Shown: positions 1-54,350 of the stretch, one piece after another
How positions within the stretch are numbered: the first letter of the stretch is position 1
Layout of the letters: each line of letters opens with the position of its first letter
Origin: a virus
Lineage: Duplodnaviria; Heunggongvirae; Uroviricota; Caudoviricetes
DNA length: 54,350 nucleotides
Virus record (IMG/VR): IMGVR_UViG_2909257012_000004
Reading direction: 5' to 3' (one strand)
Position numbers and translations under genes: made by a program
The notes under the pieces: model-generated
What the model was told of the DNA's origin: nothing
The model's input: the letters and a program-made list of their open reading frames with translations, nothing else
The model's database searches: none

Positions 1-1131
1 TCAAATGACCAGTTTTTTCCATTCCTTACCGCGTGCGTCGTTGTAAATATCGGTCATTTTTTGATTCGAATGGCCCAGCAAAATTTTGGTATCAACCCCC
101 TGCTCTCTGAACAATCGCTCTGATAAAGATCTCTGCTCATGGAAAGAGGGTGGGGTGCCATTAGCACGCCAGTTGTAATCCACAGAATCCCGGGCTTTTT
201 TAAATGCAACGGTTAATGTTGCTGGCTTAACCATCCCGCCGCGCTTAGCTGTCCCTTTCGCGTGATGGTGGTGCAATAGCCACGGACTAAGAACGCAATC
301 GCGGCAGGATGACACCACATCATCTAGGGTGAGATTTAATTTATCGCAACGCAGAGCCAGAGGGATGGCAATCCGGGTTCCTGTTTTTTGCTGTTCGACA
401 TGAAGATAACCATCCCGGATATCCGAAAATTGCATTTTGCAAATATCTGAAAGGCGCTGGCCTGTCATCAGTGCCAGCAGCATACCGCGCTGTAAAAAGT
501 AACCATCCTTTTCCGCTGCGTTATAAATCATCATCCACTCATCAAAAGTCAGTCGCTGTCTTGATATCCGCACCTGCGGTTTTTTTGCCGATTCTGCAGG
601 GTTAAAGCCTGGCGGGACATCGCCCGTTTGCTGAGCTTCCCGGAAAACATCGATCAGTACCTTCCTGAAAATTTGTCCCATTCTGTTATGTCCTCTGGCC
701 TTGTACTCTTCCAGTACTGATACCACATCTTTTACGGTTATGGCATCTAACGGTCTGGTGCCAAAACGTTCATCAAATACCCTGAGAGGGGCCGCTTTCT
801 GTTTCAGCGTGTTGAGTTTGATCTCGCCGTTTTCATATCTTTCCTGTTGAATTTTTCTGTAATTATTCAGAAAAATGGTAACGGTTGATGAACCGCCGGT
901 ATCACTAATAATTTTCTCCTGCAGACTGAGCATTTGTTCCATTTGCTGCCGGGCAAGACGGCTGTTCGCTTCTGCTGCAATAGTTTCTGCCAGTTTCTGG
1001 TCAATACTGCCGAGACCGTGATTTTTGCCTGTTATGGGATGCCTGTAACGCCAGTAAACTTTGTTATTTCTTTTGTCAAAATACGGAGATAATCCCGGAA
1101 CATTGGTTTTATATTTTCGCGGGCGCGCCAT
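1..1131 (-). CDS. int: Phage tyrosine integrase; stop codon at window positions 1-3
   Basis: 376-aa ORF with integrase-like sequence, placed at the prophage end next to an excisionase-like ORF. Family call by recall, not search. Confidence 0.85.
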   Translation of the reverse strand: MARPRKYKTNVPGLSPYFDKRNNKVYWRYRHPITGKNHGLGSIDQKLAETIAAEANSRLARQQMEQMLSLQEKIISDTGGSSTVTIFLNNYRKIQQERYENGEIKLNTLKQKAAPLRVFDERFGTRPLDAITVKDVVSVLEEYKARGHNRMGQIFRKVLIDVFREAQQTGDVPPGFNPAESAKKPQVRISRQRLTFDEWMMIYNAAEKDGYFLQRGMLLALMTGQRLSDICKMQFSDIRDGYLHVEQQKTGTRIAIPLALRCDKLNLTLDDVVSSCRDCVLSPWLLHHHHAKGTAKRGGMVKPATLTVAFKKARDSVDYNWRANGTPPSFHEQRSLSERLFREQGVDTKILLGHSNQKMTDIYNDARGKEWKKLVI

Positions 1132-1357
1132 CTTCCAGTATCCTCTTCAAAGCAGGGTGATCTGTGGCGATCACCTCCGGCTTGTTTACCATTCCGACAA
1201 AGCGAGCTTGCGGATCCACTCGCCAGCGTCTTCCAACTTTTTTGGGGAGAGGAAATATCATTCCGGCTTTAGCGTATTTACTTAACGTACTCGGAGTTGG
1301 GACCGGTTCACTGAATTCCTCTTTTGCCCACTCAGTGAGCAGAATAAGTCTTGCCAT
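1109..1357 (-). CDS. xis: Excisionase-like DNA-binding protein
   Basis: 82-aa basic ORF directly upstream of int and overlapping its start by 23 nt, the usual xis-int arrangement. Confidence 0.65.
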   Translation of the reverse strand: MARLILLTEWAKEEFSEPVPTPSTLSKYAKAGMIFPLPKKVGRRWRVDPQARFVGMVNKPEVIATDHPALKRILEDGAPAKI

Positions 1358-1421
1358 GAGCGTCGTTCGCTAATCATGGTCGCCGCCACTATAGCTGGTG
1401 GGCAACGACCGGGGTTGAACA

Positions 1422-3893
1422 TTAAAAATCAGCCTGATTCGGGATCAGTTTTTGCCAGATAACTGAAACGTATTTTGCCTGGTAACGGGCGTCATCAAGT
1501 GCATTATGGCGCTCACCTTCGAATGGAATAGCCGTTCTGGCATCGAAGTCTATGGCTTTCCCCAGCTCAACGATTGTGCGTACATCGCGATCGTTGTAGT
1601 AACGCCATGGGCAGGGGATCCCCTGCCGTTCGTATGAACGGCGCAAAATCGTGTTTTCGAAGTTGGCTCCATTTCCCCAGACCTGAACAAAAAATTCACC
1701 GGAGTTTTCGTCGATAAATTCCCGCAATTGTAACAGTGCATCATCTAACGGGATTTCATCGGTCATAATGGCAGACTGCGCTTCACGTGATTGCTTCAGC
1801 CACCTTTTAATGACGTCACGATCAATGACTCCGCCAGCAGTTTCCAGATCGATAGTCTTACTAAATTCCGGTCCCATATCTCCGGTTTGCGGATCGAAAA
1901 ATATTGCATCTATTGAGATAATCGGGGCATCAGGATTTTTTCCCATGGTTTCAAGGTCAATCATCAGATGGTGCCACAACCTGCTGGTGGATGTGCTTTT
2001 ACGATGACTGTTCACCTTAATTAAGGGATTTGCTGTCTCGCCTATTTCATTATTGTCATTGGCATGTTGATCGCCTTCGGTGCACTCCTTGTTCGGGAGT
2101 CCGGCATTTTCTATTTCCTCTGGATCTTTTTCCCGGGCTTCATCCTGGCTTTCTTCGTTGAATGTCTCCTGGTAGGTTGCGTCACCCATCACTGCGCCAC
2201 AATCAGGGCAGTTACCACCACCAGTCTGATTGCATGCGGTACAAACTTTTTCCTCTTCCTGTTGCACGACTGGTTCAGGTTGTTTCGTTTCTGGCTCGTT
2301 TTGTAACGCATTTTGGCTGTTTTGTTCCGCTTTTTGGTCGTACTGTTCCGTTTCTGACTGGTTCTGGTGCACAGAATCGCGGGTTTCAATCCCCTTCACC
2401 CATTTCGGATCATTCGGGTCGCTAATCCCTTCAACAAATTCACCACGTGATGCAGCGAGCAACTTATTAGCGTCAGGCTGGCTGATACTGGCTGCCTGCA
2501 TAATTTTGTTTACTTCGTCAGCGGTAACTTTTACCAGGTCTGGTTGTGCGGTCGTGTCAGATGCATCAGTATTTTGTTGTGAACCTGTGTATGTGCCGTT
2601 TTTGCGGGCAAAATATTCTTCTTTCGTGATTTCAGTTGCCCCGGCAGCCAGCGCCTTATCCAGACCAGAAAGTTTGTTTGCGCGACCGTATTTTTCGCCA
2701 TCCTTGTCGGTGAAGAGGAAGTAGAACGGCCCCTCACGCTCTACAGATGGTTCGACTTCCACTTTGCATTCGGTTTTTTCGTTGTCCGGAATTGCCGTTT
2801 CCACTGCATCAGTTTCTGGTACTGGCGACGAGAGAGTATCAGTTGCGCTCTGATTTCTTCCTTCATCTTCAAACACGCCCTTTGTAGTCAGGTATTCAGT
2901 AATGTATTTGTTCAGTGCCACAGGGTCTTTGTGAATGTCGATCGGACGTTCACGGACAAGGCCAAAAATAGTCTGGCGGTCGTAGCGAAGGGCATCAGGC
3001 TGTTTGCGCATTGATGCCGAGATACGCTTCCAGTCTTCGCGGTCGTTGTCGATAACTTCATTTTTTGCCCAGCGATGGATGCTGCCGTCAATGTTTCCGG
3101 CATCCACATCACCAGGCCAGAGAGCGTAGGCCAGTTCGTCATCCAGTGTTTTCCATGTCTGCTTGTATTCGCGATGAATGGCAGCAATGACCGGGCTGAT
3201 TTTTCCTGTTGAATTTTCAGTGTACTGTTGATTGGCTCTGGCGCGGGCGAGATCAACAACAGACGTGTATTTTCCGGTTTCCTTGCGTTCACCTTCACGA
3301 CGTTTTTTCCAGATGCGCATCTCTGCCTGAATTTCGGGCCATTTGGCACCAGGCTTACATTTATGCTTAACCCACCCGATGGCATGCAGCTTAAGCTCCG
3401 GATACATGGCGTTAACTTCTGGCATTTTCATCAACGCTTCAACGATATGTCCGTCGAATGTTGCCATGTCTTCCTGCAACAATTCCTGTGCGCTAATAAC
3501 CATATCAACGGTGATGTTTTCACATGTGTCGAACTTAACCATGACAGCGTTCTGTACTTCAGGGGCCAGCTTGTCAAAAGTGACGTTCATCGGATCGGAT
3601 TCAGTCTCAACCGGGACAAAGGAAGCAGACTCCTCATCCCAGCGGTTTTCCTGCATATATTCAGCATCCCAGGAATCGAGGGCAGGGCGGGGTATACCGG
3701 GTTTATCCTCGCAGACAAGAAATTTATAAGCGCAGTCCTGAGCAGCCGGATAATGTTCCAGGAATTGCCAGTGAAATTTTGCGCGGGCGCGACGTTCATC
3801 ACCGGCTTCAATGGCAGTGGCTACAGCGACGGCACCTTCTTCCTTTATTGCCTGTTCGTCCGGAATGGCGGCGCAAATAAAGACTTTACTCAT
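1422..3893 (-). CDS. Large prophage exonuclease (full-length YdfE/RecE-like) with C-terminal DEDDh 3'-5' exonuclease domain
   Basis: 823-aa ORF. C-terminus shows DEDDh motifs (LMIDLETMG, then HNALDDARY). A central stretch (KLLAASRGEFVEGISDPNDPKWVKGI) matches my recollection of RecE. Sits in the exo position of the leftward operon. Confidence 0.7.
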   Translation of the reverse strand: MSKVFICAAIPDEQAIKEEGAVAVATAIEAGDERRARAKFHWQFLEHYPAAQDCAYKFLVCEDKPGIPRPALDSWDAEYMQENRWDEESASFVPVETESDPMNVTFDKLAPEVQNAVMVKFDTCENITVDMVISAQELLQEDMATFDGHIVEALMKMPEVNAMYPELKLHAIGWVKHKCKPGAKWPEIQAEMRIWKKRREGERKETGKYTSVVDLARARANQQYTENSTGKISPVIAAIHREYKQTWKTLDDELAYALWPGDVDAGNIDGSIHRWAKNEVIDNDREDWKRISASMRKQPDALRYDRQTIFGLVRERPIDIHKDPVALNKYITEYLTTKGVFEDEGRNQSATDTLSSPVPETDAVETAIPDNEKTECKVEVEPSVEREGPFYFLFTDKDGEKYGRANKLSGLDKALAAGATEITKEEYFARKNGTYTGSQQNTDASDTTAQPDLVKVTADEVNKIMQAASISQPDANKLLAASRGEFVEGISDPNDPKWVKGIETRDSVHQNQSETEQYDQKAEQNSQNALQNEPETKQPEPVVQQEEEKVCTACNQTGGGNCPDCGAVMGDATYQETFNEESQDEAREKDPEEIENAGLPNKECTEGDQHANDNNEIGETANPLIKVNSHRKSTSTSRLWHHLMIDLETMGKNPDAPIISIDAIFFDPQTGDMGPEFSKTIDLETAGGVIDRDVIKRWLKQSREAQSAIMTDEIPLDDALLQLREFIDENSGEFFVQVWGNGANFENTILRRSYERQGIPCPWRYYNDRDVRTIVELGKAIDFDARTAIPFEGERHNALDDARYQAKYVSVIWQKLIPNQADF

Positions 3894-3985
3894 TTTGTTT
3901 TACCTCATTACAGATTTAAGGGTGAACAAATCCCTGCCATTGCTGGCATATAAGAATGAAACCGGATATTTATTACGGAACTGTT

Positions 3986-4177
3986 TTAAAGACCTGCCGG
4001 GATTTCGTTATTATCCTGGTGAATAACTTTATCGACCGGGTAACAGTTACCGGGAATTTTCTGTTCGGTTGCTGCAGTCACACACTCCTGCATTGTCCTG
4101 TGAACACTGACTGCAATATCAACTGGCTCTCCGGAAACAAGAAAAACTGTCAGAACAAGTGCAAATGCTGTATTCAT
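3986..4177 (-). CDS. ydfD: YdfD-like small lysis protein (63 aa)
   Basis: Internal start MNTAFALVLTVFLVSGEPV... matches recalled Qin YdfD. ATGA overlap with the dicB stop. Confidence 0.75.
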   Translation of the reverse strand: MNTAFALVLTVFLVSGEPVDIAVSVHRTMQECVTAATEQKIPGNCYPVDKVIHQDNNEIPAGL

Positions 4178-4362
4178 TGCCAGCATCCTTTTTGTATCGG
4201 ACGTAAACGGGCCAGCATTGAAAGAATGCATATTTTATTTAATAGCTCCCGTTCGTGTTTTCTCTTGTTAATGGCATCTTCAGTAAATACAGGGTTACTG
4301 ATATTGACACCAATTTCAAAACAACCTTCAGACGTATTAACGTTTGGTAATAACGTTTCCAT
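4174..4362 (-). CDS. dicB: Cell-division inhibitor DicB (62 aa)
   Basis: METLLPNVNTSEGCFEIGVNISNPVFTEDAINKRKHERELLNKICILSMLARLRPIQKGCWQ is near-identical to recalled K-12 DicB, and lies directly downstream of dicF as in Qin. Confidence 0.85.
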   Translation of the reverse strand: METLLPNVNTSEGCFEIGVNISNPVFTEDAINKRKHERELLNKICILSMLARLRPIQKGCWQ

Positions 4363-4536
4363 TATCGCGTCCTCAACAATGAATTTTGTGATGCGGTGCC
4401 TGGTGCCTCCAGGTGACGTTAACCAGTTAACAATTAACGCCGGATACAGAGAATCCACCCATAACACTGTTTTTGGTTTTAACTGTTCCGCGTGCGCTCA
4501 GCCGCATTCACCACATCACAAAATTCACTTTAAAAA

Positions 4537-4589
4537 GGGCGGCAGAGCAGTCACGGAGTAAAACTGATACCGCCAAACGTCACCAGAAA
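4537..4589 (-). ncRNA. dicF: DicF small RNA (53 nt)
   Basis: Minus-strand sequence TTTCTGGTGACGTTTGGCGGTATCAGTTTTACTCCGTGACTGCTCTGCCGCCC matches the recalled DicF sequence exactly, including its 3' hairpin followed by a T-run. Confidence 0.9.
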
Positions 4590-4927
4590 ATTGATAACAG
4601 AGGGCGTTGCAGCGGAGTTGTCACTTAAGCGTATGGTCAACCTGACAACCCGGTGTCCTCAACGGAGGAAGGAATAACCCCGCCATACTTACCGCCGCGC
4701 CATTTCGCGGAGTGCCACAACCGGAAGCGCACGGTCGAACTAAATTTAACGACACCGTACAGAGAGACCAATTTCGCCGTGCGCTTTCGCTTTATGCCCT
4801 GACTTTTCAGGGACATATCCTTTCAGTAAACTGTCAGTGCCGGATGTTCACCCGTGTCCGGCGCACGCACTCCACCTGACCCGTGGAGAACTCCTTAATT
4901 ACCAACCTTAGCTTCGTTGGTTAGCTA

Positions 4928-5146
4928 TTAACGCGGGTATGTAACCATTCTGGCAATGCTTAATGCCGCTGCTTTTTCCAGCCTGGTGATATCCTGCTCC
5001 AGAGCGGACAGATTTTCAGCCTGCTTAGTCCTGGCTTCATTGGCCCATTTCAGATCCTGCGCTGCATTAATTTTCTGGCGCATCCACTCATAAAGTTCAT
5101 CATCGGTATAGTCTGGCGCGATGATGACGGGTTCTCGTTTCTGCAT
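4928..5146 (-). CDS. ydfC: YdfC-like protein (72 aa)
   Basis: 72-aa ORF in the ydfC position of the operon (between ydfB and dicF). Confidence 0.65.
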   Translation of the reverse strand: MQKREPVIIAPDYTDDELYEWMRQKINAAQDLKWANEARTKQAENLSALEQDITRLEKAAALSIARMVTYPR

Positions 5147-5175
5147 ACTGATTCCTCGCGGTGCTGCTTCGCTTA

Positions 5176-5304
5176 TCAGCCGTTAGATTTTGCCGAGCTG
5201 GAAAGCGCCTGTTTAAACTCACTGAAGCTGAGAGCTTCTTCGCCTTCGGCAAGGCCTTCGAAGTATTCTTCGTAAGCCTTTTCCATGATTGTGTCGAAAT
5301 CCAT
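5176..5304 (-). CDS. ydfB: YdfB-like small protein (42 aa); below the 60-aa cutoff of the ORF track
   Basis: Hand translation of the minus strand gives MDFDTIMEKAYEEYFEGLAEGEEALSFSEFKQALSSSAKSNG between ydfA and ydfC. Confidence 0.7.
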   Translation of the reverse strand: MDFDTIMEKAYEEYFEGLAEGEEALSFSEFKQALSSSAKSNG

Positions 5305-5305
5305 A

Positions 5306-5461
5306 TCACTCACCTGAGTTTCTTTCCAGCCAGCGACGGGCACCATTTTCGGTTTTAAACGTTTTGCTTTTGGTATACGTCATTGCGGTGAACGTGCCGT
5401 CCTGGTTGGGGAACACGCCACATACCAGAGATTCGCTGTTGCCAAGATCGATAGTATCCAT
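5306..5461 (-). CDS. ydfA: YdfA-like small protein (51 aa)
   Basis: Internal start MDTIDLGNSESLVCGVFPNQDGTFTAMTYTKSKTFKTENGARRWLERNSGE matches recalled Qin YdfA. Confidence 0.75.
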   Translation of the reverse strand: MDTIDLGNSESLVCGVFPNQDGTFTAMTYTKSKTFKTENGARRWLERNSGE

Positions 5462-5645
5462 GCTGACCTCATTTCCCCTTAACGCCGGGGGAGCGGAACA
5501 AAAACCTGCTGCATAGTTATTAAAGTTGAACCCTGCCGTCATGTTCTTACGCCTCGGGCTGGCTACTTACCCCCTGACCACTGCTTGGTAACTCGAAGTA
5601 TTGCCCGGCGTTCTGTGGGGCGGGGTGGGTTGGTATGTTGTTAAG

Positions 5646-5659
5646 GTAACAAGAGTTAC
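5646..5659. promoter_or_regulatory. OL-like operator palindrome GTAAC-AAGA-GTTAC in the leftward promoter region
   Basis: Same GTAAC-N4-GTTAC inverted repeat as the two copies between the repressor and cro-like genes. Confidence 0.5.
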
Positions 5660-5704
5660 CTTTCGAGTCAATACAATGTTGCAAAAGGTACATTTGAGGG
5701 CATA

Positions 5705-5731
5705 AAAAACCCGCAATGAATGCGGGTTCTG
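5705..5731 (-). terminator. Rho-independent terminator after the repressor gene
   Basis: Minus-strand hairpin AACCCGCATTCATTGCGGGTT followed by TTTTTTAT. Confidence 0.6.
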
Positions 5732-5733
5732 AC

Positions 5734-6408
5734 TCAGTCTAAGTATTGATGTATTTGTGAAACTTTACCTTTAATGGTGTAACCACCATTCAGTTCGATG
5801 GGTTTGTAAAGCGGATTCAGTGACAACAGATAGATGTTTGGTCCGTCAATCGCAACTTTTTTTAGTGTTACGTTTGGCGTTCCTTCCAATTGGATTAAGA
5901 TTATTTTTCCCACCAGTTCTCTAATGTTACTTGAGCATGGTGTGATCAGCACGGTAGATCCGTCGGGGATGGTTGGGAGGCCGTTAGAGTTTGTCATCGC
6001 ATCTCCCTCAACATGCAATAAAAAAGAGTTTTCAGCGGTTTTTGTCATGACATCAACCCAGTTCTTAATACCAGGAATCTTGGTTACTGGACAACTCATA
6101 TCCCAATAACCAGCCTGTTCCCACGTTAAAACGGGCAACCGGGCGATGTTGTCACTAATGTAAGGGTACTGATTCAGACGCAGATCATCGGTTTTATCGT
6201 GACCGTCCTTTCCATAAAGAATCCATTCAGGAGATTTGGAAAGCAATTTTGACAGTAGATACAAATTCTCACCGTCAGGTTTTGAAGAGCCATTTTCCCA
6301 TTTTGTTACGGATACACGAGATATGCCGATTGCTTTCGCAACCTGCTGTTGGGTTAATCCAACGTCTTTTCGACGATTCCGAATACGTTCGCTGATAGTG
6401 TTTTTCAT
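5734..6408 (-). CDS. CI-like prophage repressor (HTH XRE domain plus LexA/S24 peptidase domain)
   Basis: N-terminal HTH (GLTQQQVAKAIGISRVSVTKWENG) and a C-terminal S24-like domain. Start chosen at MKNTISERI (6408) because the ORF-track start at 6507 would overlap the divergent cro-like start and two operators lie between. Alternative starts at 6450 or 6507. Confidence 0.8.
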   Translation of the reverse strand: MKNTISERIRNRRKDVGLTQQQVAKAIGISRVSVTKWENGSSKPDGENLYLLSKLLSKSPEWILYGKDGHDKTDDLRLNQYPYISDNIARLPVLTWEQAGYWDMSCPVTKIPGIKNWVDVMTKTAENSFLLHVEGDAMTNSNGLPTIPDGSTVLITPCSSNIRELVGKIILIQLEGTPNVTLKKVAIDGPNIYLLSLNPLYKPIELNGGYTIKGKVSQIHQYLD

Positions 6409-6470
6409 GTAACCAATGTTACTACCAAGTGATGTTGCTATGGTTGACATTGTTATGTAACTATTGTTAC
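6409..6470. promoter_or_regulatory. OR-like region with two operator palindromes (GTAACCAATGTTAC at 6409-6422, GTAACTATTGTTAC at 6457-6470)
   Basis: Two 14-bp inverted repeats 48 bp apart in the divergent intergenic region between the repressor and cro-like genes. Confidence 0.6.
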
Positions 6471-6499
6471 CCTTCTGCTCGAAATAACAGGAGAGTTTT

Positions 6500-6715
6500 A
6501 TGTTCAAAGATGATGTTCTGCGCTATTTCAAAAAAAAGCGACTAGTAGCTGAGGCTCTTGGAATTTCACATGTGGCTGTTGTGCGGTGGAAAGCAGTTAT
6601 TCCCAAACTTCGCGCAATGGAACTGGATGAAATTACTAACGGTGAATTGAAATACAACCCAGAACTTTACAAGAAGCAGGATAGCACCTCGAACGAAGGA
6701 AAGAATGATTCATGA
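6500..6715 (+). CDS. Cro-like small DNA-binding regulator (Cro/CI or YdaS-like)
   Basis: 71-aa ORF divergent from the repressor, AGGAGA Shine-Dalgarno, HTH-like segment LGISHVAVVRWK. Confidence 0.65.
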   Translation: MFKDDVLRYFKKKRLVAEALGISHVAVVRWKAVIPKLRAMELDEITNGELKYNPELYKKQDSTSNEGKNDS

Positions 6716-7137
6716 AAATCAAGCATGAACACATCCGCATGGCGATGAATGCCTGGGCGCATCCGGACGGCGAAAAAGTGCCGGCTGCGAAAATTACCAA
6801 AGCGTATTTCGAGCTGGGAATGACGTTCCCGGAACTGTATGACGACAGCCATCCGGAAGCCCTGGCCCGTAATACCCAGAAAATTTTCCGTTGGCTGGAT
6901 AAAGACACCCCTGATGCTGTTGAAAAAATGCAGGCTCTGTTACCGGCGATCGAAAAGGCGATGCCGCCTTTGCTGGTGGCCCGTATGCGCAGCCACAGTT
7001 CTGAATATTACCGTGAGATCGTCGAACGGCGGGATCGGCTGGTGAAGGATGTCGATGATTTTGTTGCGTCAGCGGTTGTTTTGTATGACCAGATGAATCG
7101 CGGCGGCCCGGCAGGGAATGCTGTGGTGATGCACTAA
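6712..7137 (+). CDS. YdaT-like / CII-position regulatory protein
   Basis: 141-aa ORF translationally coupled to the cro-like gene (ATGA overlap). N-terminus MKIKHEHI resembles recalled YdaT. Confidence 0.5.
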   Translation: MKIKHEHIRMAMNAWAHPDGEKVPAAKITKAYFELGMTFPELYDDSHPEALARNTQKIFRWLDKDTPDAVEKMQALLPAIEKAMPPLLVARMRSHSSEYYREIVERRDRLVKDVDDFVASAVVLYDQMNRGGPAGNAVVMH

Positions 7138-7144
7138 AAGCACG

Positions 7145-8122
7145 GTGTTCGGGGGTTTTATGAGCAGCAAGCTTCATGGTCTTGTCTGGGAAGGGTGCGC
7201 CTTCACCGGCATGATCTTATCCAGGGTGGCGGTTATGGCCCGTCTTGCAGACTACAGCAATGACGAGGGCGTGTCATGGCCTGCCATTGAAACTATCCGG
7301 CGTCAGATCGGTGCAAGAAGTGAATCCACAGTGAAATCGGCTATTGCAGAACTGGCGAAAGAGGGCTGGCTGACGAAGGAAGAGCGTAAGGTCGGTGGGC
7401 GTAATGTAAGCAATATCTATCGGCTTAATGTGGAAAAACTCGAAGCAGCTGCGGCGGCGGCGCGTGAGTCATATAAACCGAAAAGAAAAATTAGCCCGGC
7501 AAAAAATGACCCGTTAACAGTTGACCCGTCAAATATTGACCCCTCAACGGTTGACCCGTCAAATTTTGATGGATCAACTGTTGATAAAAAACTGCCGATT
7601 AGGGGGCCGATGATTGACCCCGATCCGTCAGTATTAAAACCTGATCCGTCAGATAAAAGATCTTCTTGTCCGGACGCTTCGCAACCGGACCCGCAGACGG
7701 CTGAACAGGATTTTTTAACCCGACACCCTGACGCGGTTGTGTTCAGTGCGAAAAAACGCCAGTGGGGAAGTCAGGAAGATTTGGTGTGCGCACAGTGGAT
7801 CTGGGGACGAATCGTGAGTCTTTACGAGCAGGCGGCCAGCTATGATGGCGAGATCACTAGACCGAAAGAACCCAACTGGACAGCATGGACCAATGACGTT
7901 CGCACAATGCGGATGCTGGATGGCAGAACTCACAGACAAATTTGTGAAATGTTTGGGCGTCTCCAGCGGGATTCGTTCTGGGTAAAAAACATCATGAGTC
8001 CGGCAAAACTCCGGGAAAAATGGGATGAACTGGTTATCCGCCTGGGGCGTTCGCCTGCGCAGCGTTGCGTGAATCACATTTCTGAACCGGACACTGAAAT
8101 ACCGCCGGGATTCAGGGGGTGA
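7145..8122 (+). CDS. Replication initiator (lambda O-like); likely true start at 7160
   Basis: N-terminal HTH region, position upstream of the DnaC-like gene, and an internal iteron array. Confidence 0.7.
   Translation: MFGGFMSSKLHGLVWEGCAFTGMILSRVAVMARLADYSNDEGVSWPAIETIRRQIGARSESTVKSAIAELAKEGWLTKEERKVGGRNVSNIYRLNVEKLEAAAAAARESYKPKRKISPAKNDPLTVDPSNIDPSTVDPSNFDGSTVDKKLPIRGPMIDPDPSVLKPDPSDKRSSCPDASQPDPQTAEQDFLTRHPDAVVFSAKKRQWGSQEDLVCAQWIWGRIVSLYEQAASYDGEITRPKEPNWTAWTNDVRTMRMLDGRTHRQICEMFGRLQRDSFWVKNIMSPAKLREKWDELVIRLGRSPAQRCVNHISEPDTEIPPGFRG
7506..7590. repeat. Origin-like iteron array inside the initiator gene (about 5 repeats of TTGACCCGTCAAA-like units, ~15-bp period)
   Basis: Directly visible tandem repeats ttgacccgtcaaat / ttgacccctcaacg / ttgacccgtcaaat / tttgatggatcaact, encoding the DPSxxDPS protein repeats. 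Confidence 0.7.
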
Positions 8123-8128
8123 CGTGTC

Positions 8129-8875
8129 ATGAAAAACATTGCGGCAGTTGGGGTTCTTGAACGTATTCGCAGACTTGCACCACAGGGGTCGGTTCCACCG
8201 TACCGGACGGTGGAGGAGTGGCGGGAATGGCAACTTGCTGAAGGACGAAAACGCAGCGAGGAGATTAACCGCCAGAATCGCCAGTTGCGGGTGGAAAAAA
8301 TCCTGAATCGTTCGGGCATCCAGCCTCTGCACAGCAAATGCTCGTTTGCAAATTATCAGGTGCAGAACGACGGGCAAAAATACGCGCTGAGCCAGGCCAA
8401 ATCCATAGCTGACGAACTGATGACCGGGTGCACGAATTTTGTGTTCAGCGGTAAAACCGGCACCGGGAAAAATCACCTTGCAGCGGCGATGGGCAACCGG
8501 CTGATGGTGAAGGGGCGCAGCGTGATTATCGTCACCGTGTCTGACGTCATGAGCGTGTTGCATGACAGCTACGACAACGGCAAATCCGGGGAAAAATTTT
8601 TACAGGAGCTTTGCGGGGTTGATTTGCTGGTCCTGGATGAAATAGGCGTTCAGCGGGAGACGAAAAACGAGCAGGTGGTATTGCACCAGATAATTGATCG
8701 CCGGACAGCATCACTGTGCAGTGTCGGGATGTTAACAAACCTGAATCATGCCGCAATGAGTACGCTTCTTGGTGAGAGGATTATGGACCGCATGACCATG
8801 AACGGTGGTCGATGGGTGACGTTTAACTGGGATAGCTGGCGTCCAAATGTCAGCAATATGAGGGTTGTGAAGTAA
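8129..8875 (+). CDS. DnaC-like helicase loader (AAA+ ATPase)
   Basis: Walker A motif GKTGTGKNHLA and Walker B LLVLDEIG; follows the initiator gene. Confidence 0.85.
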   Translation: MKNIAAVGVLERIRRLAPQGSVPPYRTVEEWREWQLAEGRKRSEEINRQNRQLRVEKILNRSGIQPLHSKCSFANYQVQNDGQKYALSQAKSIADELMTGCTNFVFSGKTGTGKNHLAAAMGNRLMVKGRSVIIVTVSDVMSVLHDSYDNGKSGEKFLQELCGVDLLVLDEIGVQRETKNEQVVLHQIIDRRTASLCSVGMLTNLNHAAMSTLLGERIMDRMTMNGGRWVTFNWDSWRPNVSNMRVVK

Positions 8876-8896
8876 TTTTGTCCGGAGGAAATTTTA

Positions 8897-18233: not shown

Positions 18234-20102
18234 ATGGTGGAAAGAACCATGGCATTTAAACACTATGATGTTGTCAGGGCGGCGTCGCCGTCAGATCTTG
18301 CGGAAAAGCTGACACATAAACTGAAAGAGGGCTGGCAGCCGTTTGGTAGTCCGGTGGCCATAACCCCTTATACCCTGATGCAGGCGATTGCAGCAGAAGG
18401 TGATGTGGTCGTCAGTGGTGCAACTGAGCCGGAGTGGTACTACGTCATCGTACTGGCCGGGCAATCCAATGCCATGGCTTACGGTGAAGGGCTTCCGCTT
18501 CCGGATTCATACGATGCGCCCCATCCGCGCATTAAGCAACTGGCCCGTCGTAACACAGTGACTCCCGGTGGTGAAGTATGCGTATTTAACGACATCATTC
18601 CTGCTGACCATTGTCTGCATGATGTTCAGGATATGAGTACGATTAACCATCCCCGGGCTGACCTGAGCAAAGGGCAGTACGGCTGTGTCGGACAGGGCTT
18701 ACATATTGCCAAAAAACTGCTTCCGTATATCCCTAATAATGCGGGGATCCTGCTGGTACCATGCTGTCGTGGTGGTTCGGCATTCACCCAGGGCACGGAG
18801 GGGACATTCAGCGAGTCCACGGGGGCCAGTCAGGATTCGGCTCGCTGGGGAGTGGGTAAGCCGTTATATCAGGATCTGCTTTTCCGCACGAAGGCAGCAT
18901 TGCAGAAAAACCCGAAAAACGTTTTGCTGGCGATATGCTGGATGCAGGGGGAATTCGATATGACGAATGCCAGTTACGCCCAGCAGCCAGCAGCATTTCT
19001 TGCAATGGTACAGCAGTTCCGTGCTGACCTTGCCGGGCTGGCGGCGCAGTGTCACGGTGGAAGTCCGGCATCAGTCCCCTGGATTTGTGGCGACACGACA
19101 TACGCGTGGAAACAAGAACACGGTACGCAATATGAAGTGGTATATGGTGCATATAAAGGTAAAGAATCCCAGCAGATTTATTTTGTTCCCTTTATGACCG
19201 ATGGTAGCGGAGTTAATACACCGACAAACAACCCGTCAGAAGATCCTGATATTGCCGGGTCTGGTTATTACGGTTCGGCATCCCGAACGAACAAAAACTG
19301 GGTATCATCAAATCGCCCGACGCATTTCAGCTCATGGGCGCGTCGTGGCATTATTCCCGATCGTATGGCAACTGCTATTCTGAACGTAGCCGGTCGCACC
19401 TTAGCCTTCATTAGTGGTAAGGCACCGGAAATCAAACCCTCGCCCGGCGGCGACACGCCATCGGGGCCGTCTGAAGATGCATCCGTACGCACAATCTCCC
19501 TGTTGCCGACAGCCGGAGATGCTGCTGCGCAGGGCTGGAGCATTAAGAATGGCGGAATTCAGTTGTCAGATGGTGTATTTAAGATCACCAAGCAGAGCAA
19601 TAAAGCCTGGTCCCTGACGCGCCCGGTGGATGACGCAGTCTCCCTGCTGACACGGGGTGGCAGACTGAGCTGTAAGTTTCGACTGTCAGGCGCACTGACC
19701 AACAATCAGTTCGGTCTGGGAATTTATCTGTATACCGATGTAGCGTTACCTGACGTCGTGGCGATGACCGGGACTGGTAACCCGTTCCTGATGTCGTTCT
19801 TCACCCAGACCACAGACGGCAAACTGAATCTGATGCATCACAAGAAAGCAGGAAACACAAAGTTGGGCGAGTTCGGGAATTACAGTAACGACTGGCAGAC
19901 GCTGGAGCTGGTGTTCACCGCCGGCAGTGCCACGGTTACTCCGAAACTGAATGGAGTGGCTGGCCCGGCATTCCAGGTCATAAAAGACAGTCTGACACTG
20001 GGGCTGAATGCGCTGACGCTGACGGATATTACCAAAAATGCAACGTATGGCGTTGAGATAGAAAGTCTGGTGCTGGAGATAAATGCACCGGCATCATCAT
20101 AA
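18234..20102 (+). CDS. nanS: Phage sialate O-acetylesterase NanS-p-like (SASA/DUF303 domain)
   Basis: 622-aa ORF with esterase motif GQSNAMAY near the N-terminus, in the position NanS-p occupies downstream of stx in Stx phages. Possible alternative start at 18249. Confidence 0.75.
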   Translation: MVERTMAFKHYDVVRAASPSDLAEKLTHKLKEGWQPFGSPVAITPYTLMQAIAAEGDVVVSGATEPEWYYVIVLAGQSNAMAYGEGLPLPDSYDAPHPRIKQLARRNTVTPGGEVCVFNDIIPADHCLHDVQDMSTINHPRADLSKGQYGCVGQGLHIAKKLLPYIPNNAGILLVPCCRGGSAFTQGTEGTFSESTGASQDSARWGVGKPLYQDLLFRTKAALQKNPKNVLLAICWMQGEFDMTNASYAQQPAAFLAMVQQFRADLAGLAAQCHGGSPASVPWICGDTTYAWKQEHGTQYEVVYGAYKGKESQQIYFVPFMTDGSGVNTPTNNPSEDPDIAGSGYYGSASRTNKNWVSSNRPTHFSSWARRGIIPDRMATAILNVAGRTLAFISGKAPEIKPSPGGDTPSGPSEDASVRTISLLPTAGDAAAQGWSIKNGGIQLSDGVFKITKQSNKAWSLTRPVDDAVSLLTRGGRLSCKFRLSGALTNNQFGLGIYLYTDVALPDVVAMTGTGNPFLMSFFTQTTDGKLNLMHHKKAGNTKLGEFGNYSNDWQTLELVFTAGSATVTPKLNGVAGPAFQVIKDSLTLGLNALTLTDITKNATYGVEIESLVLEINAPASS

Positions 20103-20187
20103 AAAGTGAGCCAGTCAAATGGAAGGTATCGTTAAACTCACCGGTAGTGTCAGTGGGTCGTCTGAGATGCCTGCATGAGTTATCAGA

Positions 20188-20217
20188 GCCATCAGTACTT
20201 AACTGGTGGCTTTTTTT
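20188..20217 (+). terminator. Terminator-like hairpin between nanS and the holin
   Basis: GCCATCAGT-ACTTA-ACTGGTGGC stem-loop followed by TTTTTTT. Confidence 0.5.
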
Positions 20218-20252
20218 ATTGTTGTCAGCTTCCGGATAACGGGAGACGGGGT

Positions 20253-20468
20253 ATGTACCAGATGGAAAAAATCACAACAGGTGTGTCATACACCACGTCA
20301 GCGGTGGGAACGGGCTACTGGTTCCTGCAGTTGCTGGACAGGGTTTCCCCGTCTCAGTGGGCGGCAATAGGCGTGCTGGGGAGTCTGCTGTTTGGGCTGC
20401 TGACATATCTGACTAACCTGTATTTCAAAATCAGAGAGGACCGTCGTAAGGCGGCACGGGGAGAGTAA
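20253..20468 (+). CDS. S21-type pinholin (71 aa, dual-start motif MYQMEK)
   Basis: Near-identity to recalled phage-21 S over GYWFLQLLD...[14 protein letters not shown]...[22 protein letters not shown]. Confidence 0.85.
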
Positions 20469-20472
20469 TTCA

Positions 20473-20817
20473 ATGACTCAAAACTATGAACTGATTGTGA
20501 AAGGGATCCGCAATTTTGAGAATAAAGTTACGGTAACTTTAGCGTTACGGGACAAAAAACGCTTTGACGGTGAAATTTTTGACCTGGACATCTCGCTGGA
20601 CCGTGTTGAAGGTGCCGCGCTGGAGTTTTATGAGGCAGCAGCCAGAAGGAGCATCAGACAGGTCTTCCTGGATGTTGCTGCCGGGTTATGTGAAGGGGAT
20701 GAGCAGTCGCCGGAAAAGCGCCCCGTAATTTTAGAGGCGCAGGATGTGTTGATAACCTACAGAGGAAAACTACCGGGAATAATTACGGGTTCTCTGAAGA
20801 GTCCGCCGAAATGGTAA
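20473..20817 (+). CDS. Hypothetical protein inserted between holin and endolysin
   Basis: 114-aa ORF starting 5 nt after the holin stop, with a GGAGAG Shine-Dalgarno. Confidence 0.5.
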   Translation: MTQNYELIVKGIRNFENKVTVTLALRDKKRFDGEIFDLDISLDRVEGAALEFYEAAARRSIRQVFLDVAAGLCEGDEQSPEKRPVILEAQDVLITYRGKLPGIITGSLKSPPKW

Positions 20818-21055
20818 TTTTACCAGCATATTTTTCATCCAGTAATACAGCAAGCCGCCTGAAAGAGTCTTGTTGTTCCTGAGACCATTTGGGATTGCAT
20901 GATTCAAACTGGATTGATGCCAGCGTTGATTGCATCTGTTCCCTTGGAATTGAGAATGCCAGATATGAGAAGGCGACGGTAAGGGTATTCACGTCTTCCC
21001 GAAGCCTGGAAATGCTGTCGAGCAACTCCTGTAGAGAAATGGTGTTATTGTCCAT
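20783..21055 (-). CDS. Hypothetical protein on the opposite strand inside the lysis cassette
   Basis: 90-aa ORF with a GAGGA Shine-Dalgarno; convergent with and overlapping the previous ORF by 35 bp. Confidence 0.4.
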   Translation of the reverse strand: MDNNTISLQELLDSISRLREDVNTLTVAFSYLAFSIPREQMQSTLASIQFESCNPKWSQEQQDSFRRLAVLLDEKYAGKITISADSSENP

Positions 21056-21160
21056 AAATAATCCTCATGATTGTATTGACCTGTTAGCAGCCTGAGGCAA
21101 CAGGCTGGAACTGATAAACATATCCAGGGCTCAGAAACCGATAAATCCTGATAAATATCC

Positions 21161-21694
21161 ATGAACGCAAAAATCAGATACGGCCTGTCGGCTGCCGTTC
21201 TGGCGCTGATTGCCGCTGGTGCGCCTGCGCCTGACATTCTCGACCAGTTTCTGGATGAAAAGGAAGGTAACCACACCACGGCATACCGTGATGGCGCGGG
21301 TATCTGGACCATCTGCCGCGGTGCCATCCTGGTGGATGGCAAACCTGTCGTTCCGGGCATGAAGTTGTCGAAGGAAAAATGCGACCGGGTTAACGCCATT
21401 GAGCGTGATAAGGCGCTGGCATGGGTGGAGAAAAACATCAAAGTGCCATTGACCGAACCCCAGAAAGCGGGGATCGCGTCATTCTGTCCGTACAACATTG
21501 GTCCCGGTAAGTGTTTCCCGTCGACGTTTTACAGACGAATTAATGCAGGTGATCGCAGGGGAGCATGCGAAGCGATTCGCTGGTGGATTAAGGACGGTGG
21601 CAGAGACTGCCGTATTCGCTCAAATAACTGTTACGGTCAGGTATTCCGTCGTGACCAGGAGAGCGCGCTGGCGTGCTGGGGAATCGACAGATAA
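21161..21694 (+). CDS. SAR endolysin (GH24 lysozyme, R21-like)
   Basis: N-terminal signal-anchor-release segment (LSAAVLALIAAGAPA) and a lysozyme E...D...T region (EGNHTTAYRDGAGIWTICRG). Confidence 0.85.
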   Translation: MNAKIRYGLSAAVLALIAAGAPAPDILDQFLDEKEGNHTTAYRDGAGIWTICRGAILVDGKPVVPGMKLSKEKCDRVNAIERDKALAWVEKNIKVPLTEPQKAGIASFCPYNIGPGKCFPSTFYRRINAGDRRGACEAIRWWIKDGGRDCRIRSNNCYGQVFRRDQESALACWGIDR

Positions 21695-21783
21695 GCAGAA
21701 TATTTTGCTGAAAAATGAGGTTGGCCAACGCGGGCGGATAACACGAAGTCCTGTGAACTGGCAAAACCTAAGTGAATAAAAGT

Positions 21784-21826
21784 AAAAACCCCGTTTGTTG
21801 GCAGCAAGCGGGGTTTTGTTTTTATG
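21784..21826 (+). terminator. Terminator-like hairpin downstream of the endolysin
   Basis: AAACCCCG...CGGGGTTT stem followed by TGTTTTTAT. Confidence 0.5.
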
Positions 21827-22336
21827 GCAGTAAGCTATGGGAGGCTGCCTTGATTGATTTTAGCAAACTGATTAGGGAGTTGCGACTCATGATTAGTCAA
21901 TTACCAAACTGGAAATTTTTGCTGGTCTGGAGCATCCCTTTTTTATGGGTAGTATCCCAGTTAATTGTGGCAATTAAGGGGTAGCTATGTCAGACAAACT
22001 CATAACGCCGGCAAAGGTCCTGTGTGTGATTGTCGGTATTTCATTTTCACTAATGCTGGTTGCTCTTTTTCTGTCCCTCGCCTGGGTGATGTTGTCTTCG
22101 TCGGGGCTGCTGGGGTGACAGTGACTGATGACATCAGCAGAGCGCTGGCTTTTGCTATTAAGTGGGTGGCTGTTGGTATTGCTGTGTCTCCGATGCTGTA
22201 TGGGCTGGCAAAACTGGTCATTGCGCTGAAATCGTGAACTTTAAAAAGATGAGTGCTGAACTTATTCGGGCAATGGCATTTGCCATTCGTATTGTGGCCA
22301 TTGCTGTTCTGGTCTGGGCAATCCGTTGGTGGTGAT

Positions 22337-22831
22337 ATGAACCGTGTTCTGTGTGTGGTGATTATTGTCATGCTGGTAGCCTGTGGTGTGCTTAGTCTGG
22401 GGCTGAATCATTACCGCGATAACGCCATCACCTACAAAGCGCAGCGCGATAAAAAAGTCAGTGAGCTGAAACTGGCGAATGCCACTATTACTGACATGCA
22501 GCAGCGCCAGCGAGATGTCGCTGCGCTTGATGCCAGATACACGAAGGAATTAGCCGATGCGAGAGCTGAAAATGAAACTCTGCGCGCTGATGTTGCCGCT
22601 GGTCGTAAGCGCCTGCGGGTCAACGCCACCTGCCCCGGTACCGTGCGTGAAGCCACCGGCACCTCCAGCGTGGATAATGCAACCGGCCCCCGACTGGCAG
22701 ACACCGCTGAACGGGATTATTTCATCCTCAGAGAACGGTTGATGACAATGCAGAAGCAGCTGGAAGGGGCGCAGGAATATATCCGCACTCAGTGCACTAA
22801 GCTGGCTTTTTATTATCCGGAGGATACATGA
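22337..22831 (+). CDS. Rz inner-membrane spanin
   Basis: N-terminal transmembrane segment then coiled-coil; Rz1 embedded in the +1 frame. Confidence 0.8.
22572..22742 (+). CDS. Rz1 outer-membrane lipoprotein spanin, embedded in Rz
   Basis: [15 protein letters not shown] lipobox followed by a proline-rich sequence, entirely inside Rz. Confidence 0.75.
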
Positions 22832-23043
22832 AGAAATTACGGGTAACCGTAGAACCTTTTCAGGGAACAATTCCGTTCCGTATTTTGCAGCGTGGTCGTG
22901 TTCTTGTTGAAGGTTCGTTCAGTGGTAAATGTACGCAATTACACTCCCGGACCTTTCAGGTGAATGCCACGAATGAAGAGCTAACCGTGGAGTGTACGAT
23001 GAATGCCGCTAAATGCCGCATGGTATTACAGCCAGTGTGTTGA
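22828..23043 (+). CDS. Small hypothetical protein (71 aa, 4 Cys) translationally coupled to Rz
   Basis: ATGA overlap with the Rz stop and a GGAGGA Shine-Dalgarno. Confidence 0.45.
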
Positions 23044-23241
23044 GCGACCTTATTATCCATGCGCGGTATTGTCGCCGTATTCCTGCATTAACAGAGACCG
23101 CAGCCCGACAGGGAGACTCCTCTGCGCGAGTGTGCGGGGATAATCAAAAACGATACACACCGGGGTTTACCGCGTTAACGGAGCGCGGCGTTGTCCCCTC
23201 ATAGTCGCCTGTCCGGTGCGATGGTGGAAGAAACCGAACGT

Positions 23242-23442
23242 TCATTTCTCGTTATTTGTCATGCTGGCCGGGCGCAGATGCGTTGCATCTGTTGCCAGCC
23301 TTCTCCTGCAGGCTTCAATAACCCACGCTGAAAAGTTACCGGACCCTTTATGCTCAAGGGCGATGTTGATCTGTTCAATTATGTGATTGGGGAAACGGAT
23401 ATTGCGGGTTGTGGTTCTGCGGGTCCGGTTTTTCGATGACAT
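23242..23442 (-). CDS. Ribbon-helix-helix-like small DNA-binding protein (66 aa)
   Basis: Arc/CopG-like pattern RNIRFPNHIIEQINIALEHKG; AAGGAA Shine-Dalgarno; antisense to the late operon. Confidence 0.45.
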   Translation of the reverse strand: MSSKNRTRRTTTRNIRFPNHIIEQINIALEHKGSGNFSAWVIEACRRRLATDATHLRPASMTNNEK

Positions 23443-23483
23443 ATTTATTTCCTTTACTGATTGCCATATGACGGGGATTTTAC

Positions 23484-23849
23484 ATGGCTGAGCTTCGTAC
23501 ACTCCAGAGCAGAATCAAAACACTGAATACCCGACGGGTGAATATTCTGAAGGGGGAGCAGCGTCGTGTCAGTGGCAGTGCACGTGTTTCCCTCAAGCGT
23601 CATATCTGGCTGAGGGACGCCGGGCAGTGCTGTATCTGTGGTCGTGTGGTTGACCTCTGTGACAGTGAACTCGATCACCGAATTGCACTTCAGTTCGGTG
23701 GTGGTAATGAGGAGACGAATCTTTGGACGCTCTGTGCCGAATGCCATCGACAAAAGTCTGCTCGTGAAGCGGCGAGTGGTATGCCGGACCCGACGCTGCC
23801 GGAGGTGTCCGGAGGTAGTGGCAGAGAGGACGACATCATCGGACTGTAA
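23484..23849 (+). CDS. HNH endonuclease (packaging-associated)
   Basis: HNH motifs (CCICGR...ELDHRIALQFGGGNEETNLWTLCAECHRQK) directly upstream of the terminase genes. Confidence 0.8.
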   Translation: MAELRTLQSRIKTLNTRRVNILKGEQRRVSGSARVSLKRHIWLRDAGQCCICGRVVDLCDSELDHRIALQFGGGNEETNLWTLCAECHRQKSAREAASGMPDPTLPEVSGGSGREDDIIGL

Positions 23850-23941
23850 CCCAACCCGGGGGGGGTATCATCCGGCGTAAAAAACGATCGCTTTGGACAC
23901 CGCGCCCCCTCTCACGCAGAGAAAAAATTCCCGTTTCAGGG

Positions 23942-24068
23942 CAGTTAACATGTTAACTGGCTGCCCGGGCATTTTTGCGGTTTTTATCTTTATTATTCAG
24001 TTTGTTGTGCGGAAAAAATGTTAACAGGCTTTTTCAGCAAATGTTAACCAGGCAGCAGTTAACATTTG
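23942..24068. repeat. Four GTTAACA-containing repeats upstream of terS (candidate cosB-like terminase-binding elements)
   Basis: cagttaacatgttaactg, aaatgttaacagg, aaatgttaaccagg, cagttaacatttg within about 130 bp. Confidence 0.45.
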
Positions 24069-24139
24069 CGGCATGAGACGCCGGGAAAAATGGGCTGAAC
24101 CATACCCGGCTGAGTGCGTTCTGGACCCGGGAGGAGGCT

Positions 24140-24703
24140 GTGCTGACAACGCAAAAACGAAAATTTGCGCTGGCGCTCATGTCCGGGAAAAACAAAACAG
24201 CGTCAGCCATTGCCGCCGGTTATTCGGCGAAGACCGCCAGGGTTAAAGGCTCGCAGCTGGCAAAAGATCCTGAGGTGCTTGCGTTTATAGCCCGTAAACA
24301 ATGCGAGACGGTGGAGGTGGATGAGGTTCCTGTTTACCGGCAGAAAAAATCAGAGCAGGAGGATAAACCCCGTCGCCGTGAGGCGGCTGCAATACCACAG
24401 CCGGACGAAAACAATCTGGAGATGCCACCGTCCGCGGTGATGTCTCCTGGTATTGAATATATGGAGGATGGTCTTCCCGATCCGGTGAAAGCCATGGGGC
24501 GGATCCTGGTGGAAAACCTCTGCATTGATCCGAAACTGGCACTGGATGCGGCCTGGCGTCTGGCGCAGTTCACGCACCATAAAAAAGGGGATACCGGGAA
24601 AAAATCGGCAAAAGGTGATGCCGCGAAAAAAGCGGCTAACCGTTTTGCGGTGCCACCGCCCCCCCGACTGGTGGTGAATAACGATAATGAGGGCAACGGA
24701 TGA
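24140..24703 (+). CDS. Terminase small subunit
   Basis: 187-aa ORF directly upstream of and overlapping the large terminase gene. Confidence 0.75.
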   Translation: MLTTQKRKFALALMSGKNKTASAIAAGYSAKTARVKGSQLAKDPEVLAFIARKQCETVEVDEVPVYRQKKSEQEDKPRRREAAAIPQPDENNLEMPPSAVMSPGIEYMEDGLPDPVKAMGRILVENLCIDPKLALDAAWRLAQFTHHKKGDTGKKSAKGDAAKKAANRFAVPPPPRLVVNNDNEGNG

Positions 24704-26361
24704 TACCTGTATGGAGCACAGCCTGCCCGGACTGGGCAGAGCGCCTGAAAAAGGGGCTGTCGATTATTCCGGATCCGATTTATCCGGACGAGGCCGCACA
24801 TGCCCTGGCGATTTTTAAACAACTGCGGATTGTGGATGCACCTGGTAGCCCTACGTTCGGGGAGTCCTGTGCACCGTGGGTGTTTGACCTGGTGGCGGCC
24901 CTGTTTGGCTCCTACGATGCGCAGACCGGTGTACGCCATATCAAGGAAGTTTTTATCCTTATCCCCAAGAAAAACTCGAAGTCCACGCTGGCCGCGGGGA
25001 TCATGATGACTGCACTGTTACTGAACTGGCGGCAGGCGGCGGGTTACACGATTCTGGCCCCGACTGTGGAGGTGGCGGCCAACGCCTTCAACCCTGCCCG
25101 GGATATGGTACGACGTGACGATGATCTGGATGACCTCTGCCAGGTACAGACCCATATCCGGACCATCACCCACCGAGTGACGGACACCACCCTGAAGGTG
25201 GTGGCAGCCGATCCGAATACGGTGTCCGGTATCAAGTCCGTGGGTACGCTGATTGATGAGTTGTGGCTGTTTGGCAAGCAGTGCAAGGCGGAGGACATGT
25301 TACGTGAAGCCATAGGCGGCCTTGCCTCCCGCCCGGAAGGGTTTGTGGTGTATACGACCACCCAGTCGAATGAACCGCCCGCCGGGGTGTTCAGACAGAA
25401 ACTGCAGTACGCCCGGGATGTGCGCGACGGCAAAATTCATGATCCGCACTTTCTGCCGGTGATATTTGAACACCCTCCTGAAATGGTGGAAAGCGGGACT
25501 AACCTGCTGATGGAAAACCTCGCCATGGTCAATCCGAATCTCGGCTATTCAGTGGATGAGGCCTTTCTGTACCGGGAGTACCGTAAAGCCCGGGAAGCCG
25601 GTGAAGAGACATTCCGGGGGTTCATGTCAAAACACGCCAATGTGGAAATTGGTCTTGCCCTGCGCTCTGACCGCTGGGCGGGGGCTGATTTCTGGGAAGA
25701 GCAGGGCCGTTGTATCAGCCTGGACGATATCCTGCGTCGTGCTGATGTGGTGACGGTGGGGATTGACGGCGGAGGGCTGGATGATCTGCTGGGGATGTAT
25801 GTGATTGGGCGTGACCGGGAGACCCGCGAATGGCTGGGCTGGGGCCATGCCTGGGCGCATGAAACCGCGGTGGTCCGACGGAAGAGCGAGGCGTCCCGGT
25901 TTCAGGATCTTGTTGCCTGTGGAGATATGACCATTGTCCGGCGTGTCGGGGATGACACGGCGGAAGTGGCGGAATATGTGCGTCGCATTCATGAGGCTGA
26001 GTTACTGGACCATATCGGTATTGACCCGTCAGGGGTGGGGCAGATTCTGGATTCACTGGCGGAAGCCGGGATCCCCGACGGAATTGTGGTGGGGATAAGC
26101 CAGGGCTGGAAACTGGGCGGGGCCATTAAAACCACCGAGCGCAAACTGGCTGAAGGGGTGCTGGTGCATGGTGACCAGCCCCTGATGGCCTGGTGTGTCG
26201 GCAATGCCCGGGTGGAGCCTAAAGGTAACGCCATTCTTATCACCAAACAGGCCAGTGGACGGGGAAAAATTGACCCGCTGATGGCGCTGTTCAATGCGGT
26301 CTCCCTGATGTCCCTTAACCCGGAACCGAAAAAGAAAGAATATGCGGTTTTTTTCATATAA
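24700..26361 (+). CDS. Terminase large subunit
   Basis: 553-aa ORF with ATPase and nuclease regions, at the head of the structural module. Confidence 0.9.
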   Translation: MIPVWSTACPDWAERLKKGLSIIPDPIYPDEAAHALAIFKQLRIVDAPGSPTFGESCAPWVFDLVAALFGSYDAQTGVRHIKEVFILIPKKNSKSTLAAGIMMTALLLNWRQAAGYTILAPTVEVAANAFNPARDMVRRDDDLDDLCQVQTHIRTITHRVTDTTLKVVAADPNTVSGIKSVGTLIDELWLFGKQCKAEDMLREAIGGLASRPEGFVVYTTTQSNEPPAGVFRQKLQYARDVRDGKIHDPHFLPVIFEHPPEMVESGTNLLMENLAMVNPNLGYSVDEAFLYREYRKAREAGEETFRGFMSKHANVEIGLALRSDRWAGADFWEEQGRCISLDDILRRADVVTVGIDGGGLDDLLGMYVIGRDRETREWLGWGHAWAHETAVVRRKSEASRFQDLVACGDMTIVRRVGDDTAEVAEYVRRIHEAELLDHIGIDPSGVGQILDSLAEAGIPDGIVVGISQGWKLGGAIKTTERKLAEGVLVHGDQPLMAWCVGNARVEPKGNAILITKQASGRGKIDPLMALFNAVSLMSLNPEPKKKEYAVFFI

Positions 26362-26424
26362 CCCTGTTCACACTGTAACCATCACGAACCGCTCCGGCGG
26401 TTTTTTTATTTTCAGGAGGCTGAT

Positions 26425-37100: not shown

Positions 37101-37393
37101 CCACGTACTTTGCGTTTGCAAAAGGGGCCGGGCTGATGGGGGAAGCCGGACCTGAAGCCATTATGCCCCTGACCCGGGCGGCGGATGGCTCGCTGGGCGT
37201 ACGCGCGGTGGGCAGTATGAACGGCAGTGCCGGTCTGGTGTATTCCCCGGTCTACCACATCGCCATTCAGAATGACGGGGCTAACGGACAGATAGGGGCG
37301 GAGGCGGCAGGCAGTCTTGTGCAGCTGATTGACCAGCGGGTGCAGGCGGTGATGCTGTCCATGCGACGTGACGGAGGAATGCTGAGTGGCTGA
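34151..37393 (+). CDS. Tail tape measure protein
   Basis: 1080-aa largely helical protein after the G/GT chaperone pair. Confidence 0.9.
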   Translation: MATLRELIIKISANSQSFQSEIQRASRMGSEYYRTLQNGGRQAAAVARVQRRALAELNSQLTEIRASAAGTAGAFAGAFATGHLISLADEWSSVNARLKQASQSSDEFSSSQKVLMDISQRTGTAFSDNAALFARSAASMREYGYSADDVLKVTEAISTGLKISGASTAEAGSVITQFSQALAQGVLRGEEFNSVNESGDRIVRALAAGMGVARKDLKAMADDGKLTADKVVPALISQLGVLRDEYAAMPETVSDGITKVENAFMAWVGGANEASGATKTLSGVLNGVAGNIDNVATAAGALVAVGVARYFGNMASGAVSATAGLVTAARNEVALAEAQLRGTQIATARARAAVYRAQQAVAAARGTEMQIAAEARLAATQERLNRNIAARTAAQNELNSTTAVGSRLMTGALGLVGGVPGLVMLGAAAWYTLYQNQEQARESARQYALTIDEIAHKTPSMSLPEASDNEGRTRAALAEQNRLIDEQASRVKSLQEKIAGYQYVLANPGWTTGDGFMINHLTSVKTVTEGLSQATEQLAVEQSRLAQMQEKAQSIQDVLAGLEDRRVALIRQQAAEQNKVYQSMLVMNGQHTEFNRLLGLGNELLQQRQGLVNVPLRLPQATLDDKQQSALTKTERELALSRLKGEEKERARLGYAADDLGFVGDSYQEARQRYISNALEAWRNNEANKPKSRGGKSETEKAEDSFSRLLKQQKEQLALAGQNTELAKLKYQTAQGELKTLTEMQKQELLRNAALIDQQKIREQLRSREETLKNDNVAARASNEAELLGYGQGERARERMRELQQIRDSFRQKDADLQSQYQTGDISEDFYRQARAQNAQYLSERLKDQAAFYAESDAQRADWQKGLQEGLSNWVDNASDYASQAAQLATEGISGMVNNITEMLNGNKVEWRNWASSVLQEISKVLMNAAIVNGIKTAANGMSGAGGFIGSIGDWLGGAVANAKGGVYTSANLSAYSNSIVDTPTYFAFAKGAGLMGEAGPEAIMPLTRAADGSLGVRAVGSMNGSAGLVYSPVYHIAIQNDGANGQIGAEAAGSLVQLIDQRVQAVMLSMRRDGGMLSG

Positions 37394-37727
37394 GATAAAA
37401 ACGCTGCATCTGGTCCCGCGTGAAGGGATGCAGGTGAGTGAGAAACCGTCGGTGGTGAGGGTTCGGTTTGGTGACGGTTATGAACAGCGCCGACCGACGG
37501 GACTTAATGCCAGACTGAAGACGTTTCAGGCGGTGTTCCGGGTGACGGATGAACCAACCCGGCGCTGGCTGGATGAATTTTTATCGTGGCATGGTGGTTA
37601 CCGTGCCTTTTTGTGGCGACCGCCGAAACATAACCTGACGGTGAGGGTGGTGTGCCGGGAGTGGAGCGTCACAGATAACGCCAGGCACAGTGATTTCAGT
37701 TGTACGATTGAGCAGGTGGTGAACTGA
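37386..37727 (+). CDS. Minor tail protein (lambda M-like)
   Basis: Size and position after the tape-measure gene. Confidence 0.75.
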   Translation: MAEIKTLHLVPREGMQVSEKPSVVRVRFGDGYEQRRPTGLNARLKTFQAVFRVTDEPTRRWLDEFLSWHGGYRAFLWRPPKHNLTVRVVCREWSVTDNARHSDFSCTIEQVVN

Positions 37728-38425
37728 TGCAGGATATTCGCGAAGAAAGTCTGAACGAGTCGGTTAAGTCAGAGCAGTCACCGCGGGTGGTACTCTGGGA
37801 AATCGACCTGACGGTACAGGGCGGTGAGCGGTATTTTTTCTGTAATGAGCTGAATGAAAAAGGGGAGCCGGTCACCTGGCAGGGGCGGCAATATCAGGCA
37901 TACCCGATTGACGGCAGCGGTTTTGAGATGAGCGGGAAGGGCAGCAGTGCCAGACCGTCGCTGACGGTGTCCAATCTGTTCGGTCTGGTCACCGGGATGG
38001 CGGAAGACCTGCAGAGTCTGGTGGGGGCCACGGTGGTCCGCCGCCGGGTGTATGCCCGTTTTCTGGATGCGGTGAATTTCGTTGCGGGCAATCCGGAGGC
38101 GGACCCGGAGCAGGAGCTGAGTGACCGCTGGGTGGTGGAGCAGATGTCGCAGCTGACAGCCATGACGGCCTCGTTTGTGCTGGCTACACCGACCGAGACG
38201 GATGGGGCGCTGTTTCCCGGTCGCATCATGCTGGCGAACACCTGTATGTGGGATTACCGGGGAGATGAATGCGGGTATAACGGTCCTGCGGTGGCGGATG
38301 AGTTCGACAACCCCACCACGGATATCCGTAAGGACAGATGCAGCAAGTGCATGCGCGGGTGTGAACTGCGCAGGAATGTCGGCAATTTTGGCGGTTTCCT
38401 TTCCATTAATAAACTTTCGCAGTAA
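37727..38425 (+). CDS. Minor tail protein (lambda L-like)
   Basis: Size, position and a C-terminal Cys cluster. Confidence 0.8.
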   Translation: MQDIREESLNESVKSEQSPRVVLWEIDLTVQGGERYFFCNELNEKGEPVTWQGRQYQAYPIDGSGFEMSGKGSSARPSLTVSNLFGLVTGMAEDLQSLVGATVVRRRVYARFLDAVNFVAGNPEADPEQELSDRWVVEQMSQLTAMTASFVLATPTETDGALFPGRIMLANTCMWDYRGDECGYNGPAVADEFDNPTTDIRKDRCSKCMRGCELRRNVGNFGGFLSINKLSQ

Positions 38426-38435
38426 ATCCCGGTTT

Positions 38436-39179
38436 ATGACACAGACTGAATCAGCGATTCTGGCGCATGCCCGGCGGTGTGCGCCTGCGGAGTCGTGCGG
38501 CTTCGTGATAAGCACGTCGGAGGGGGAGTGGTATATCCCTTGTGTGAATATTTCTGCAGAGCCGGAGGCGTATTTTCGTATCGCACCGGAAGACTGGCTG
38601 CGGGCAGAGATGCAGGGGGAGATTGTGGCACTGGTCCACAGTCATCCCGGTGGGCTGCCCTGGCTGAGCGAGGCTGACCGGCGGCTGCAGATAAAAAGCG
38701 CACTGCCCTGGTGGCTGGTCTGCCGGGGTGACATTCACAAATTCCGCTGTGTGCCACATCTGACAGGACGGCGCTTTGAGCACGGGGTGACGGACTGTTA
38801 CACGCTGTTCCGGGATGCTTATCATCTGGCGGGGACTGAAATGCCGGATTTTCATCGCGAGGATGACTGGTGGCGCAACGGTCAGAACCTTTACCTGGAC
38901 AATATGGCGGTCACCGGCTTTTACCGGGTGCCCCTGTCCTCTGCACAGGCGGGCGATATTCTGCTGTGCTGCTTTGGTGCTTCGGTACCGAACCATGCCG
39001 CCATTTACTGCGGCAACGGTGAGCTGCTTCACCATCTGCCTGAACAACTGAGTAAACGGGAGAGGTATTCCGAAAAATGGCAACGACGAACGCATTCTGT
39101 CTGGCGTCACCGCCACTGGCACGCATCTGCCTTCACGGGGATTTACAACGATTTGGCCGCCGCCTCAGCCTGTATGTGA
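38436..39179 (+). CDS. Tail assembly protein (lambda K-like, JAB/MPN plus NlpC/P60 motifs)
   Basis: HSHPGG metalloprotease-like motif and a downstream Cys/His region; start placed at MTQTES (38436) rather than the longer ORF-track frame. Confidence 0.8.
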   Translation: MTQTESAILAHARRCAPAESCGFVISTSEGEWYIPCVNISAEPEAYFRIAPEDWLRAEMQGEIVALVHSHPGGLPWLSEADRRLQIKSALPWWLVCRGDIHKFRCVPHLTGRRFEHGVTDCYTLFRDAYHLAGTEMPDFHREDDWWRNGQNLYLDNMAVTGFYRVPLSSAQAGDILLCCFGASVPNHAAIYCGNGELLHHLPEQLSKRERYSEKWQRRTHSVWRHRHWHASAFTGIYNDLAAASACM

Positions 39180-39757
39180 ACACGGCAGCGGAAGCCATCC
39201 GGGCGCTGTCGTTACAGGTGCCGGGCTTTCGCCGTCAGATGAACGAAGGCTGGTACCAGATACGTATTGCCGGTTATGACACGGCACCGGAGGCGGTGTA
39301 CGCCCGTCTTCACGAACAGCTGGGTGAGGGAACGGTCATCCATATTGTGCCGCGACTGGCCGGGGCCGGAAAGGGTGGACTGCAGATTGTGCTGGGGGCG
39401 GCAGCCATCGTGGGCTCTTTCTTCACTGCCGGGGCATCAATGGCGTTATGGGGTTCAGCCCTGGCAGCCGGTGGTTTTTCTGCCACCACGATGCTGTTTT
39501 CACTTGGAGCCAGCATGATTCTGGGCGGTGTGGCCCAGATGCTGGCCCCGAAGGCAAAAACACCGGATTACCGCGCAACGGATAACGGCAGACAGAACAC
39601 GTACTTTTCCTCGCTGGATAACATGATTGCCCAGGGGAACCCGATGCCGGTGCCTTACGGGGAAATGCTGGTTGGCTCCCGCCGTATATCCCAGGACATC
39701 AGCACCCGTGATGAAGGCGGGGGCGGAACGGTCGTGGTTATCGGGCGACAGGGATAA
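39077..39757 (+). CDS. Tail assembly protein (lambda I-like)
   Basis: Close match to recalled lambda I (ARICL.GDLQRFGRR..., GASMILGGVAQMLAPKA, NTYFSSLDNM). Confidence 0.8.
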   Translation: MATTNAFCLASPPLARICLHGDLQRFGRRLSLYVNTAAEAIRALSLQVPGFRRQMNEGWYQIRIAGYDTAPEAVYARLHEQLGEGTVIHIVPRLAGAGKGGLQIVLGAAAIVGSFFTAGASMALWGSALAAGGFSATTMLFSLGASMILGGVAQMLAPKAKTPDYRATDNGRQNTYFSSLDNMIAQGNPMPVPYGEMLVGSRRISQDISTRDEGGGGTVVVIGRQG

Positions 39758-39965
39758 AACATAAAAAAATCCCGCAGTGATCGCGGAGCTGCGGGGACAG
39801 ACAAATGAAGATCAATGTTAAGGAGTTGTTTTTGTTACTCGGGCAAAAAAACACTAACGCAGCGAAATTATAAGCGCCACAGTCAGTGTGTGAAAATGTG
39901 AAGATATTCAGAATTTTTATGCCATTACCGGTTTTAACCAACAGGATTATCGGTGGGCATGAAAG

Positions 39966-39996
39966 AAAACCCCGGTATCTGCTGATACCGGGGTTT
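39966..39996. other. Strong hairpin in the unusually long I-J intergenic region
   Basis: AAAACCCCGGTATC-TGC-TGATACCGGGGTTT, with T-runs on both sides. Confidence 0.4.
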
Positions 39997-40099
39997 CTCT
40001 TTAGCATGGCAGAAATGTGTTTCATGCTTTTCGGGCGAAGGATATCCGACTTCTGTACGGAATGGCAAGTGGCGGTTAATTTATTCAGGGGAAGGCTGT

Positions 40100-43000
40100 A
40101 TGGGAAAAGGTGGCGGTAAGGCACACACGCCTCGTGAGGCGAAGGATAATCTCAAATCCACGCAGATGATGAGCGTGATTGATGCGATTGGTGAGGGACC
40201 GATAGAAGGTCCGGTGAAGGGACTGCAGAGTATTCTGGTGAACAAAACCCCACTGACGGACACGGACGGCAATCCCGTGATACACGGTGTGACGGCGGTC
40301 TGGCGCGCCGGGGAGCAGGAGCAGACACCACCGGAAGGCTTTGAGTCCTCCGGAGCTGAAACCGGACTGGGCGTGGAAGTGACGAAGGCAAAACCGGTGA
40401 CGCGCACCATTACGTCCGCGAACATTGACCGCCTGCGGGTTACCTTCGGGGTGCAGTCACTGGTGGAGACCACCTCAAAGGGTGACCGTAACCCGGCATC
40501 CGTCCGCCTGCTGATTCAGTTACAGCGTAACGGTAACTGGGTGACAGAAAAGGACGTCACCATTAACGGCAAGACCACCTCACAGTTCCTGGCCTCGGTG
40601 ATTCTGGATAATCTGCCTCCCCGGCCCTTTAACATCCGGATGGTCAGGGAGACGGCGGACAGCACCACGGACCAGCTGCAGAATAAGACGCTGTGGTCGT
40701 CATACACCGAAATCATCGATGTGAAACAGTGCTACCCGAACACGGCCATTGTGGGGCTGCAGGTGGATGCGGAGCAGTTCGGCGGCCAGCAGATGACGGT
40801 GAACTACCATATCCGCGGTCGCATCATCCAGGTGCCGTCAAACTATGACCCGGAAAAACGCACGTATAGTGGTATCTGGGACGGCAGTCTGAAACCGGCA
40901 TACAGCAACAACCCGGCCTGGTGTCTGTGGGACATGCTGACTCACCCGCGCTACGGCATGGGAAAACGTCTGGGGGCGGCGGATGTGGACAAGTGGGCGC
41001 TGTATGCCATCGGGCAGTACTGCGACCAGACGGTCCCGGATGGTTTCGGGGGGACCGAGCCGCGGATGACCTTTAATGCGTACCTGGCACAACAGCGTAA
41101 GGCGTGGGACGTTCTCAGTGATTTCTGCTCTGCGATGCGCTGTATGCCGGTATGGAACGGTCAGACGCTGACGTTCGTTCAGGACCGCCCGTCGGATGTG
41201 GTGTGGCCGTACACCAACAGCGATGTGGTGGTGGATGATAACGGCGTGGGATTCCGCTACAGCTTCAGTGCCCTGAAGGACCGGCACACGGCGGTGGAGG
41301 TGAATTACACCGACCCGCAGAACGGCTGGCAGACCTCCACGGAACTGGTGGAAGACCCGGAAGCCATACTGCGCTACGGACGCAACCTGCTGAAGATGGA
41401 CGCGTTCGGCTGTACCAGCCGCGGTCAGGCCCACCGTGCCGGACTGTGGGTGATAAAGACCGAACTGCTGGAAACGCAGACGGTGGATTTCACGCTCGGG
41501 TCTCAGGGGCTGCGGCACACACCCGGTGACATTATTGAAATCTGTGATAATGACTATGCCGGGACCCTGACCGGCGGACGTGTCCTGTCCATTGATGCTG
41601 CCACCCGCACCCTGACGCTGGACCGTGAGGTTACCCTGCCGGAGACAGGTACATCGGCGGTGAACCTGATTAACGGCAGCGGTAAGCCGGTGAGTGTGGA
41701 CATCACCGCACACCCCGCGCCGGACCGGATACAGGTCAGTACCCTGCCTGATGGTGTGGAGACATACGGGGTGTGGGGACTCTCCCTGCCGTCACTGCGC
41801 CGTCGCCTGTTCCGCTGTGTCTCCATCCGGGAAAACACGGACGGCACCTTTGCCATCACGGCGGTGCAGCACGTACCGGAAAAAGAAGCCATCGTGGATA
41901 ACGGTGCCCGCTTTGAGCCGCAGTCAGGTTCCCTGAACAGCGTCATCCCACCGGCAGTGCAGCACCTGACGGTGGAGGTGAGCGCAGCTGACGGCCAGTA
42001 TCTGGCGCAGGCGAAATGGGACACGCCGCGGGTGGTGAAGGGTGTGCGCTTCAGTCTGCGCCTGACCAGTGGTAAGGGAACGGATGCCAGACTGGTGACC
42101 ACCGCCATCACCGCAGACACGGAGCACCGTTTCAGCGGCCTGCCGCTCGGGGAATACACCCTGACGGTGCGGGCGATAAACAGCTATGGCCAGCAGGGTG
42201 AACCTGCCACCACCACCTTCCGGATTGCCGCACCGGCAGCACCGTCGCGGATTGAGCTGACGCCGGGCTATTTTCAGATAACCGCAACGCCACATCTTGC
42301 CGTTTATGACCCGACGGTACAGTTTGAGTTCTGGTTCTCGGAAAAGCGGATTGCGGATATCAGGCAGGTTGAAACCGCAGCCCGCTATCTTGGCTCGGCG
42401 CTGTACTGGATAGCTGCCAGTATCAATATCAAACCGGGCCATGATTATTATTTTTATATCCGCAGTGTGAATACTGTTGGCAAATCGGCATTCGTGGAGG
42501 CTGTCGGTCGGGCGAGCGATGATGCGGAAGGTTACCTGGATTTTTTCAAAGGAGAAATCGGGAAAACACATCTGGCCCAGGAGCTGTGGACGCAGATTGA
42601 TAACGGTCAGCTTGCGCCGGACCTGGCTGAAATCAGGACGTCCATTACGAATGTCAGCAATGAAATCACGCAGACCGTCAATAAAAAACTGGAAAATCAG
42701 AGTGCGGCAATCCAGCAGATACAGAAAGTTCAGGTTGATACAAATAATAACCTGAACAGCATGTGGGCCGTGAAACTGCAGCAGATGCAGGACGGACGCC
42801 TTTATATTGCGGGTATCGGTGCCGGTATTGAGAATACGCCAGCAGGAATGCAGAGTCAGGTGCTGCTGGCGGCAGACAGGATTGCGATGATTAATCCTGC
42901 GAATGGCAACACAAAGCCGATGTTTGTTGGTCAGGGCGATCAGATATTTATGAATGAAGTGTTCCTGAAATATCTGACGGCTCCCACCATTACCAGCGGC

Positions 43001-43573
43001 GGTAATCCTCCGGCATTTTCCCTGACACCGGACGGGCGGCTGACGGCGAAAAATGCCGATATCAGCGGTAACGTGAATGCGAACTCCGGGACGCTCAACA
43101 ACGTCACGATTAACGAGAACTGTCGGGTTCTGGGAAAATTGTCCGCGAACCAGATTGAAGGCGATCTCGTTAAAACAGTGGGCAAAGCTTTCCCCCGGGA
43201 CTCCCGTGCACCGGAGCGGTGGCCATCAGGAACCATTACCGTCAGGGTTTATGACGATCAGCCGTTTGACCGGCAGATTGTTATTCCGGCGGTGGCATTC
43301 AGCGGCGCTAAACATGAGAAAGAGCATACTGATATTTACTCCTCATGCCGTCTGATAGTGCGGAAAAACGGTGCTGAAATTTATAACCGTACCGCGCTGG
43401 ATAATACGCTGATTTACAGTGGTGTTATTGATATGCCTGCCGGTCACGGTCACATGACACTGGAGTTTTCGGTGTCAGCATGGCTGGTAAATAACTGGTA
43501 TCCCACAGCAAGTATCAGCGATTTGCTGGTTGTGGTGATGAAGAAAGCCACTGCAGGCATCACGATTAGCTGA
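40100..43573 (+). CDS. Central tail fibre / host specificity protein (lambda J-like)
   Basis: 1157-aa ORF following the I-like gene. Confidence 0.9.
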
Positions 43574-43640
43574 ATTTTATAACCCAGATACGGGCGCCAG
43601 AAATGGCGCCTTTTTTATTGCAGAAAAGCGAGAGGTAATT

Positions 43641-44020
43641 ATGCGTAAATTATGTGCTGTTATTTTGTCCGCAGTAGTCTGGCAGGTCGCCGCTGCTACG
43701 CCAGCGAGTGCAGCAGAACATCAGTCCACGCTGAGCGCGGGGTATCTCCATGCCTCGACGAACGTTCCCGGTAGTGATGATCTGAACGGGATTAACGTGA
43801 AATACCGTTATGAGTTTACGGACGCGCTGGGGCTGATTACGTCCTTCAGTTATGCCAATGCTGAGGATGAGCAAAAAACGCGCTACAGCGATACCCGCTG
43901 GCATGAAGATTCCGTGCGTAACCGCTGGTTCAGCGTGATGGCGGGGCCGTCTGTACGCGTGAATGAATGGTTCAGCGCGTATGCGATGGCGGGTGTGGCT
44001 TACAGCCGTGTGTCGACTTT
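43641..44020 (+). pseudogene. lom: lom (Ail/Lom outer-membrane protein) 5' fragment, interrupted by an IS21-family insertion
   Basis: Signal peptide and Lom-like N-terminus; the reading frame runs into the IS terminal repeat at 44021. Confidence 0.8.
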
Positions 44021-44213
44021 TGCGTATTTTCATGAAAGGAGATCACTCAATAACTTCCATCGAGATCGGGTAATAACATTTGAACAGATCGCTGAATAAC
44101 ATCGATGGAGATCACTTTTGACTCATTTTGTTATTCAGTGATCTCCATCAATGTTATTGGAACTTCACAGGTGTGTTGATCTGTATCTTTTGCCATTCCG
44201 GTAAAGGATACCT

Positions 44214-45755
44214 ATGCCAACAGTTCCAATTTCTATGAGAAAACTTAAAGAAATTCTTAGGCTTAAATACGGTGTTGGACTCAGCCATCGACAAATTGGT
44301 CGTAGTCTTGCAATCTCCCCTTCCGTTGTATCCAGATATGCTAATCGGGCGGCTCAACTTGGCATAAAGCAGTGGCCCTTACCTACAGGATGGGATGATA
44401 CAAAACTAAAACATGCGTTCCTTCAGACCCAGGTTAAGATGAAGAAGCACTCTCTGCCTGACTGGGCTACAGTACACCGGGAACTGCGTAATAAATGCGT
44501 GACGCTGCAGCTACTCTGGGAAGAATACTGTGAGCGTAATCCAAGCGGTTTTTACAGCTATAACCATTACTGCCGGATGTACCGTGAATGGCTCAAAACC
44601 ACTTCACCATCAATGCGTCAGGTACATAAAGCTGGCGAAAAACTTTTCGTTGATTACTGTGGACCTACCGTTGGCGTTACCGACCCTGAGACCGGAGAAA
44701 TAAGAACTGCTCAGGTCATCGTAGCTGTTCTCGGGGCATCAAGTTACACATGGGCAGAGGCCACCTGGTCTCAGCAGCTTGAAGACTGGGTGATGAGTCA
44801 TGTTCGCTGCTTCCAGTGGTTGGGTGGCGTTCCTGAACTTGTTGTTCCGGACAATCTGAAAAGCGCCACATCCAGGGCATGTAAGTATGATCCTGACGTT
44901 AACCCTACCTACCAGCAGATGCTTGAGCATTATAATGTCGCAGTTTTGCCTGCGCGGCCACGTAAACCGAAAGATAAAGCCAAAGCTGAAGTTGGCGTTC
45001 AGGTTGTTGAACGCTGGATCATGGCCCGAATCAGGCATGAGATCTTCTACAGCCTTGCATCGCTTAATCAGCGCATTCGGGAGTTGCTGGAAAGACTGAA
45101 TAACAAAATAATGCAGAAGTTGGGTTATTCACGTGCAGAACTCTTCATCCAGCTTGATAAACCCGCACTGAAGCCTCTTCCTGAAGCCAGTTACAGTTAC
45201 ACCCTGGTGAAGAAAGTCAGAGTTCATGCCGATTACCACGTGGAAATCGACAAACATTACTACTCGGTTCCATGTTCGCTGTTAGGCCAGCAACTGGAAG
45301 CATGGATCTCCGGAGAACTGGTAAGACTCTTCAATCAGGGGCAGGAGGTTGCTGTGCACCCGCGCAAGCGTACTTATGGCTACAGTACCCGCAACGAGCA
45401 CATGCCTGAAGCTCATCGACAGCATGCCACCTGGACGCCAGAGCGTCTTCTGGAATGGGCGGGGCACATAGGCAGTGAAACTCATAGTTATGTGCTTCAT
45501 ATACTGAACTCTCGTCCACATCCGGAACAAAGCTATCGCTTCTGCCTTGGACTCCTGAACCTTCATAAAAAATACAGTAAAGCCAGACTTAATGCAGCAT
45601 GTGCAAGAGCTCTGAAAACAAAGGTATGGCGTCTGTCAGGTATTAAATCGATCCTGGAAAAAGGTCTGGATAAACAACCTGTTCAGGATCCAAAACCAGA
45701 TCTGTTATCCACGATGGAACACGAAAACGTACGCGGCAGTGAGTATTACCACTGA
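44214..45755 (+). CDS. istA: IS21-family transposase IstA
   Basis: 513-aa ORF with N-terminal HTH and a DDE-type transposase core. Confidence 0.85.
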   Translation: MPTVPISMRKLKEILRLKYGVGLSHRQIGRSLAISPSVVSRYANRAAQLGIKQWPLPTGWDDTKLKHAFLQTQVKMKKHSLPDWATVHRELRNKCVTLQLLWEEYCERNPSGFYSYNHYCRMYREWLKTTSPSMRQVHKAGEKLFVDYCGPTVGVTDPETGEIRTAQVIVAVLGASSYTWAEATWSQQLEDWVMSHVRCFQWLGGVPELVVPDNLKSATSRACKYDPDVNPTYQQMLEHYNVAVLPARPRKPKDKAKAEVGVQVVERWIMARIRHEIFYSLASLNQRIRELLERLNNKIMQKLGYSRAELFIQLDKPALKPLPEASYSYTLVKKVRVHADYHVEIDKHYYSVPCSLLGQQLEAWISGELVRLFNQGQEVAVHPRKRTYGYSTRNEHMPEAHRQHATWTPERLLEWAGHIGSETHSYVLHILNSRPHPEQSYRFCLGLLNLHKKYSKARLNAACARALKTKVWRLSGIKSILEKGLDKQPVQDPKPDLLSTMEHENVRGSEYYH

Positions 45756-45766
45756 TACGGGATCCA

Positions 45767-46516
45767 ATGATGAATCATCTTTACGAACAACTGACCGCAC
45801 TTAAACTCACCGGCTTCCGTGATGCGCTTAAAAAGCAACTTGCTCAACCGGGCACATACCAGGAGCTGGGCTTCGAAGAACGCCTGTCATTACTGACAGC
45901 AGAAGAACTAACCTGCCGTGAAAACAGGAAGGCAGAGCGTCTGATCAAACATGCACGGTTCAGACTTAATGCTGAGTTATCAAAGCTGGATTATCGTAAC
46001 AATAGAGGGCTGGACAGGGCCCTCATCCGTTCACTCAGTCAGGGAAACTGGTTAACCCTGAAACAAAATATTTTACTGACCGGGGCCACCGGCAGCGGTA
46101 AAACGTTCCTGGCATGTGCACTTGGTCATAATGCCTGCCGACAGGGATACAAGGTCTACTATTATCGCCTTAAAGCGCTGATGGAACAGTGCTATCAGGG
46201 GCATGCTGATGGAAGATACAGCAAACTTTTGACCAGGCTGAATAATAGCGATCTGCTGCTTCTGGATGACTGGGGGCTGGAACCTCTCTCATCAGAACAG
46301 CGTAGCGACCTGCTGGAAATAGTGGATCTGATGTACCAACGAGGCTCAATCATCGTAGTGAGCCAGTTGCCGGTGGAAAACTGGTACAAAATGATCGGAG
46401 ACTCCACACATGCGGATGCCATCCTAGATCGACTGGTTCATGGCAGTATCAAGATCGAACTTAAAGGAGAATCAATGCGGAAAATACAATCTCCGTTGAC
46501 CGAAGGAGATCAGTGA
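45767..46516 (+). CDS. istB: IS21-family ATP-binding helper IstB
   Basis: Walker A GATGSGKT and Walker B LLLLDDWG. Confidence 0.85.
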   Translation: MMNHLYEQLTALKLTGFRDALKKQLAQPGTYQELGFEERLSLLTAEELTCRENRKAERLIKHARFRLNAELSKLDYRNNRGLDRALIRSLSQGNWLTLKQNILLTGATGSGKTFLACALGHNACRQGYKVYYYRLKALMEQCYQGHADGRYSKLLTRLNNSDLLLLDDWGLEPLSSEQRSDLLEIVDLMYQRGSIIVVSQLPVENWYKMIGDSTHADAILDRLVHGSIKIELKGESMRKIQSPLTEGDQ

Positions 46517-46601
46517 AGGTAATTTAAAAACGGTTCTGTGAAAGTGACACGAACCGATCTCCATCGATGTTACTCACCGATCTCCTTCACGGTAATACGC
46601 A

Positions 46602-46826
46602 ACTTTCTCCGGGGATTATCTCCGCGTAACTGACAACAAGGGGAAAACGCACGATGTGCTGACCGGAAGTGATGACGGTCGCCACAGCAACACGTCTCTG
46701 GCGTGGGGGGCTGGCGTGCAGTTTAACCCGACCGAATCCGTGACCATTGACCTTGCTTATGAAGGTTCCGGTAGTGGCGACTGGCGAACGGATGCATTTA
46801 TTGTTGGTATCGGATACCGTTTCTGA
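46602..46826 (+). pseudogene. lom: lom 3' fragment (in frame with the 5' fragment once the IS and one target-duplication copy are removed)
   Basis: Translation ...TFSGDYLRVTDNKGKTHDVLTGSDDGRHSNTSLAWGAGVQFNPTESVTIDLAYEGSGSGDWRTDAFIVGIGYRF* resumes exactly after the duplicated ACTTT. Confidence 0.8.
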
Positions 46827-46977
46827 CAACAGACGCCGATTTATCTTCTGTAAATATTGTTATGATACGCAGGTTCATCCACCTTATGGGGTGAACTGCG
46901 TTTGAGGAAACGTAAAGTTACACTGTCCTGAAGCCCGTGGCGTCACTGCTGCGGGCTTTTTTTATTGGTGGAAAAGT

Positions 46978-49803
46978 ATGACAGTAAAAATTTCTGGCGT
47001 GCTTAAAGATGGCACAGGAAAACCAGTACAGAACTGCACCATTGTGCTGAAGGCCAGACGAACCAGCAGCACGGTGGTGGTGAACACGGTGGCCTCTGAA
47101 AATCCGGATGAAGCCGGACGTTACAGCATGGATGTTGAGCATGGTCAGTACAGCGTCACCCTGCTGGTTGAAGGTTTTCCGCCTTCACATGCCGGGACCA
47201 TTACCGTCTATGAAGGTTCCAGACCAGGTACGCTGAATGATTTTCTCGGTGCCATGACGGAGGATGATGTACGACCGGAGGCACTGCGCCGCTTTGAGCA
47301 GATGGTAGAAGAGGTGTCACGTAACGCCTCCGCGGTTGCACAGAATACGGCAGCCGCGAAAAAATCAGCCAGCGATGCCAGTGCATCAGCCAGCGAGGCG
47401 GCAACTCATGCAACCGATGCTGCAGCCTCATCACGTGCCGCCAGCACGTCAGCCGGACAGGCCGCGTCGTCGGCTCAGTCAGCGTCTTCCAGCGCAGGAA
47501 CGGCATCGACAAAGGCCCGTGAAGCAGCAAAAAGTGCTGCTGCTGCAGAGTCATCAAAAAGCGCGGCAGCTACCAGCGCCAGTGCCGCGAAAACGTCAGA
47601 AACGAATGCCGCAGCATCACAAAAATCGGCAGCCACTTCTGCATCCACAGCGACCACGAAGGCGTCAGAAGCTGCCACCTCGGCACGGGGTGCGGCGGCC
47701 TCAAAAGAGGCAGCGAAATCTTCAGAAACGAATGCATCATCAAGTGCCAGTAGTGCAGCTTCCTCGGCAACGGCGGCAGGAAATTCCGCGAAGGCGGCAA
47801 AAACGTCCGAGACGAACGCTAAGTCTTCTGAAACAGCAGCGGGACAGAGCGCCTCAGCTGCGGCAGGTTCAAAAACAGCGGCTGCATTATCTGCCAGTGC
47901 CGCGTCAACAAGTGCCGGGCAGGCCTCAGCCAGTGCCACCGCCGCCGGAAAATCGGCAGAAAGCGCCGCATCATCCGCTTCAACAGCCACAACGAAGGCT
48001 GGCAAAGCCACTGAGCAAGCCACTGCAGCAGCGAGGTCTGCTTCTGCAGCAAAAACCTCTGAAACAAATGCAAAGACTTCAGCAGACAATGCTGCTTCCT
48101 CTAAGGCGGCAGCCGCATCGTCAGCCAGTTCAGCGGCGTCATCGGCATCATCTGCGTCTGCTTCAAAAGATGAGGCGACCAGACAGGCGTCAGCAGCAAA
48201 GGGCAGCGCCACGACGGCATCCACGAAGGCGACAGAGGCAGCTGGCAGTGCGACGGCGGCAGCTCAGAGCAAAAGTACGGCGGAATCCGCGGCAACGCGC
48301 GCCGAGACAGCGGCAAAACGGGCAGAGGATATTGCATCCGCCGTGGCGCTTGAGGATGCGAGCACGACGAAAAAGGGGATAGTACAGCTCAGCAGTGCGA
48401 CCAACAGCACTTCCGAGTCACTGGCGGCAACGCCAAAAGCGGTTAAGGCGGTAATGGGTGAAACGAACAAGAAAGCGCCCTTAAATAGTCCTGCACTGAC
48501 CGGAACGCCAACAACACCAACTGCGCGACAGGGAACGAATAATACCCAAATCGCAAGCACGGCTTATGTTATGGCTGCGATCGCTGCCCTCGTGGACTCG
48601 TCGCCTGACGCACTGAATACGCTGAACGAGCTGGCTGCGGCGTTGGGCAACGACCCGAATTTTGCGACCACCATGACTAGCGCGCTTGCGGGTAAGCAAC
48701 CGAAAGATGCCACCCTGACGGCGCTGGCCGGGCTTGCTACTGCGGCAGACAGGTTTCCGTATTTTACGGGGAATGATGTTGCCAGTCTGGCAACCCTGAC
48801 AAAAGTTGGGCGGGATATTCTTGCGAAATCGACCGTTGCCGCCGTTATCGAATACCTCGGTTTACGAGAACTCGGCACAAGCGGGGAGAAAATACCGTTA
48901 CTCAGTACAGCGAATACCTGGACTAATCGACAAACATTCAGCGGTGGCCTTTCTGGTGAACTATCCGGCAATGCTTCTACAGCTGCAAAATTAAAAACTG
49001 CCAGGAAAATAAGCAATGTGGCTTTTGATGGTTCCTCCGATATCACATTAAAAGCAAGTCATGTTGGTGCGTTTGCCTTAGGGAAAACAGGAAGCACCGT
49101 TGCGAATGATAAAGCAGTTGGATGGAACTGGAGTAGCGGAGCCTATAACGCAACTATTAGTGGTGCATCAACGTTAATTATTCATTTTTATATGGGAGAA
49201 GGAAGTTGTCCTGCAGCTCAGTTTCGGATTAATTATAAAAATGGCGGTATTTTTTATCGTTCAGCCCGTGATGGTTATGGTTTTGAAGCCGACTGGTCCG
49301 AATTTTACACCACCACCAGAAAGCCTTCAGCAGGAGATGTTGGTGCACTGCCGTTATCTGGTGGTCAACTGAATGGTGCACTGGGTATCGGAACATCCAG
49401 TGCTCTTGGCGGTAATTCGATTGTATTGGGTGATAATGACACGGGCTTTAAACAAAATGGCGATGGTAATCTGGATGTTTATGCTAATAACGTCCATGTT
49501 ATGCGCTTTGTCTCCGGAAGCATTCAAAGTAATAAAACCATAAATATTACAGGGCGTGTTAACCCCTCGGATTACGGTAACTTTGATTCCCGTTATGTGA
49601 AAGATGTTCGACTTGGTTCACAGCAATATTATGGAGTGAACAACTGGCAAACATGGAATTTCCAGTGCCCTTCAGGTCATGTATTGTCTGGTATTAATGT
49701 TCAGGATACAGGGTCTAACTCTGCCGATAATATAGCGGGCGTTTATTACAGACCCGTTCAAAAGTATATAAATGGCACCTGGTATAATGTAGCGAGCGTT
49801 TAA
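46978..49803 (+). CDS. Side tail fibre protein: constant N-terminal part with a long Ala/Ser-rich repeat region, variable C-terminal part inside an invertible segment
   Basis: 941-aa ORF with a low-complexity region (~47320-48360) and an invertase crossover site at 48845-48870; followed by tfa. Confidence 0.85.
48845..48870. other. Left crossover site of the invertible tail-fibre segment (gix/pix-like): TTATCGAATACCTCGGTTTACGAGAA
   Basis: 26-bp match to the recalled Gin/Pin recombination-site consensus, in inverted orientation to the site at 51926-51951. Confidence 0.7.
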
Positions 49804-49804
49804 T

Positions 49805-50338
49805 ATGATGCACTTAAAGAACATAAAAGCGGGTAATGCTAAAACACTGGAACAGTATGAGTTAACAAAGAAACACGGAGTTATCTGGCTTTACTCTGAG
49901 GACGGAAAAAACTGGTATGAGGAAGTGAAAAACTTTCAGCCAGACACCATAAAGATTGTTTACGATGAAAATAATATTATTGTTGCCATAACCAAAGATG
50001 CCTCCACACTTAACCCTGAAGGTTATAGCGTCGTTGAGATTCCTGATATTACCGCCAACCGGCGTGCTGACGACTCAGGTAAATGGATGTTTAAAGATGG
50101 CGCAGTCATTAAACGTGTATATACCGAAGAAGAGTTGCGCCTACAGACGGAAAACCAGAAAAAAATATTATTACAGCAGGCCAGAGAAAAAACGCAGTTC
50201 TGGCAAACACAGCTTACTTTGGGGATTATCACTGATTCAGACAGACAGCAACTGATGAACTGGATGCGATACGTGCAACAGGTTGAGACAACTGATACCT
50301 CGGTTCTTCCTGTAACATTCCCGGAACCACCAGAATAA
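49805..50338 (+). CDS. Tail fibre assembly chaperone (Tfa)
   Basis: 177-aa ORF directly after the fibre gene. Confidence 0.85.
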
Positions 50339-50339
50339 G

Positions 50340-50362
50340 AAAAGGCCCGTACGGGCCTTAAT
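50340..50362. terminator. Bidirectional terminator hairpin between the convergent tfa genes
   Basis: AAGGCCCGTACGGGCCTT perfect stem-loop. Confidence 0.6.
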
Positions 50363-50368
50363 TTGTTG

Positions 50369-50896
50369 TTATTCTGGTTTCTGTGGCCATTCAGGCTTTG
50401 CAGTATCCACACGGCTGACCATAACGCTGTAGCGTTCCCATGATTCCAGTCGTGTGCGTTCCTCATCAGTTGCCATATTCAGTCTGACAGCACGTTCCAG
50501 CGGTTGAATCACAGACTCCGCTTCGGAAAGCAAAGCGGCTTTTTGTAACTCTGCCTGCTGTTGCAGTTCCTGTTTTGTATATTCCCGCTTTACTACTTTA
50601 CCATCCAGAAACTTCCAGTTTCCCGAGATATCGGCGCGACGGTTGGCTGTTATATTCGGTAACTCAACAACACTTAACCCGTCAGGGTTAAGTGTTGATA
50701 CGTCTTTCTCAATACAACGAATAATCCCCTTCTGGTCATAAGCTATTTTTAAAGTATCATCCTGAAAGTTTTTTAATTCGTCATACCAGTTTTTACCGTC
50801 TTCTGTATATAGCCAGATAACGCCAGCTTTTTTCGTAAGCTGATACTGCTCAATGGTTTTGGGGTTTCCGGCGGTAATATTTTTCAGATGTTGCAT
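50369..50896 (-). CDS. Alternative tail fibre assembly chaperone (Tfa-prime), opposite orientation
   Basis: 175-aa paralogue of the plus-strand Tfa ([23 protein letters not shown]...). Confidence 0.8.
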
Positions 50897-50911
50897 ATAT
50901 TCTCCTGATGG

Positions 50912-51938
50912 CTATGCCTGTTCAACGTTATACCAGTTACCAGAAATGTATTTTTGTAGTGGTCGTGACACCATCCAGTCATCTCCATCAACCTCACCAA
51001 TAATTTGCAATCCTGTTGTCACATGACCATTACCTGGTTCGCAAAGTCCTCCGCGATATAATGTGTCAGAACGTCTGCCTCCCAGACGCACATTTCTGAT
51101 AAAAGAACTATTCAGGTAATCATTTAAGTTTGACCCCCAGCACCCACCAAATATATTTCCATCGGTGTTATAACGGACGCCACCCGCAATAAGAGCACCC
51201 GGTGAAATAAAGGATTTATCGTTCGGGTTAAACTGCCATAAAGCATCATTACCGCCATCGCCACGCATATGAATACATGGAACCGGAAATCCATACTGTT
51301 CTGTCAGTAAATACCCAAAGCTGACCGCGCCGGGATAGCCCTGTCCATTGCGAATGGACAAGCCCTTAACTATCGGCACGTAAAGACCACCAGGAGTGGG
51401 ATTCCAGGCAAACTGCGTCTGAACAAAAGGCGCGGTGGCATTATTCAACTGGTCTGCAAATGCGCCACTTCCATCAGGAATTATTCCCTGATGAATATAT
51501 GCAACCCGCTTATAAAAATCAGCAGATGCGGGTTGAAGCCCAAATGCCAGTTGTCCATTTGAATAGAATAAAAGGACACCGTCGCCGCCCTGTTTAATAC
51601 CAGTGTCGTTATCTCCGAGAGTAATGGAATTACCGCCCAGTGCGTTATCTGTACCAAGCGCCAGCCCACCATCAATTTTGGCCCCGTGGCTGACAGATAT
51701 AGCACCTGTTCTCAGATTTATAGCGAATGGCCTTAATGGGCCGATATCACCGTTTTCGCCTTGTCCTTCAGCCGTCGGAATGAAATGAAGAAAATCTTCT
51801 GAACGACGGAAAATAAGACCGAAGGCATCATTGAAAATTCGCAGCGCATTCACCGTGCCAATTTTCAGTTCTCCGGTCATTTTATCGCCGGAACGCTGAA
51901 CGGCGTTACCAGCCTTGTTTACCGTTTCCTGTAAACCG
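50912..51938 (-). CDS. Alternative tail-fibre C-terminal segment (currently unexpressed orientation)
   Basis: Minus-strand frame is open from the crossover site through 50912; the six-frame track shows it as a 322-aa ORF from its first Met at 51880. The segment has no start of its own and is in frame with the constant fibre part only after inversion. Confidence 0.7.
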
Positions 51939-51951
51939 AGGTTTTAGATAA
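51926..51951. other. Right crossover site of the invertible segment: TTCCTGTAAACCGAGGTTTTAGATAA
   Basis: Near-identity to the recalled gix consensus, immediately upstream of the invertase remnant. Confidence 0.75.
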
Positions 51952-52004
51952 TGGCGGTTTCTGGCCTGCATGGCATGATTTGTGCTTTTGGACGGGAGAT
52001 TCAG

Positions 52005-52188
52005 CGTGCTGATTGGCTATGTAAGGGTATCAACAAATGACCAGAATACAGATCTGCAACGAAACGCTCTTGTTTGTGCAGGATATGAACAAATATTTGA
52101 AGATAAATTAAGCGGAACAAGGACAGGCCGACCTGGATTAAAACGTGCTTTAAAGCGCCTTCAAAAAGGTGACGCACTGGTTGTCTGA
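52005..52188 (+). pseudogene. DNA invertase (Pin/Gin/Hin serine recombinase) N-terminal remnant, truncated after about 61 codons
   Basis: VLIGYVRVSTNDQNTDLQRNALVCAGYEQIFEDKLSGTRTGRPGLKRALKRLQKGDALVV then stop; downstream sequence is fused to a tfa 3' fragment. Confidence 0.75.
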
Positions 52189-52248
52189 AAACTGGACTGA
52201 CTGGTTCACTGTATGCGGCATCTTGTCGTGCTGGTGGTGGAAGCCTAG

Positions 52249-52382
52249 AAAAAGTATCGGGTGTTACTGAACCGTGTTGATACATCAACTGCACCTGATA
52301 TTGAGTGGCCTACGAACCCTGTCAGGGAGTAATCATTGGGATTATGCCGCAGCACGTCTTAAGCAAGAACGTGCTGCGGTTG
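52249..52382. repeat. Direct repeat copy A (~134 bp; tfa 3'-end sequence plus downstream palindrome)
   Basis: About 90% identical by eye to 53300-53432. Confidence 0.7.
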
Positions 52383-52386
52383 GATG

Positions 52387-53055
52387 CTATTTTTTCCCTG
52401 AAGCGGAAAACATTACTACAGTACCTTGAACCTTGGTTTTAACATTCTCGAAATGCTCTGAGAGTATATGTGTTAAGCCTTCTTCGGAATCTTTTGTGTT
52501 TGAAAAGATGCCTTTCTGATTGTAAATGCGCATCAGTTTTTGACCGAAGCTATTGTGCACAACTCCATCGCCAAGAATTGTGGCTCCGTATAGAGTTCCA
52601 TCGTCAGTTAAGGCCTGCGCCGCATTGCGTATTACACAGCTTTTTGTAGATATATTTCCAGGCAGGCAGTGAAGAAGGTAAAACATGGAAATGGAATCAA
52701 ATTGACCATGTAACGCCGCGGGATAAGGTTCAAAAACATCATGGCTAATTTTATGTTTAATTTTTGATTCCCCAGCCCTTGTAGATGCCGCGTTCAGGCT
52801 AGCTTCGTTCAAATCCATTAAAGATATCAGACTACTCTCAGGTACGTGAGTAAGGTAAAACCCAGTTCCAACACCAATATCCAGATGGTTGTTACCTACA
52901 TGTTCCAGAAAGTGTGGAAGAAGGTGTTCCTTTGTAGGACATCCCCATGCAAGCCGATTTGATACTCCCAAAACCCACCAGTCATAAAGCTTTAGGGTAA
53001 GTGGTGTGTAAATTTTAGCCCCATCATCTGTGTTTTTTTTCATTGATTTCACCAT
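52387..53055 (-). CDS. Class I SAM-dependent methyltransferase (cargo gene, visibly AT-rich)
   Basis: Rossmann-fold SAM motifs LDIGVGTGFY, LMDLN and FDSISMFYLLHCLP; no DPPY/NPPY or PCQ DNA-methylase motif. Confidence 0.7.
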   Translation of the reverse strand: MVKSMKKNTDDGAKIYTPLTLKLYDWWVLGVSNRLAWGCPTKEHLLPHFLEHVGNNHLDIGVGTGFYLTHVPESSLISLMDLNEASLNAASTRAGESKIKHKISHDVFEPYPAALHGQFDSISMFYLLHCLPGNISTKSCVIRNAAQALTDDGTLYGATILGDGVVHNSFGQKLMRIYNQKGIFSNTKDSEEGLTHILSEHFENVKTKVQGTVVMFSASGKK

Positions 53056-53111
53056 GTTATAGTTTTATTTGTGAATTAAATCAATTATGGCGATGAATTA
53101 CAAGGGGTTAA

Positions 53112-53381
53112 ATGCTGCCGCAGCATAGCGATATTGAAATAGCCTGGTATGCTTCGATACAGCAGGAGCCGAATGGCTGGAAGACCGTCACCACACAGTT
53201 CTACATCCAGGAATTCAGTGAGTATATTGCGCCACTGCAGGATGCTGTAGATCTGGAAATCGCAACGGAGGAAGAAAGATCGTTGCTGGAGGCATGGAAT
53301 AAATATCGGGTATTGTTGAATCGTGTTGATACATCAACTGCACCTGATATTGAGTGGCCTGCAAATCCTGTCAGGGAGTAA
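53112..53381 (+). pseudogene. Tail fibre assembly protein C-terminal fragment
   Basis: Only the C-terminal ~89 aa of a Tfa (…[19 protein letters not shown]); overlaps direct repeat copy B. Confidence 0.6.
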
Positions 53382-53432
53382 TCATTGGGATTATGCCGCA
53401 GACACGTCGTATGCAGGAACGTGCTGCGGTTA
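53300..53432. repeat. Direct repeat copy B (~134 bp)
   Basis: Matches 52249-52382. Confidence 0.7.
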
Positions 53433-53792
53433 GTTTGTGAGCTTTCGATAGTGGTTGTTATTTTTGCCCTTATTTGTTCCGGAGGCCATGGTTCAATGGT
53501 CCGTCTGCCCCCTGTGGTGATGTCAGCAAAATCAGCCACTGCGCGAACCACAATAGCCCGGGAAGATGCTGAAGATCACCAGGTAAAGCTGTCAGCGCAG
53601 AAACTGGAAGAACTGCTCGCATCAATGGTTAAGGATGAGGTTGATCGCAATGATGGGATTTATTGACGTCAGCGAGAGCAGAAGGAAGAACTGAATAACC
53701 TGAATGATTTACGCTCAATCAGAGCGATGGCGATTAGCGGCAATCACGCTCGATAAAATTAACCCCGGTGATCATCCGGGGTTTTGCATTCA

Positions 53793-54350
53793 TTAAAACC
53801 GCATCAACCTTTCCACCAATTGTTCTTTACGGGCAACGATCCACCCATGTTGCTCCAGATAAAATTTAAACCGTTCCAGCGTGCATACCATCGCATCGGC
53901 GGGGACTTTTTCTGTGAACTCGACCTGACCGTGTTTATCGAAGTGGATCAGTAATGCGCATCCATTATTTGGGGCGGGGGAGTTTTGTGCTGCAGGAGGA
54001 CGTTTGTGGAGTTCTTCTTCCATTGCGTTAAATTTTTCAATGTAAGCTTCTTTTAGTCTGGCTGCTTTTTTGCCAGTAAATCCCATTACGAGGAACATGA
54101 AGCCGTCTTTTGTGATCAGGTAGCATCGTGATTCACGTTCTGCGCCGTTGCCAATTTCGACAGTCTGAACATCGGCCGAAAAGTTGGCTGATGTAAATTC
54201 GGGAGAGCAGTCGAGTGTGTCAATCTTAGCTAAAACGTGTTTATGTTGTTTATCGAAGTAGTCGGCAACAGCTTGAGAGGTGGTAACCAGGCGACCATCT
54301 TTGAAAAAGACTTTTGGTGACTCGTTAGAAAAAGTTATAGCTGTATTCAT
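53793..54350 (-). CDS. Rha-family phage regulatory protein; its start codon is the last three bases of the window
   Basis: 185-aa ORF with Rha-like N-terminus; a hairpin AACCCCGGTGATCATCCGGGGTTTT lies at 53762-53786 past its stop. Confidence 0.7.
   Translation of the reverse strand: MNTAITFSNESPKVFFKDGRLVTTSQAVADYFDKQHKHVLAKIDTLDCSPEFTSANFSADVQTVEIGNGAERESRCYLITKDGFMFLVMGFTGKKAARLKEAYIEKFNAMEEELHKRPPAAQNSPAPNNGCALLIHFDKHGQVEFTEKVPADAMVCTLERFKFYLEQHGWIVARKEQLVERLMRF

Follow-up and report, generated by a model that had tools for sequence, protein, structure and literature searches.

An intact dicBF operon with a K-12-identical DicF RNA in a lambdoid prophage beside ompW, and its repressor with alanine at the nucleophile position

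Introduction

DicF and DicB are the textbook prophage-encoded inhibitors of cell division, and a further copy of their module adds by itself nothing new. The locus considered here, positions 4537..4589 on the minus strand of a viral DNA (Caudoviricetes, IMG/VR record IMGVR_UViG_2909257012_000004; the whole stretch of 54,350 nucleotides that was analysed is called the window below), raises the questions of whether an exact DicF RNA lies there within an intact ydfABC-dicF-dicB-ydfD operon, by which repressor this operon is controlled, whether it works as in the Qin prophage of E. coli K-12, and in what sense it is placed where phage lambda carries kil.

The DicF RNA and the genes of its operon

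An exact DicF had been claimed for the minus strand in a sequence-only reading of the window, and the alignment with K-12 bears this out: the sequence TTTCTGGTGACGTTTGGCGGTATCAGTTTTACTCCGTGACTGCTCTGCCGCCC matches in direct comparison the annotated dicF ncRNA (b1574) of E. coli K-12 MG1655 at 53/53 positions, with no mismatch in the seed, and by this identity the experimentally mapped pairing regions of the 5' and 3' parts are unchanged here. The Rfam model RF00039 (DicF) is matched at 4537..4588 of the same strand with 76.7 bits against a gathering threshold of 48 (E 3e-15, model positions 1-52 of 52), and every consensus pair of the terminator stem is canonical in the model alignment. Folded alone, nucleotides 16-52 are predicted to form an intrinsic-terminator hairpin (-15.9 kcal/mol) followed by UUUUU, with the T-tract at 4536..4532. 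A second DicF-like match was absent from the window, permissive thresholds over 1..20000 included. The stretch might alternatively be read as protein-coding, since a 51-aa plus-strand ORF (4473..4628) spans it, and two minus-strand ORFs of 44 and 59 aa lie just upstream, all three figuring in the mechanical six-frame list. However, none of these ORFs is annotated in the RefSeq or phage records examined, and the full-length match is to a structured RNA family, so that a coding function can practically be discounted.

The surroundings of DicF are likewise those known from K-12, with the same ydfABC-dicF-dicB order and spacing. The predicted precursor, which corresponds to the 190-nt species of K-12, shows 3 substitutions and 1 inserted base relative to it, with no change in the predicted fold; the leader between dicF and dicB differs by 1 substitution and gives an STnc100-like match below threshold (38.7 bits vs the gathering score of 47). 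No minus-strand promoter-like site was found between ydfC and dicF in a generic scan of 3800..6800.

All the genes of the operon lie on the minus strand and point toward xis and int, as expected from the leftward operon that the same reading had described. It had also placed YdfA, YdfB (42 aa) and YdfC ahead of dicF, where all three were found, and had taken the dicB and ydfD frames to be intact, with which the alignment agrees: ydfA, ydfB, ydfC, dicB and ydfD have the K-12 lengths, and frameshifts and premature stops are absent from all five (Table 1). YdfA, DicB and YdfD are full-length matches to the Pfam families DUF1391, DicB and DUF1482, respectively, and for DicB (PF05358) the score is 124.9 bits vs a gathering threshold of 27, with residues 1-62 on profile positions 1-62; no Pfam family was found for YdfB or YdfC. 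DicB differs from its K-12 counterpart in 8 of the 62 residues, 5 of them within the last 9. The ydfD ATG overlaps the dicB stop (ATGA), a 4-nt overlap as in K-12, in the annotation of which the YdfD product is named a lysis protein. At the DNA level, the alignment to K-12 Qin begins about 40 nt ahead of ydfA and continues past ydfD, 1.4 kb in all, with scattered substitutions only and the ydfC-dicF interval as one short variable patch. Judging from these alignments, the likeness of the module to that of K-12 is homology, which chance cannot give.

Table 1. Coordinates of the features discussed, in window numbering
Feature	Position	Strand	Basis or remark
int	1..1131	-	collinear with the JJ1887 integrase; ends at the ompW-side attachment junction, window position 1
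xis	1109..1357	-	collinear with the JJ1887 excisionase
823-aa exonuclease, distal gene of the leftward operon	1422..3893	-	Pfam Rv2179c-like 3'-5' exonuclease domain, E 1e-60
ydfD (DUF1482), 63 aa	3986..4177	-	59/63 identical to K-12; Pfam PF07358, E 4e-25
dicB, 62-aa cell-division inhibitor	4174..4362	-	54/62 identical to K-12; Pfam PF05358, E 1e-36
dicF-dicB leader, 174 nt, with the dicB Shine-Dalgarno GAGGA at its end	4363..4536	-	alignment
dicF, mature 53-nt sRNA	4537..4589	-	identity to b1574; Rfam RF00039
Predicted ~190-nt DicF precursor (191 nt here)	4537..4727	-	alignment to the K-12 190-nt species
ydfC, 72 aa	4928..5146	-	69/72 identical to K-12; annotated ydfC in RefSeq
ydfB, 42 aa	5176..5304	-	42/42 identical to K-12
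ydfA (DUF1391), 51 aa	5306..5461	-	49/51 identical to K-12; Pfam PF07151, E 9e-28
Predicted pL-type promoter	5643..5671	-	-35 TTGACT 5671..5666, 17-nt spacer, -10 TACCTT 5648..5643
Predicted operator, palindrome AAGGTAAC-N4-GTTACCTT, perfect 8-4-8	5643..5662		overlaps the pL -10
Predicted intrinsic terminator after the repressor gene, CCCGCA-TTCAT-TGCGGG then T6	5704..5726	-	read from the sequence
cI/LexA-type repressor, 238 aa, HTH + Peptidase S24	5734..6450	-	Pfam HTH_3 E 4e-17, Peptidase_S24 E 1e-16
Further predicted operators, GTAAC-N4-GTTAC	6409..6422 and 6457..6470		repressor/cro divergent control region
cro-like gene, 71 aa	6500..6715	+	Pfam P22_Cro, E 3e-16

Prophage setting and distribution of the module

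The window is a lambdoid prophage, collinear with and 99.99% identical to the prophage at the ompW site of the ST131 strain JJ1887, in the record of which replication, Q-type antitermination, lysis and morphogenesis genes are annotated past the immunity region. The JJ1887 copy is annotated with intact genes for structure, lysis and replication and with intact int and xis, except for lom, where an ISEc12 insertion is common to the window and JJ1887. The leftward operon has the order pL – ydfABC – dicF – dicB – ydfD – 823-aa exonuclease – xis – int; the dicBF operon is, consequently, a pL-type, early-left operon in a prophage that is largely complete and lies beside ompW. The JJ1887 prophage carries ISEcp1-blaCTX-M-15, whereas the window is devoid of it, and because of the absence of this insertion the tape-measure ORF of the window is whole (34151..37393, 1080 aa). 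An IS1 with a 9-bp duplication, inserted at 17048..17815 inside an iraM-like gene, is extra relative to JJ1887. That the window is JJ1887 itself was ruled out by this extra IS1 and the missing ISEcp1-blaCTX-M-15. The literature search on the ompW/ST131 prophage and its induction returned nothing relevant.

The 1.85-kb module was matched in 4769 of 5426 complete E. coli genomes, at a median of 2 places per genome and a maximum of 10; at least 80% of it is present in 2136 genomes, and hundreds of genomes, many of them of ST131 type, are 100% identical. The DicF 53-mer region was matched in 3946 of the 5426 genomes, with 3760 records at least 99% identical, and phage records matching the module numbered 59. 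The occurrence of dicBF in many prophage contexts has already been published (PMC5069750), as have the four dicF copies in EHEC. The finding of the module is, therefore, already known, because its exact layout is annotated in the phage Tritos and DicF is present in such a number of genomes: it is an ordinary module that occurs in most E. coli genomes.

The value of the present result is, in part, one of annotation. The genes ydfA/B/C, dicB and ydfD are listed in the RefSeq/PGAP records of the identical prophage (dicB is annotated in the identical RefSeq records), and dicF is not: the matches to it are unannotated in RefSeq (feature 'none'), and the JJ1887 record has no ncRNA row. Because the RefSeq/PGAP records omit dicF, it is routinely missing from the annotations of ST131 and other clinical genomes, and the omitted sRNA has known effects on ftsZ, xylR, pykA, manX and, in EHEC, on virulence regulators.

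Control region and repressor

A dicA/dicC immunity region was not found upstream of ydfA, the DNA homology to Qin ending about 40 nt upstream of this gene. The region carries a full-length cI/LexA-type repressor gene and a divergent cro-like gene, the latter faced by TTGACA at 6445..6450. Exact GTAAC-N4-GTTAC occurs at 3 sites in 54 kb, every one of them in the immunity region, and these palindromic sites are strongly predicted to be the OL and OR operators. From this clustering and a reading of the sequence, we infer the pL promoter listed in Table 1, which the predicted terminator at 5704..5726 would insulate from the repressor transcripts. In the generic sigma-70/terminator scan of 3800..6800, pL, the repressor terminator and the DicF terminator were all unreported; the stem of DicF is interrupted by a bulge and capped by a 9-nt loop, and pL has a weak -10. 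No N-like antiterminator gene was recognised here.

The repressor aligns to lambda cI over residues 25-231, and the nucleophilic Ser of the G-x-S-M motif (lambda S149, LexA S119) is missing from it. The position is occupied by A151 (VEGDAMT), the codon of which, GCG at 5998..6000, is one base from TCG; the motif reads GDAMT here vs GNSMT in lambda cI, GDSMT in P22 C2 and SKA5 cI, and GESMT in Pantoea AH07. The Ala-Gly scissile site is kept (EQAGYW vs VQAGMF in lambda and VSAGQW in P22), and so is the general-base Lys (TLKKV vs TFKKL with K192 in lambda), the column of which is invariant. Replacement of Ser by Ala at this position was reportedly found by Slilaty and Little in 1987 to abolish self-cleavage in both LexA and lambda cI. 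The substitution, therefore, leads to the prediction that RecA-stimulated self-cleavage is lost and that the repressor is not SOS-cleavable. The literature search on naturally Ser-less cI repressors returned nothing relevant. As an observation at the level of sequence, this Ser-to-Ala change of the repressor is the only non-routine feature.

The repressor gene is present in 701 genomes, and the exact 61-mer around the Ala codon in 680 of the 5426 complete E. coli genomes. All copies with at least 97% amino acid identity, from cow, urine, O111:H8 and other strains, have Ala, while an 87%-identical homologue from an O178:H19 strain has GDSMT, i.e., Ser. Among the sequenced phages of the collection this repressor was not found, the best match being 44% identical. 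The immunity region with the Ala repressor occurs in prophages at ompW (ST131, ETEC6) and adjoining potC (O26:H11), and the clade (about 680 of 5426 complete genomes) includes ST131, O26:H11, O111:H8 and ETEC; the ydfB/ydfC regions are mosaic among these prophages, with DicF (76.7 bits) and dicB always there. The search of the window for LexA boxes (CTGT-N8-ACAG) gave one site, at 45884 in the ISEc12-mapped span, with 0.8 expected by chance, and provides no evidence of an SOS-controlled antirepressor. No clear antirepressor was recognised in the window, the sole candidate being a Rha-family ORF at 53793..54350.

We suggest tentatively, with a confidence somewhat below even, that the dicBF operon of this prophage clade stands under a full-length cI/LexA-type repressor made refractory to cleavage by its Ser-to-Ala change, so that a single fixed change would have uncoupled the operon from SOS and another trigger would be needed. 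The candidates for such a trigger are an antirepressor encoded elsewhere, trans cleavage by a co-resident S24 repressor, and stochastic switching. If the suggestion is true, 'non-SOS' control would have been reached twice independently, here by way of this repressor and in K-12 by way of the truncated DicA. And if the repressor is truly non-cleavable, the expectations on induction of the prophage and of its toxic early operon, e.g., by SOS-inducing antibiotics, change in clinically important lineages.

The same data bear on whether the operon is a permanently silenced relic, this copy being essentially never expressed and its perfect conservation reflecting recent spread rather than use. Such a view draws on the fixation of the Ser-to-Ala change in about 680 genomes, on the window having neither a LexA box above chance expectation nor a recognised antirepressor, and on the IS1 in the iraM-like gene and the ISEc12 in lom. 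However, the IS elements struck accessory genes, the genes named above being, but for lom, annotated as intact in the JJ1887 copy and the tape-measure ORF being whole in the window, and the occurrence of the Ala-repressor immunity region in unrelated lineages and at two integration sites implies continued mobility or recombination. Moreover, expression of the K-12 dicBF operon persists under a DicA with no cleavage domain, namely during stationary phase, within subpopulations and through an antirepressor (PMC10448788), and the conservation of DicF (the 3760 records) despite mosaic flanks argues for purifying selection. A relic is, on this balance, unlikely.

Proposed mechanism

The locus is very probably a bona fide dicBF operon, i.e., the ydfABC-dicF-dicB-ydfD host-takeover module working as in K-12 Qin, and the mechanism given here is proposed because its parts are identical or nearly so to those of the experimentally studied K-12 system. 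In the lysogen, the cI-type repressor on the palindromic operator over the pL -10 would, judging from the sequence, silence the operon. With the repression lifted, a polycistronic transcript is expected to run from near 5636 through ydfA, ydfB and ydfC, and many transcripts would end at the DicF hairpin and its U-tract, giving an RNA of about 1.1 kb, comparable to the 1,146-nt ydfABC-dicF RNA of K-12 (PMC10448788). In K-12, dicF has no internal promoter, and the terminated transcript occurs together with a read-through one of 1,608 nt (PMC10448788), the 3' end of DicF being made by Rho-independent termination (PMC5069750). The 5' end would then be trimmed by RNase III to the species of about 190 nt and by RNase E to the 53-nt DicF, as has been shown in K-12 (PMC10448788) and is probable here from the near-identity of the precursor.

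Bound by Hfq, the mature DicF would block the translation of ftsZ by pairing of its 3' part with the ribosome-binding site, and that of xylR and pykA (likewise manX) by pairing of its 5' part. For K-12, repression of ftsZ via the 3' part and of xylR and pykA via the 5' part was established with compensatory mutants, and Hfq was found to help (PMC5069750). The predicted DicF duplex with the ftsZ leader (RNAduplex, -38.5 kcal/mol) is matched by 52 of 500 shuffled DicF sequences that pair equally well; because the energy does not discriminate against shuffles, the claim of DicF:ftsZ pairing rests on the identity to the validated K-12 pair, and in 5388 of 5424 genomes the ftsZ leader with which DicF pairs shares at least 99% identity with that of K-12.

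The read-through transcripts would give DicB, which, by its function in K-12, would bind MinC, bring it to ZipA at midcell and dismantle the Z ring, and would also block the ManYZ-dependent entry of lambda-like phages; both the recruitment of MinC to ZipA and the block of ManYZ-dependent phage DNA entry have been described for DicB (PMC6832061). YdfD and the exonuclease would come from the same read-through RNAs, as might xis and int. The net outcome during derepression would be an arrest of division, a rewiring of metabolism and the exclusion of superinfecting phages. As to derepression, in K-12 the block by DicA, which has no cleavage domain, is lifted by the antirepressor Rem and through stochastic switching.

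Comparison with known systems

The dicBF region of K-12 Qin has the same genes, order and lengths as the operon of the window, an identical DicF, and proteins of 87-100% identity. The control differs: Qin has DicA (135 aa, no S24 domain) and DicC, whereas in the window their places are taken by the 238-aa HTH+S24 repressor and a P22-Cro-like protein, and the operators of the two regions are unrelated. IS2 interrupts the ydfE of K-12, a pseudogene, whereas the exonuclease gene of the window is intact, and, unlike the cryptic Qin, the prophage of the window still has the int, xis, replication, lysis and morphogenesis genes. The layout of the phage Tritos (OV696610) is the same, i.e., repressor/cro - ydfABC - DicF (annotated as misc_RNA) - dicB - ydfD - 2,472-nt exonuclease - xis - int, 93% of the module aligning at a nucleotide identity of about 96%; it differs by a 139-aa repressor with an HTH domain only and by another integrase. 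Similar sequenced temperate phages are vB_EcoS-689R5, PhiR42_1 and mEp460.

The phage Evi shares the backbone and keeps DicF (with 1 substitution) and the leader except for the roughly 25 nt next to the dicB start; from there on, a 73-aa ORF stands in place of dicB-ydfD, until the sequences are homologous again some 75 nt ahead of the exonuclease. This ORF is 81% identical to KilR of Rac, which is annotated in K-12 as 'inhibitor of FtsZ' and is unrelated in sequence to DicB; no Pfam family was found for the KilR of Evi and Rac, and the literature search on KilS/kilR gave nothing relevant. The Rac order is racR - ydaG - ydaF (DUF1391) - KilS sRNA - kilR - ... - recE - xis - int, and the slot in Rac and Evi is composed as here: an sRNA with a terminator, a leader of about 175 nt, a small division inhibitor, an exonuclease, xis and int. 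The KilS region of Rac is homologous to the terminator stem, T-tract and leader of dicF, with different 5' and loop sequences, and KilS scores 39.1 bits on the Rfam DicF model, below the threshold of 48. By these comparisons, the small division inhibitor behind a related sRNA/terminator is exchangeable in this slot and, because Evi carries a DicF-KilR hybrid, the slot appears to be a reassorting cassette of two parts, an sRNA (DicF or KilS) and a small inhibitor of the FtsZ ring (DicB or KilR).

From what DicF and KilS share, and from the low score of KilS, one could conclude that the conserved element serves mainly to partition the leftward operon by termination or attenuation, with a secondary role as a trans-acting sRNA, and the terminated and read-through transcripts of K-12 fit such a function. 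However, DicF is invariant in thousands of genomes and in mosaic contexts also in its single-stranded 5' part and its loop, neither of which a terminator requires, and these same parts are the experimentally mapped regions of pairing with xylR, pykA and ftsZ (PMC5069750). With plasmid-borne K-12 DicF, seed mutants in which the hairpin is preserved no longer cause filamentation or repress the targets, dicB expression being unchanged (PMC5069750). The two roles are, moreover, compatible, and the attenuator role is already contained in the mechanism proposed above, so that a mainly terminating element is highly improbable, and the bona fide dicBF operon remains the preferred reading. With the module itself being familiar, only the repressor substitution and the reassorting sRNA-plus-inhibitor cassette might deserve more work.

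In lambda, the pL operon includes kil, the gene of a small division inhibitor, in the interval from the immunity region to the recombination/int genes, and the likeness to the present locus is one of position and function. The transcription from lambda pL depends on N antitermination, and we know of no DicF-like sRNA at the kil position of lambda. Lambda Kil is reported to act on FtsZ in a ZipA-dependent manner (PMC3961180). The view of the sequence-only reading that a complete module is placed where lambda carries kil holds, as an analogy, for a module that stands in a pL-type operon, with the immunity region on one side and exonuclease/xis/int on the other, and whose dicB-ydfD is replaced in Evi by KilR. 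The comparisons support taking the 'kil position' as a positional and functional analogy, not as homology, and the kilR of Rac as the direct comparator.

Immunity region and repressor

The coordinates of the features considered here have been collected in the table. The cI/LexA-type repressor bears alanine at the position of the catalytic serine, while the lysine and the Ala-Gly cleavage site are both kept; its self-cleavage is predicted not to be possible. The exact 61-mer spanning the alanine codon was found in 680 complete E. coli genomes of unrelated lineages, and the repressor homologue of O178:H19, 87% identical, has serine, not alanine, at the catalytic position. The immunity type is without a close relative among the sequenced phages, the best repressor match being 44%. 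Exact GTAAC-N4-GTTAC palindromes occur three times in the 54-kb window, all of them within the immunity region, and probably serve this immunity type as operators.

Features of the window and of the K-12 Rac prophage (L016)
Feature	Coordinates	Strand	Remarks
KilS, annotated sRNA	L016 6906..7003	-	upstream of kilR; partly homologous to dicF
Palindrome GTAAC-N4-GTTAC	5643..5662		overlaps -10 of leftward promoter
cI/LexA-type prophage repressor	5734..6450	-	Ala (GCG) at catalytic Ser position, codon 5998..6000, motif VEGDAMT
Palindromes GTAAC-N4-GTTAC	6409..6422 and 6457..6470		between cro and repressor gene
queH-like gene (epoxyqueuosine reductase)	about 9.7..10.4 kb		early-right region; placed by collinearity with JJ1887 (L002 14803..15468)
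sok antitoxin RNA	11016..11191	+	Rfam 120.5 bits; adjoins hokD-type toxin gene, early-right region
Two prophage tRNA genes	15712..15784 and 15888..15961	+	tRNA-Ile, tRNA-Arg by JJ1887 annotation
Full STnc100 copy	16661..16850	+	132 bits; flanked by DUF3927 gene and iraM-like gene
IS1 copy	17048..17815		in iraM-like anti-adaptor gene; 9-bp target duplication GGTAGCACT
Tape-measure gene	34151..37393	+	intact, 1080 aa
lom gene (Ail/Lom family)	about 43641..46826		split by ISEc12 (IS21-family); istA about 44214..45755, istB about 45770..46516
Truncated recombinase/invertase and tail-fibre-assembly fragments	within 51980..54350		
Class I SAM methyltransferase	52387..53055	-	
Rha-family regulator	53793..54350	-	Pfam Phage_pRha, E 3e-27

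Cargo genes and insertion elements

Like their counterparts in Qin, the sok RNA and the hokD-type gene make up a type I toxin-antitoxin pair. The tRNA genes (15712..15961, +) lie downstream of a Q-type antiterminator and a DNA methyltransferase, the position at which tRNAs precede stx in Stx phages; JJ1887, the ST131 strain with the nearly identical prophage, has no stx gene in its annotation at this place. The queH-like gene is an unusual cargo gene for tRNA modification.

The JJ1887 prophage, otherwise 99.99% identical, differs from the window in missing the IS1 and in carrying a 3.2-kb ISEcp1-blaCTX-M-15 insertion at the site matching window about 36172..36176, where the tape-measure gene of the window is intact; this prophage is therefore already known as a place where CTX-M-15 lands in the chromosome. 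The interruption of lom by ISEc12 is shared by both. The right end of the window, 51980..54350, contains debris, listed in the last three rows of the table, that seems to come from elsewhere than the same phage.

The dicF gene, its leader and its relatives

The PGAP annotations of the RefSeq records at matches H26-H30 and of JJ1887 (L002 about 21160..21215) include ydfA/B/C, dicB and ydfD, and none of them includes the dicF ncRNA, although the exact 53-mer is present; dicF is systematically unannotated in thousands of E. coli genomes. The dicF-dicB leader (window 4330..4539, -) gave a sub-threshold match to STnc100 (RF02076), 38.7 bits versus 47, and shares with the full STnc100 copy the motifs TGGTGAAT and TCACC-GGAGGCACC-GGCACC; the weak match downstream of DicF recurs in four other loci.

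The literature search found no publication on KilS together with kilR. On the Rfam DicF model, KilS scored 39.1 bits, below the threshold of 48; its terminator stem, its T-tract and the leader downstream of it are homologous to those of dicF, and its 5' and loop region differs. In phage Evi (L015, LR597642), the segment 5307..5759, compared with window 3986..4589, retains DicF with one substitution and the leader, while a Rac-type KilR, 81% identical to that of K-12, stands exactly in place of dicB-ydfD. The Evi locus is a natural DicF-KilR hybrid, and it shows the sRNA and the protein inhibitor to reassort independently.

What the first reader, a model, noticed from the sequence alone, without database searches (positions are those of the whole stretch)
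5646..6470. Three GTAAC-N4-GTTAC operators link a CI-like repressor to both the cro side and the dicB operon promoter
Two 14-bp palindromes lie between the repressor and cro-like genes (6409-6422 and 6457-6470), and a third copy (5646-5659) lies upstream of ydfA in the leftward promoter region. This suggests a lambda-like OR/OL layout in which one LexA-like repressor silences both lytic genes and the DicB/DicF module.
Basis: seen in the sequence. Interest (0 to 1): 0.5.

Follow-up and report, generated by a model that had tools for sequence, protein, structure and literature searches.

The report
Prophage repressor operators controlling dicB operon
Three copies of a 14-base palindrome mark where the repressor of an E. 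coli lambda-like prophage most likely binds to keep its lytic genes, its own gene and the cell-division-inhibitor (dicF/dicB) operon switched off; this is an uncharacterised immunity type of an otherwise ordinary, well-known kind of phage switch.

Summary
GTAAC-N4-GTTAC occurs exactly three times in 54 kb (5646-5659, 6409-6422, 6457-6470), against 0.03 expected.

The sites sit in a lambdoid immunity cassette (about 5638-6703) that has been swapped relative to Rac and phage Tritos.
- One site fills the spacer and -10 of the rightward promoter for a P22-Cro-like gene.
- One abuts the ATG of the repressor gene.
- One fills the spacer and -10 of the leftward promoter upstream of ydfABC-dicF-dicB.

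Twenty-seven other distinct loci from 20 or more enterobacterial species encode repressors 43-89% identical with the same or nearly the same recognition helix. All keep the same gap-free OR geometry, and most keep the PL arrangement. Phage mEp390 has a different helix and a different half-site in the same layout. A matrix built only from homologues ranks the three sites 1-3 in the window.

The λ-like OR/OL reading is therefore supported by comparison; no binding was tested. Refinements:
- A weak OL2 (5678-5691) is likely, and an OR2 is possible.
- The real start codon is at 6408, so the mRNA is probably leaderless.
- The repressor's catalytic serine is alanine, so RecA-driven self-cleavage is unlikely.

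The layout matches the known Qin DicA/dicBp system. This is a new member of a known kind, of modest interest.

The parts
5646..5659 (.). OL1: operator GTAACAAGAGTTAC, within the longer palindrome AAGGTAAC-AAGA-GTTACCTT. It fills the spacer and overlaps the -10 of the leftward promoter PL.
   Evidence: Exact match. It ranks 3 of 54,337 positions with the homologue-derived matrix, at 17.7 bits. The arrangement TTGACn-6 nt-site-(C/A)TT is kept in the window and 23 of the 27 homologous loci. It lies inside the swapped immunity cassette.
5643..5671 (-). Inferred PL promoter on the minus strand: -35 TTGACT (5671-5666), a 17-nt spacer, TG at 5651-5650, and -10 TACCTT (5648-5643). The predicted start is near 5636.
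   Evidence: Read from the sequence. The same elements are conserved in homologues. Qin dicBp has the same layout. The consensus scanner did not call it because the -10 matches only 3 of 6 positions. No transcription start was mapped here.
5678..5691 (.). Probable weak OL2: GTTGCAAAAGGTAC, 3 mismatches, just upstream of the PL -35 and 32 bp from OL1 start to start.
   Evidence: A GTAAC-N4-GnnAC site occupies this position in the homologues that have a PL. It ranks 12 of 54,337 in the window at 4.4 bits. The weak match makes this tentative.
5702..5728 (-). Intrinsic terminator of the repressor gene: AACCCGCA-TTCAT-TGCGGGTT followed by a T-run. It separates the repressor transcript from PL.
   Evidence: Read from the sequence. 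A hairpin plus T-run lies at the same place in L006, L013, L015 and the distant loci. The scan tool did not list it.
5734..6408 (-). Repressor gene of 224 aa: an N-terminal HTH_3 domain with recognition helix ISRVSVTKWENG and a C-terminal Peptidase_S24 domain. The Ala-Gly site (QAG) and the Lys are present, but the nucleophile Ser is Ala (GDAM; codon GCG at 5998-6000).
   Evidence: Pfam HTH_3 3.5e-17 and Peptidase_S24 9.7e-17. Alignment to λ CI places Ala at the S149 position. Homologues start at this Met, whereas the 14-codon upstream extension called by PGAP is unconserved apart from the operator and the -35.
6409..6422 (.). OR3-like operator GTAACCAATGTTAC, directly abutting the repressor ATG. 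It contains the likely PRM -10 (TAACAT, 6421-6416 on the minus strand), 7 nt upstream of the A of the ATG.
   Evidence: Exact match. It ranks second in the matrix scan at 21.0 bits. In all 28 distinct rows the site abuts the ATG with no Shine-Dalgarno sequence. mEp390 has its own palindrome in the same place.
6434..6447 (.). Possible degenerate OR2: GTTGCTATGGTTGA, 4 mismatches. It lies 23 bp from OR1 and 25 bp from OR3 and overlaps the PR -35.
   Evidence: Support is positional only. All 28 rows have nnAAC-N4-nnnAC at exactly this spacing. The matrix does not support it: rank 256, -9.8 bits. Part of its conservation is explained by the -35 hexamer. Tentative.
6444..6473 (+). Inferred PR promoter: -35 TTGACA (6444-6449), an 18-nt spacer, TG at 6465-6466, and -10 TACCCT (6468-6473). 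It drives the cro-like gene.
   Evidence: Read from the sequence. The close homologues keep ggTTGACA-7 nt-operator-CYT, and the distant group has a different -35 (TTGCTA-like) at the same place. The scanner did not call it.
6457..6470 (.). OR1-like operator GTAACTATTGTTAC, in the spacer and -10 of PR.
   Evidence: Exact match. It is the top score in the window at 23.1 bits. It is conserved in all 28 rows.
6500..6715 (+). Cro-like gene of 71 aa (P22_Cro family), the first gene of the rightward operon. It is followed by YdaT-like, replication-initiator-like and DnaC-like genes.
   Evidence: Pfam P22_Cro 2.9e-16. PGAP annotation of an identical locus.
3986..5461 (-). Leftward operon downstream of PL: ydfA (5306-5461), ydfB (5176-5304), ydfC (4928-5146), DicF RNA (4537-4588), dicB (4174-4362) and ydfD (3986-4177). 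It continues into the exonuclease, xis and int genes.
   Evidence: Pfam DUF1391, DicB and DUF1482. Rfam DicF 76.7 bits. PGAP names in the identical locus L001. The order is the same as in Qin of K-12.
5500..5640 (-). Conserved leader of the PL transcript, with core AAGUAGCCAGCCCGAGGCGUAAGAACAUGACGGC. It is shared with prophages of other immunity types.
   Evidence: It is 88-96% identical to Rac and Tritos although their repressors differ. The related element in distant loci has a hairpin with compensatory changes. It matches no Rfam family.

Best explanation
The three palindromes are the strong operators of the prophage's own CI/C2-type repressor (224 aa, 5734-6408 minus strand), and most likely also of its Cro-like partner. 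They form a λ/P22-style immunity switch.

In the lysogen, repressor dimers would bind as follows.
- OR1 (6457-6470) lies between the -35 TTGACA and an extended -10 TGTTACCCT of PR. Binding there blocks RNA polymerase and silences the cro-like gene and the replication genes.
- OL1 (5646-5659) lies in the same position of the leftward promoter PL (TTGACT-17 nt-TACCTT). Binding there silences ydfA-ydfB-ydfC-dicF-dicB-ydfD and, further on, exo-xis-int.
- OR3 (6409-6422) overlaps the -10 of the repressor's own promoter, whose transcript probably begins at the ATG (leaderless). Binding there at high repressor concentration gives negative autoregulation.
- Weaker sites, OL2 at 5678-5691 and possibly OR2 at 6434-6447, would be filled cooperatively.

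What is shown:
- the sites, their statistical excess and their positions;
- the conservation of sites and geometry across homologues;
- the co-variation of half-site with recognition helix;
- the co-inheritance of sites with the repressor gene.

What is inferred from the λ/P22/434/Qin paradigm:
- actual binding;
- the promoter assignments and transcription starts;
- leaderless translation, cooperativity, and Cro binding to the same sites.

The repressor's catalytic serine is alanine. Derepression is therefore probably not by RecA-stimulated self-cleavage. It would occur by another route, such as an antirepressor or dilution, or rarely if at all.
For: Statistics:
- There are 3 exact sites against 0.03 expected.
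- A matrix built from 75 sites of homologous loci, with the window excluded, ranks them 1-3 of 54,337 positions at 23.1, 21.0 and 17.7 bits. The next score is 9.3.

Genes:
- The repressor has HTH_3 and Peptidase_S24 domains, and the divergent gene belongs to the P22_Cro family.
- The closest solved relatives are λ CI, P22 C2 and the 434 repressor.

Conserved geometry:
- Twenty-eight distinct rows (the window plus 27 other loci) were compared, from E. coli, Salmonella, Hamiltonella, Yersinia, Buttiauxella, Kosakonia, Erwinia, Edwardsiella, Klebsiella, phage ZF40 and others.
- Their repressors are 43-89% identical and share the helix (S/T)RV(S/T)(V/I)TKWE.
- All align without gaps as OR1-9 nt-OR2-11 nt-OR3-ATG. 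Information content is high in the sites and low in the spacers.
- The window and 23 of the 27 other loci have TTGACn-6 nt-OL1-(C/A)TT downstream of the repressor gene.

Specificity co-variation:
- mEp390 (41% identical, helix NRVTVTGW) has the same architecture with GTAGG/GTAAG...CCTAC sites.
- Tritos and Rac have unrelated short repressors and unrelated repeats at the same PL position.

Mosaic linkage:
- Homology to Tritos ends at 5630 and resumes at 6706. Homology to Rac ends at 5637 and resumes at 6704.
- All sites therefore travel with the repressor-cro cassette and not with the dicB module.

Precedent:
- In Qin, dicBp is PL-like and repressed by DicA, with operators at dicCp and dicBp (PMC10448788; PMC3441716).
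- The Qin sequence shows the same -35/operator/-10 layout.
Against: - No binding, footprint, reporter or transcription-start data exist for this repressor. None could be produced here.
- The generic sigma-70 scan called no promoter in 4700-6800. My promoter assignments rest on weak -10 hexamers (TACCYT, 3 of 6 matches plus TG) and on conservation.
- OR2 is not supported by the matrix (rank 256). Part of its conservation is simply the PR -35.
- OL2 in the window is the most degenerate copy in the family.
- That DicF and DicB output depends only on PL is extrapolated from Qin. A long structured leader and the DicF terminator lie in between.
Confidence: 0.85

Rival explanations
1. The repressor does bind the three sites. 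However, the left site controls only initiation at PL, and DicF/DicB output is set mainly downstream. Termination or processing in the long conserved leader and at the DicF terminator, or a separate internal promoter, would decide it. The 'link' to DicB/DicF would then be weak in practice.
For: - About 175 nt of conserved, structured, C-rich leader lie between PL and ydfA.
- DicF carries its own terminator-like 3' end (Rfam model).
- dicB lies about 1.3 kb from PL.
Against: - In Qin the whole operon is transcribed from dicBp. [quoted passage not shown]
- Gene order and spacing here match Qin.
Confidence: 0.15
2. The palindromes are recognised mainly by another protein rather than by the adjacent CI-type repressor. 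Candidates are the Cro-like protein alone, a host transcription factor, or a regulator of another prophage.
For: - Cro proteins of lambdoid phages do share operators with their repressors (established knowledge).
- No experiment assigns the sites to either protein.
Against: - The half-site changes with the repressor's recognition helix: mEp390 against the SRVSVTKW group.
- The sites are inherited with the repressor-cro cassette and are absent from Rac and Tritos at the same promoter.
- I know of no E. coli host factor with this motif. That rests on my memory and is not a test.
Confidence: 0.05
3. The three matches are chance palindromes or remnants without regulatory function.
For: - The motif has only 10 specified bases.
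- About 5 copies per E. coli genome are expected by chance (my arithmetic).
Against: - The expected count in the window is 0.03, and no shuffle reached 3.
- The three sites sit at promoter-specific positions.
- They are conserved in 20 or more species while the neighbouring bases drift.
Confidence: 0.01

Closest known systems
Qin cryptic prophage dicA-dicC / dicBp control of ydfABC-dicF-dicB (E. coli K-12)
   Same: - Gene order is the same: cro-like gene, then a divergent repressor, terminator, PL-like promoter, ydfA-ydfB-ydfC-dicF-dicB-ydfD.
- Promoter layout is the same: -35 TTGACC, operator in the spacer, -10, and a second operator upstream of the -35.
- An operator lies next to the repressor start.
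- DicA represses dicBp and acts at dicCp (PMC10448788; PMC3441716).
   Different: - DicA is 135 aa with no S24 domain. Here the repressor is 224 aa with an S24 domain.
- The operators are unrelated: TTAGTCATAACTAA in Qin against GTAAC-N4-GTTAC here.
- Qin lacks the long conserved PL leader; homology stops at window position 5499.
- Qin is a decayed remnant. This prophage still carries replication, lysis, head and tail genes.
Phage P22 C2 / Cro (immC) and λ CI / Cro switches
   Same: - The repressor has an HTH domain plus an S24 domain (36% identity to P22 C2; best solved-structure matches λ CI and P22 C2).
- The cro gene is divergent.
- Three evenly spaced operator positions lie at OR (23 and 25 bp apart, against 24 and 23 in λ).
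- An operator overlaps the repressor promoter, with an mRNA that probably starts at the AUG, as for λ cI from PRM.
- The same operators occur at PL.
   Different: - The operator sequence differs.
- Only two strong OR sites and one strong OL site are present.
- The catalytic Ser is replaced by Ala.
- No N gene is evident. The left operon carries dicF and dicB.
Phage 434 repressor operators
   Same: The operator is 14 bp, with outer conserved half-sites and a non-conserved, A/T-rich central 4 bp.
   Different: The half-site sequence differs (ACAA in 434, from my memory). Similarity of the N-terminal domain is low (E 3.6e-5).
cI regions of Pectobacterium phage ZF40 and Escherichia phage vB_EcoS-733R5 (isolated phages)
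   Same: - The operator family is the same, GTAAC-N4-G(G/T)TAC, at OR1, at OR3 abutting the ATG, and at OL1.
- The recognition helix is the same or nearly so.
   Different: - Protein identity is only 42-43%.
- The catalytic Ser is retained.
- The flanking genes differ.
- I found no paper describing these operators.
Rac prophage RacR / YdaS-YdaT
   Same: - The right arm (YdaT-like gene, replication genes) and the PL leader are homologous to the window.
- The -35 of PL lies at the same place.
   Different: RacR is a short unrelated repressor. Rac has different repeats (TAGGnnATGCCTAAT) where the window has GTAAC-N4-GTTAC.

Membership tests
Lambdoid CI/Cro immunity switch (λ, P22, 434 type) | Divergently transcribed repressor (N-terminal HTH, C-terminal S24-fold oligomerisation/cleavage domain) and small Cro-type gene | tested here: met
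   The repressor has HTH_3 (3.5e-17) and Peptidase_S24 (9.7e-17). The divergent gene matches P22_Cro (2.9e-16). Solved-structure matches are λ CI and P22 C2.
Lambdoid CI/Cro immunity switch (λ, P22, 434 type) | Several related palindromic operators in the intergenic region, overlapping the rightward promoter and the repressor's own promoter | tested here: met
   Two exact sites overlap PR and abut the repressor ATG. Their geometry is conserved in 28 distinct rows. A third, middle site is supported only by position.
Lambdoid CI/Cro immunity switch (λ, P22, 434 type) | The same operator sequence at a leftward early promoter (OL/PL) | tested here: met
   OL1 at 5646-5659 lies between TTGACT and TACCTT. 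The window and 23 of the 27 homologous loci keep this arrangement. A weak OL2 ranks 12 in the window.
Lambdoid CI/Cro immunity switch (λ, P22, 434 type) | Operators and repressor form one exchangeable immunity module with matched specificity | tested here: met
   The cassette boundaries are about 5630-5637 and 6704-6706 against Tritos and Rac. The half-site co-varies with the recognition helix in mEp390.
Lambdoid CI/Cro immunity switch (λ, P22, 434 type) | RecA-stimulated self-cleavage apparatus: Ala-Gly site plus Ser/Lys dyad | tested here: not met
   The Ala-Gly site (QAG) and the Lys (LKKV) are present, but the nucleophile is Ala (GDAM), aligned to λ CI Ser149. Ala was found in every sampled member carrying the motif in three 90%-identity clusters. 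Ser is kept in a fourth cluster and in all distant homologues. This feature defines SOS inducibility, not operator control.
Lambdoid CI/Cro immunity switch (λ, P22, 434 type) | Demonstrated sequence-specific binding and repression | not testable with these tools
   This needs EMSA or footprinting and reporter fusions.
Qin-type dicA/dicBp regulation of the dicBF operon | ydfA-ydfB-ydfC-dicF-dicB-ydfD operon immediately downstream of, and on the same strand as, the repressor gene, behind a PL-like promoter with operators | tested here: met
   Searches identify the genes. The order is the same in K-12 Qin, and the promoter layout is the same.
Qin-type dicA/dicBp regulation of the dicBF operon | The repressor is DicA (135 aa, no cleavage domain) recognising Oc-type TTAGTCATAACTAA operators | tested here: not met
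   The protein here is different (224 aa, with an S24 domain) and so is the operator (Oc sequence from PMC3441716).
Host LexA / SOS box | LexA winged-helix DNA-binding domain and CTGT-N8-ACAG boxes | tested here: not met
   The N-terminal domain is HTH_3, not LexA_DNA_bind. The only exact SOS-box-like match in the window is at 45884, within chance expectation.

The most novel reading that the evidence does not exclude
The switch is naturally blind to the SOS signal. The repressor keeps the whole S24 fold, the Ala-Gly site and the catalytic lysine. It has alanine in place of the nucleophilic serine, the same change as the classic non-cleavable LexA S119A and λ CI S149A mutants.

This allele was found in every sampled member carrying the motif in three sequence clusters (E. 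coli/E. albertii, a second E. coli cluster, and Salmonella). A sister E. coli cluster and all distant relatives keep serine.

If true, a prophage immunity type present in about 13% of complete E. coli genomes keeps its lytic genes and the DicF/DicB cell-division module under a repressor that DNA damage cannot inactivate directly. Induction would then need an antirepressor or another unknown signal, or the prophage would be effectively domesticated.
Probability: 0.6. Interest if true: 0.45.

Novelty: new member of a known kind. Interest (0 to 1): 0.3.

Why it matters
It assigns a concrete, testable operator (GTAAC-N4-G(T/G)TAC) and promoter map to an uncharacterised immunity type. That type is carried by about one in eight complete E. 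coli genomes (701 of 5,426) and by relatives in many Enterobacterales. No record among 50,697 phage genomes carries this particular repressor; the best match is 43% identical.

It also shows that the DicF/DicB division-inhibitor module is plugged in behind interchangeable immunity cassettes: DicA in Qin, a short repressor in Tritos, and this CI-type repressor here. The conditions under which DicF and DicB are made will therefore differ between strains.

The serine-to-alanine repressor suggests that, in these strains, the module is not SOS-inducible in the classical way. None of this changes the general picture of lambdoid regulation.

Tried and rejected
- **Generic promoter and terminator scan.** It called no sigma-70 promoter. 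It also missed the repressor terminator, which is visible in the sequence. I therefore assigned promoters by hand and by conservation and marked them as inferred.
- **Further copies of the motif in the prophage.** None exceeded chance. The sites at 9294 and 52254 have one mismatch and lie within expectation.
- **A real OR2.** It is positionally conserved but scores -9.8 bits, rank 256. I kept it only as a possibility.
- **The longer 238-aa repressor start called by PGAP (6450).** I rejected it for three reasons. The 14 extra codons are not conserved as protein. They consist of the PR -35, a spacer and OR3. Distant homologues have an in-frame stop there.
- **LexA boxes that might control an antirepressor.** There was nothing convincing. 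A Rha-family gene and an ash gene lie at the right prophage end, but no clear SOS box precedes them.
- **Literature.** I found no paper describing this operator or the ZF40 cI operators, and none on natural Ser-to-Ala CI repressors. The library is incomplete, so this is not proof of absence.
- **Whether the conserved PL leader is HK022 putL.** There is no blastn similarity, no obvious identity on reading the HK022 PL region and no Rfam family. This is left open.
Full report

Yes. The pattern GTAACNNNNGTTAC has exactly three matches in the 54,350-base window, at 5646-5659, 6409-6422 and 6457-6470. The expected count from 100 dinucleotide-preserving shuffles is 0.03, and no shuffle had more than one match. 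Relaxing to two mismatches gives 24 matches against 14.4 expected. Apart from the three exact sites there is therefore only background.

**2. Context**

The window is an E. coli lambdoid prophage. An identical copy in strain 4/1-1 is inserted in ompW. It runs from int/xis through replication, Q, lysis, head and tail genes, and has an ISEc12 insertion in lom.

The region of the finding contains these genes on the minus strand:
- a repressor with HTH_3 and Peptidase_S24 domains (5734-6408);
- then ydfA, ydfB, ydfC, DicF RNA, dicB and ydfD.

On the plus strand it contains a P22_Cro-family gene (6500-6715), followed by YdaT-like, initiator-like and DnaC-like genes.

The full 1.1-kb region is present in 701 of 5,426 complete E. 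coli genomes. No record in a collection of 50,697 phage genomes has a repressor more than 43% identical.

**3. Where the sites sit (read)**

- **6457-6470 (OR1).** It lies between TTGACA (6444-6449) and TGtTACCCT (6465-6473). That is the spacer and -10 of a rightward promoter, about 30 nt upstream of the cro-like gene.
- **5646-5659 (OL1).** On the minus strand it lies between TTGACT (5671-5666) and TGtTACCTT (5651-5643). This leftward promoter sits just downstream of the repressor gene's hairpin-plus-T-run terminator (5702-5728) and upstream of ydfA.
- **6409-6422 (OR3).** It ends one base before the repressor's ATG (6408). It contains TAACAT, 7 nt upstream of the A of the ATG, and no Shine-Dalgarno sequence precedes the ATG.

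The generic promoter scan called none of these promoters, because the -10 hexamers match only 3 of 6 positions. The promoter assignments are therefore inference supported by conservation.

**4. Start codon**

PGAP starts the repressor at 6450, giving 238 aa. I reject this start on three grounds.
- The extra 14 codons differ almost completely between homologues whose remaining sequence is 66-89% identical.
- The only conserved parts of the extension are 'MST', which is the reverse complement of the PR -35 (ggTTGACAt), and 'NIGY', which is OR3.
- More distant homologues start at the downstream Met and have a stop in the upstream frame.

The gene therefore starts at 6408, and the site at 6409-6422 is non-coding.

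**5. Comparative test**

I collected loci encoding homologous repressors.

Across the window and 27 other distinct sequences from 20 or more species, with proteins 43-89% identical, the recognition helix (S/T)RV(S/T)(V/I)TKWE is essentially invariant. The upstream region aligns without a single gap as OR1(14)-9-OR2(14)-11-OR3(14)-ATG. Information content is near maximal in OR1 and OR3 and low in the spacers.

The window and 23 of the 27 other loci have TTGACn-6 nt-GTAAC-N4-G(T/G)TAC-(C/A)TT downstream of the repressor gene's terminator. They also carry a second, more variable site upstream of the -35.

A symmetrised weight matrix was built from 75 homologue sites, with the window excluded. It ranks the three window sites 1, 2 and 3 of 54,337 positions, at 23.1, 21.0 and 17.7 bits, with the next score at 9.3. 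The candidate OL2 (5678-5691) ranks 12th. The candidate OR2 (6434-6447) ranks 256th and is not supported by sequence.

**6. Specificity controls**

- Phage mEp390 has a 41%-identical repressor with a different helix (NRVTVTGW). It keeps the architecture, including a palindrome abutting the ATG, but its half-sites are GTAGG/GTAAG...CCTAC.
- Phage Tritos and the Rac prophage carry the same ydfA-type left arm and/or PL leader, and a homologous YdaT-type right arm. They have unrelated short repressors and unrelated repeats at the PL position.
- Homology between the window and Tritos stops at 5630 and resumes at 6706. For Rac the boundaries are 5637 and 6704.

The segment about 5638-6703 is thus an exchangeable immunity cassette: PL and its operators, terminator, repressor, OR and cro. 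All three palindromes belong to it and not to the dicB module.

**7. Mechanism**

The best-supported explanation is a classical lambdoid switch.
- Repressor dimers at OR1 and OL1 occlude PR and PL. This silences the cro/replication arm and the ydfABC-dicF-dicB-ydfD-exo-xis-int arm.
- A site over the repressor's own -10 and start gives negative autoregulation of a probably leaderless mRNA.
- Weaker OL2 and OR2 positions would be filled cooperatively.
- The Cro-like protein would use the same sites in the opposite order.

The sites, their positions, their conservation and their co-variation with the protein are shown. Binding, promoter use, the leaderless start, cooperativity and the role of Cro are inferred from the λ/P22/434 paradigm.

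The nearest precedent is Qin. There dicBp is described as PL-like and is repressed by DicA, with operators at both dicCp and dicBp. The whole dicBF operon is transcribed from dicBp (PMC10448788; PMC3441716). The K-12 Qin sequence has the same -35/operator/-10 layout, with TTAGTCATGGCTAA-type sites.

**8. A departure from the 'LexA-like' label**

The S24 domain keeps the Ala-Gly site (QAG) and the lysine (LKKV). The nucleophilic serine, however, is alanine: GDAM, codon GCG at 5998-6000. It aligns with Ser149 of λ CI.

Alanine was found in every sampled member carrying the motif in three 90%-identity clusters: E. coli/E. albertii, where one member alone is seen on 1,000 or more contigs; a second E. 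coli cluster; and Salmonella. A fourth E. coli cluster, about 88% identical, and all distant homologues keep serine.

By established knowledge, LexA S119A and λ CI S149A are non-cleavable. This repressor should therefore not respond to RecA directly.

I found no convincing SOS box for an antirepressor. A Rha-family gene and an ash gene lie at the right end of the prophage.

**9. Comparison and novelty**

The system works like, and is built like, the λ/P22 switch and the Qin dicA-dicC-dicBp system.
- It is not DicA: the protein and the operator are different.
- It is not LexA: the DNA-binding domain and the box are different.
- The same operator family occurs unremarked in isolated phages ZF40 and vB_EcoS-733R5. 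I found no paper describing it, but the library is incomplete.

The finding is a new member (immunity specificity) of a known kind. Interest is modest. The most novel element is the naturally nucleophile-less repressor.

**10. Seen in passing**

The PL transcript begins with a conserved leader that is shared across immunity types (window, Rac, Tritos). A shorter form occurs in the distant loci. That form has an outer stem GCGAAC/UUCGC and an inner hairpin in which three pairs each show 6-8 compensatory changes. It matches no Rfam family and is not detectably similar to HK022 putL, which occupies the same position. Its function is open.

Noticed in passing
window 5998-6000 (minus strand; codon GCG in the motif GDAM of the repressor, 5734-6408): The catalytic serine of the S24 self-cleavage domain is alanine, while the Ala-Gly site and the lysine are retained. 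Alanine was found in every sampled member carrying the motif in three sequence clusters (E. coli/E. albertii, a second E. coli cluster, Salmonella). A sister E. coli cluster and all distant homologues keep serine. This predicts a repressor that RecA cannot inactivate.
   Followed up: partly
window about 5500-5640, minus strand (core about 5519-5552); also L002 (Rac), L057 (Tritos), L009, L019-L037 and L055 (ZF40): A conserved RNA leader lies immediately downstream of PL and is shared by prophages with different repressors. The distant version (GCGAACAGGCAGGACGCCCACGAAGUAGCCGCCnnnGGCRUAYGAAnnnnnGGAUGAUUCGC) has an outer stem and a hairpin with 6-8 compensatory changes per pair. It matches no Rfam family and shows no blastn similarity to HK022 putL, which occupies the same position. 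It could be an antitermination, processing or Rho-related element.
   Followed up: partly
window 6409-6450 (minus strand): RefSeq/PGAP annotates the repressor with a start at 6450 (238 aa). That extension is made of the PR -35, a spacer and OR3, and it is not conserved as protein. The likely start is 6408 (224 aa), with no Shine-Dalgarno sequence, which suggests a leaderless mRNA.
   Followed up: yes
L054 (phage mEp390), upstream and downstream of the repressor gene at 895-1551: mEp390 has the same switch architecture, but its operators are GTAGG-N4-CCTAC / GTAAG-N4-CCTAC and its recognition helix is different (NRVTVTGW). This is a natural helix/half-site specificity pair that could be used for swap experiments.
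   Followed up: partly
L057 (phage Tritos) and L002 (Rac) compared with window 5300-7130: The ydfA-ydfB-ydfC (and dicF/dicB) left arm and the YdaT-type right arm are joined to at least four different immunity cassettes in different prophages: DicA in Qin, RacR in Rac, a 139-aa repressor in Tritos, and the CI-type repressor here. The recombination boundaries lie at about 5630-5637 and 6704-6706.
   Followed up: partly
window about 43600-46600 and 53793-54350; L058: The prophage is inserted in ompW and has an IS21-family element (ISEc12) inside lom, and it carries remnants of tail-fibre genes and a truncated recombinase gene. It ends with an ash-family gene and a Rha-family regulator gene. The Rha-family gene is cut by the window end and is a possible antirepressor candidate. 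No clear SOS box lies upstream.
   Followed up: partly
L030 and L031, downstream of PL: Some distant relatives carry a perfect boxA-like CGCTCTTTAACAA downstream of the leader element, which hints at N/Nus-type antitermination sites in those prophages. I did not see an equivalent in the window.
   Followed up: no

Follow-up and report, generated by a model that had tools for sequence, protein, structure and literature searches.

The gap between the endolysin and Rz genes of the E. coli prophage analysed here holds, as predicted from its sequence, a terminator-like hairpin followed by four tightly chained micro-ORFs, which belong to three families and each of which would encode a single-pass membrane protein. 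The extra ORFs of this gap and those of the gap between holin and endolysin evolve as protein-coding genes. The window, that is, the whole stretch of 54,350 nucleotides that was analysed, is a lambdoid prophage whose lysis cassette is of the phage-21 type, with a pinholin, a SAR endolysin and Rz/Rz1 (Table 1). An earlier, sequence-only reading had described such a cassette with S, R and Rz split by extra ORFs, and this description is borne out by Pfam, PHROG and PGAP; all the ORFs that it named are present, positions included. It had counted three short ORFs between endolysin and Rz: all three exist, but a fourth one, of 40 aa with a GTG start (P3), had been missed.

Table 1. Features of the lysis region, with positions counted from the first letter of the window
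Feature	Position	Strand	Evidence
S21-type class II holin (predicted pinholin), 71 aa, Met1/Met4 dual start	20253..20468	+	PF04971, phrog_9876/20
YdfR family / DUF1327 protein (predicted), 114 aa, soluble	20473..20817	+	PF07041, phrog_406, PGAP
orf90, convergent 90-aa soluble protein	20783..21055	-	phrog_2411 E=1e-58, PGAP WP_000369850
R, predicted SAR endolysin, 177 aa	21161..21694	+	PF00959 E=9e-24, 84.6 bits
Hypervariable spacer 3' of the R stop codon	21710..21768	.	recombination junction
GC-rich hairpin and U tract, conserved 5' element of the micro-ORF cassette	21785..21825	+	terminator scan, covariation
P1, family A, 44 aa from TTG 21850 (most likely start)	21850..21984	+	phrog_6632 E=1e-12
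P2, family B, 43 aa, N-in single TMD	21987..22118	+	phrog_4906 E=4.5e-21
P3, family C, 40 aa from GTG	22115..22237	+	phrog_1115 E=6e-25
P4, family C paralogue, 33 aa from GTG 22234 or 28 aa from ATG 22249	22234..22335	+	phrog_4493 E=4e-7
Rz, i-spanin, 164 aa	22337..22831	+	PF03245 E=4e-51, 172.8 bits; phrog_13
Rz1, o-spanin, embedded in the +1 frame of Rz, lipobox VVSAC	22557..22742	+	PGAP

Core lysis genes and the holin–endolysin gap

The holin ORF matches PF04971 with E=9e-33 (112.5 bits), is labelled 'holin' through phrog_9876/20 and is named 'class II holin family protein' by PGAP; the Pfam match is accompanied by two TMDs and by the dual-start motif, the combination expected of a pinholin. 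The three-residue extension, MYQ, contains no basic residue, unlike that of S21-71, which has Lys2. The product of R has the predicted features of a SAR endolysin of the R21 type, namely a lysozyme domain and a signal-anchor-release segment, and its release from the membrane is predicted. Its N-terminus carries a weakly hydrophobic Gly/Ala-rich segment (residues 9-27, the GLSAAVLALIAAGAPAP region, the best 19-residue hydropathy window, with a value of 1.74), and inspection of the sequence gives the residue spacing E35-D44-T50. Rz and Rz1 have the features of a two-component spanin, i.e. an i-spanin whose TMD is N-terminal and an embedded +1-frame lipoprotein that carries a lipobox; in locus L003, which is identical, PGAP annotates an 'Rz1 family lipoprotein' at this position.

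Two genes lie between holin and endolysin. The first, directly 3' of the class II holin gene, is predicted to encode a full-length member of the DUF1327/YdfR family: its product matches PF07041 with E=7e-43 and 145.2 bits (gathering score 25), residues 1-111 being aligned on profile positions 1-91 of 93, and PGAP names it 'YdfR family protein'; its pN/pS is 0.26-0.51. The ydfR gene of the E. coli K-12 Qin prophage belongs to the same family and is shorter (103 aa against 114 aa here). The K-12 protein is reported to bind the N-terminal, catalytic half of RNase E and to co-purify RNA (PMC13232886). We propose that the YdfR of the window would work in the cytoplasm, on RNA turnover in late development, and not at the envelope. 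The second gene, orf90, is convergent and overlaps the 3' end of ydfR by 35 nt. Its homologue clusters (n=62) come from Escherichia, Shigella and Citrobacter, phrog_2411 is listed with function unknown and WP_000369850 as a 'hypothetical protein'. The AF2 model of orf90 is a three-helix bundle with a pLDDT of 68, for which a PDB sequence search gave no match and Foldseek nothing at E<0.4 in PDB or BFVD. In its own frame orf90 has a pN/pS of 0.28, the off-frame values being 1.3-1.6, and both ydfR and orf90 are under purifying selection.

The hairpin and the micro-ORF chain

Downstream of the R stop codon, the 59 nt of the spacer show about 20 variable sites plus indels (22 alleles), and the next 570 nt are nearly invariant. 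The hairpin (21785-21817) has 15 pairs and a T tract, and the A run upstream and the T run downstream give the element the shape of a bidirectional terminator. In a comparison of 18 loci from 12 genera, the 12 pairs analysed are 96.8% paired, against 33-60% in slid-control windows, and seven of them show compensatory double changes (0/500 shuffles); the covariance model R1 scores 68.5 bits at the hairpin of the window. By its GC-rich stem, its U tract and its conserved structure, the element is a predicted intrinsic terminator. The sequence-only reading was right to see small hydrophobic ORFs behind a terminator-like hairpin in this gap. When the R 3' region and the leader were screened for known sRNAs, Rfam gave no match at E<=1 within 20000-23300.

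Hydropathy gives one hydrophobic segment of ~19-25 residues for each of the ORFs P1 to P4. In P1, the single TMD is preceded by a basic amphipathic N-terminus. The start of P1 is most likely TTG 21850, because a GGGAGG Shine-Dalgarno sequence (SD) stands 5 nt upstream of it and because the extended N-terminus recurs in the homologues, where the start is GTG or ATG; the 31-aa ORF described earlier (21889-21984) exists and corresponds to the form that the internal ATG 21889 yields. P2, whose homologue clusters (n=103) are all from E. coli where named, has an intact frame in nine diverged loci. The GTG start of P3 overlaps the P2 stop as GTGA, an alternative GTG at 22121 giving 38 aa. P3 is N-terminally truncated in comparison with the common 48/60-aa form, the ancestral ATG and the first ten codons being gone, and this start was lost through recombination; its homologue clusters (n=118) come from E. 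coli, E. marmotae and Salmonella. The last ORF had been read as 28 aa at 22249-22335; this frame exists, and P4 may start instead at GTG 22234, through a GTGA overlap with the P3 stop. At full length, P3 and P4 (P3L of L005 and P4L of L009) are paralogous (z=9.5, 0/1000 shuffles). The chain is therefore read with 2 nt between P1 and P2, GTGA overlaps at P2/P3 and P3/P4, and 1 nt between the C-terminal RWW end of P4, with its stop, and the ATG of Rz.

In frame, pN/pS is well under the off-frame values for all the extra ORFs: 0.24-0.33 against 0.87-2.1 for P1, 0.56 against ~1.0 for P2 and 0.32 against 0.76-1.06 for P4. The differences of P3 to L005/L007 amount to 5-6 synonymous and 0 non-synonymous changes (P about 1e-3), and the variants of the whole module to seven synonymous, four non-synonymous and one frameshift (P=0.008). 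Three other candidates were rejected. The 123-aa minus-strand ORF 22000-22371, which overlaps the micro-ORFs, is spurious because it shows seven non-synonymous against two synonymous variants; the alternative plus-frame ORF 22128-22229 is off frame to P3, and it is P3 that has 0 non-synonymous changes; and P2 as a duplicated N-terminal TMD of Rz reaches a protein z of 3.0 (9/1000 shuffles, in a set of 45 comparisons), with a nucleotide alignment that is not significant.

The extra ORFs of both gaps belong to DUF1327 and to PHROGs 406, 2411, 6632, 4906 and 1115/3246/4493 (E-values about 4e-7 to 1e-68), every one of these PHROGs being labelled 'unknown function'. The possibility that they are conserved and already characterised components of this lysis cassette family, which the sequence-only reading had named as contrary to its own view, holds for conservation and cataloguing, but a characterised lysis role was found for none of them, and the literature gave no characterised role either for these small ORFs or for the extra genes in the lysis cassettes of Stx phages. 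The PHROG catalogue includes neither the hairpin leader that the loci have in common nor the occurrence of family A in several genera. Furthermore, the annotation of the micro-ORFs is inconsistent, since start sites and even the presence of the ORFs vary among records of identical DNA.

Prevalence and mosaicism

The arrangement had been presented as unusual, a view that the survey of genomes overturns. Among 5,426 complete genomes of E. coli, at least 80% of the R–Rz insert is found in 586 and some part of it in 2067; each extra ORF recurs, exactly or almost exactly, on about 1000 contigs or more, and relatives of P2 occur at 380 IMG/VR loci. The classical Stx1 phage H-19B has the identical layout, unannotated, and so have the VT2-Sakai-type Stx phages. 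These sequences are common and already catalogued; they are ordinary as sequence and no surprise to a specialist. The usual description of the phage-21/Stx cassette, on the other hand, comprises S-R-Rz/Rz1 only, whereas most natural versions hold extra genes under selection. Lysis timing sets the phage burst size and, in Stx phages, also toxin release, and the extra genes are concrete and cheap targets for lysis-timing work in EHEC, ExPEC and K-12 prophages.

As the comparison of the loci shows, S|R and R|Rz are variable slots in which recombination shuffles interchangeable accessory genes, and the micro-ORF module spreads by recombination independently of the neighbouring genes. Families B and C lie between endolysin and Rz in E. 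coli, and family C keeps this position in Salmonella beside a different holin family. Family A, together with its upstream hairpin, is found in late operons of phages from at least 10 other genera, 3' of endolysin genes of three unrelated types (GH24 in the window, GH19 and GH108) and, in Citrobacter braakii, before Rz. Divergent members of families A and C are located in tail operons, in the slots TAC|TMP, gpV|next gene, I|J and T7 gp14|SLT protein. The multi-genus combination of hairpin and micro-ORF is a test case for the phage regulation and the spread of very small membrane proteins.

Proposed role of the micro-proteins and its alternatives

The role that we propose for P1-P4 is that of late-expressed inner-membrane accessory proteins that would tune lysis; it is our best guess, put forward tentatively, and the places of families A, B and C beside endolysin and Rz genes speak for it. 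A consensus scan revealed no sigma-70-like plus-strand promoter site in the R–Rz gap, either here or in ant-containing variants, a result that applies to consensus sites, as weak or non-sigma-70 promoters would escape such scans. Because no promoter was detected between R and Rz and the predicted intrinsic terminator lies upstream, the Q-antiterminated late transcript is probably the sole source of the micro-proteins, which would be made together with the holin, the endolysin and the spanin, and the translation of the micro-ORFs is probably coupled in series into Rz. The micro-proteins would enter the inner membrane, the site of the pinholin TMDs, of the SAR domain of R and of the TMD of Rz, and would there be non-essential modulators of the timing or efficiency of lysis, antiholin-like or accessory-holin-like.

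The models for such a function would be LysA of phage P2 and LydD of phage P1. LysA is an accessory membrane protein of a phage lysis operon. LydD, a pinholin, is likewise an accessory membrane protein encoded in a lysis operon (PMC9025707), and the Mu gp25 releasin (DUF2730) consists of a TMD at the N-terminus and, after it, an acidic cytoplasmic domain of roughly 70 aa (PMC9239132). Like these three, P1-P4 would be small inner-membrane proteins, and they are encoded beside (SAR) endolysin and spanin genes, and LysA, LydD and gp25 are non-essential or conditional and tune the timing and the manner of lysis. However, LysA and LydD have 2-4 TMDs, whereas P1-P4 are far smaller (28-60 aa) with one TMD, and in contrast to a releasin they have no soluble domain of roughly 70 aa and no DUF2730/Pfam match. 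None of the three is related to P1-P4 by sequence or family, and P1-P4 show no similarity to holin, antiholin or releasin families in Pfam, NCBIfam and the PHROG lysis category. Furthermore, a strictly lysis-specific role would not predict the tail-operon members of families A and C.

A wider reading, which we consider possible though doubtful, is that the R–Rz insert belongs to a class of mobile elements not described so far, 'hairpin-led micro-protein cassettes', that would gate late expression and share an inner-membrane step. Such a cassette would consist of a bidirectional-terminator-shaped hairpin, a short leader with pairing between U tract and SD, and a membrane protein, which in families A and C would be a single-pass protein of 37-60 aa with a basic amphipathic N-terminus. 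The cassettes would move among the late operons of unrelated phage types (lambdoid, P2-like, Mu-like and T7-like), with hosts that span Enterobacterales, Vibrio and Azoarcus, and would land beside proteins that traverse or cleave the envelope, for example endolysins, the baseplate spike, the tape measure protein and internal virion proteins. Through hairpin and leader, expression would be confined to the late state in which transcription is antiterminated or high, and the micro-proteins would target an inner-membrane step common to lysis and genome entry.

The main rival, which we hold to be unlikely, is that the micro-proteins are moron-type inner-membrane proteins of lysogenic conversion and superinfection exclusion, blocking phage genome entry, and that their location near lysis and tail genes merely reflects permissive insertion slots in late operons. 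Families A and C turn up at several positions in the late operons of many phage types, each time as a small self-contained unit, and the module recombines independently of its neighbours. The TAC|TMP slot, in which a distant family-A member is found, is also where HK97 carries its gene 15 moron; the small protein that this gene encodes resides in the inner membrane and excludes superinfecting phages (PMC3594210). The two groups are thus alike as small inner-membrane proteins inserted into late operons and spread horizontally. A classical moron, in the sense of Juhala and Hendrix, has its own promoter upstream and a terminator downstream and is expressed from the repressed prophage. The layout here is the reverse, with the terminator 5' of the genes and not 3', and no promoter-like site was detected upstream on the coding strand. 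For gp15/YebO similarity, P1-P4 gave no Pfam match at E<=10 beyond noise, and none of the seven ORFs tested matched a PADLOC defence model; the tight start/stop chaining into Rz, moreover, suggests co-expression with a lysis gene.

An action in cis is improbable as a replacement for the lysis-tuning role. In such a device the hairpin, the leader and the chain of short frames would set the output of Rz/Rz1 and of the downstream late genes, and the peptides would be secondary. The compensatory changes of the hairpin, the fixed distance between it and the first start codon among the conserved loci, and the U tract, for which the predicted folds of most leader variants allow pairing with the Shine-Dalgarno sequence, are all consistent with this device, as are the 1-4 nt junctions or overlaps that continue into Rz and the RWW-stop codons, which supply a GGTGGTGA stretch right before the Rz ATG. 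On the other hand, the MFE z-scores of the leader are weak (mean -0.88), so that the recurrence of an SD-sequestering hairpin in its predicted folds is a hint only, and the RWW end is retained even where the following gene is not Rz. Above all, amino-acid conservation exceeds what translation coupling needs, as in P3 with its absence of non-synonymous changes and in family A, the motif of which is kept across at least 12 genera.

Decayed remnants, which the sequence-only reading had listed among its possibilities, are largely excluded by the coding-type conservation. According to this explanation, to which we give very little credence, the small ORFs would be non-functional recombination scars that remain open because they are short and recent. 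The truncation of P3, the stop or frameshift that disrupts P1 in L006, L016 and L083, the ATA that replaces the ATG of P2 at some loci, and the near-invariance of the module, which fits a recent spread, all point in that direction, and given the lost P3 start and the broken P1 copies, some copies may be non-functional. Against it stand the in-frame synonymous excess of all four ORFs and of diverged homologues, the conservation of family A, which extends from Escherichia as far as Vibrio and Azoarcus and includes the start codon and the SD, and the unchanged length of family C in Salmonella.

The least probable reading, which specifies the small membrane toxins suggested earlier, makes P1 a type I toxin repressed by an antisense RNA that would run from the 3' end of the ORF to the bidirectional hairpin: P1 is small and hydrophobic beside a structured RNA, as in hok/sok, ibs/sib and ldr/rdl, the A and T runs of the hairpin could terminate both strands, and four anecdotal minus-strand promoter-like sites lie near the 3' end of the ORF (in the window, L097/L099, L100 and L101), but a systematic scan found such a site in five of 15 diverse loci against 2.5 expected (P=0.11) and at positions that are not conserved, the interval between hairpin and SD is too short for a toxin promoter, the region matches no Rfam family and, unlike a type I system, the ORF forms a chain with other ORFs and with Rz, so that the toxin–antitoxin interpretation is not supported.

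As a separate observation, the same prophage carries a genuine hok/sok locus elsewhere.

Architecture of the lysis cassette

The window is a lambdoid prophage of E. coli; over 20100-22900 it shares 100% identity with Escherichia phage vB_EcoS-783R2 and about 90% with many Stx-converting phages. R, the endolysin, is assigned to the SAR type on account of its Gly/Ala-rich, weakly hydrophobic N-terminal segment and its E35/D44/T50 spacing. Every ORF listed in the sequence-only reading was recovered in the ORF calls of the window. The idea that their insertion into the cassette is unusual had to be abandoned: related loci reveal that ORF-filled gaps are the norm in Stx/phage-21-type cassettes, so that the arrangement as first described is ordinary. 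The sequences of YdfR, orf90 and the four micro-ORFs of the R-Rz gap (P1-P4) are common and already catalogued, in Pfam DUF1327 and PHROG families. The literature searched reports neither a function for the micro-proteins nor their chaining into Rz, and gives no account of a conserved hairpin-led cassette common to several genera.

Features of the lysis region, with in-frame and off-frame pN/pS of the inserted ORFs
Feature	Coordinates (strand)	Assignment	In-frame pN/pS	Off-frame pN/pS
SASA/NanS-p-type esterase gene	18234-20102	upstream of the finding		
Terminator	20185-20213	3' of the esterase gene		
Holin (S)	20253-20468	S21 class II type; PF04971, E=9e-33		
ydfR	20473-20817 (+)	full-length YdfR/DUF1327 protein, 114 aa	0.26-0.51	
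orf90	20783-21055 (-)	phrog_2411, 90 aa	0.28	1.3-1.6
R	21161-21694	lysozyme; PF00959		
Hairpin	21785-21825			
P1	21850-21984	family A; phrog_6632	0.24-0.33	0.87-2.1
P2	21987-22118	family B; phrog_4906	0.56	about 1.0
P3	22115-22237	family C; phrog_1115/4493	0 (5-6 synonymous, 0 non-synonymous; P about 1e-3)	at least 0.88
P4	22234-22335	family C; phrog_1115/4493	0.32	0.76-1.06
Rz (spanin)	22337-22831	PF03245		
Rz1 (spanin)	22557-22742	embedded; VVSAC lipobox		

The holin displays the dual-start pattern Met1/Met4 (20253-20264), with a three-residue extension, MYQ, devoid of any basic residue. The antiholin form S21-71 of phage 21 relies on Lys2. From its sequence, the window's holin allele may have a weakened intrinsic antiholin mechanism, which would leave space for external modulators.

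The spacer between the esterase and holin genes (20103-20252) ends in a strong intrinsic terminator. It is probably a PasA/C-type sRNA gene, because the esterase-sRNA-holin-lysozyme order is exactly that occupied by the PasA/PasC prophage sRNAs in a 2026 preprint (bioRxiv 10.64898/2026.05.13.724894); the Rfam search of the spacer matched no model. STnc100, related to PasD in the same preprint, is found upstream of the esterase gene (16661-16850, 132 bits), and the window also carries a DicF sRNA (4537-4588, -) and two tRNA genes (15712-15784 and 15888-15961, +).

K-12 YdfR binds RNA and the catalytic half of RNase E (PMC13232886); by analogy, the window's YdfR is more likely to be made late and to act on RNA turnover in the cytoplasm than to serve as an envelope factor. 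The orf90 product, found in Escherichia, Shigella and Citrobacter only, has a predicted three-helix structure, and fold and sequence searches gave no informative relatives for it.

The micro-ORF chain and its coding evidence

The R-Rz gap had been credited with three small hydrophobic ORFs; all three are present, and a fourth, P3, had been missed; it begins at a GTG that shares bases with the P2 stop codon TGA, as GTGA. The first of the three most probably begins farther upstream than had been supposed, at TTG 21850 (44 aa), as judged from the GGGAGG Shine-Dalgarno sequence that precedes this codon and from the homologues, which retain an N-terminal (I/F)DFSKLIRE(L/I)R behind GTG or ATG starts with AGGAG-type Shine-Dalgarno sequences. 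For P4, a GTG at 22234 that overlaps the stop codon of P3 could serve as the start. With 2 nt between P1 and P2, overlaps at P2/P3 and P3/P4, and 1 nt between P4 and Rz, the junctions would form one unbroken translational chain into the Rz spanin gene. For identical DNA, the start chosen varies between PGAP and phage submitters (70 or 31 aa for P1; 51, 40 or 38 aa for P3). Just outside the finding, a 71-aa ORF (22828-23043) is a further chained accessory gene, its start overlapping the Rz stop as ATGA; its match is phrog_2571, of unknown function, and PGAP labels it hypothetical.

Each micro-protein has a single hydrophobic segment of membrane-spanning length. They fall into three families, all of 'unknown function' in PHROGs, P3 and P4 being mutual paralogues (z=9.5), and none matched the Pfam, NCBIfam or PADLOC models. 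Family B turned up only in records of the E. coli/Shigella type, and family C is present in E. coli, E. marmotae and Salmonella.

For P1-P4 and orf90, in-frame pN/pS is consistently below that of the two other frames. The near-identical copies of the four-ORF module differ by 11 substitutions, 7 of them synonymous (P=0.008), and by one frameshift; exact copies of the individual proteins occur on up to at least about 1000 contigs. A long antisense ORF (22000-22371) was rejected as spurious, with 7 non-synonymous versus 2 synonymous variants.

Mosaic slots and a hairpin shared between genera

The gap between S and R may be empty (phage 21) or may hold ydfR with or without orf90, longer DUF1327 fusions, or an unrelated minus-strand gene of 90 aa. 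The unrelated gene (273 nt, WP_000138558) occupies loci L006 (535-807, -) and L009 (536-808, -), and the slot seems receptive to antisense-oriented genes of about 273 nt. The R-Rz gap has a lone family-A gene of 45 aa in H-19B and in many E. coli; elsewhere it carries a lone family-C gene, P2 with or without family C, an antirepressor gene (ant) plus P2 in O157 Stx phages such as VT2-Sakai, an ANT-domain gene plus P1-P4 or, as in the window, P1-P4, a module freely paired with differing S-R contents. Several of these ORFs are unannotated: the YdfR-like (511-909) and family-A (1602-1739) ORFs of the H-19B record (AF034975), and the 48-aa family-B ORF behind ant in VT2-Sakai (2338-2484).

At least 80% of 21695-22336 is present in 586 of 5,426 complete E. 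coli genomes, and part of it in 2,067. The left border of the module is a 59-nt hypervariable stretch directly after the R stop codon (21710-21768), where 22 alleles differ at about 20 sites and by indels; the hairpin and the ORFs that follow hardly vary. Read from these alleles, such a pairing is the signature of recent recombinational spread; the stretch itself would be a mosaic junction or else a 3' UTR free of constraint. Together with the hairpin, it resembles prophage anti-sRNAs, for which a variable 5' part and a conserved 3' hairpin have been reported (PMC4104026); the region in the window has no Rfam match. A hairpin-P1-P2 copy also lies behind the spanin genes of a myovirus-type prophage (L016, 2850-3132) whose holin is of the lambda-S type and whose endolysin is not of the SAR type. 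P1 is frameshifted there and P2 starts with ATA, and this single example may be decaying outside the pinholin/SAR context.

Family A extends past E. coli and past lysis cassettes. When one genome per species was scanned, it was recovered in Citrobacter, Providencia, Brenneria, Pantoea, Edwardsiella, Trabulsiella, Symbiopectobacterium, Sodalis, Yersinia, Serratia, Vibrio and Azoarcus, co-oriented with its neighbours in every case. The endolysins upstream belong to three unrelated families, GH24 (window), GH19 and GH108, and in C. braakii the gene precedes Rz. Other members are found behind a baseplate spike gene, in the gap that separates the tail assembly chaperone gene from the tape measure gene, in that separating a T7 gp14-like gene from one for an SLT-domain internal virion protein, and behind LPD38 and tail-fibre genes. 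Each of the 18 aligned loci has, 30-40 nt 5' of the start codon, a GC-rich hairpin that is preceded by an A run and followed by a U tract; its 12 base pairs are 96.8% paired, with compensatory double changes in 7, values reached by 0 of 500 shuffles (slid controls, 33-60% paired).

The same hairpin and leader precede family-C genes in E. coli and in lysis cassettes of Salmonella, and a family-C micro-ORF in the I-J tail slot of Salmonella prophages (L121, L122). The window has a second, weaker, terminator-shaped copy (39962-40025; 27 bits, E about 1e-4 with R1, the covariance model of the cassette hairpin) in its 340-nt gap between gpI (39077-39757) and gpJ (40100-43573). No hydrophobic or membrane ORF follows it, and this gap may be an emptied or never-filled slot.

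Possible roles of the micro-proteins

A scan for sigma-70-like promoters found none on the coding strand of the R-Rz gap, in the window or in ant-containing variants, and a strong terminator stands in front; for these reasons the simplest reading is that P1-P4 would be expressed solely from the Q-antiterminated late transcript, alongside S, R and Rz. Chaining of the starts points to coupled translation that runs into Rz, and the four single-pass peptides would reside in the inner membrane, the site at which pinholin, SAR domain and i-spanin anchor all operate. We tentatively propose that they are accessory modulators of lysis timing or efficiency, and go no further because a purely lytic role fails to predict the family-A and family-C members of tail operons. 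LysA of phage P2 is a precedent for such a modulator. LydD of phage P1 (PMC9025707) is another and Mu releasin (PMC9239132) a looser one, but P1-P4 lie outside the families of all three.

The main rival, a moron-type superinfection exclusion like that of HK97 gp15, is rather unlikely: one family-A member does occupy the gp15 slot (PMC3594210), but the terminator position is reversed and the promoter is missing. It is distinctly improbable that the region is an expression device acting only in cis, and very improbable that ORFs with the pN/pS values of the table are inert scars.

Small membrane toxins of type I had also been suggested, and homologous loci lend no support to them; a promoter-like site at the P1/P2 junction (21964-21993, -; CTGACA-18-CACAAT with TG) is directed back through P1 to the bidirectional hairpin, but similar sites occur in some, not most, homologous loci, and P1 is most doubtful as a type I toxin. 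Elsewhere the prophage does have a genuine type I TA locus, as indicated by a hok/sok-type sok RNA at 11016-11191 (+).

Follow-up and report, generated by a model that had tools for sequence, protein, structure and literature searches.

At the right end of phage lambda, the morons bor, lambdap78/ybcV and lambdap79/ybcW occupy the junction between Rz and cos, and Bor is an outer-membrane lipoprotein with demonstrated serum resistance (lambda record). In Escherichia coli K-12, the ylcI gene (b4589) of the DLP12 prophage lies between ybcW and nohD, and its family relative YnfO is encoded in the Qin prophage. The ybcW-ylcI pair was reported as a convergent overlapping transcript pair, one of those detected in half or more of the RNA-seq samples examined (PMC12288877). 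HNH genes adjoin cos and the terminase genes in packaging modules of the HK97 type (PMC3592412). The small regulators Arc and Mnt of phage P22 (PF03869) are encoded in the immI region and have known operators. The literature searched contained no functional study of DUF3950, YlcI or YnfO and no experiment on the family of ORF71, the second gene considered here.

The window, which is the whole stretch of 54,350 nucleotides of IMG/VR virus record IMGVR_UViG_2909257012_000004, contains two small genes between Rz and the packaging genes (Table 1). The interval lies where the lysis cassette of a widespread lambdoid prophage of E. coli meets a packaging module of the HK97 type. Bases 22700-23600 show 100% identity to prophages of numerous E. 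coli genomes, chiefly of the ST131 type (e.g., JJ1886), and to three induced-phage records, and an identity of at least 99% was found in 356 records. A match to these bases is present in 2041 of the 5426 complete E. coli genomes, and 1040 genomes contain a place with a coverage of 80% or more. The gene order in JJ1886 starts with a holin, a YdfR-like protein, lysozyme, three tiny hypothetical ORFs and a "lysis protein" (Rz), followed by a "hypothetical protein" (216 bp), a YlcI/YnfO family protein on the opposite strand, an HNH endonuclease, the small and large terminase subunits and capsid. Family scans of the window agree with this order, and the packaging module of the prophage, composed of HNH, TerS and TerL, is of the HK97 type.

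Table 1. Features at the lysis/packaging junction, with positions in the window and the basis of each assignment.
Feature	Position	Strand	Basis
Lysozyme	21161-21694		Pfam Phage_lysozyme
Rz (i-spanin), 164 aa	22337-22831	+	Pfam Phage_lysis E 4.4e-51; phrog_13 E 1.4e-77
Rz1 (o-spanin lipoprotein), other frame, embedded in Rz	22557-22742	+	Pfam Rz1 E 1.7e-21; phrog_3198 E 3e-31
Shine-Dalgarno GGAGGA of ORF71	22819-22824	+	Read from sequence; three bases before ATG
ORF71, 71 aa, PHROG 2571	22828-23043	+	RefSeq WP_000736382.1 "hypothetical protein"; phrog_2571 E 1.1e-25
Non-coding remnant between convergent genes, 198 bp	23044-23241	no strand	blastn vs L004 and L002, junction sequences
YlcI/YnfO family protein (DUF3950), 66 aa	23242-23442	-	RefSeq WP_000095741.1; PF13132 E 3.1e-19
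Shine-Dalgarno AAGGA of ylcI	23450-23454 (plus-strand TCCTT)	-	Seven bases before ATG; read from sequence
HNH endonuclease	23484-23849	+	Pfam HNH E 2.7e-7; phrog_589 E 1.8e-44
Small terminase subunit (TerS)	24140-24703	+	Pfam Terminase_2 E 1.3e-8; phrog_641 E 7.6e-68
TerL, 553-aa ORF	24700-26361		Assigned from JJ1886 annotation "terminase large subunit"

Both ORFs exist as described in the first-pass annotation, with good ribosome-binding sites, with the ATGA overlap between ORF71 and the Rz stop, and with the 66-aa ORF on the opposite strand just upstream of the HNH gene. The homology search that it had proposed assigned ORF71 to PHROG 2571 and the antisense ORF to PF13132, NF041551 and phrog_949. 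Neither gene is new, since RefSeq has an annotation for each and the antisense gene falls into the named YlcI/YnfO family. Both genes are thus already known, with RefSeq-identical proteins in hundreds of E. coli genomes, and they occupy an ordinary variable cargo spot that does not constitute a new system.

Genomic context of the two genes

The ATG of ORF71 (22828-22830) overlaps the TGA of Rz, which ends at 22831. The coupling to Rz that had been read from this overlap exists in the window, but it does not hold throughout the family. The Rz gene of the Salmonella copy (L003) stops with TAG, 24 nt upstream of the ORF71-family ORF, and in the phage context L007 the family member begins 443 nt downstream of Rz. 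At the position of the Salmonella TAG the window has CTG, and the Rz frame continues for nine codons to the TGA within ATGA; the resulting 10-residue C-terminal extension of Rz creates the overlap. Comparison of these copies indicates that the overlap arose when the E. coli copies compared lost the ancestral stop codon of Rz, and the coupling is a lineage-specific accident.

Close copies of ORF71 follow Rz whatever the terminase type. Remote family members are placed differently: one is located between the Q antiterminator and the holin (L010), and two others (L011 and L012) are found after the major tail protein and before the repressor and Ant region. Since these relatives occur elsewhere in late operons, ORF71 is probably mobile cargo and not part of the lysis machinery. 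Taken at face value, the overlap would make ORF71 a part of the lysis cassette with an accessory or regulatory role, e.g., a spanin- or endolysin-associated factor, that is co-translated with Rz. Such a role is unlikely, as the overlap stems from the lost stop codon and is replaced by a gap in both Salmonella and L007, and as the remote members lie between Q and holin or past the tail genes. Moreover, ORF71 contains no signal peptide, lipobox, hydrophobic or membrane segment, and its similarity to XepA is no better than that to dozens of unrelated beta-sandwiches.

The two genes also occur separately. The ORF71 family is present without ylcI in L003 and in L007-L012, while ylcI is present without the ORF71 family in L002, DLP12, lambda and L015. 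Judged by this distribution, ORF71 and ylcI are two unrelated accessory genes that occur independently of each other.

The content of the stretch from Rz to the packaging genes varies in related phages. Comparison of L002, L003, L004, L007, DLP12 and lambda revealed bor/ybcV/ybcW, Rha together with a TonB-like gene, a KilA-N protein, or ORF74 together with a TonB-like gene at this place. The 198-bp gap between the two convergent genes of the window is itself the remnant of a deletion of about 600 bp relative to L004 and L002, by which a TonB_C-like gene was lost; the deletion lies between imperfect 9-bp repeats and has its junction at 23232-23240. A structured RNA or sRNA in the gap was considered and rejected, as no Rfam family matched, either at the gathering threshold or with E values up to 1, and the folding z-scores of the two strands (-0.9 and +0.4) gave no folding signal.

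The position had been called a classic moron position, and the moron reading of the two genes is partly supported. A variable cargo site of lower GC content was indeed found: GC amounts to 0.455-0.48 in ORF71 and 0.455-0.51 in ylcI, whereas distal Rz has 0.60-0.62 and the HNH and terminase genes have 0.54-0.58, a modest difference. The antisense orientation of ylcI relative to the late operon also fits a moron. A promoter or terminator above chance level was not detected, since a consensus scan of 22500-24300 returned two promoter-like and two terminator-like sites compared with 1.5 and 1.7 in shuffled sequences, none of them well placed.

The antisense gene as a member of the YlcI/YnfO family

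In the mechanical ORF list the antisense ORF runs up to a GTG at 23502. All homologues in the family alignment begin with MSSKN or MSTKN, and therefore the ATG at 23442, 41 bp from the divergent HNH gene, is taken as its start. The protein matched PF13132 (DUF3950) with 69 bits (cut-off 25), NCBIfam NF041551 with 35.2 bits (cut-off 30) and phrog_949 with an E value of 8e-33, and these profile matches identify the gene as a member of the YlcI/YnfO (DUF3950) family. We found 660 homologues of this family, nearly all in E. coli. A scan of GTDB species genomes for YlcI returned mostly contamination by lambda control DNA in unrelated taxa.

An alignment of 20 family members contains 30 invariant columns, all within residues 1-46, and the first 50 residues are near-invariant, whereas the C-terminal tails are variable and cannot be aligned. 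The conserved core, MS[ST]KN...NIRFPN...NFSAW.IE.CR, consists of a basic arm rich in Arg and Thr, the NIRFP motif, a helix, the motif G-x-x-N-F-S and a further helix. A tblastn search of phage records showed that phage lambda has an intact 64-aa ORF on the minus strand (48109-48303) whose product is identical to K-12 YlcI. Some 200 bp separate this ORF from the right cohesive end (cosN), and it carries no annotation in NC_001416.1.

In all contexts, ylcI points away from the gene with which the packaging module begins, both in modules of the lambda type (cos-Nu1) and in those of the HK97 type (HNH-TerS). Between lambda-type and HNH-type contexts the homology ends exactly at the start codon of ylcI and the DNA upstream of it is unrelated, which rules out an operator or promoter shared upstream of ylcI across contexts. 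Since the upstream DNA differs in this way, the evidence for ylcI transcription in K-12 may not be transferable to the prophage of the window.

The AlphaFold2 (AF2) monomer model of YlcI has an extended N-terminus and two helices (residues 19-32 and 34-55) with the loop GSGNFS between them; the pLDDT of the core is 84-88, and the strand could pair only in a dimer. In an alignment with P22 Arc, whose query sequence was checked against PDB entries 1arq/1arr, the N-x-R-x-P motif and the Gly and Ser located 19 and 24 residues after the Asn are all in register. Profile comparison gave no corresponding signal: hhalign gave YlcI a probability of 2.0% with the sequence of Arc, 4.8% with the alignment of the Arc family and 0.3% with Mnt, and a Pfam search with the 20 family members up to E 10 returned no ribbon-helix-helix family. 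A match to the HicB-like phrog_497 was borderline (E 0.006). The nearest structural neighbours of the model include the antitoxins TacA1, ParD2 and Rv0300 (VapB-type), with similarities below significance. As the layout fits, yet no similarity reaches significance, a ribbon-helix-helix fold of the modelled protein is called plausible only. The Arc/CopG-like character initially ascribed to the gene agrees with the predicted strand-helix-helix layout, but statistical significance was not reached in any test run. YlcI is probably a small DNA-binding regulator.

Two other roles were weighed for YlcI. The protein might be an antitoxin-like orphan with a ribbon-helix-helix fold, either left over from a toxin-antitoxin module located elsewhere or serving as an antidote to such a module. 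The HicB-like PHROG match and the antitoxins among the structural neighbours point in this direction, and the variable C-terminal tail is similar to the tails by which such antitoxins bind toxins. We consider this very unlikely, since no candidate toxin gene adjoins ylcI in any context seen, the defence-protein models of PADLOC (E up to 0.1) matched neither YlcI nor ORF71, and all similarities between YlcI and antitoxins are below significance.

Alternatively, YlcI could be a packaging accessory that binds near cos and aids recognition or cutting by terminase or HNH. This would explain the fixed position of the gene, which is always beside the start of the packaging module: it is separated from cosN by about 200 bp in lambda and from HNH by 41 bp in the window, and in DLP12 its neighbour is nohD. 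The proposal would also agree with a fold that is plausibly DNA-binding in the model. It appears distinctly improbable in view of the orientation of ylcI, which is opposite to that of all late and packaging genes, and of the fact that one and the same YlcI core serves two unrelated terminase systems. Moreover, L003 and L007 combine ORF74 with a lambda-type terminase and have no ylcI. For lambda packaging in vitro, no factors beyond terminase, IHF, gpFI and proheads are known to be required. A small DNA-binding regulator remains the preferred reading of YlcI.

Conservation, predicted fold and cysteines of ORF71

All 17 ORF71-family proteins scanned, ORF71 and 16 other members, matched phrog_2571 with E values down to 7e-28. 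In a collection of 5.8 billion proteins 49 homologues were found, mostly in E. coli and additionally in Salmonella; full-length members among those listed mostly have 74 aa, and the window copy is shorter than this usual length by three residues (SAA) near the C-terminus. Among 1.8 billion representative proteins, a profile search gave 45 hits, including remote relatives of 72-81 aa with 25-35% identity that retain the alternating strand pattern. No Pfam or NCBIfam family exists for ORF71, and no sequence relatives of the family were found in the PDB. PDB searches with both the ORF71 and the YlcI families gave chance-level matches only, to retinol-binding protein and crystallin.

The Shine-Dalgarno sequence of ORF71 is kept as GGAGGA, GGGGGA or AGGAGA in copies with about 77% DNA identity. 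Together with the homologues and the dN/dS ratio, this conservation shows that ORF71 is a genuine conserved gene, beyond a chance ORF. The dN/dS ratio against diverged copies is 0.29-0.45, while the close copy L004 differs by 4 synonymous and 17 non-synonymous changes; on these figures ORF71 appears constrained overall, yet fast-changing between close relatives. The excess of non-synonymous change among close copies could reflect relaxed constraint.

The AF2 model of ORF71 (pLDDT 79) predicts a small soluble beta-sandwich of six strands. In a bulk Pfam scan, 3 of the 17 remote family members matched PF24801, the FNIII-A domain of the tail-tip protein J, with a best E value of 0.02, and individual rescans of two of the remote members gave E 0.02 (P0194) and E 0.03 (P0201). 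In addition, one relative of 225 aa carries the domain at its C-terminus, preceded by a weak Phage_Tail_Tip match. These weak hints leave a link of ORF71 to the FNIII-A domain of gpJ unproven, because a direct hhalign comparison with the J domain of the same prophage gave a probability of 1%.

ORF71 has cysteines at positions 35, 56, 62 and 71. The four cysteines emphasised in the first-pass annotation are thus present in the window copy, but they are no family trait. Among close relatives C35 is invariant and C56 near-invariant, whereas C62 and C71 vary even there. In remote homologues, position 35 is occupied by Ala, Thr, Leu or Ile and position 56 by His, Tyr, Leu or Thr, so that no cysteine is conserved across the wider family and every position is replaced by ordinary residues; the cysteines of ORF71 are lineage-specific accidents, as is its coupling to Rz. 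A cysteine-dependent, zinc-binding or disulfide-bonded ORF71, as four cysteines in 71 residues and the constancy of C35 and C56 among close relatives might suggest, is hardly credible given the variable C62 and C71, the substitutions at positions 35 and 56 in remote homologues, and the absence of CxxC or HxxH spacing and of an export signal, and the zinc or disulfide reading was ruled out by the non-conserved cysteines.

Proposed roles and comparison with known systems

The explanation that we consider the best, and in which we place moderate confidence as a whole, is that of two independently mobile accessory genes in a hypervariable lysis/packaging junction, a late-expressed ORF71 and a regulator YlcI. 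ORF71 would be the last cistron on the late strand, made late by Q-antiterminated read-through of the lysis transcript. Its product might act as a free-standing soluble binding module that benefits the phage or the host, rather than as a lysis or metal-binding protein. YlcI would dimerise to form a DNA-binding regulator of the ribbon-helix-helix type. Its gene might be transcribed from a promoter of its own in the prophage state, and after induction convergent late transcription would shut ylcI down during lytic growth.

A far-reaching version of this model, to which we give only a slim chance, sees in YlcI/YnfO an overlooked DNA-binding regulator of the prophage state that is common to lambda and about a third of complete E. 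coli genomes. The conserved core would recognise a conserved lambdoid site, and the protein would either damp leaky transcription of late and packaging genes in the lysogen or interfere with superinfecting relatives, until convergent late transcription switches it off at induction. If YlcI were a lysogen-expressed regulator, a component would be added to lambdoid prophage biology; otherwise the gene would be further late-region cargo. The residual value of the case lies in two very common prophage gene families that are catalogued but have no function assigned. Moreover, with ylcI lying unannotated beside cos in lambda, a simple genetic test is possible in the best-studied phage.

Among known systems, the FNIII-A domain of J (PF24801) differs from ORF71 in that the latter is free-standing, has about half the domain length and lies outside the tail gene cluster; the similarity is not significant. 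The right-end morons of lambda resemble both genes in their location between Rz and cos, their variable content and their lower GC, and some of them are antisense to the late operon, as is ylcI. In contrast to Bor, ORF71 and YlcI have no signal peptide, and no promoter or terminator belonging to either gene was recognisable.

Arc and Mnt of P22 differ from YlcI in their known operators, as no operator was detectable for YlcI, and no significant sequence or profile similarity connects them. YlcI resembles them in its small size, its basic N-terminal arm and its predicted strand-helix-helix layout, and it has in common with Arc the N-x-R-x-P strand motif and the same Gly/Ser spacing before helix B. 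The closest described relatives of the antisense gene are YlcI and YnfO of K-12. The window protein differs from K-12 YlcI in its C-terminal tail (ATDATHLRPASMTNNEK); its gene neighbours the HNH gene where K-12 ylcI has the cos-Nu1/nohD region, and the DNA on the promoter side of the two genes is unrelated. Nevertheless, the window protein is 86.5% identical to K-12 YlcI over residues 1-52, and with YlcI and YnfO it shares the family, the orientation and the position at the edge of the packaging module.

Rz extension and divergence of ORF71

The Rz protein comprises 164 aa in the window vs. 153-154 aa in the copies of a Salmonella prophage (L003) and of the related locus L007. Comparison of the 3' ends of the genes (window 22802-22831) revealed that a TAG codon of the Salmonella copy is replaced by CTG in the window, so that Rz gains 10 residues (LAFYYPEDT plus one) and its end overlaps the start of ORF71, the 71-aa PHROG 2571 protein gene, in an ATGA. 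Between the close ORF71 copies (window 22828-23040 and L004 3001-3222) 4 synonymous and 17 non-synonymous differences were counted, corresponding to a dN/dS of ~1.3, whereas comparisons with distant copies gave 0.29-0.45. The counts are small, but the contrast suggests that amino-acid change has been fast, or constraint relaxed, in the recent ORF71 lineage.

Variable intervals around the lysis genes

Compared with L004 (3423-4020) and the related locus L002, the region between ORF71 and ylcI has lost ~600 bp, including a TonB_C-like gene, and the deletion junction lies at window 23232-23240. The deletion is flanked by imperfect 9-bp direct repeats (AACCGRACG). The non-coding stretch at window 23050-23169 shares 87% identity with L003 4158-4276, located upstream of Nu1 in the Salmonella prophage, and its counterpart has been kept ahead of the TonB-like gene in both L002 and L004. 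No RNA structure signal was found in this stretch.

A second variable insertion site within the lysis cassette is the interval between the lysozyme gene and Rz (window 21700-22336). Only tiny hydrophobic ORFs are present here, for which the JJ1886 annotation gives three hypothetical products of 43, 51, and 28 aa. In related phages, the interval is occupied by a P22_AR_N/ORF11CD3 antirepressor-like gene.

Promoter-like site and RNA genes

The top promoter-like site of the scanned stretch (window 24047-24018, minus strand; TTAACA-18-TAACAT with an extended TG) lies in the presumed cos region of the HNH-TerS interval and is oriented towards HNH and ylcI. An antisense transcript might start from this site. 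The RNAs that Rfam matched in other parts of the prophage are listed below.

RNA genes of the prophage matched in Rfam (window coordinates)
RNA	Position	Strand
DicF sRNA	4537-4588	-
sok antitoxin RNA	11016-11191	+
tRNA	15712-15784	+
tRNA	15888-15961	+
STnc100	16661-16850	+

YlcI in phage lambda

The family scan with ylcI returned the lambda right-end ORF, with 87% identity to the query, from ~30 assemblies labelled "species representative" (L017-L055), which belong to unrelated taxa such as Streptomyces, Cohnella, Pedobacter, a Nanosynbacter MAG, and Pseudomonas. The ORF lies on contigs 0.3-3.6 kb long or at the end of a contig. These matches look like contamination with lambda control DNA and not like a true distribution.

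In phage lambda itself, an intact 64-aa YlcI/DUF3950 ORF is located at NC_001416.1 48109-48303 on the minus strand (L014 2710-2904), ~200 bp from the right cohesive end. This ORF is without annotation in the reference record, and its product is identical to YlcI of E. coli K-12.

Follow-up and report, generated by a model that had tools for sequence, protein, structure and literature searches.

One of the closest described systems to the locus analysed here is the G segment of phage Mu, which is inverted by Gin. From the constant N-terminus of the fibre the Mu locus continues through a first gix site, the Sv-U and U'-S'v cassettes, a second gix site and the invertase gene. In prophage e14, Pin inverts the P segment, as can PinQ, the product of a different cryptic prophage, and the StfE2 fibre of e14 blocks adsorption of T2 (PMC12529663). 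An invertible tail-fibre region in prophage Phi4 of Escherichia coli ST131 strain EC958 was described by Forde et al. (2014, PLoS One), who reported the same sites as those below, a segment of 3106 bp when counted with its sites, and a truncated invertase (EC958_1582) without an HTH domain, and who proposed that inversion occurs in trans through the invertase of the Phi1 prophage (PMC4134206). The locus, the truncated invertase, the inversion and the explanation in trans are thus all known since 2014, and carry little weight as a discovery.

The window (the whole stretch of DNA analysed, 54,350 nt) matches prophage Phi4 of E. coli ST131 with 100% identity, and the feature studied is this lambdoid prophage's invertible host-range segment, which is of the Gin/Pin type. 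It occupies the same locus as in EC958, beside the trp operon and in ompW, and the two are 100% identical except in the orientation of the segment, which is opposite in the EC958 reference assembly. Over 4001 nt the segment as oriented in the window is 100% identical in JJ1886 and further genomes of ST131, and the same orientation is found in U12A and 4/0. The tape-measure gene is intact in the window, unlike that of JJ1886. Elsewhere in the prophage lom is interrupted by ISEc12. The features of the locus are itemized in Table 1.

Table 1. Features of the invertible segment of Phi4 and its flanks (positions are those of the window)
Feature	Position	Strand	Details
stf, side tail-fibre, present form	46978-49803	+	941 aa; constant part 46978-48856, variable C-terminus A 48859-49803
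Left 26-bp crossover site	48845-48870	+	inside the stf reading frame; core TC at 48857-48858
tfa, chaperone for variable end A	49805-50338	+	177 aa; PF02413, E=6e-32
G+C-rich hairpin, terminator-like on both strands	50342-50359	.	between the convergent cassettes; consensus scan only
tfa', alternative chaperone for variable end B	50369-50896	-	175 aa; PF02413, E=9e-35
Silent fibre C-terminus B	50912-51943	-	open from 51943 down to 50915; stop 50912-50914
Right 26-bp crossover site	51926-51951	-	core GA at 51938-51939
Invertase pseudogene	52006-52245	+	partial PF00239; aligned with Mu gin and with the invertase of Phi1
Putative Fis-dependent recombinational enhancer	52027-52090	.	inside the invertase remnant; homology and position
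3' tfa fragment fused to the broken invertase	52249-52332	+	repeat D2; annotated in JJ1886 as a tail fibre assembly pseudogene

The left crossover site has the sequence TTATCGAATACC TC GGTTTACGAGAA, and the reverse complement of the right site is TTATCTAAAACC TC GGTTTACAGGAA. The two agree at 22 of 26 positions, are inverted with respect to one another and have an identical core dinucleotide (TC/GA). Both are contained within a 32-nt inverted repeat (48839-48870 and 51926-51957) that is 84% complementary. The left site agrees in all 26 positions with one of the crossover sites in prophage Phi1 of ST131, and the Phi4 half-sites given in Table 3 of Forde et al. are identical to the left site (PMC4134206). 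Comparison with gix of phage Mu gives 25 identities out of 26 for the right site and 22 out of 26 for the left, and a degenerate pattern for both sites (three mismatches or fewer) matches at these two places only in 54 kb, with no match in 100 shuffles. The assignment of two inverted 26-bp sites of the Gin/Pin type, made in a first-pass annotation of the window, is therefore borne out.

The ~3.1 kb between the sites comprises two opposed cassettes, each with a variable fibre C-terminus and a tfa chaperone gene. PF02413 is present on both strands, in each case following a variable fibre end, in support of the Mu-G-like architecture that the same annotation had proposed, and the layout is that of the Mu G segment with Gin. 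The product of tfa is 69% identical to Mu U', and that of tfa' 78% identical to Mu U. Mu and Phi4 have the junction motif LGLQETVN in common, and the start of the silent C-terminus B, LGLQETVNKAGNAVQ, parallels the junction between the constant and variable parts of Mu S, NLGLQETVNRARNAVQ. The fibre tips are largely different, with only the last ~80 aa aligning (40-51%). Unlike Mu, Phi4 belongs to the lambdoid prophages, and its Stf, annotated in JJ1886 as 'prophage tail fiber N-terminal domain-containing protein', has an N-terminus of the lambda type (PF08400 matches residues 1-134, E=5e-70). A TAA that lies in the right site's outer half (51944-51946) bounds the frame of C-terminus B on its upstream side. 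When 48857-51939 is inverted in silico the fibre frame stays open to give a protein of 968 aa, compared with 941 aa at present, and the junction is exactly that claimed at first pass. The total of terminator-like sites found by the consensus scan was not above that of shuffles in the scanned region.

The open reading frame of the invertase remnant extends for 60 codons from GTG at 52006 to TGA at 52186-52188, a stop codon that arose by a TGG>TGA change. Past the stop, homology continues in frame to around codon 80, although it is more diverged and contains a further stop codon. Beyond this the rest of the invertase is absent, and with it both the E-helix and the helix-turn-helix domain. The remnant matches positions 2-69 of the 145 of PF00239 and contains the catalytic-serine motif YVRVSTNDQ, but the protein stops at residue 60; with its catalytic domain incomplete and no HTH it falls short of a functional serine recombinase. 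Its nucleotide identity is 96% with Mu gin (first 183 nt) and 94.5% with the Phi1 invertase gene (5' end). It is annotated as 'recombinase family protein, missing C-terminus', and corresponds to EC958_1582 of Forde et al. (2014). The serine invertase of Phi4 itself is dead, codon 61 being a nonsense codon and everything after around codon 80 being lost, and its loss had been correctly recognized from the start. Readthrough of the stop codons was considered and rejected, as the part of the gene for the C-terminal two-thirds is no longer there. The tfa 3' fragment fused to the remnant marks the deletion or recombination that took away the rest of the gene. It lies in repeat D2, where 52235-52352 is 89% identical to 53284-53401.

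Within the remnant, the stretch that may act as the recombinational enhancer agrees at 62 of its 64 positions with Mu gin and likewise with the invertase gene of Phi1, which is intact. It contains two 15-mers of the form G...C, at 52027-52041 and 52076-52090, the first centred ~95 bp from the crossover point. The stimulatory site for Gin is reportedly located within the invertase gene, judging by the title of Kahmann 1985. The enhancer of Hin is 65 bp in length and located ~100 bp from hix (PMC3798978), a description that the position and length of the Phi4 stretch fit. By homology and position, Fis would be expected to bind here.

The segment does invert. The sequence inverted in silico is present with 100% identity and 100% coverage (4001 nt) in EC958, U13A-U15A, 4/1-1, 4/4 and others. 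Classified by their junctions, 143 genomes have the orientation of the window and 239 the inverted one, all with the same truncated invertase; as an assembly gives only the majority orientation of the culture, the ratio 143:239 is not a switching rate. The queries used for the junctions extended over the truncated invertase and took in the methyltransferase downstream. Some matches in these searches came in two pieces and were considered as a possible longer variant of the locus, which was rejected since a second tfa-remnant repeat had been joined into the match. Isolates U12A-U15A come from one patient, are 26 core SNPs apart and have near-identical chromosomes (PMC6692316). The segment has the window orientation in U12A, and is inverted in U13A, U14A and U15A. 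Both orientations have also been found in a single culture of EC958, the alternative one as a 12.7-kb PacBio contig (PMC4134206), and there is PCR confirmation of inversion in the literature. To this the orientation counts add modest support for an active switch across the ST131 clone.

These observations bear directly on the view of the first-pass annotation that the switch is 'locked' and 'probably frozen', i.e. a fossil left in one orientation once its invertase had gone. The reduction of the invertase to 60 codons, with loss of its DNA-binding domain, and the further decay of the prophage seen in the split lom are in keeping with such a relic. Yet both orientations occur with 100% identity across 382 genomes that have the same truncated gene, among the serial isolates of one patient, and in one culture (PMC4134206). 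A frozen relic is thus very improbable and that part of the claim does not hold, while its hedge, 'unless a recombinase acts in trans', describes what appears to happen.

Homologous recombination by RecA between the short inverted repeats could in principle produce the flips in place of a site-specific exchange. A crossover anywhere within the common run ACCTCGGTTTAC and a cut at the core lead to an identical product, so the 100% match of the in-silico product cannot separate the two processes. Efficient exchange by RecA usually needs roughly 25 bp. The Phi4 arms are well below this, with only 12 consecutive identical bases in the 32-nt, 84% repeat. Moreover, the repeats are canonical gix-type sites with intact cognate enzymes present, and inversion takes place often enough for cultures to be mixed (PMC4134206). 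It is therefore scarcely credible that RecA is responsible.

Flipping almost certainly occurs by means of an invertase from another prophage of the same genome. An intact invertase of 199 aa (WP_000905061.1) is encoded by the P2-like prophage Phi1 in both EC958 and JJ1886, and one of 190 aa (WP_000904922.1) by the Mu-like prophage Phi2. The first-pass annotation would by its own account have been refuted by both orientations in a genome devoid of any further invertase, and with the intact genes of Phi1 and Phi2 this is not the situation here. Gin, Cin, Pin and Hin can each stand in for the others. The best explanation, to which we give a probability of about 90%, is that Phi4 has a switch that is complete in cis, with its own invertase dead, and is inverted in trans by the invertase of a co-resident prophage. 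The machinery in cis is intact and comprises the two inverted 26-bp sites with their common core, the enhancer-homologous stretch and the two open cassettes. Inversion would proceed by conservative exchange at the core dinucleotide, catalysed by a Din-family invertase provided by Phi1, Phi2 or allelic variants of these, probably with host Fis as cofactor acting at the putative enhancer, and either form of the fibre may then be used.

Forde et al. attributed the activity specifically to the invertase of Phi1, rather than that of Phi2. The sites of Phi1 and Phi4 are near-identical (one pair in all 26 positions), the 5' end of the Phi1 gene is 94.5% identical to the Phi4 remnant, and Phi1's own segment was flipped in ~50% of reads (PMC4134206). 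However, U12A-U15A differ in the orientation of Phi4 and yet have another allele at this place, with 87% amino acid identity and sites with an AA core. U12A was at one point taken as lacking Phi1, which was rejected on finding the P2-like prophage with the 87%-identical invertase allele at the same place. In AZ 191 no Phi1-type invertase was found by megablast, the best match to the full Phi1 query being the Phi4 remnant, but the Phi2 invertase is retained. Of the genomes considered as lacking a Phi1 invertase, AZ 191 is the one tenable case. Furthermore, Din invertases are known to be interchangeable. The U12A-lineage allele and AZ 191 make an exclusive role for Phi1 a weaker proposition than the action of some co-resident invertase, and we place it slightly below an even chance. 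These comparative data indicate that inversion may not depend on the Phi1 allele in particular.

Phi4 shares with the Din family the inverted sites with the same core, the in-frame exchange of the C-terminus, the two opposed cassettes and actual inversion. As there is no intact serine invertase gene adjacent, it is best placed as a cis-complete, trans-dependent member of the family. It differs in this from Mu, since the Phi4 invertase is dead and the enzyme is needed in trans. The resemblance to e14 is that both are invertible stf/tfa segments of a defective E. coli prophage on which the invertase of another prophage can act in trans (PMC12529663), but e14 has kept its own pinE gene. The block to T2 adsorption by StfE2 is a phenotype at the level of the host that has no known counterpart for the Phi4 segment.

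Selection might have kept the cassettes, sites and enhancer stretch despite loss of the invertase, either because Phi4 is viable with borrowed invertases or because the host uses a flipped Stf, but we regard this as improbable. In the former case the phage may vary its host range with enzymes from P2-like or Mu-like prophages of the same genome. In the latter, one flipped Stf may serve, for example, as a receptor-masking anti-phage factor, by analogy with StfE2 of e14 (PMC12529663). Such conservation could just as well be due to the recent origin of the ST131 clone. The locus provides a clean natural case of a host-range switch without its own enzyme that depends on the invertase of another prophage. 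Its inversion accounts for a recurrent structural difference, and for spurious extra contigs, among ST131 assemblies.

The distal tail-fibre module of the lambdoid prophage, corresponding to Phi4 of E. coli ST131, extends from 46978 to 52332; its features are itemized in the table. The cassette of the side tail-fibre gene (stf) and its assembly chaperone (tfa) converges on a silent cassette, comprising a second chaperone gene and a fibre C-terminus without a promoter. The cassettes are flanked by two mutually inverted crossover sites, alike at 22 of 26 positions and contained within a 32-nt inverted repeat (84%). The outer half of the right site contains a TAA, which closes the silent cassette from outside. 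The degenerate site pattern has these two matches alone in the 54-kb window, and none in 100 shuffles. The right site shares 25 of 26 positions with the gix crossover sites as given in the record of phage Mu, and the left site is identical to a site of the co-resident P2-like prophage Phi1 at all 26. On inversion of 48857–51939 in silico the fibre remains open, with 968 aa. The constant part of Stf includes a long Ala/Ser/Thr-rich stretch (47300–48300), encoded with degenerate repeats of ~30 nt and a strong AT skew.

Features of the tail-fibre module and its surroundings (window coordinates)
Feature	Position	Strand	Remarks
Tape-measure gene	34151–37393		1080 aa, intact
lom, N-terminal part	43641–44099		
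ISEc12 istA	44214–45755		
ISEc12 istB	45767–46516		
lom, C-terminal part	46656–46826		
stf, side tail-fibre gene	46978–49803	+	941 aa; PF08400 N-terminus
Left crossover site	48845–48870		26 bp; TTATCGAATACC TC GGTTTACGAGAA; within fibre reading frame
tfa chaperone	49805–50338	+	PF02413; directly after stf
Hairpin between cassettes	50342–50359	both	G+C-rich; terminator-like score
Second chaperone	50369–50896	-	PF02413
Fibre C-terminus, no promoter	51943 down to 50915	-	open frame
Right crossover site	51926–51951		26 bp; reverse complement TTATCTAAAACC TC GGTTTACAGGAA
Invertase remnant	52006 (GTG) to 52186–52188 (TGA)		60 codons, then stop
Putative enhancer	52027–52090		64 bp
Chi sequence	52230–52237		GCTGGTGG
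tfa 3′ remnants	52235–52352; 53284–53401		89% identical
tfa 3′ fragment	52249–52332		behind invertase remnant
Class I SAM-dependent methyltransferase	52387–53055	-	low GC, 0.39–0.43

In layout and sequence the switch belongs to the Mu-G, P1-C or e14-P type, here attached to a lambda-type Stf. Its chaperones have 69–78% identity to U′ and U of Mu, and alignment of the fibre tips with Mu S is confined to approximately the last 80 residues. All the testable defining features of the inversion-system family are present except an intact invertase; the Phi4 segment is thus best regarded as a family member that is cis-complete and trans-dependent.

The invertase gene is interrupted by a TGA where intact genes have TGG, and its product covers positions 2–69 of the 145 in the resolvase catalytic-domain profile. 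The remnant gene physically lacks the regions for the oligomerization helix and the DNA-binding domain, and therefore cannot function. Over the first 183 nt it shares 96% identity with Mu gin, and 94.5% with the gene for the intact Phi1 invertase of ST131. Beyond 52196 a similarity of ~55% continues in frame, through a second stop, up to approximately codon 80. The fall in identity to Mu gin and Phi1 is abrupt (from ~95 to ~55% in 52197–52245), while the frame and motifs (…MRHLVVLV…) resemble other invertases; this sequence pattern suggests a mosaic joint older than the truncation. The Chi sequence is located at the joint between the last invertase homology (~52242) and the tfa 3′ fragment, which may be coincidence or a hint at how the invertase gene broke.

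Within the remnant, 62 of the 64 bp listed as the putative enhancer are identical to the equivalent stretch in both Mu gin and the Phi1 gene. This stretch lies ~95 bp from the crossover point, with a G...C 15-mer at either end. Judging from their title, Kahmann et al. 1985 reportedly place a stimulatory site for Gin within the invertase gene, with which the position of the stretch agrees. It is also in keeping with the Hin enhancer as published (65 bp, with Fis sites at both ends, ~100 bp from hix; PMC3798978). We infer that a putative Fis-dependent enhancer survives in the remnant.

A 4001-nt query over the locus was 100% identical to ST131 genomes such as JJ1886 (where the prophage is located in ompW, beside the trp operon), JJ1887, U12A and 4/0. 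The same 4001 nt inverted in silico gave 100% identity over full coverage in EC958, U13A, U14A, U15A, 4/1-1, 4/4 and many more. Orientation was linked to the truncated invertase by means of 1201-nt queries that began within the segment, crossed the site and the remnant, and ended in the downstream methyltransferase. The cut-off was at least 80% coverage, which neither a wrongly oriented match nor a locus whose invertase is intact would reach. The orientation of the window was found in 143 genomes and the inverted one in 239. The first-pass annotation had the anatomy of the locus right (sites, opposed cassettes and open inverted fibre), together with the dead invertase. Its reading of the segment as a relic probably frozen in one orientation is refuted by the occurrence of both. 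The isolates U12A and U13A–U15A were taken serially from the urine of one patient, and are 26 core SNPs apart with near-identical chromosomes (PMC6692316). The segment in U12A is oriented differently from that in U13A–U15A, and therefore flips repeatedly despite the dead invertase of its own in this lineage.

The Phi4 switch is already known. Forde et al. 2014 (PMC4134206) described it in EC958 (1484784..1487890) as an invertible segment of 3106 bp with the same half-sites, combined in the swapped manner that the other orientation predicts. Its invertase, EC958_1582, was noted as truncated, lacking the helix-turn-helix domain, and the same culture gave a separate 12.7-kb PacBio contig with the alternative orientation. 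In a subsequent preprint, on wound isolates of ST131, DNA inversions were reported in three homologous prophages, those in Entero_BP_4795 and Entero_P88 being confirmed by PCR and XmnI digestion, with an invertase only in Entero_P88 and Burkho_phiE255.

Homologous recombination between the repeats might also invert the segment, since crossing-over at any point of the 12 nt that they share in an unbroken run would leave a product indistinguishable from that of cutting at the core. Twelve identical bases are however too few for the frequency seen. The repeats are, moreover, gix-type sites of canonical form, for which the genome encodes cognate enzymes. Two such intact invertases are candidates for acting in trans. 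WP_000905061.1 (199 aa) adjoins the invertible fibre segment of Phi1, and is present in both EC958, where Phi4 is inverted, and JJ1886, which has the orientation of the window. WP_000904922.1 (190 aa) is located in the Mu-like prophage Phi2, beside aroA. Forde et al. 2014 (PMC4134206) favoured the Phi1 enzyme, citing the near-identity of the sites in Phi1 and Phi4. This specific assignment is weakened by the U12A lineage and by AZ 191. In the former, where Phi4 orientation is still variable, the Phi1 position carries a different invertase allele (87% protein identity; 10134–10860 of the U12A locus), next to a site whose core is AA. In AZ 191 megablast found no Phi1-type invertase, and the Phi2 invertase is present (22756–23328 of the AZ 191 locus). 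Din-family invertases can replace one another. The cautious reading is that Phi4 is acted on by one or another co-resident invertase. Inversion of the e14 P segment by PinQ of Qin, as reported in a recent experimental study in K-12 (PMC12529663), provides a parallel for such action across prophages. The invertase repertoire varies between ST131 sublineages, and this variation could help to identify the enzyme that inverts Phi4.

The methyltransferase gene, with a tfa 3′ remnant on either side, looks like a moron-type insertion; the same truncated-invertase/tfa junction occurs without it in other E. coli lineages. Upstream of stf, lom is interrupted by the IS21-family element ISEc12 (43641–46826 in all). 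The tape-measure gene of the window is intact, whereas that of JJ1886 Phi4 (2361–8849 of the JJ1886 locus) carries an ISEcp1-blaCTX-M-15 insertion. The window therefore comes from another ST131 strain, and its Phi4 looks less decayed than that of JJ1886.

Follow-up and report, generated by a model that had tools for sequence, protein, structure and literature searches.

At the far tail-fibre end of a lambdoid prophage of Escherichia coli, in the b-region on the attR side, there is a methyltransferase gene that runs opposite to the late (tail) operon and lies between two direct repeats. The locus raises the question of which gene this is, how it came to lie among tail-fibre genes, and what it might do for the phage or for the bacterium that carries it. 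The stretch of DNA that we analysed, called the window below, is 54,350 nucleotides long and is a complete lambdoid prophage, adjoining an ompW fragment and trpA; the 1.8 kb that was tested is 100% identical to E. coli JJ1886 and to many other ST131-type genomes. We think it likely that the gene belongs to a cargo module, with tfa ends as patches of homology and with a methyltransferase that is expressed from the prophage and acts on a small molecule or lipid, not on DNA.

Layout of the locus

To the left of the module lie stf (46978-49803) and tfa (49805-50338), followed by an inverted alternative tfa (50369-50896, minus strand) and an alternative stf C-terminus (50912-51880, minus strand), a segment with gix-like sites at its two borders (48845-48870 and 51926-51951). 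A decayed invertase beside the cassette had been suspected from the letters alone, and there is one: pin', the remnant of a Pin/Gin-type serine DNA invertase (51982-52234, plus strand; Pfam Resolvase, E=4.6e-15), keeps its N-terminal ~68 codons, with the Resolvase N-terminal domain matched at 51982-52188, and then runs into two in-frame stops and, at about 52225-52235, is joined to the 3' end of a tfa; the translation reads ...GDALVV*KLD*LVHCMRHLVVLVV. RefSeq labels it "recombinase family protein, incomplete".

The left direct repeat (52235-52381, plus strand) is followed by the methyltransferase gene (52387-53055, minus strand), a divergent AT-rich spacer of 56 bp with 26.8% GC (53056-53111), and a plus-strand reading frame of 89 aa (53112-53381), the 3' end of which lies within the right direct repeat (53284-53431, plus strand). 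Directly to the right of the cassette is a further mosaic joint, an N-terminally truncated DUF4376 or tail-fibre-like fragment (53478-53756, plus strand) that RefSeq annotates as a pseudogene; an open reading frame at 53385-53666 matches PHROG 7703 and PHROG 1141, and the next gene to the right of the fragment is rha.

The sequence-only reading had described the methyltransferase gene as part of a block visibly lower in GC than its surroundings. The gene is indeed below the average of the window (41.1% against 52.0%, within the lowest 1.5% of all 669-nt windows), but the contrast with its neighbours disappears on inspection, as GC is just as low in the adjacent tfa genes (41.6% and 43.8%) and distally in stf (42.7%).

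An intact ybcY in a known module

The longest reading frame on the minus strand codes for 222 aa and passes the Pfam gathering scores of Methyltransf_12, _23, _25 and _11, all of them generic methyltransferase domains, so the class I SAM-dependent methyltransferase that had been read from the sequence is there. Its true start is probably Met5 (ATG at 53043-53041), which would give a protein of 218 aa: all 27 aligned homologues begin at that residue, the profile of PHROG 2132 starts at residue 5, and a GGTGA Shine-Dalgarno sequence lies 5 nt upstream.

Alignment and gene order identify the gene as an intact ybcY, and the region as the known tfa-ybcY-tfaX module of the K-12 prophage DLP12. It has 99% nucleotide identity to positions 582152-582818 of NC_000913, covers 218 of the 218 profile positions of PHROG 2132 (E=4e-157; function not annotated), and its product is WP_000240999.1, a common RefSeq protein labelled class I SAM-dependent methyltransferase that represents a cluster of 6589 intact members. 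The assignment to the ybcY orthologue group thus combines a full-length match of high identity with synteny, i.e. a tfa 3' end, ybcY on the opposite strand and then tfaX, and the annotators of phage PhiR26_1 also named the gene YbcY. In K-12 the order is tfaD, ybcY (b0562, a pseudogene on the opposite strand), tfaX (b0563), appY and ompT. The window shares the gene order and orientation of the module, ~99% nucleotide identity across it, and the same promoter motif in the spacer between ybcY and tfaX. It differs in that the K-12 ybcY is frameshifted by a 2-bp deletion in its start region while the gene here is intact, that only a truncated left tfa remains, joined to the invertase remnant, that tfaX has a lambda-like tfa end on its 3' side and a second hairpin behind it, and that the right neighbours are the DUF4376 fragment and rha, not appY and ompT.

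The gene had been singled out as the least explained of the window, an unexplored oddity, and this view has to be given up. Both ybcY and tfaX have been annotated in DLP12 since the K-12 genome sequence, so that the module is already catalogued by annotation and is not a new system. Nor is the gene rare: of the 5426 complete E. coli genomes, 3799 (~70%) have it at a threshold of at least 95% identity, in up to four copies per genome and ~4,900 copies in all, and several sequenced active phages carry it as well. The particular arrangement of the window, with pin' on the left of the cassette and the truncated DUF4376 gene on its right, occurs in 845 genomes.

Among sequenced lambdoid phages with listed laboratory hosts, the module is present in 2G7b, ev243, PhiR26_1, PhiR29, PhiR30, PhiR49, Turner and Kati. 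The phages 2G7b (a Nesevirus), ev243, PhiR26_1 and Turner have the order stf-tfa-ybcY-tfaX with ybcY on the minus strand, and their ybcY genes are 97-99% identical to ours at the nucleotide level; unlike the window, they continue after the module with an alpha/beta hydrolase gene, ompT and int. Lambda has a single tfa end with its hairpin, followed by genes of the ea47 side, and no cassette. The idea that ybcY is a cargo gene, or moron, placed at the tail-fibre end agrees well with this, since it is an additional gene in 2G7b, PhiR26_1 and others and is absent from lambda.

The repeats and the probable shuffling of the module

The flanking direct repeats are real and somewhat longer than the 134 bp first claimed. 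A repeat search gave two blocks, one of 118 nt with 89% identity (52235-52352 against 53284-53401) and one of 29 nt with 90% identity (52353-52381 against 53403-53431), separated by a 1-nt indel, which makes each copy ~147 bp long, far beyond what chance would give. In alignments each consists of the final ~32 codons of a tfa of the lambda type together with the hairpin that lambda itself has behind tfa, with the stop codon (TAA) of the left copy at 52330-52332. The proposal that the repeats are a tfa 3' end plus a palindrome was confirmed by aligning them with the ends of tfa in lambda and PhiR26_1 and by folding, which gave an RNA minimum free energy of -28.5 kcal/mol (z -4.4) for the left hairpin at 52347-52379 and of -22 kcal/mol (z -2.2) for the right one at 53396-53429.

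The right copy is shared with tfaX, which was recognised by its synteny with K-12 b0563 and by matches to PHROG 2341 (E=4e-61) and Pfam Caudo_TAP (E=6e-25, profile positions 75-130 of 131). Residues 31-86 correspond to the C-terminal part of Tfa, and the ~30 residues before them have no relation to Tfa. The left copy is what was left of a tfa after its fusion to the truncated invertase gene, and the right copy is the end of tfaX, itself a tfa that has lost its 5' part.

In a four-way alignment, the window is nearly identical to K-12, PhiR26_1 and 2G7b over the left tfa end, the hairpin, ybcY and the greater part of tfaX. In the three others, the homology on the left reaches further 5' into an intact tfa, and on the right their tfaX diverges from the lambda-like 3' part found here after "...GTTGATACATCA" and has no second hairpin. 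In phage Turner, where the invertase is intact, the match starts only at the hairpin, and the left tfa repeat is absent. The full repeat with two hairpins is thus, in these alignments, specific to the allele of the window. With the left repeat missing from Turner, and the second hairpin from PhiR26_1, 2G7b and K-12, the repeats do not define the limits of a mobile cassette. A transposon or IS-like element was also considered and rejected: the repeats are direct and derived from tfa, they are not constant among relatives, and there is no recombinase inside.

The module is instead joined to differing neighbours on both sides exactly at sequences derived from tfa. FDAARGOS_1304 and CEA212U have a full tfa before the cassette and the same joint to the truncated DUF4376 gene after it; in the O157:H7 strain E32511, tfa and ybcY are separated by a catalase/yciEFG block; and a minimal DLP12 remnant at argU in strain 23AR0806 has been reduced to int'-tfa'-ybcY-ompT, with int and tfa broken and ybcY and ompT intact. 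Such varied neighbours are what homologous recombination through the highly conserved 3' end of tfa would give, and the earlier suggestion of recombination between tfa copies fits these mosaic joints. The conserved tfa ends may accordingly be regarded as patches of homology by which the module is shuffled between phages. In a comparison of relatives for the presence or absence of the cassette, lambda is without it and 2G7b, PhiR26_1 and others are with it, and a clean empty site in an otherwise identical prophage did not turn up. A synthetic deletion-junction query, which would match a clean empty site or a precise excision product, matched only loci that bear the cassette, and the apparent matches in a single piece were the right repeat with its flank in genomes that do carry it. 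For this reason the recombination through the repeats is something we infer from the mosaicism.

Fold, family and probable substrate class

The predicted architecture of YbcY is that of a soluble, stand-alone class I (Rossmann-fold) SAM-dependent methyltransferase of ~218 aa. It has the hallmarks of the class, namely a Gly-rich motif I, a beta-2 strand that ends in an acidic residue, and a sheet of seven strands. The AF2 model is confident (pLDDT 89.8), and no transmembrane or hydrophobic membrane segment was detected. The family is large, with 1326 representatives at E<1e-3, and has a set of residues of its own: D81, H129, G157 and D189 are invariant, and Y16, Y24-D25, W37, C39, C130, K138 and N186 nearly so. 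At least 60 positions do not vary at all among homologues of 56-90% identity.

Among folds and profiles, the closest matches are small-molecule or lipid methyltransferases (BelI, PmtA, JHAMT, UbiG, BioC), all of them far below family thresholds. Foldseek ranks the phosphatidylethanolamine N-methyltransferase PmtA (8ys9) first, ahead of JHAMT, PfPMT, SgvM and CysG. In the PDB, sequence and profile searches gave JHAMT (E=5e-6) and UbiG as the best matches within a range from 1e-3 to 5e-6, with no close solved relative, and a library of viral structures returned generic methyltransferases only. Among the NCBIfam models, none reached E<=1e-5: the protein scores 16.9-18 bits against BioC, UbiE, UbiG, RquA and CpaM, where the cutoffs are 175-180, and nothing near a cutoff was found among 90 distant relatives, 11 of which match BioC and 8 UbiE weakly. 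YbcY has the Rossmann methyltransferase fold, the N-terminal helical lid and the size in common with JHAMT, UbiG/UbiE/Coq5, BioC, PmtA and BelI/CysG, yet it is only 10-21% identical to them and reaches no curated threshold, and its family set of Y16, Y24-D25, W37, C39, H129-C130, K138, N186 and D189 is undescribed for those enzymes. The profile and structure searches that the earlier reading had called for thus settle the fold class and stop short of a named enzyme family. Remote relatives also include fusions of a methyltransferase with a P450 or with RCC1, which give no clue to the substrate. A pairing of the BioC/BioH kind with a neighbouring alpha/beta hydrolase was tried as well and is unsupported, because the hydrolases near some copies are not related to one another by family, being Abhydrolase_1/TAP in the phages and COesterase in Erwinia (BLASTP between them, E=0.82).

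YbcY could be a phospholipid N-methyltransferase like PmtA, which would turn phosphatidylethanolamine into methylated PE or PC and in this way remodel the membrane of the lysogen. The fold match with PmtA has a TM of 0.62-0.68, and His129 of YbcY may correspond to His117 of PmtA. This identification is nevertheless very improbable. The identity is 15-16%, many unrelated small-molecule methyltransferases score equally well, NCBIfam NF045882 gives 15.7 bits against a cutoff of 390, and the family profile matches 8ys9 with E=0.079. Neither E. coli nor Salmonella is known to contain PC or MMPE, although Salmonella carries the homologue STM1638. PmtA has a catalytic Tyr10, Ser120 and His147 together with membrane-binding helices (PMC11446283); in YbcY, no hydrophobic or membrane segment was detected.

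A macromolecule would be another kind of substrate, be it DNA, rRNA, tRNA or protein, for the evasion of restriction or the tuning of translation, and the enzyme could also serve in anti-phage defence or counter-defence. We consider this improbable. The earlier observation that the catalytic motifs of DNA methylases are missing holds throughout the family: neither [DNS]PP[YFWH] nor PC[QT] was found, so that motif IV is present in 0 of 28 members. With 218 aa and no additional target-recognition domain, and with no such enzyme among the top fold matches, a DNA methyltransferase was rejected. PADLOC found no match to a defence system, the only hit being mad2 at E=0.0091 and 12.9 bits, the best sequence relatives are small-molecule enzymes, and the homologues stand singly on chromosomes, amid housekeeping genes and with no partner genes. 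The role in phage sensitivity or in DNA or RNA methylation that had been suggested for follow-up finds no footing in these searches, as PADLOC is negative and the fold neighbours act on small molecules. On this evidence YbcY most likely methylates a small molecule or a lipid and not DNA.

The chromosomal members of the family are found in Salmonella, Enterobacter, Citrobacter, Yersinia, Erwinia and Aeromonas. STM1638 of Salmonella Typhimurium and the other enterobacterial homologues have 56-68% full-length identity to YbcY and the same invariant residues, and unlike the phage-borne gene they stand alone among housekeeping genes. STM1638, annotated only as a putative SAM-dependent methyltransferase, is found immediately upstream of the sRNA gene rydC. 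The family members of Enterobacter, Salmonella, Yersinia, Aeromonas, Erwinia and Citrobacter have no neighbour gene in common.

Expression, distribution and a possible benefit to the host

The AT-rich spacer contains an exact promoter motif on the minus strand, TTGATT-17-TATAAC at 53084-53056, for which 0 matches are expected by chance and the -10 hexamer of which abuts the annotated ATG of ybcY. A promoter scan gave a second sigma-70 promoter-like site on the same strand, TTAACC-16-CATAAT at 53111-53084. From these sites, a ybcY transcript would be predicted to start near 53049 or 53077. The TTGATT-17-TATAAC motif is also reported for the K-12 spacer between ybcY and tfaX, as a site found in vitro by genomic SELEX with the RpoD holoenzyme, and it is flagged for H-NS (PMC3946193), which suggests that ybcY may be silenced under laboratory conditions. 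The flanking tfa hairpin, which lies between ybcY and the late operon, has no U-tract on the ybcY strand. The opposite orientation, the separation by a hairpin and the sigma-70 motifs of its own in an H-NS-flagged AT-rich spacer point to an expression from the prophage that does not depend on lytic growth. We would therefore picture ybcY as a lysogenic-conversion (moron) gene that is expressed from the prophage under its own sigma-70 promoter, and from which the host would gain some benefit.

It can be objected that ybcY was captured from a chromosome and is now merely a neutral passenger, with no function under selection in E. coli, in a young and easily recombining module that is linked to the useful ompT. 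The gene often adjoins ompT in E. coli genomes, in uropathogenic strains such as CFT073 at a distance of 272 bp, and the module is right beside ompT in the DLP12 remnants, so its high prevalence could partly come from this linkage and not from selection on ybcY. The alleles are more than 95% identical, which leaves little time for decay, and a gene with an H-NS-flagged spacer may be silent. The K-12 copy is frameshifted with no known consequence, and truncated protein clusters exist, one of them of 161 aa with 445 members; because the K-12 copy is dead and several clusters are truncated, ybcY must be dispensable in at least some lineages. On the other hand, the reading frame is intact in all six other alleles examined, including the one in the argU remnant where int and tfa are broken, the cluster of intact proteins has 6589 members, and the family is strongly conserved across genera. 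Active phages also retain the gene despite the limits on genome packaging. The pN/pS against the most divergent ybcY allele is ~0.21, a value based on only 13 differences. We give the neutral explanation a small but real chance, and prefer a cargo gene that does something for the lysogen.

A bolder version of the preferred reading, to which we assign a slim chance, is that YbcY truly serves lysogenic conversion, with a specific small molecule of the host or the environment or an envelope lipid as its target, and that the 3' ends of tfa are a dedicated "docking" homology for cargo. Its substrate could for example be a carboxylate, as for BioC and JHAMT, a xenobiotic toxin, or phosphatidylethanolamine. 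If so, a fitness trait would explain why an intact ybcY is found beside ompT in most E. coli and why active lambdoid phages carry it, and the docking homology would let ybcY and other cargo move from phage to phage.

In the papers found, ybcY is an entry in lists, with no substrate, phenotype or expression reported for the intact gene; one reason is that the laboratory strain K-12 carries a dead copy. It is all the same among the commonest phage-borne genes of E. coli, often with several copies in a genome, and it travels together with ompT on active lambdoid phages. Knowing which reaction it catalyses would fill a gap in the annotation of E. coli that is small but widespread, and could reveal a lysogenic conversion at the level of metabolites or lipids. 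Other copies of the homologues lie in islands or in the cargo regions of prophages, beside sodC, dinI or perC.

Tail-fibre region and right end of the prophage

The tail-fibre genes contain an invertible segment at 48845-51951 of the same type as the Mu G, P1 C and e14 P segments. It is bounded on both sides by inverted, crossover-site-like sequences, which are gix-like sites at 48845-48870 (minus strand) and 51926-51951 (plus strand), and within it an alternative C-terminus of the tail-fibre gene stf (50912-51880, minus) and the segment's own tail-fibre assembly gene tfa (50369-50896, minus) lie in inverted orientation. The cognate invertase is truncated, and the segment is therefore probably locked in its present orientation. 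Just upstream of stf the lom (Ail/Lom) gene is interrupted at 44214-46516 by an IS21-family element, ISEc12 with istA and istB according to the RefSeq annotation of E. coli JJ1886.

At the other end, the stretch that separates the DUF4376 fragment from the ompW fragment holds rha and ash-family genes (53793-54350 and beyond; 7894-8723 of the matching JJ1886 locus, L002). They are absent from the otherwise similar ompW-site prophages of FDAARGOS_1304 and CEA212U, and may be what is left of a second element at this end of the prophage.

Genes associated with ybcY in other genomes

In the lambdoid phages 2G7b (L001, 5382-8006), PhiR26_1 (L010, 5435-8059) and Turner (L011, 5255-7879), the ybcY-tfaX module is directly followed by ompT and an alpha/beta hydrolase gene, and the outer-membrane protease gene ompT is thus carried on phage genomes. 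The hydrolase of these three phages is 464-494 aa long and has an Abhydrolase_1 domain with a TAP-like C-terminus.

In E. coli O157:H7 E32511, tfa and ybcY are separated by genes for a Mn-catalase, two ferritin-like proteins (yciE/yciF-like) and a general stress protein (yciG-like) (L018, 790-3003). Other strains have them on the chromosome, next to the ompW attachment region, which suggests a rearrangement, or uptake of flanking host genes into the same cargo site.

In Salmonella enterica (L007, 6001-6849), the YbcY homologue STM1638 (56% identity) is followed after 120 nt by the sRNA gene rydC, which reads in the same direction and matches the Rfam RydC model with 86.6 bits. The RydC RNA is an activator of cfa, which is also a SAM-dependent methyltransferase, with lipids as its substrate. 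The adjacency may be a coincidence, since rydC has other neighbours in other species.

In the window itself, the RefSeq annotation also places a 45-aa "hypothetical protein" (WP_001309429.1) at 52305-52442 on the plus strand; this ORF overlaps the tfa hairpin and, on the opposite strand, the 3' end of ybcY, and is probably a spurious call. Elsewhere in the prophage, Rfam matches to DicF, a sok antitoxin RNA, STnc100 and two tRNA genes were found, the loci being 4537-4588 (minus), 11016-11191, 16661-16850 and 15712-15961 (all plus).
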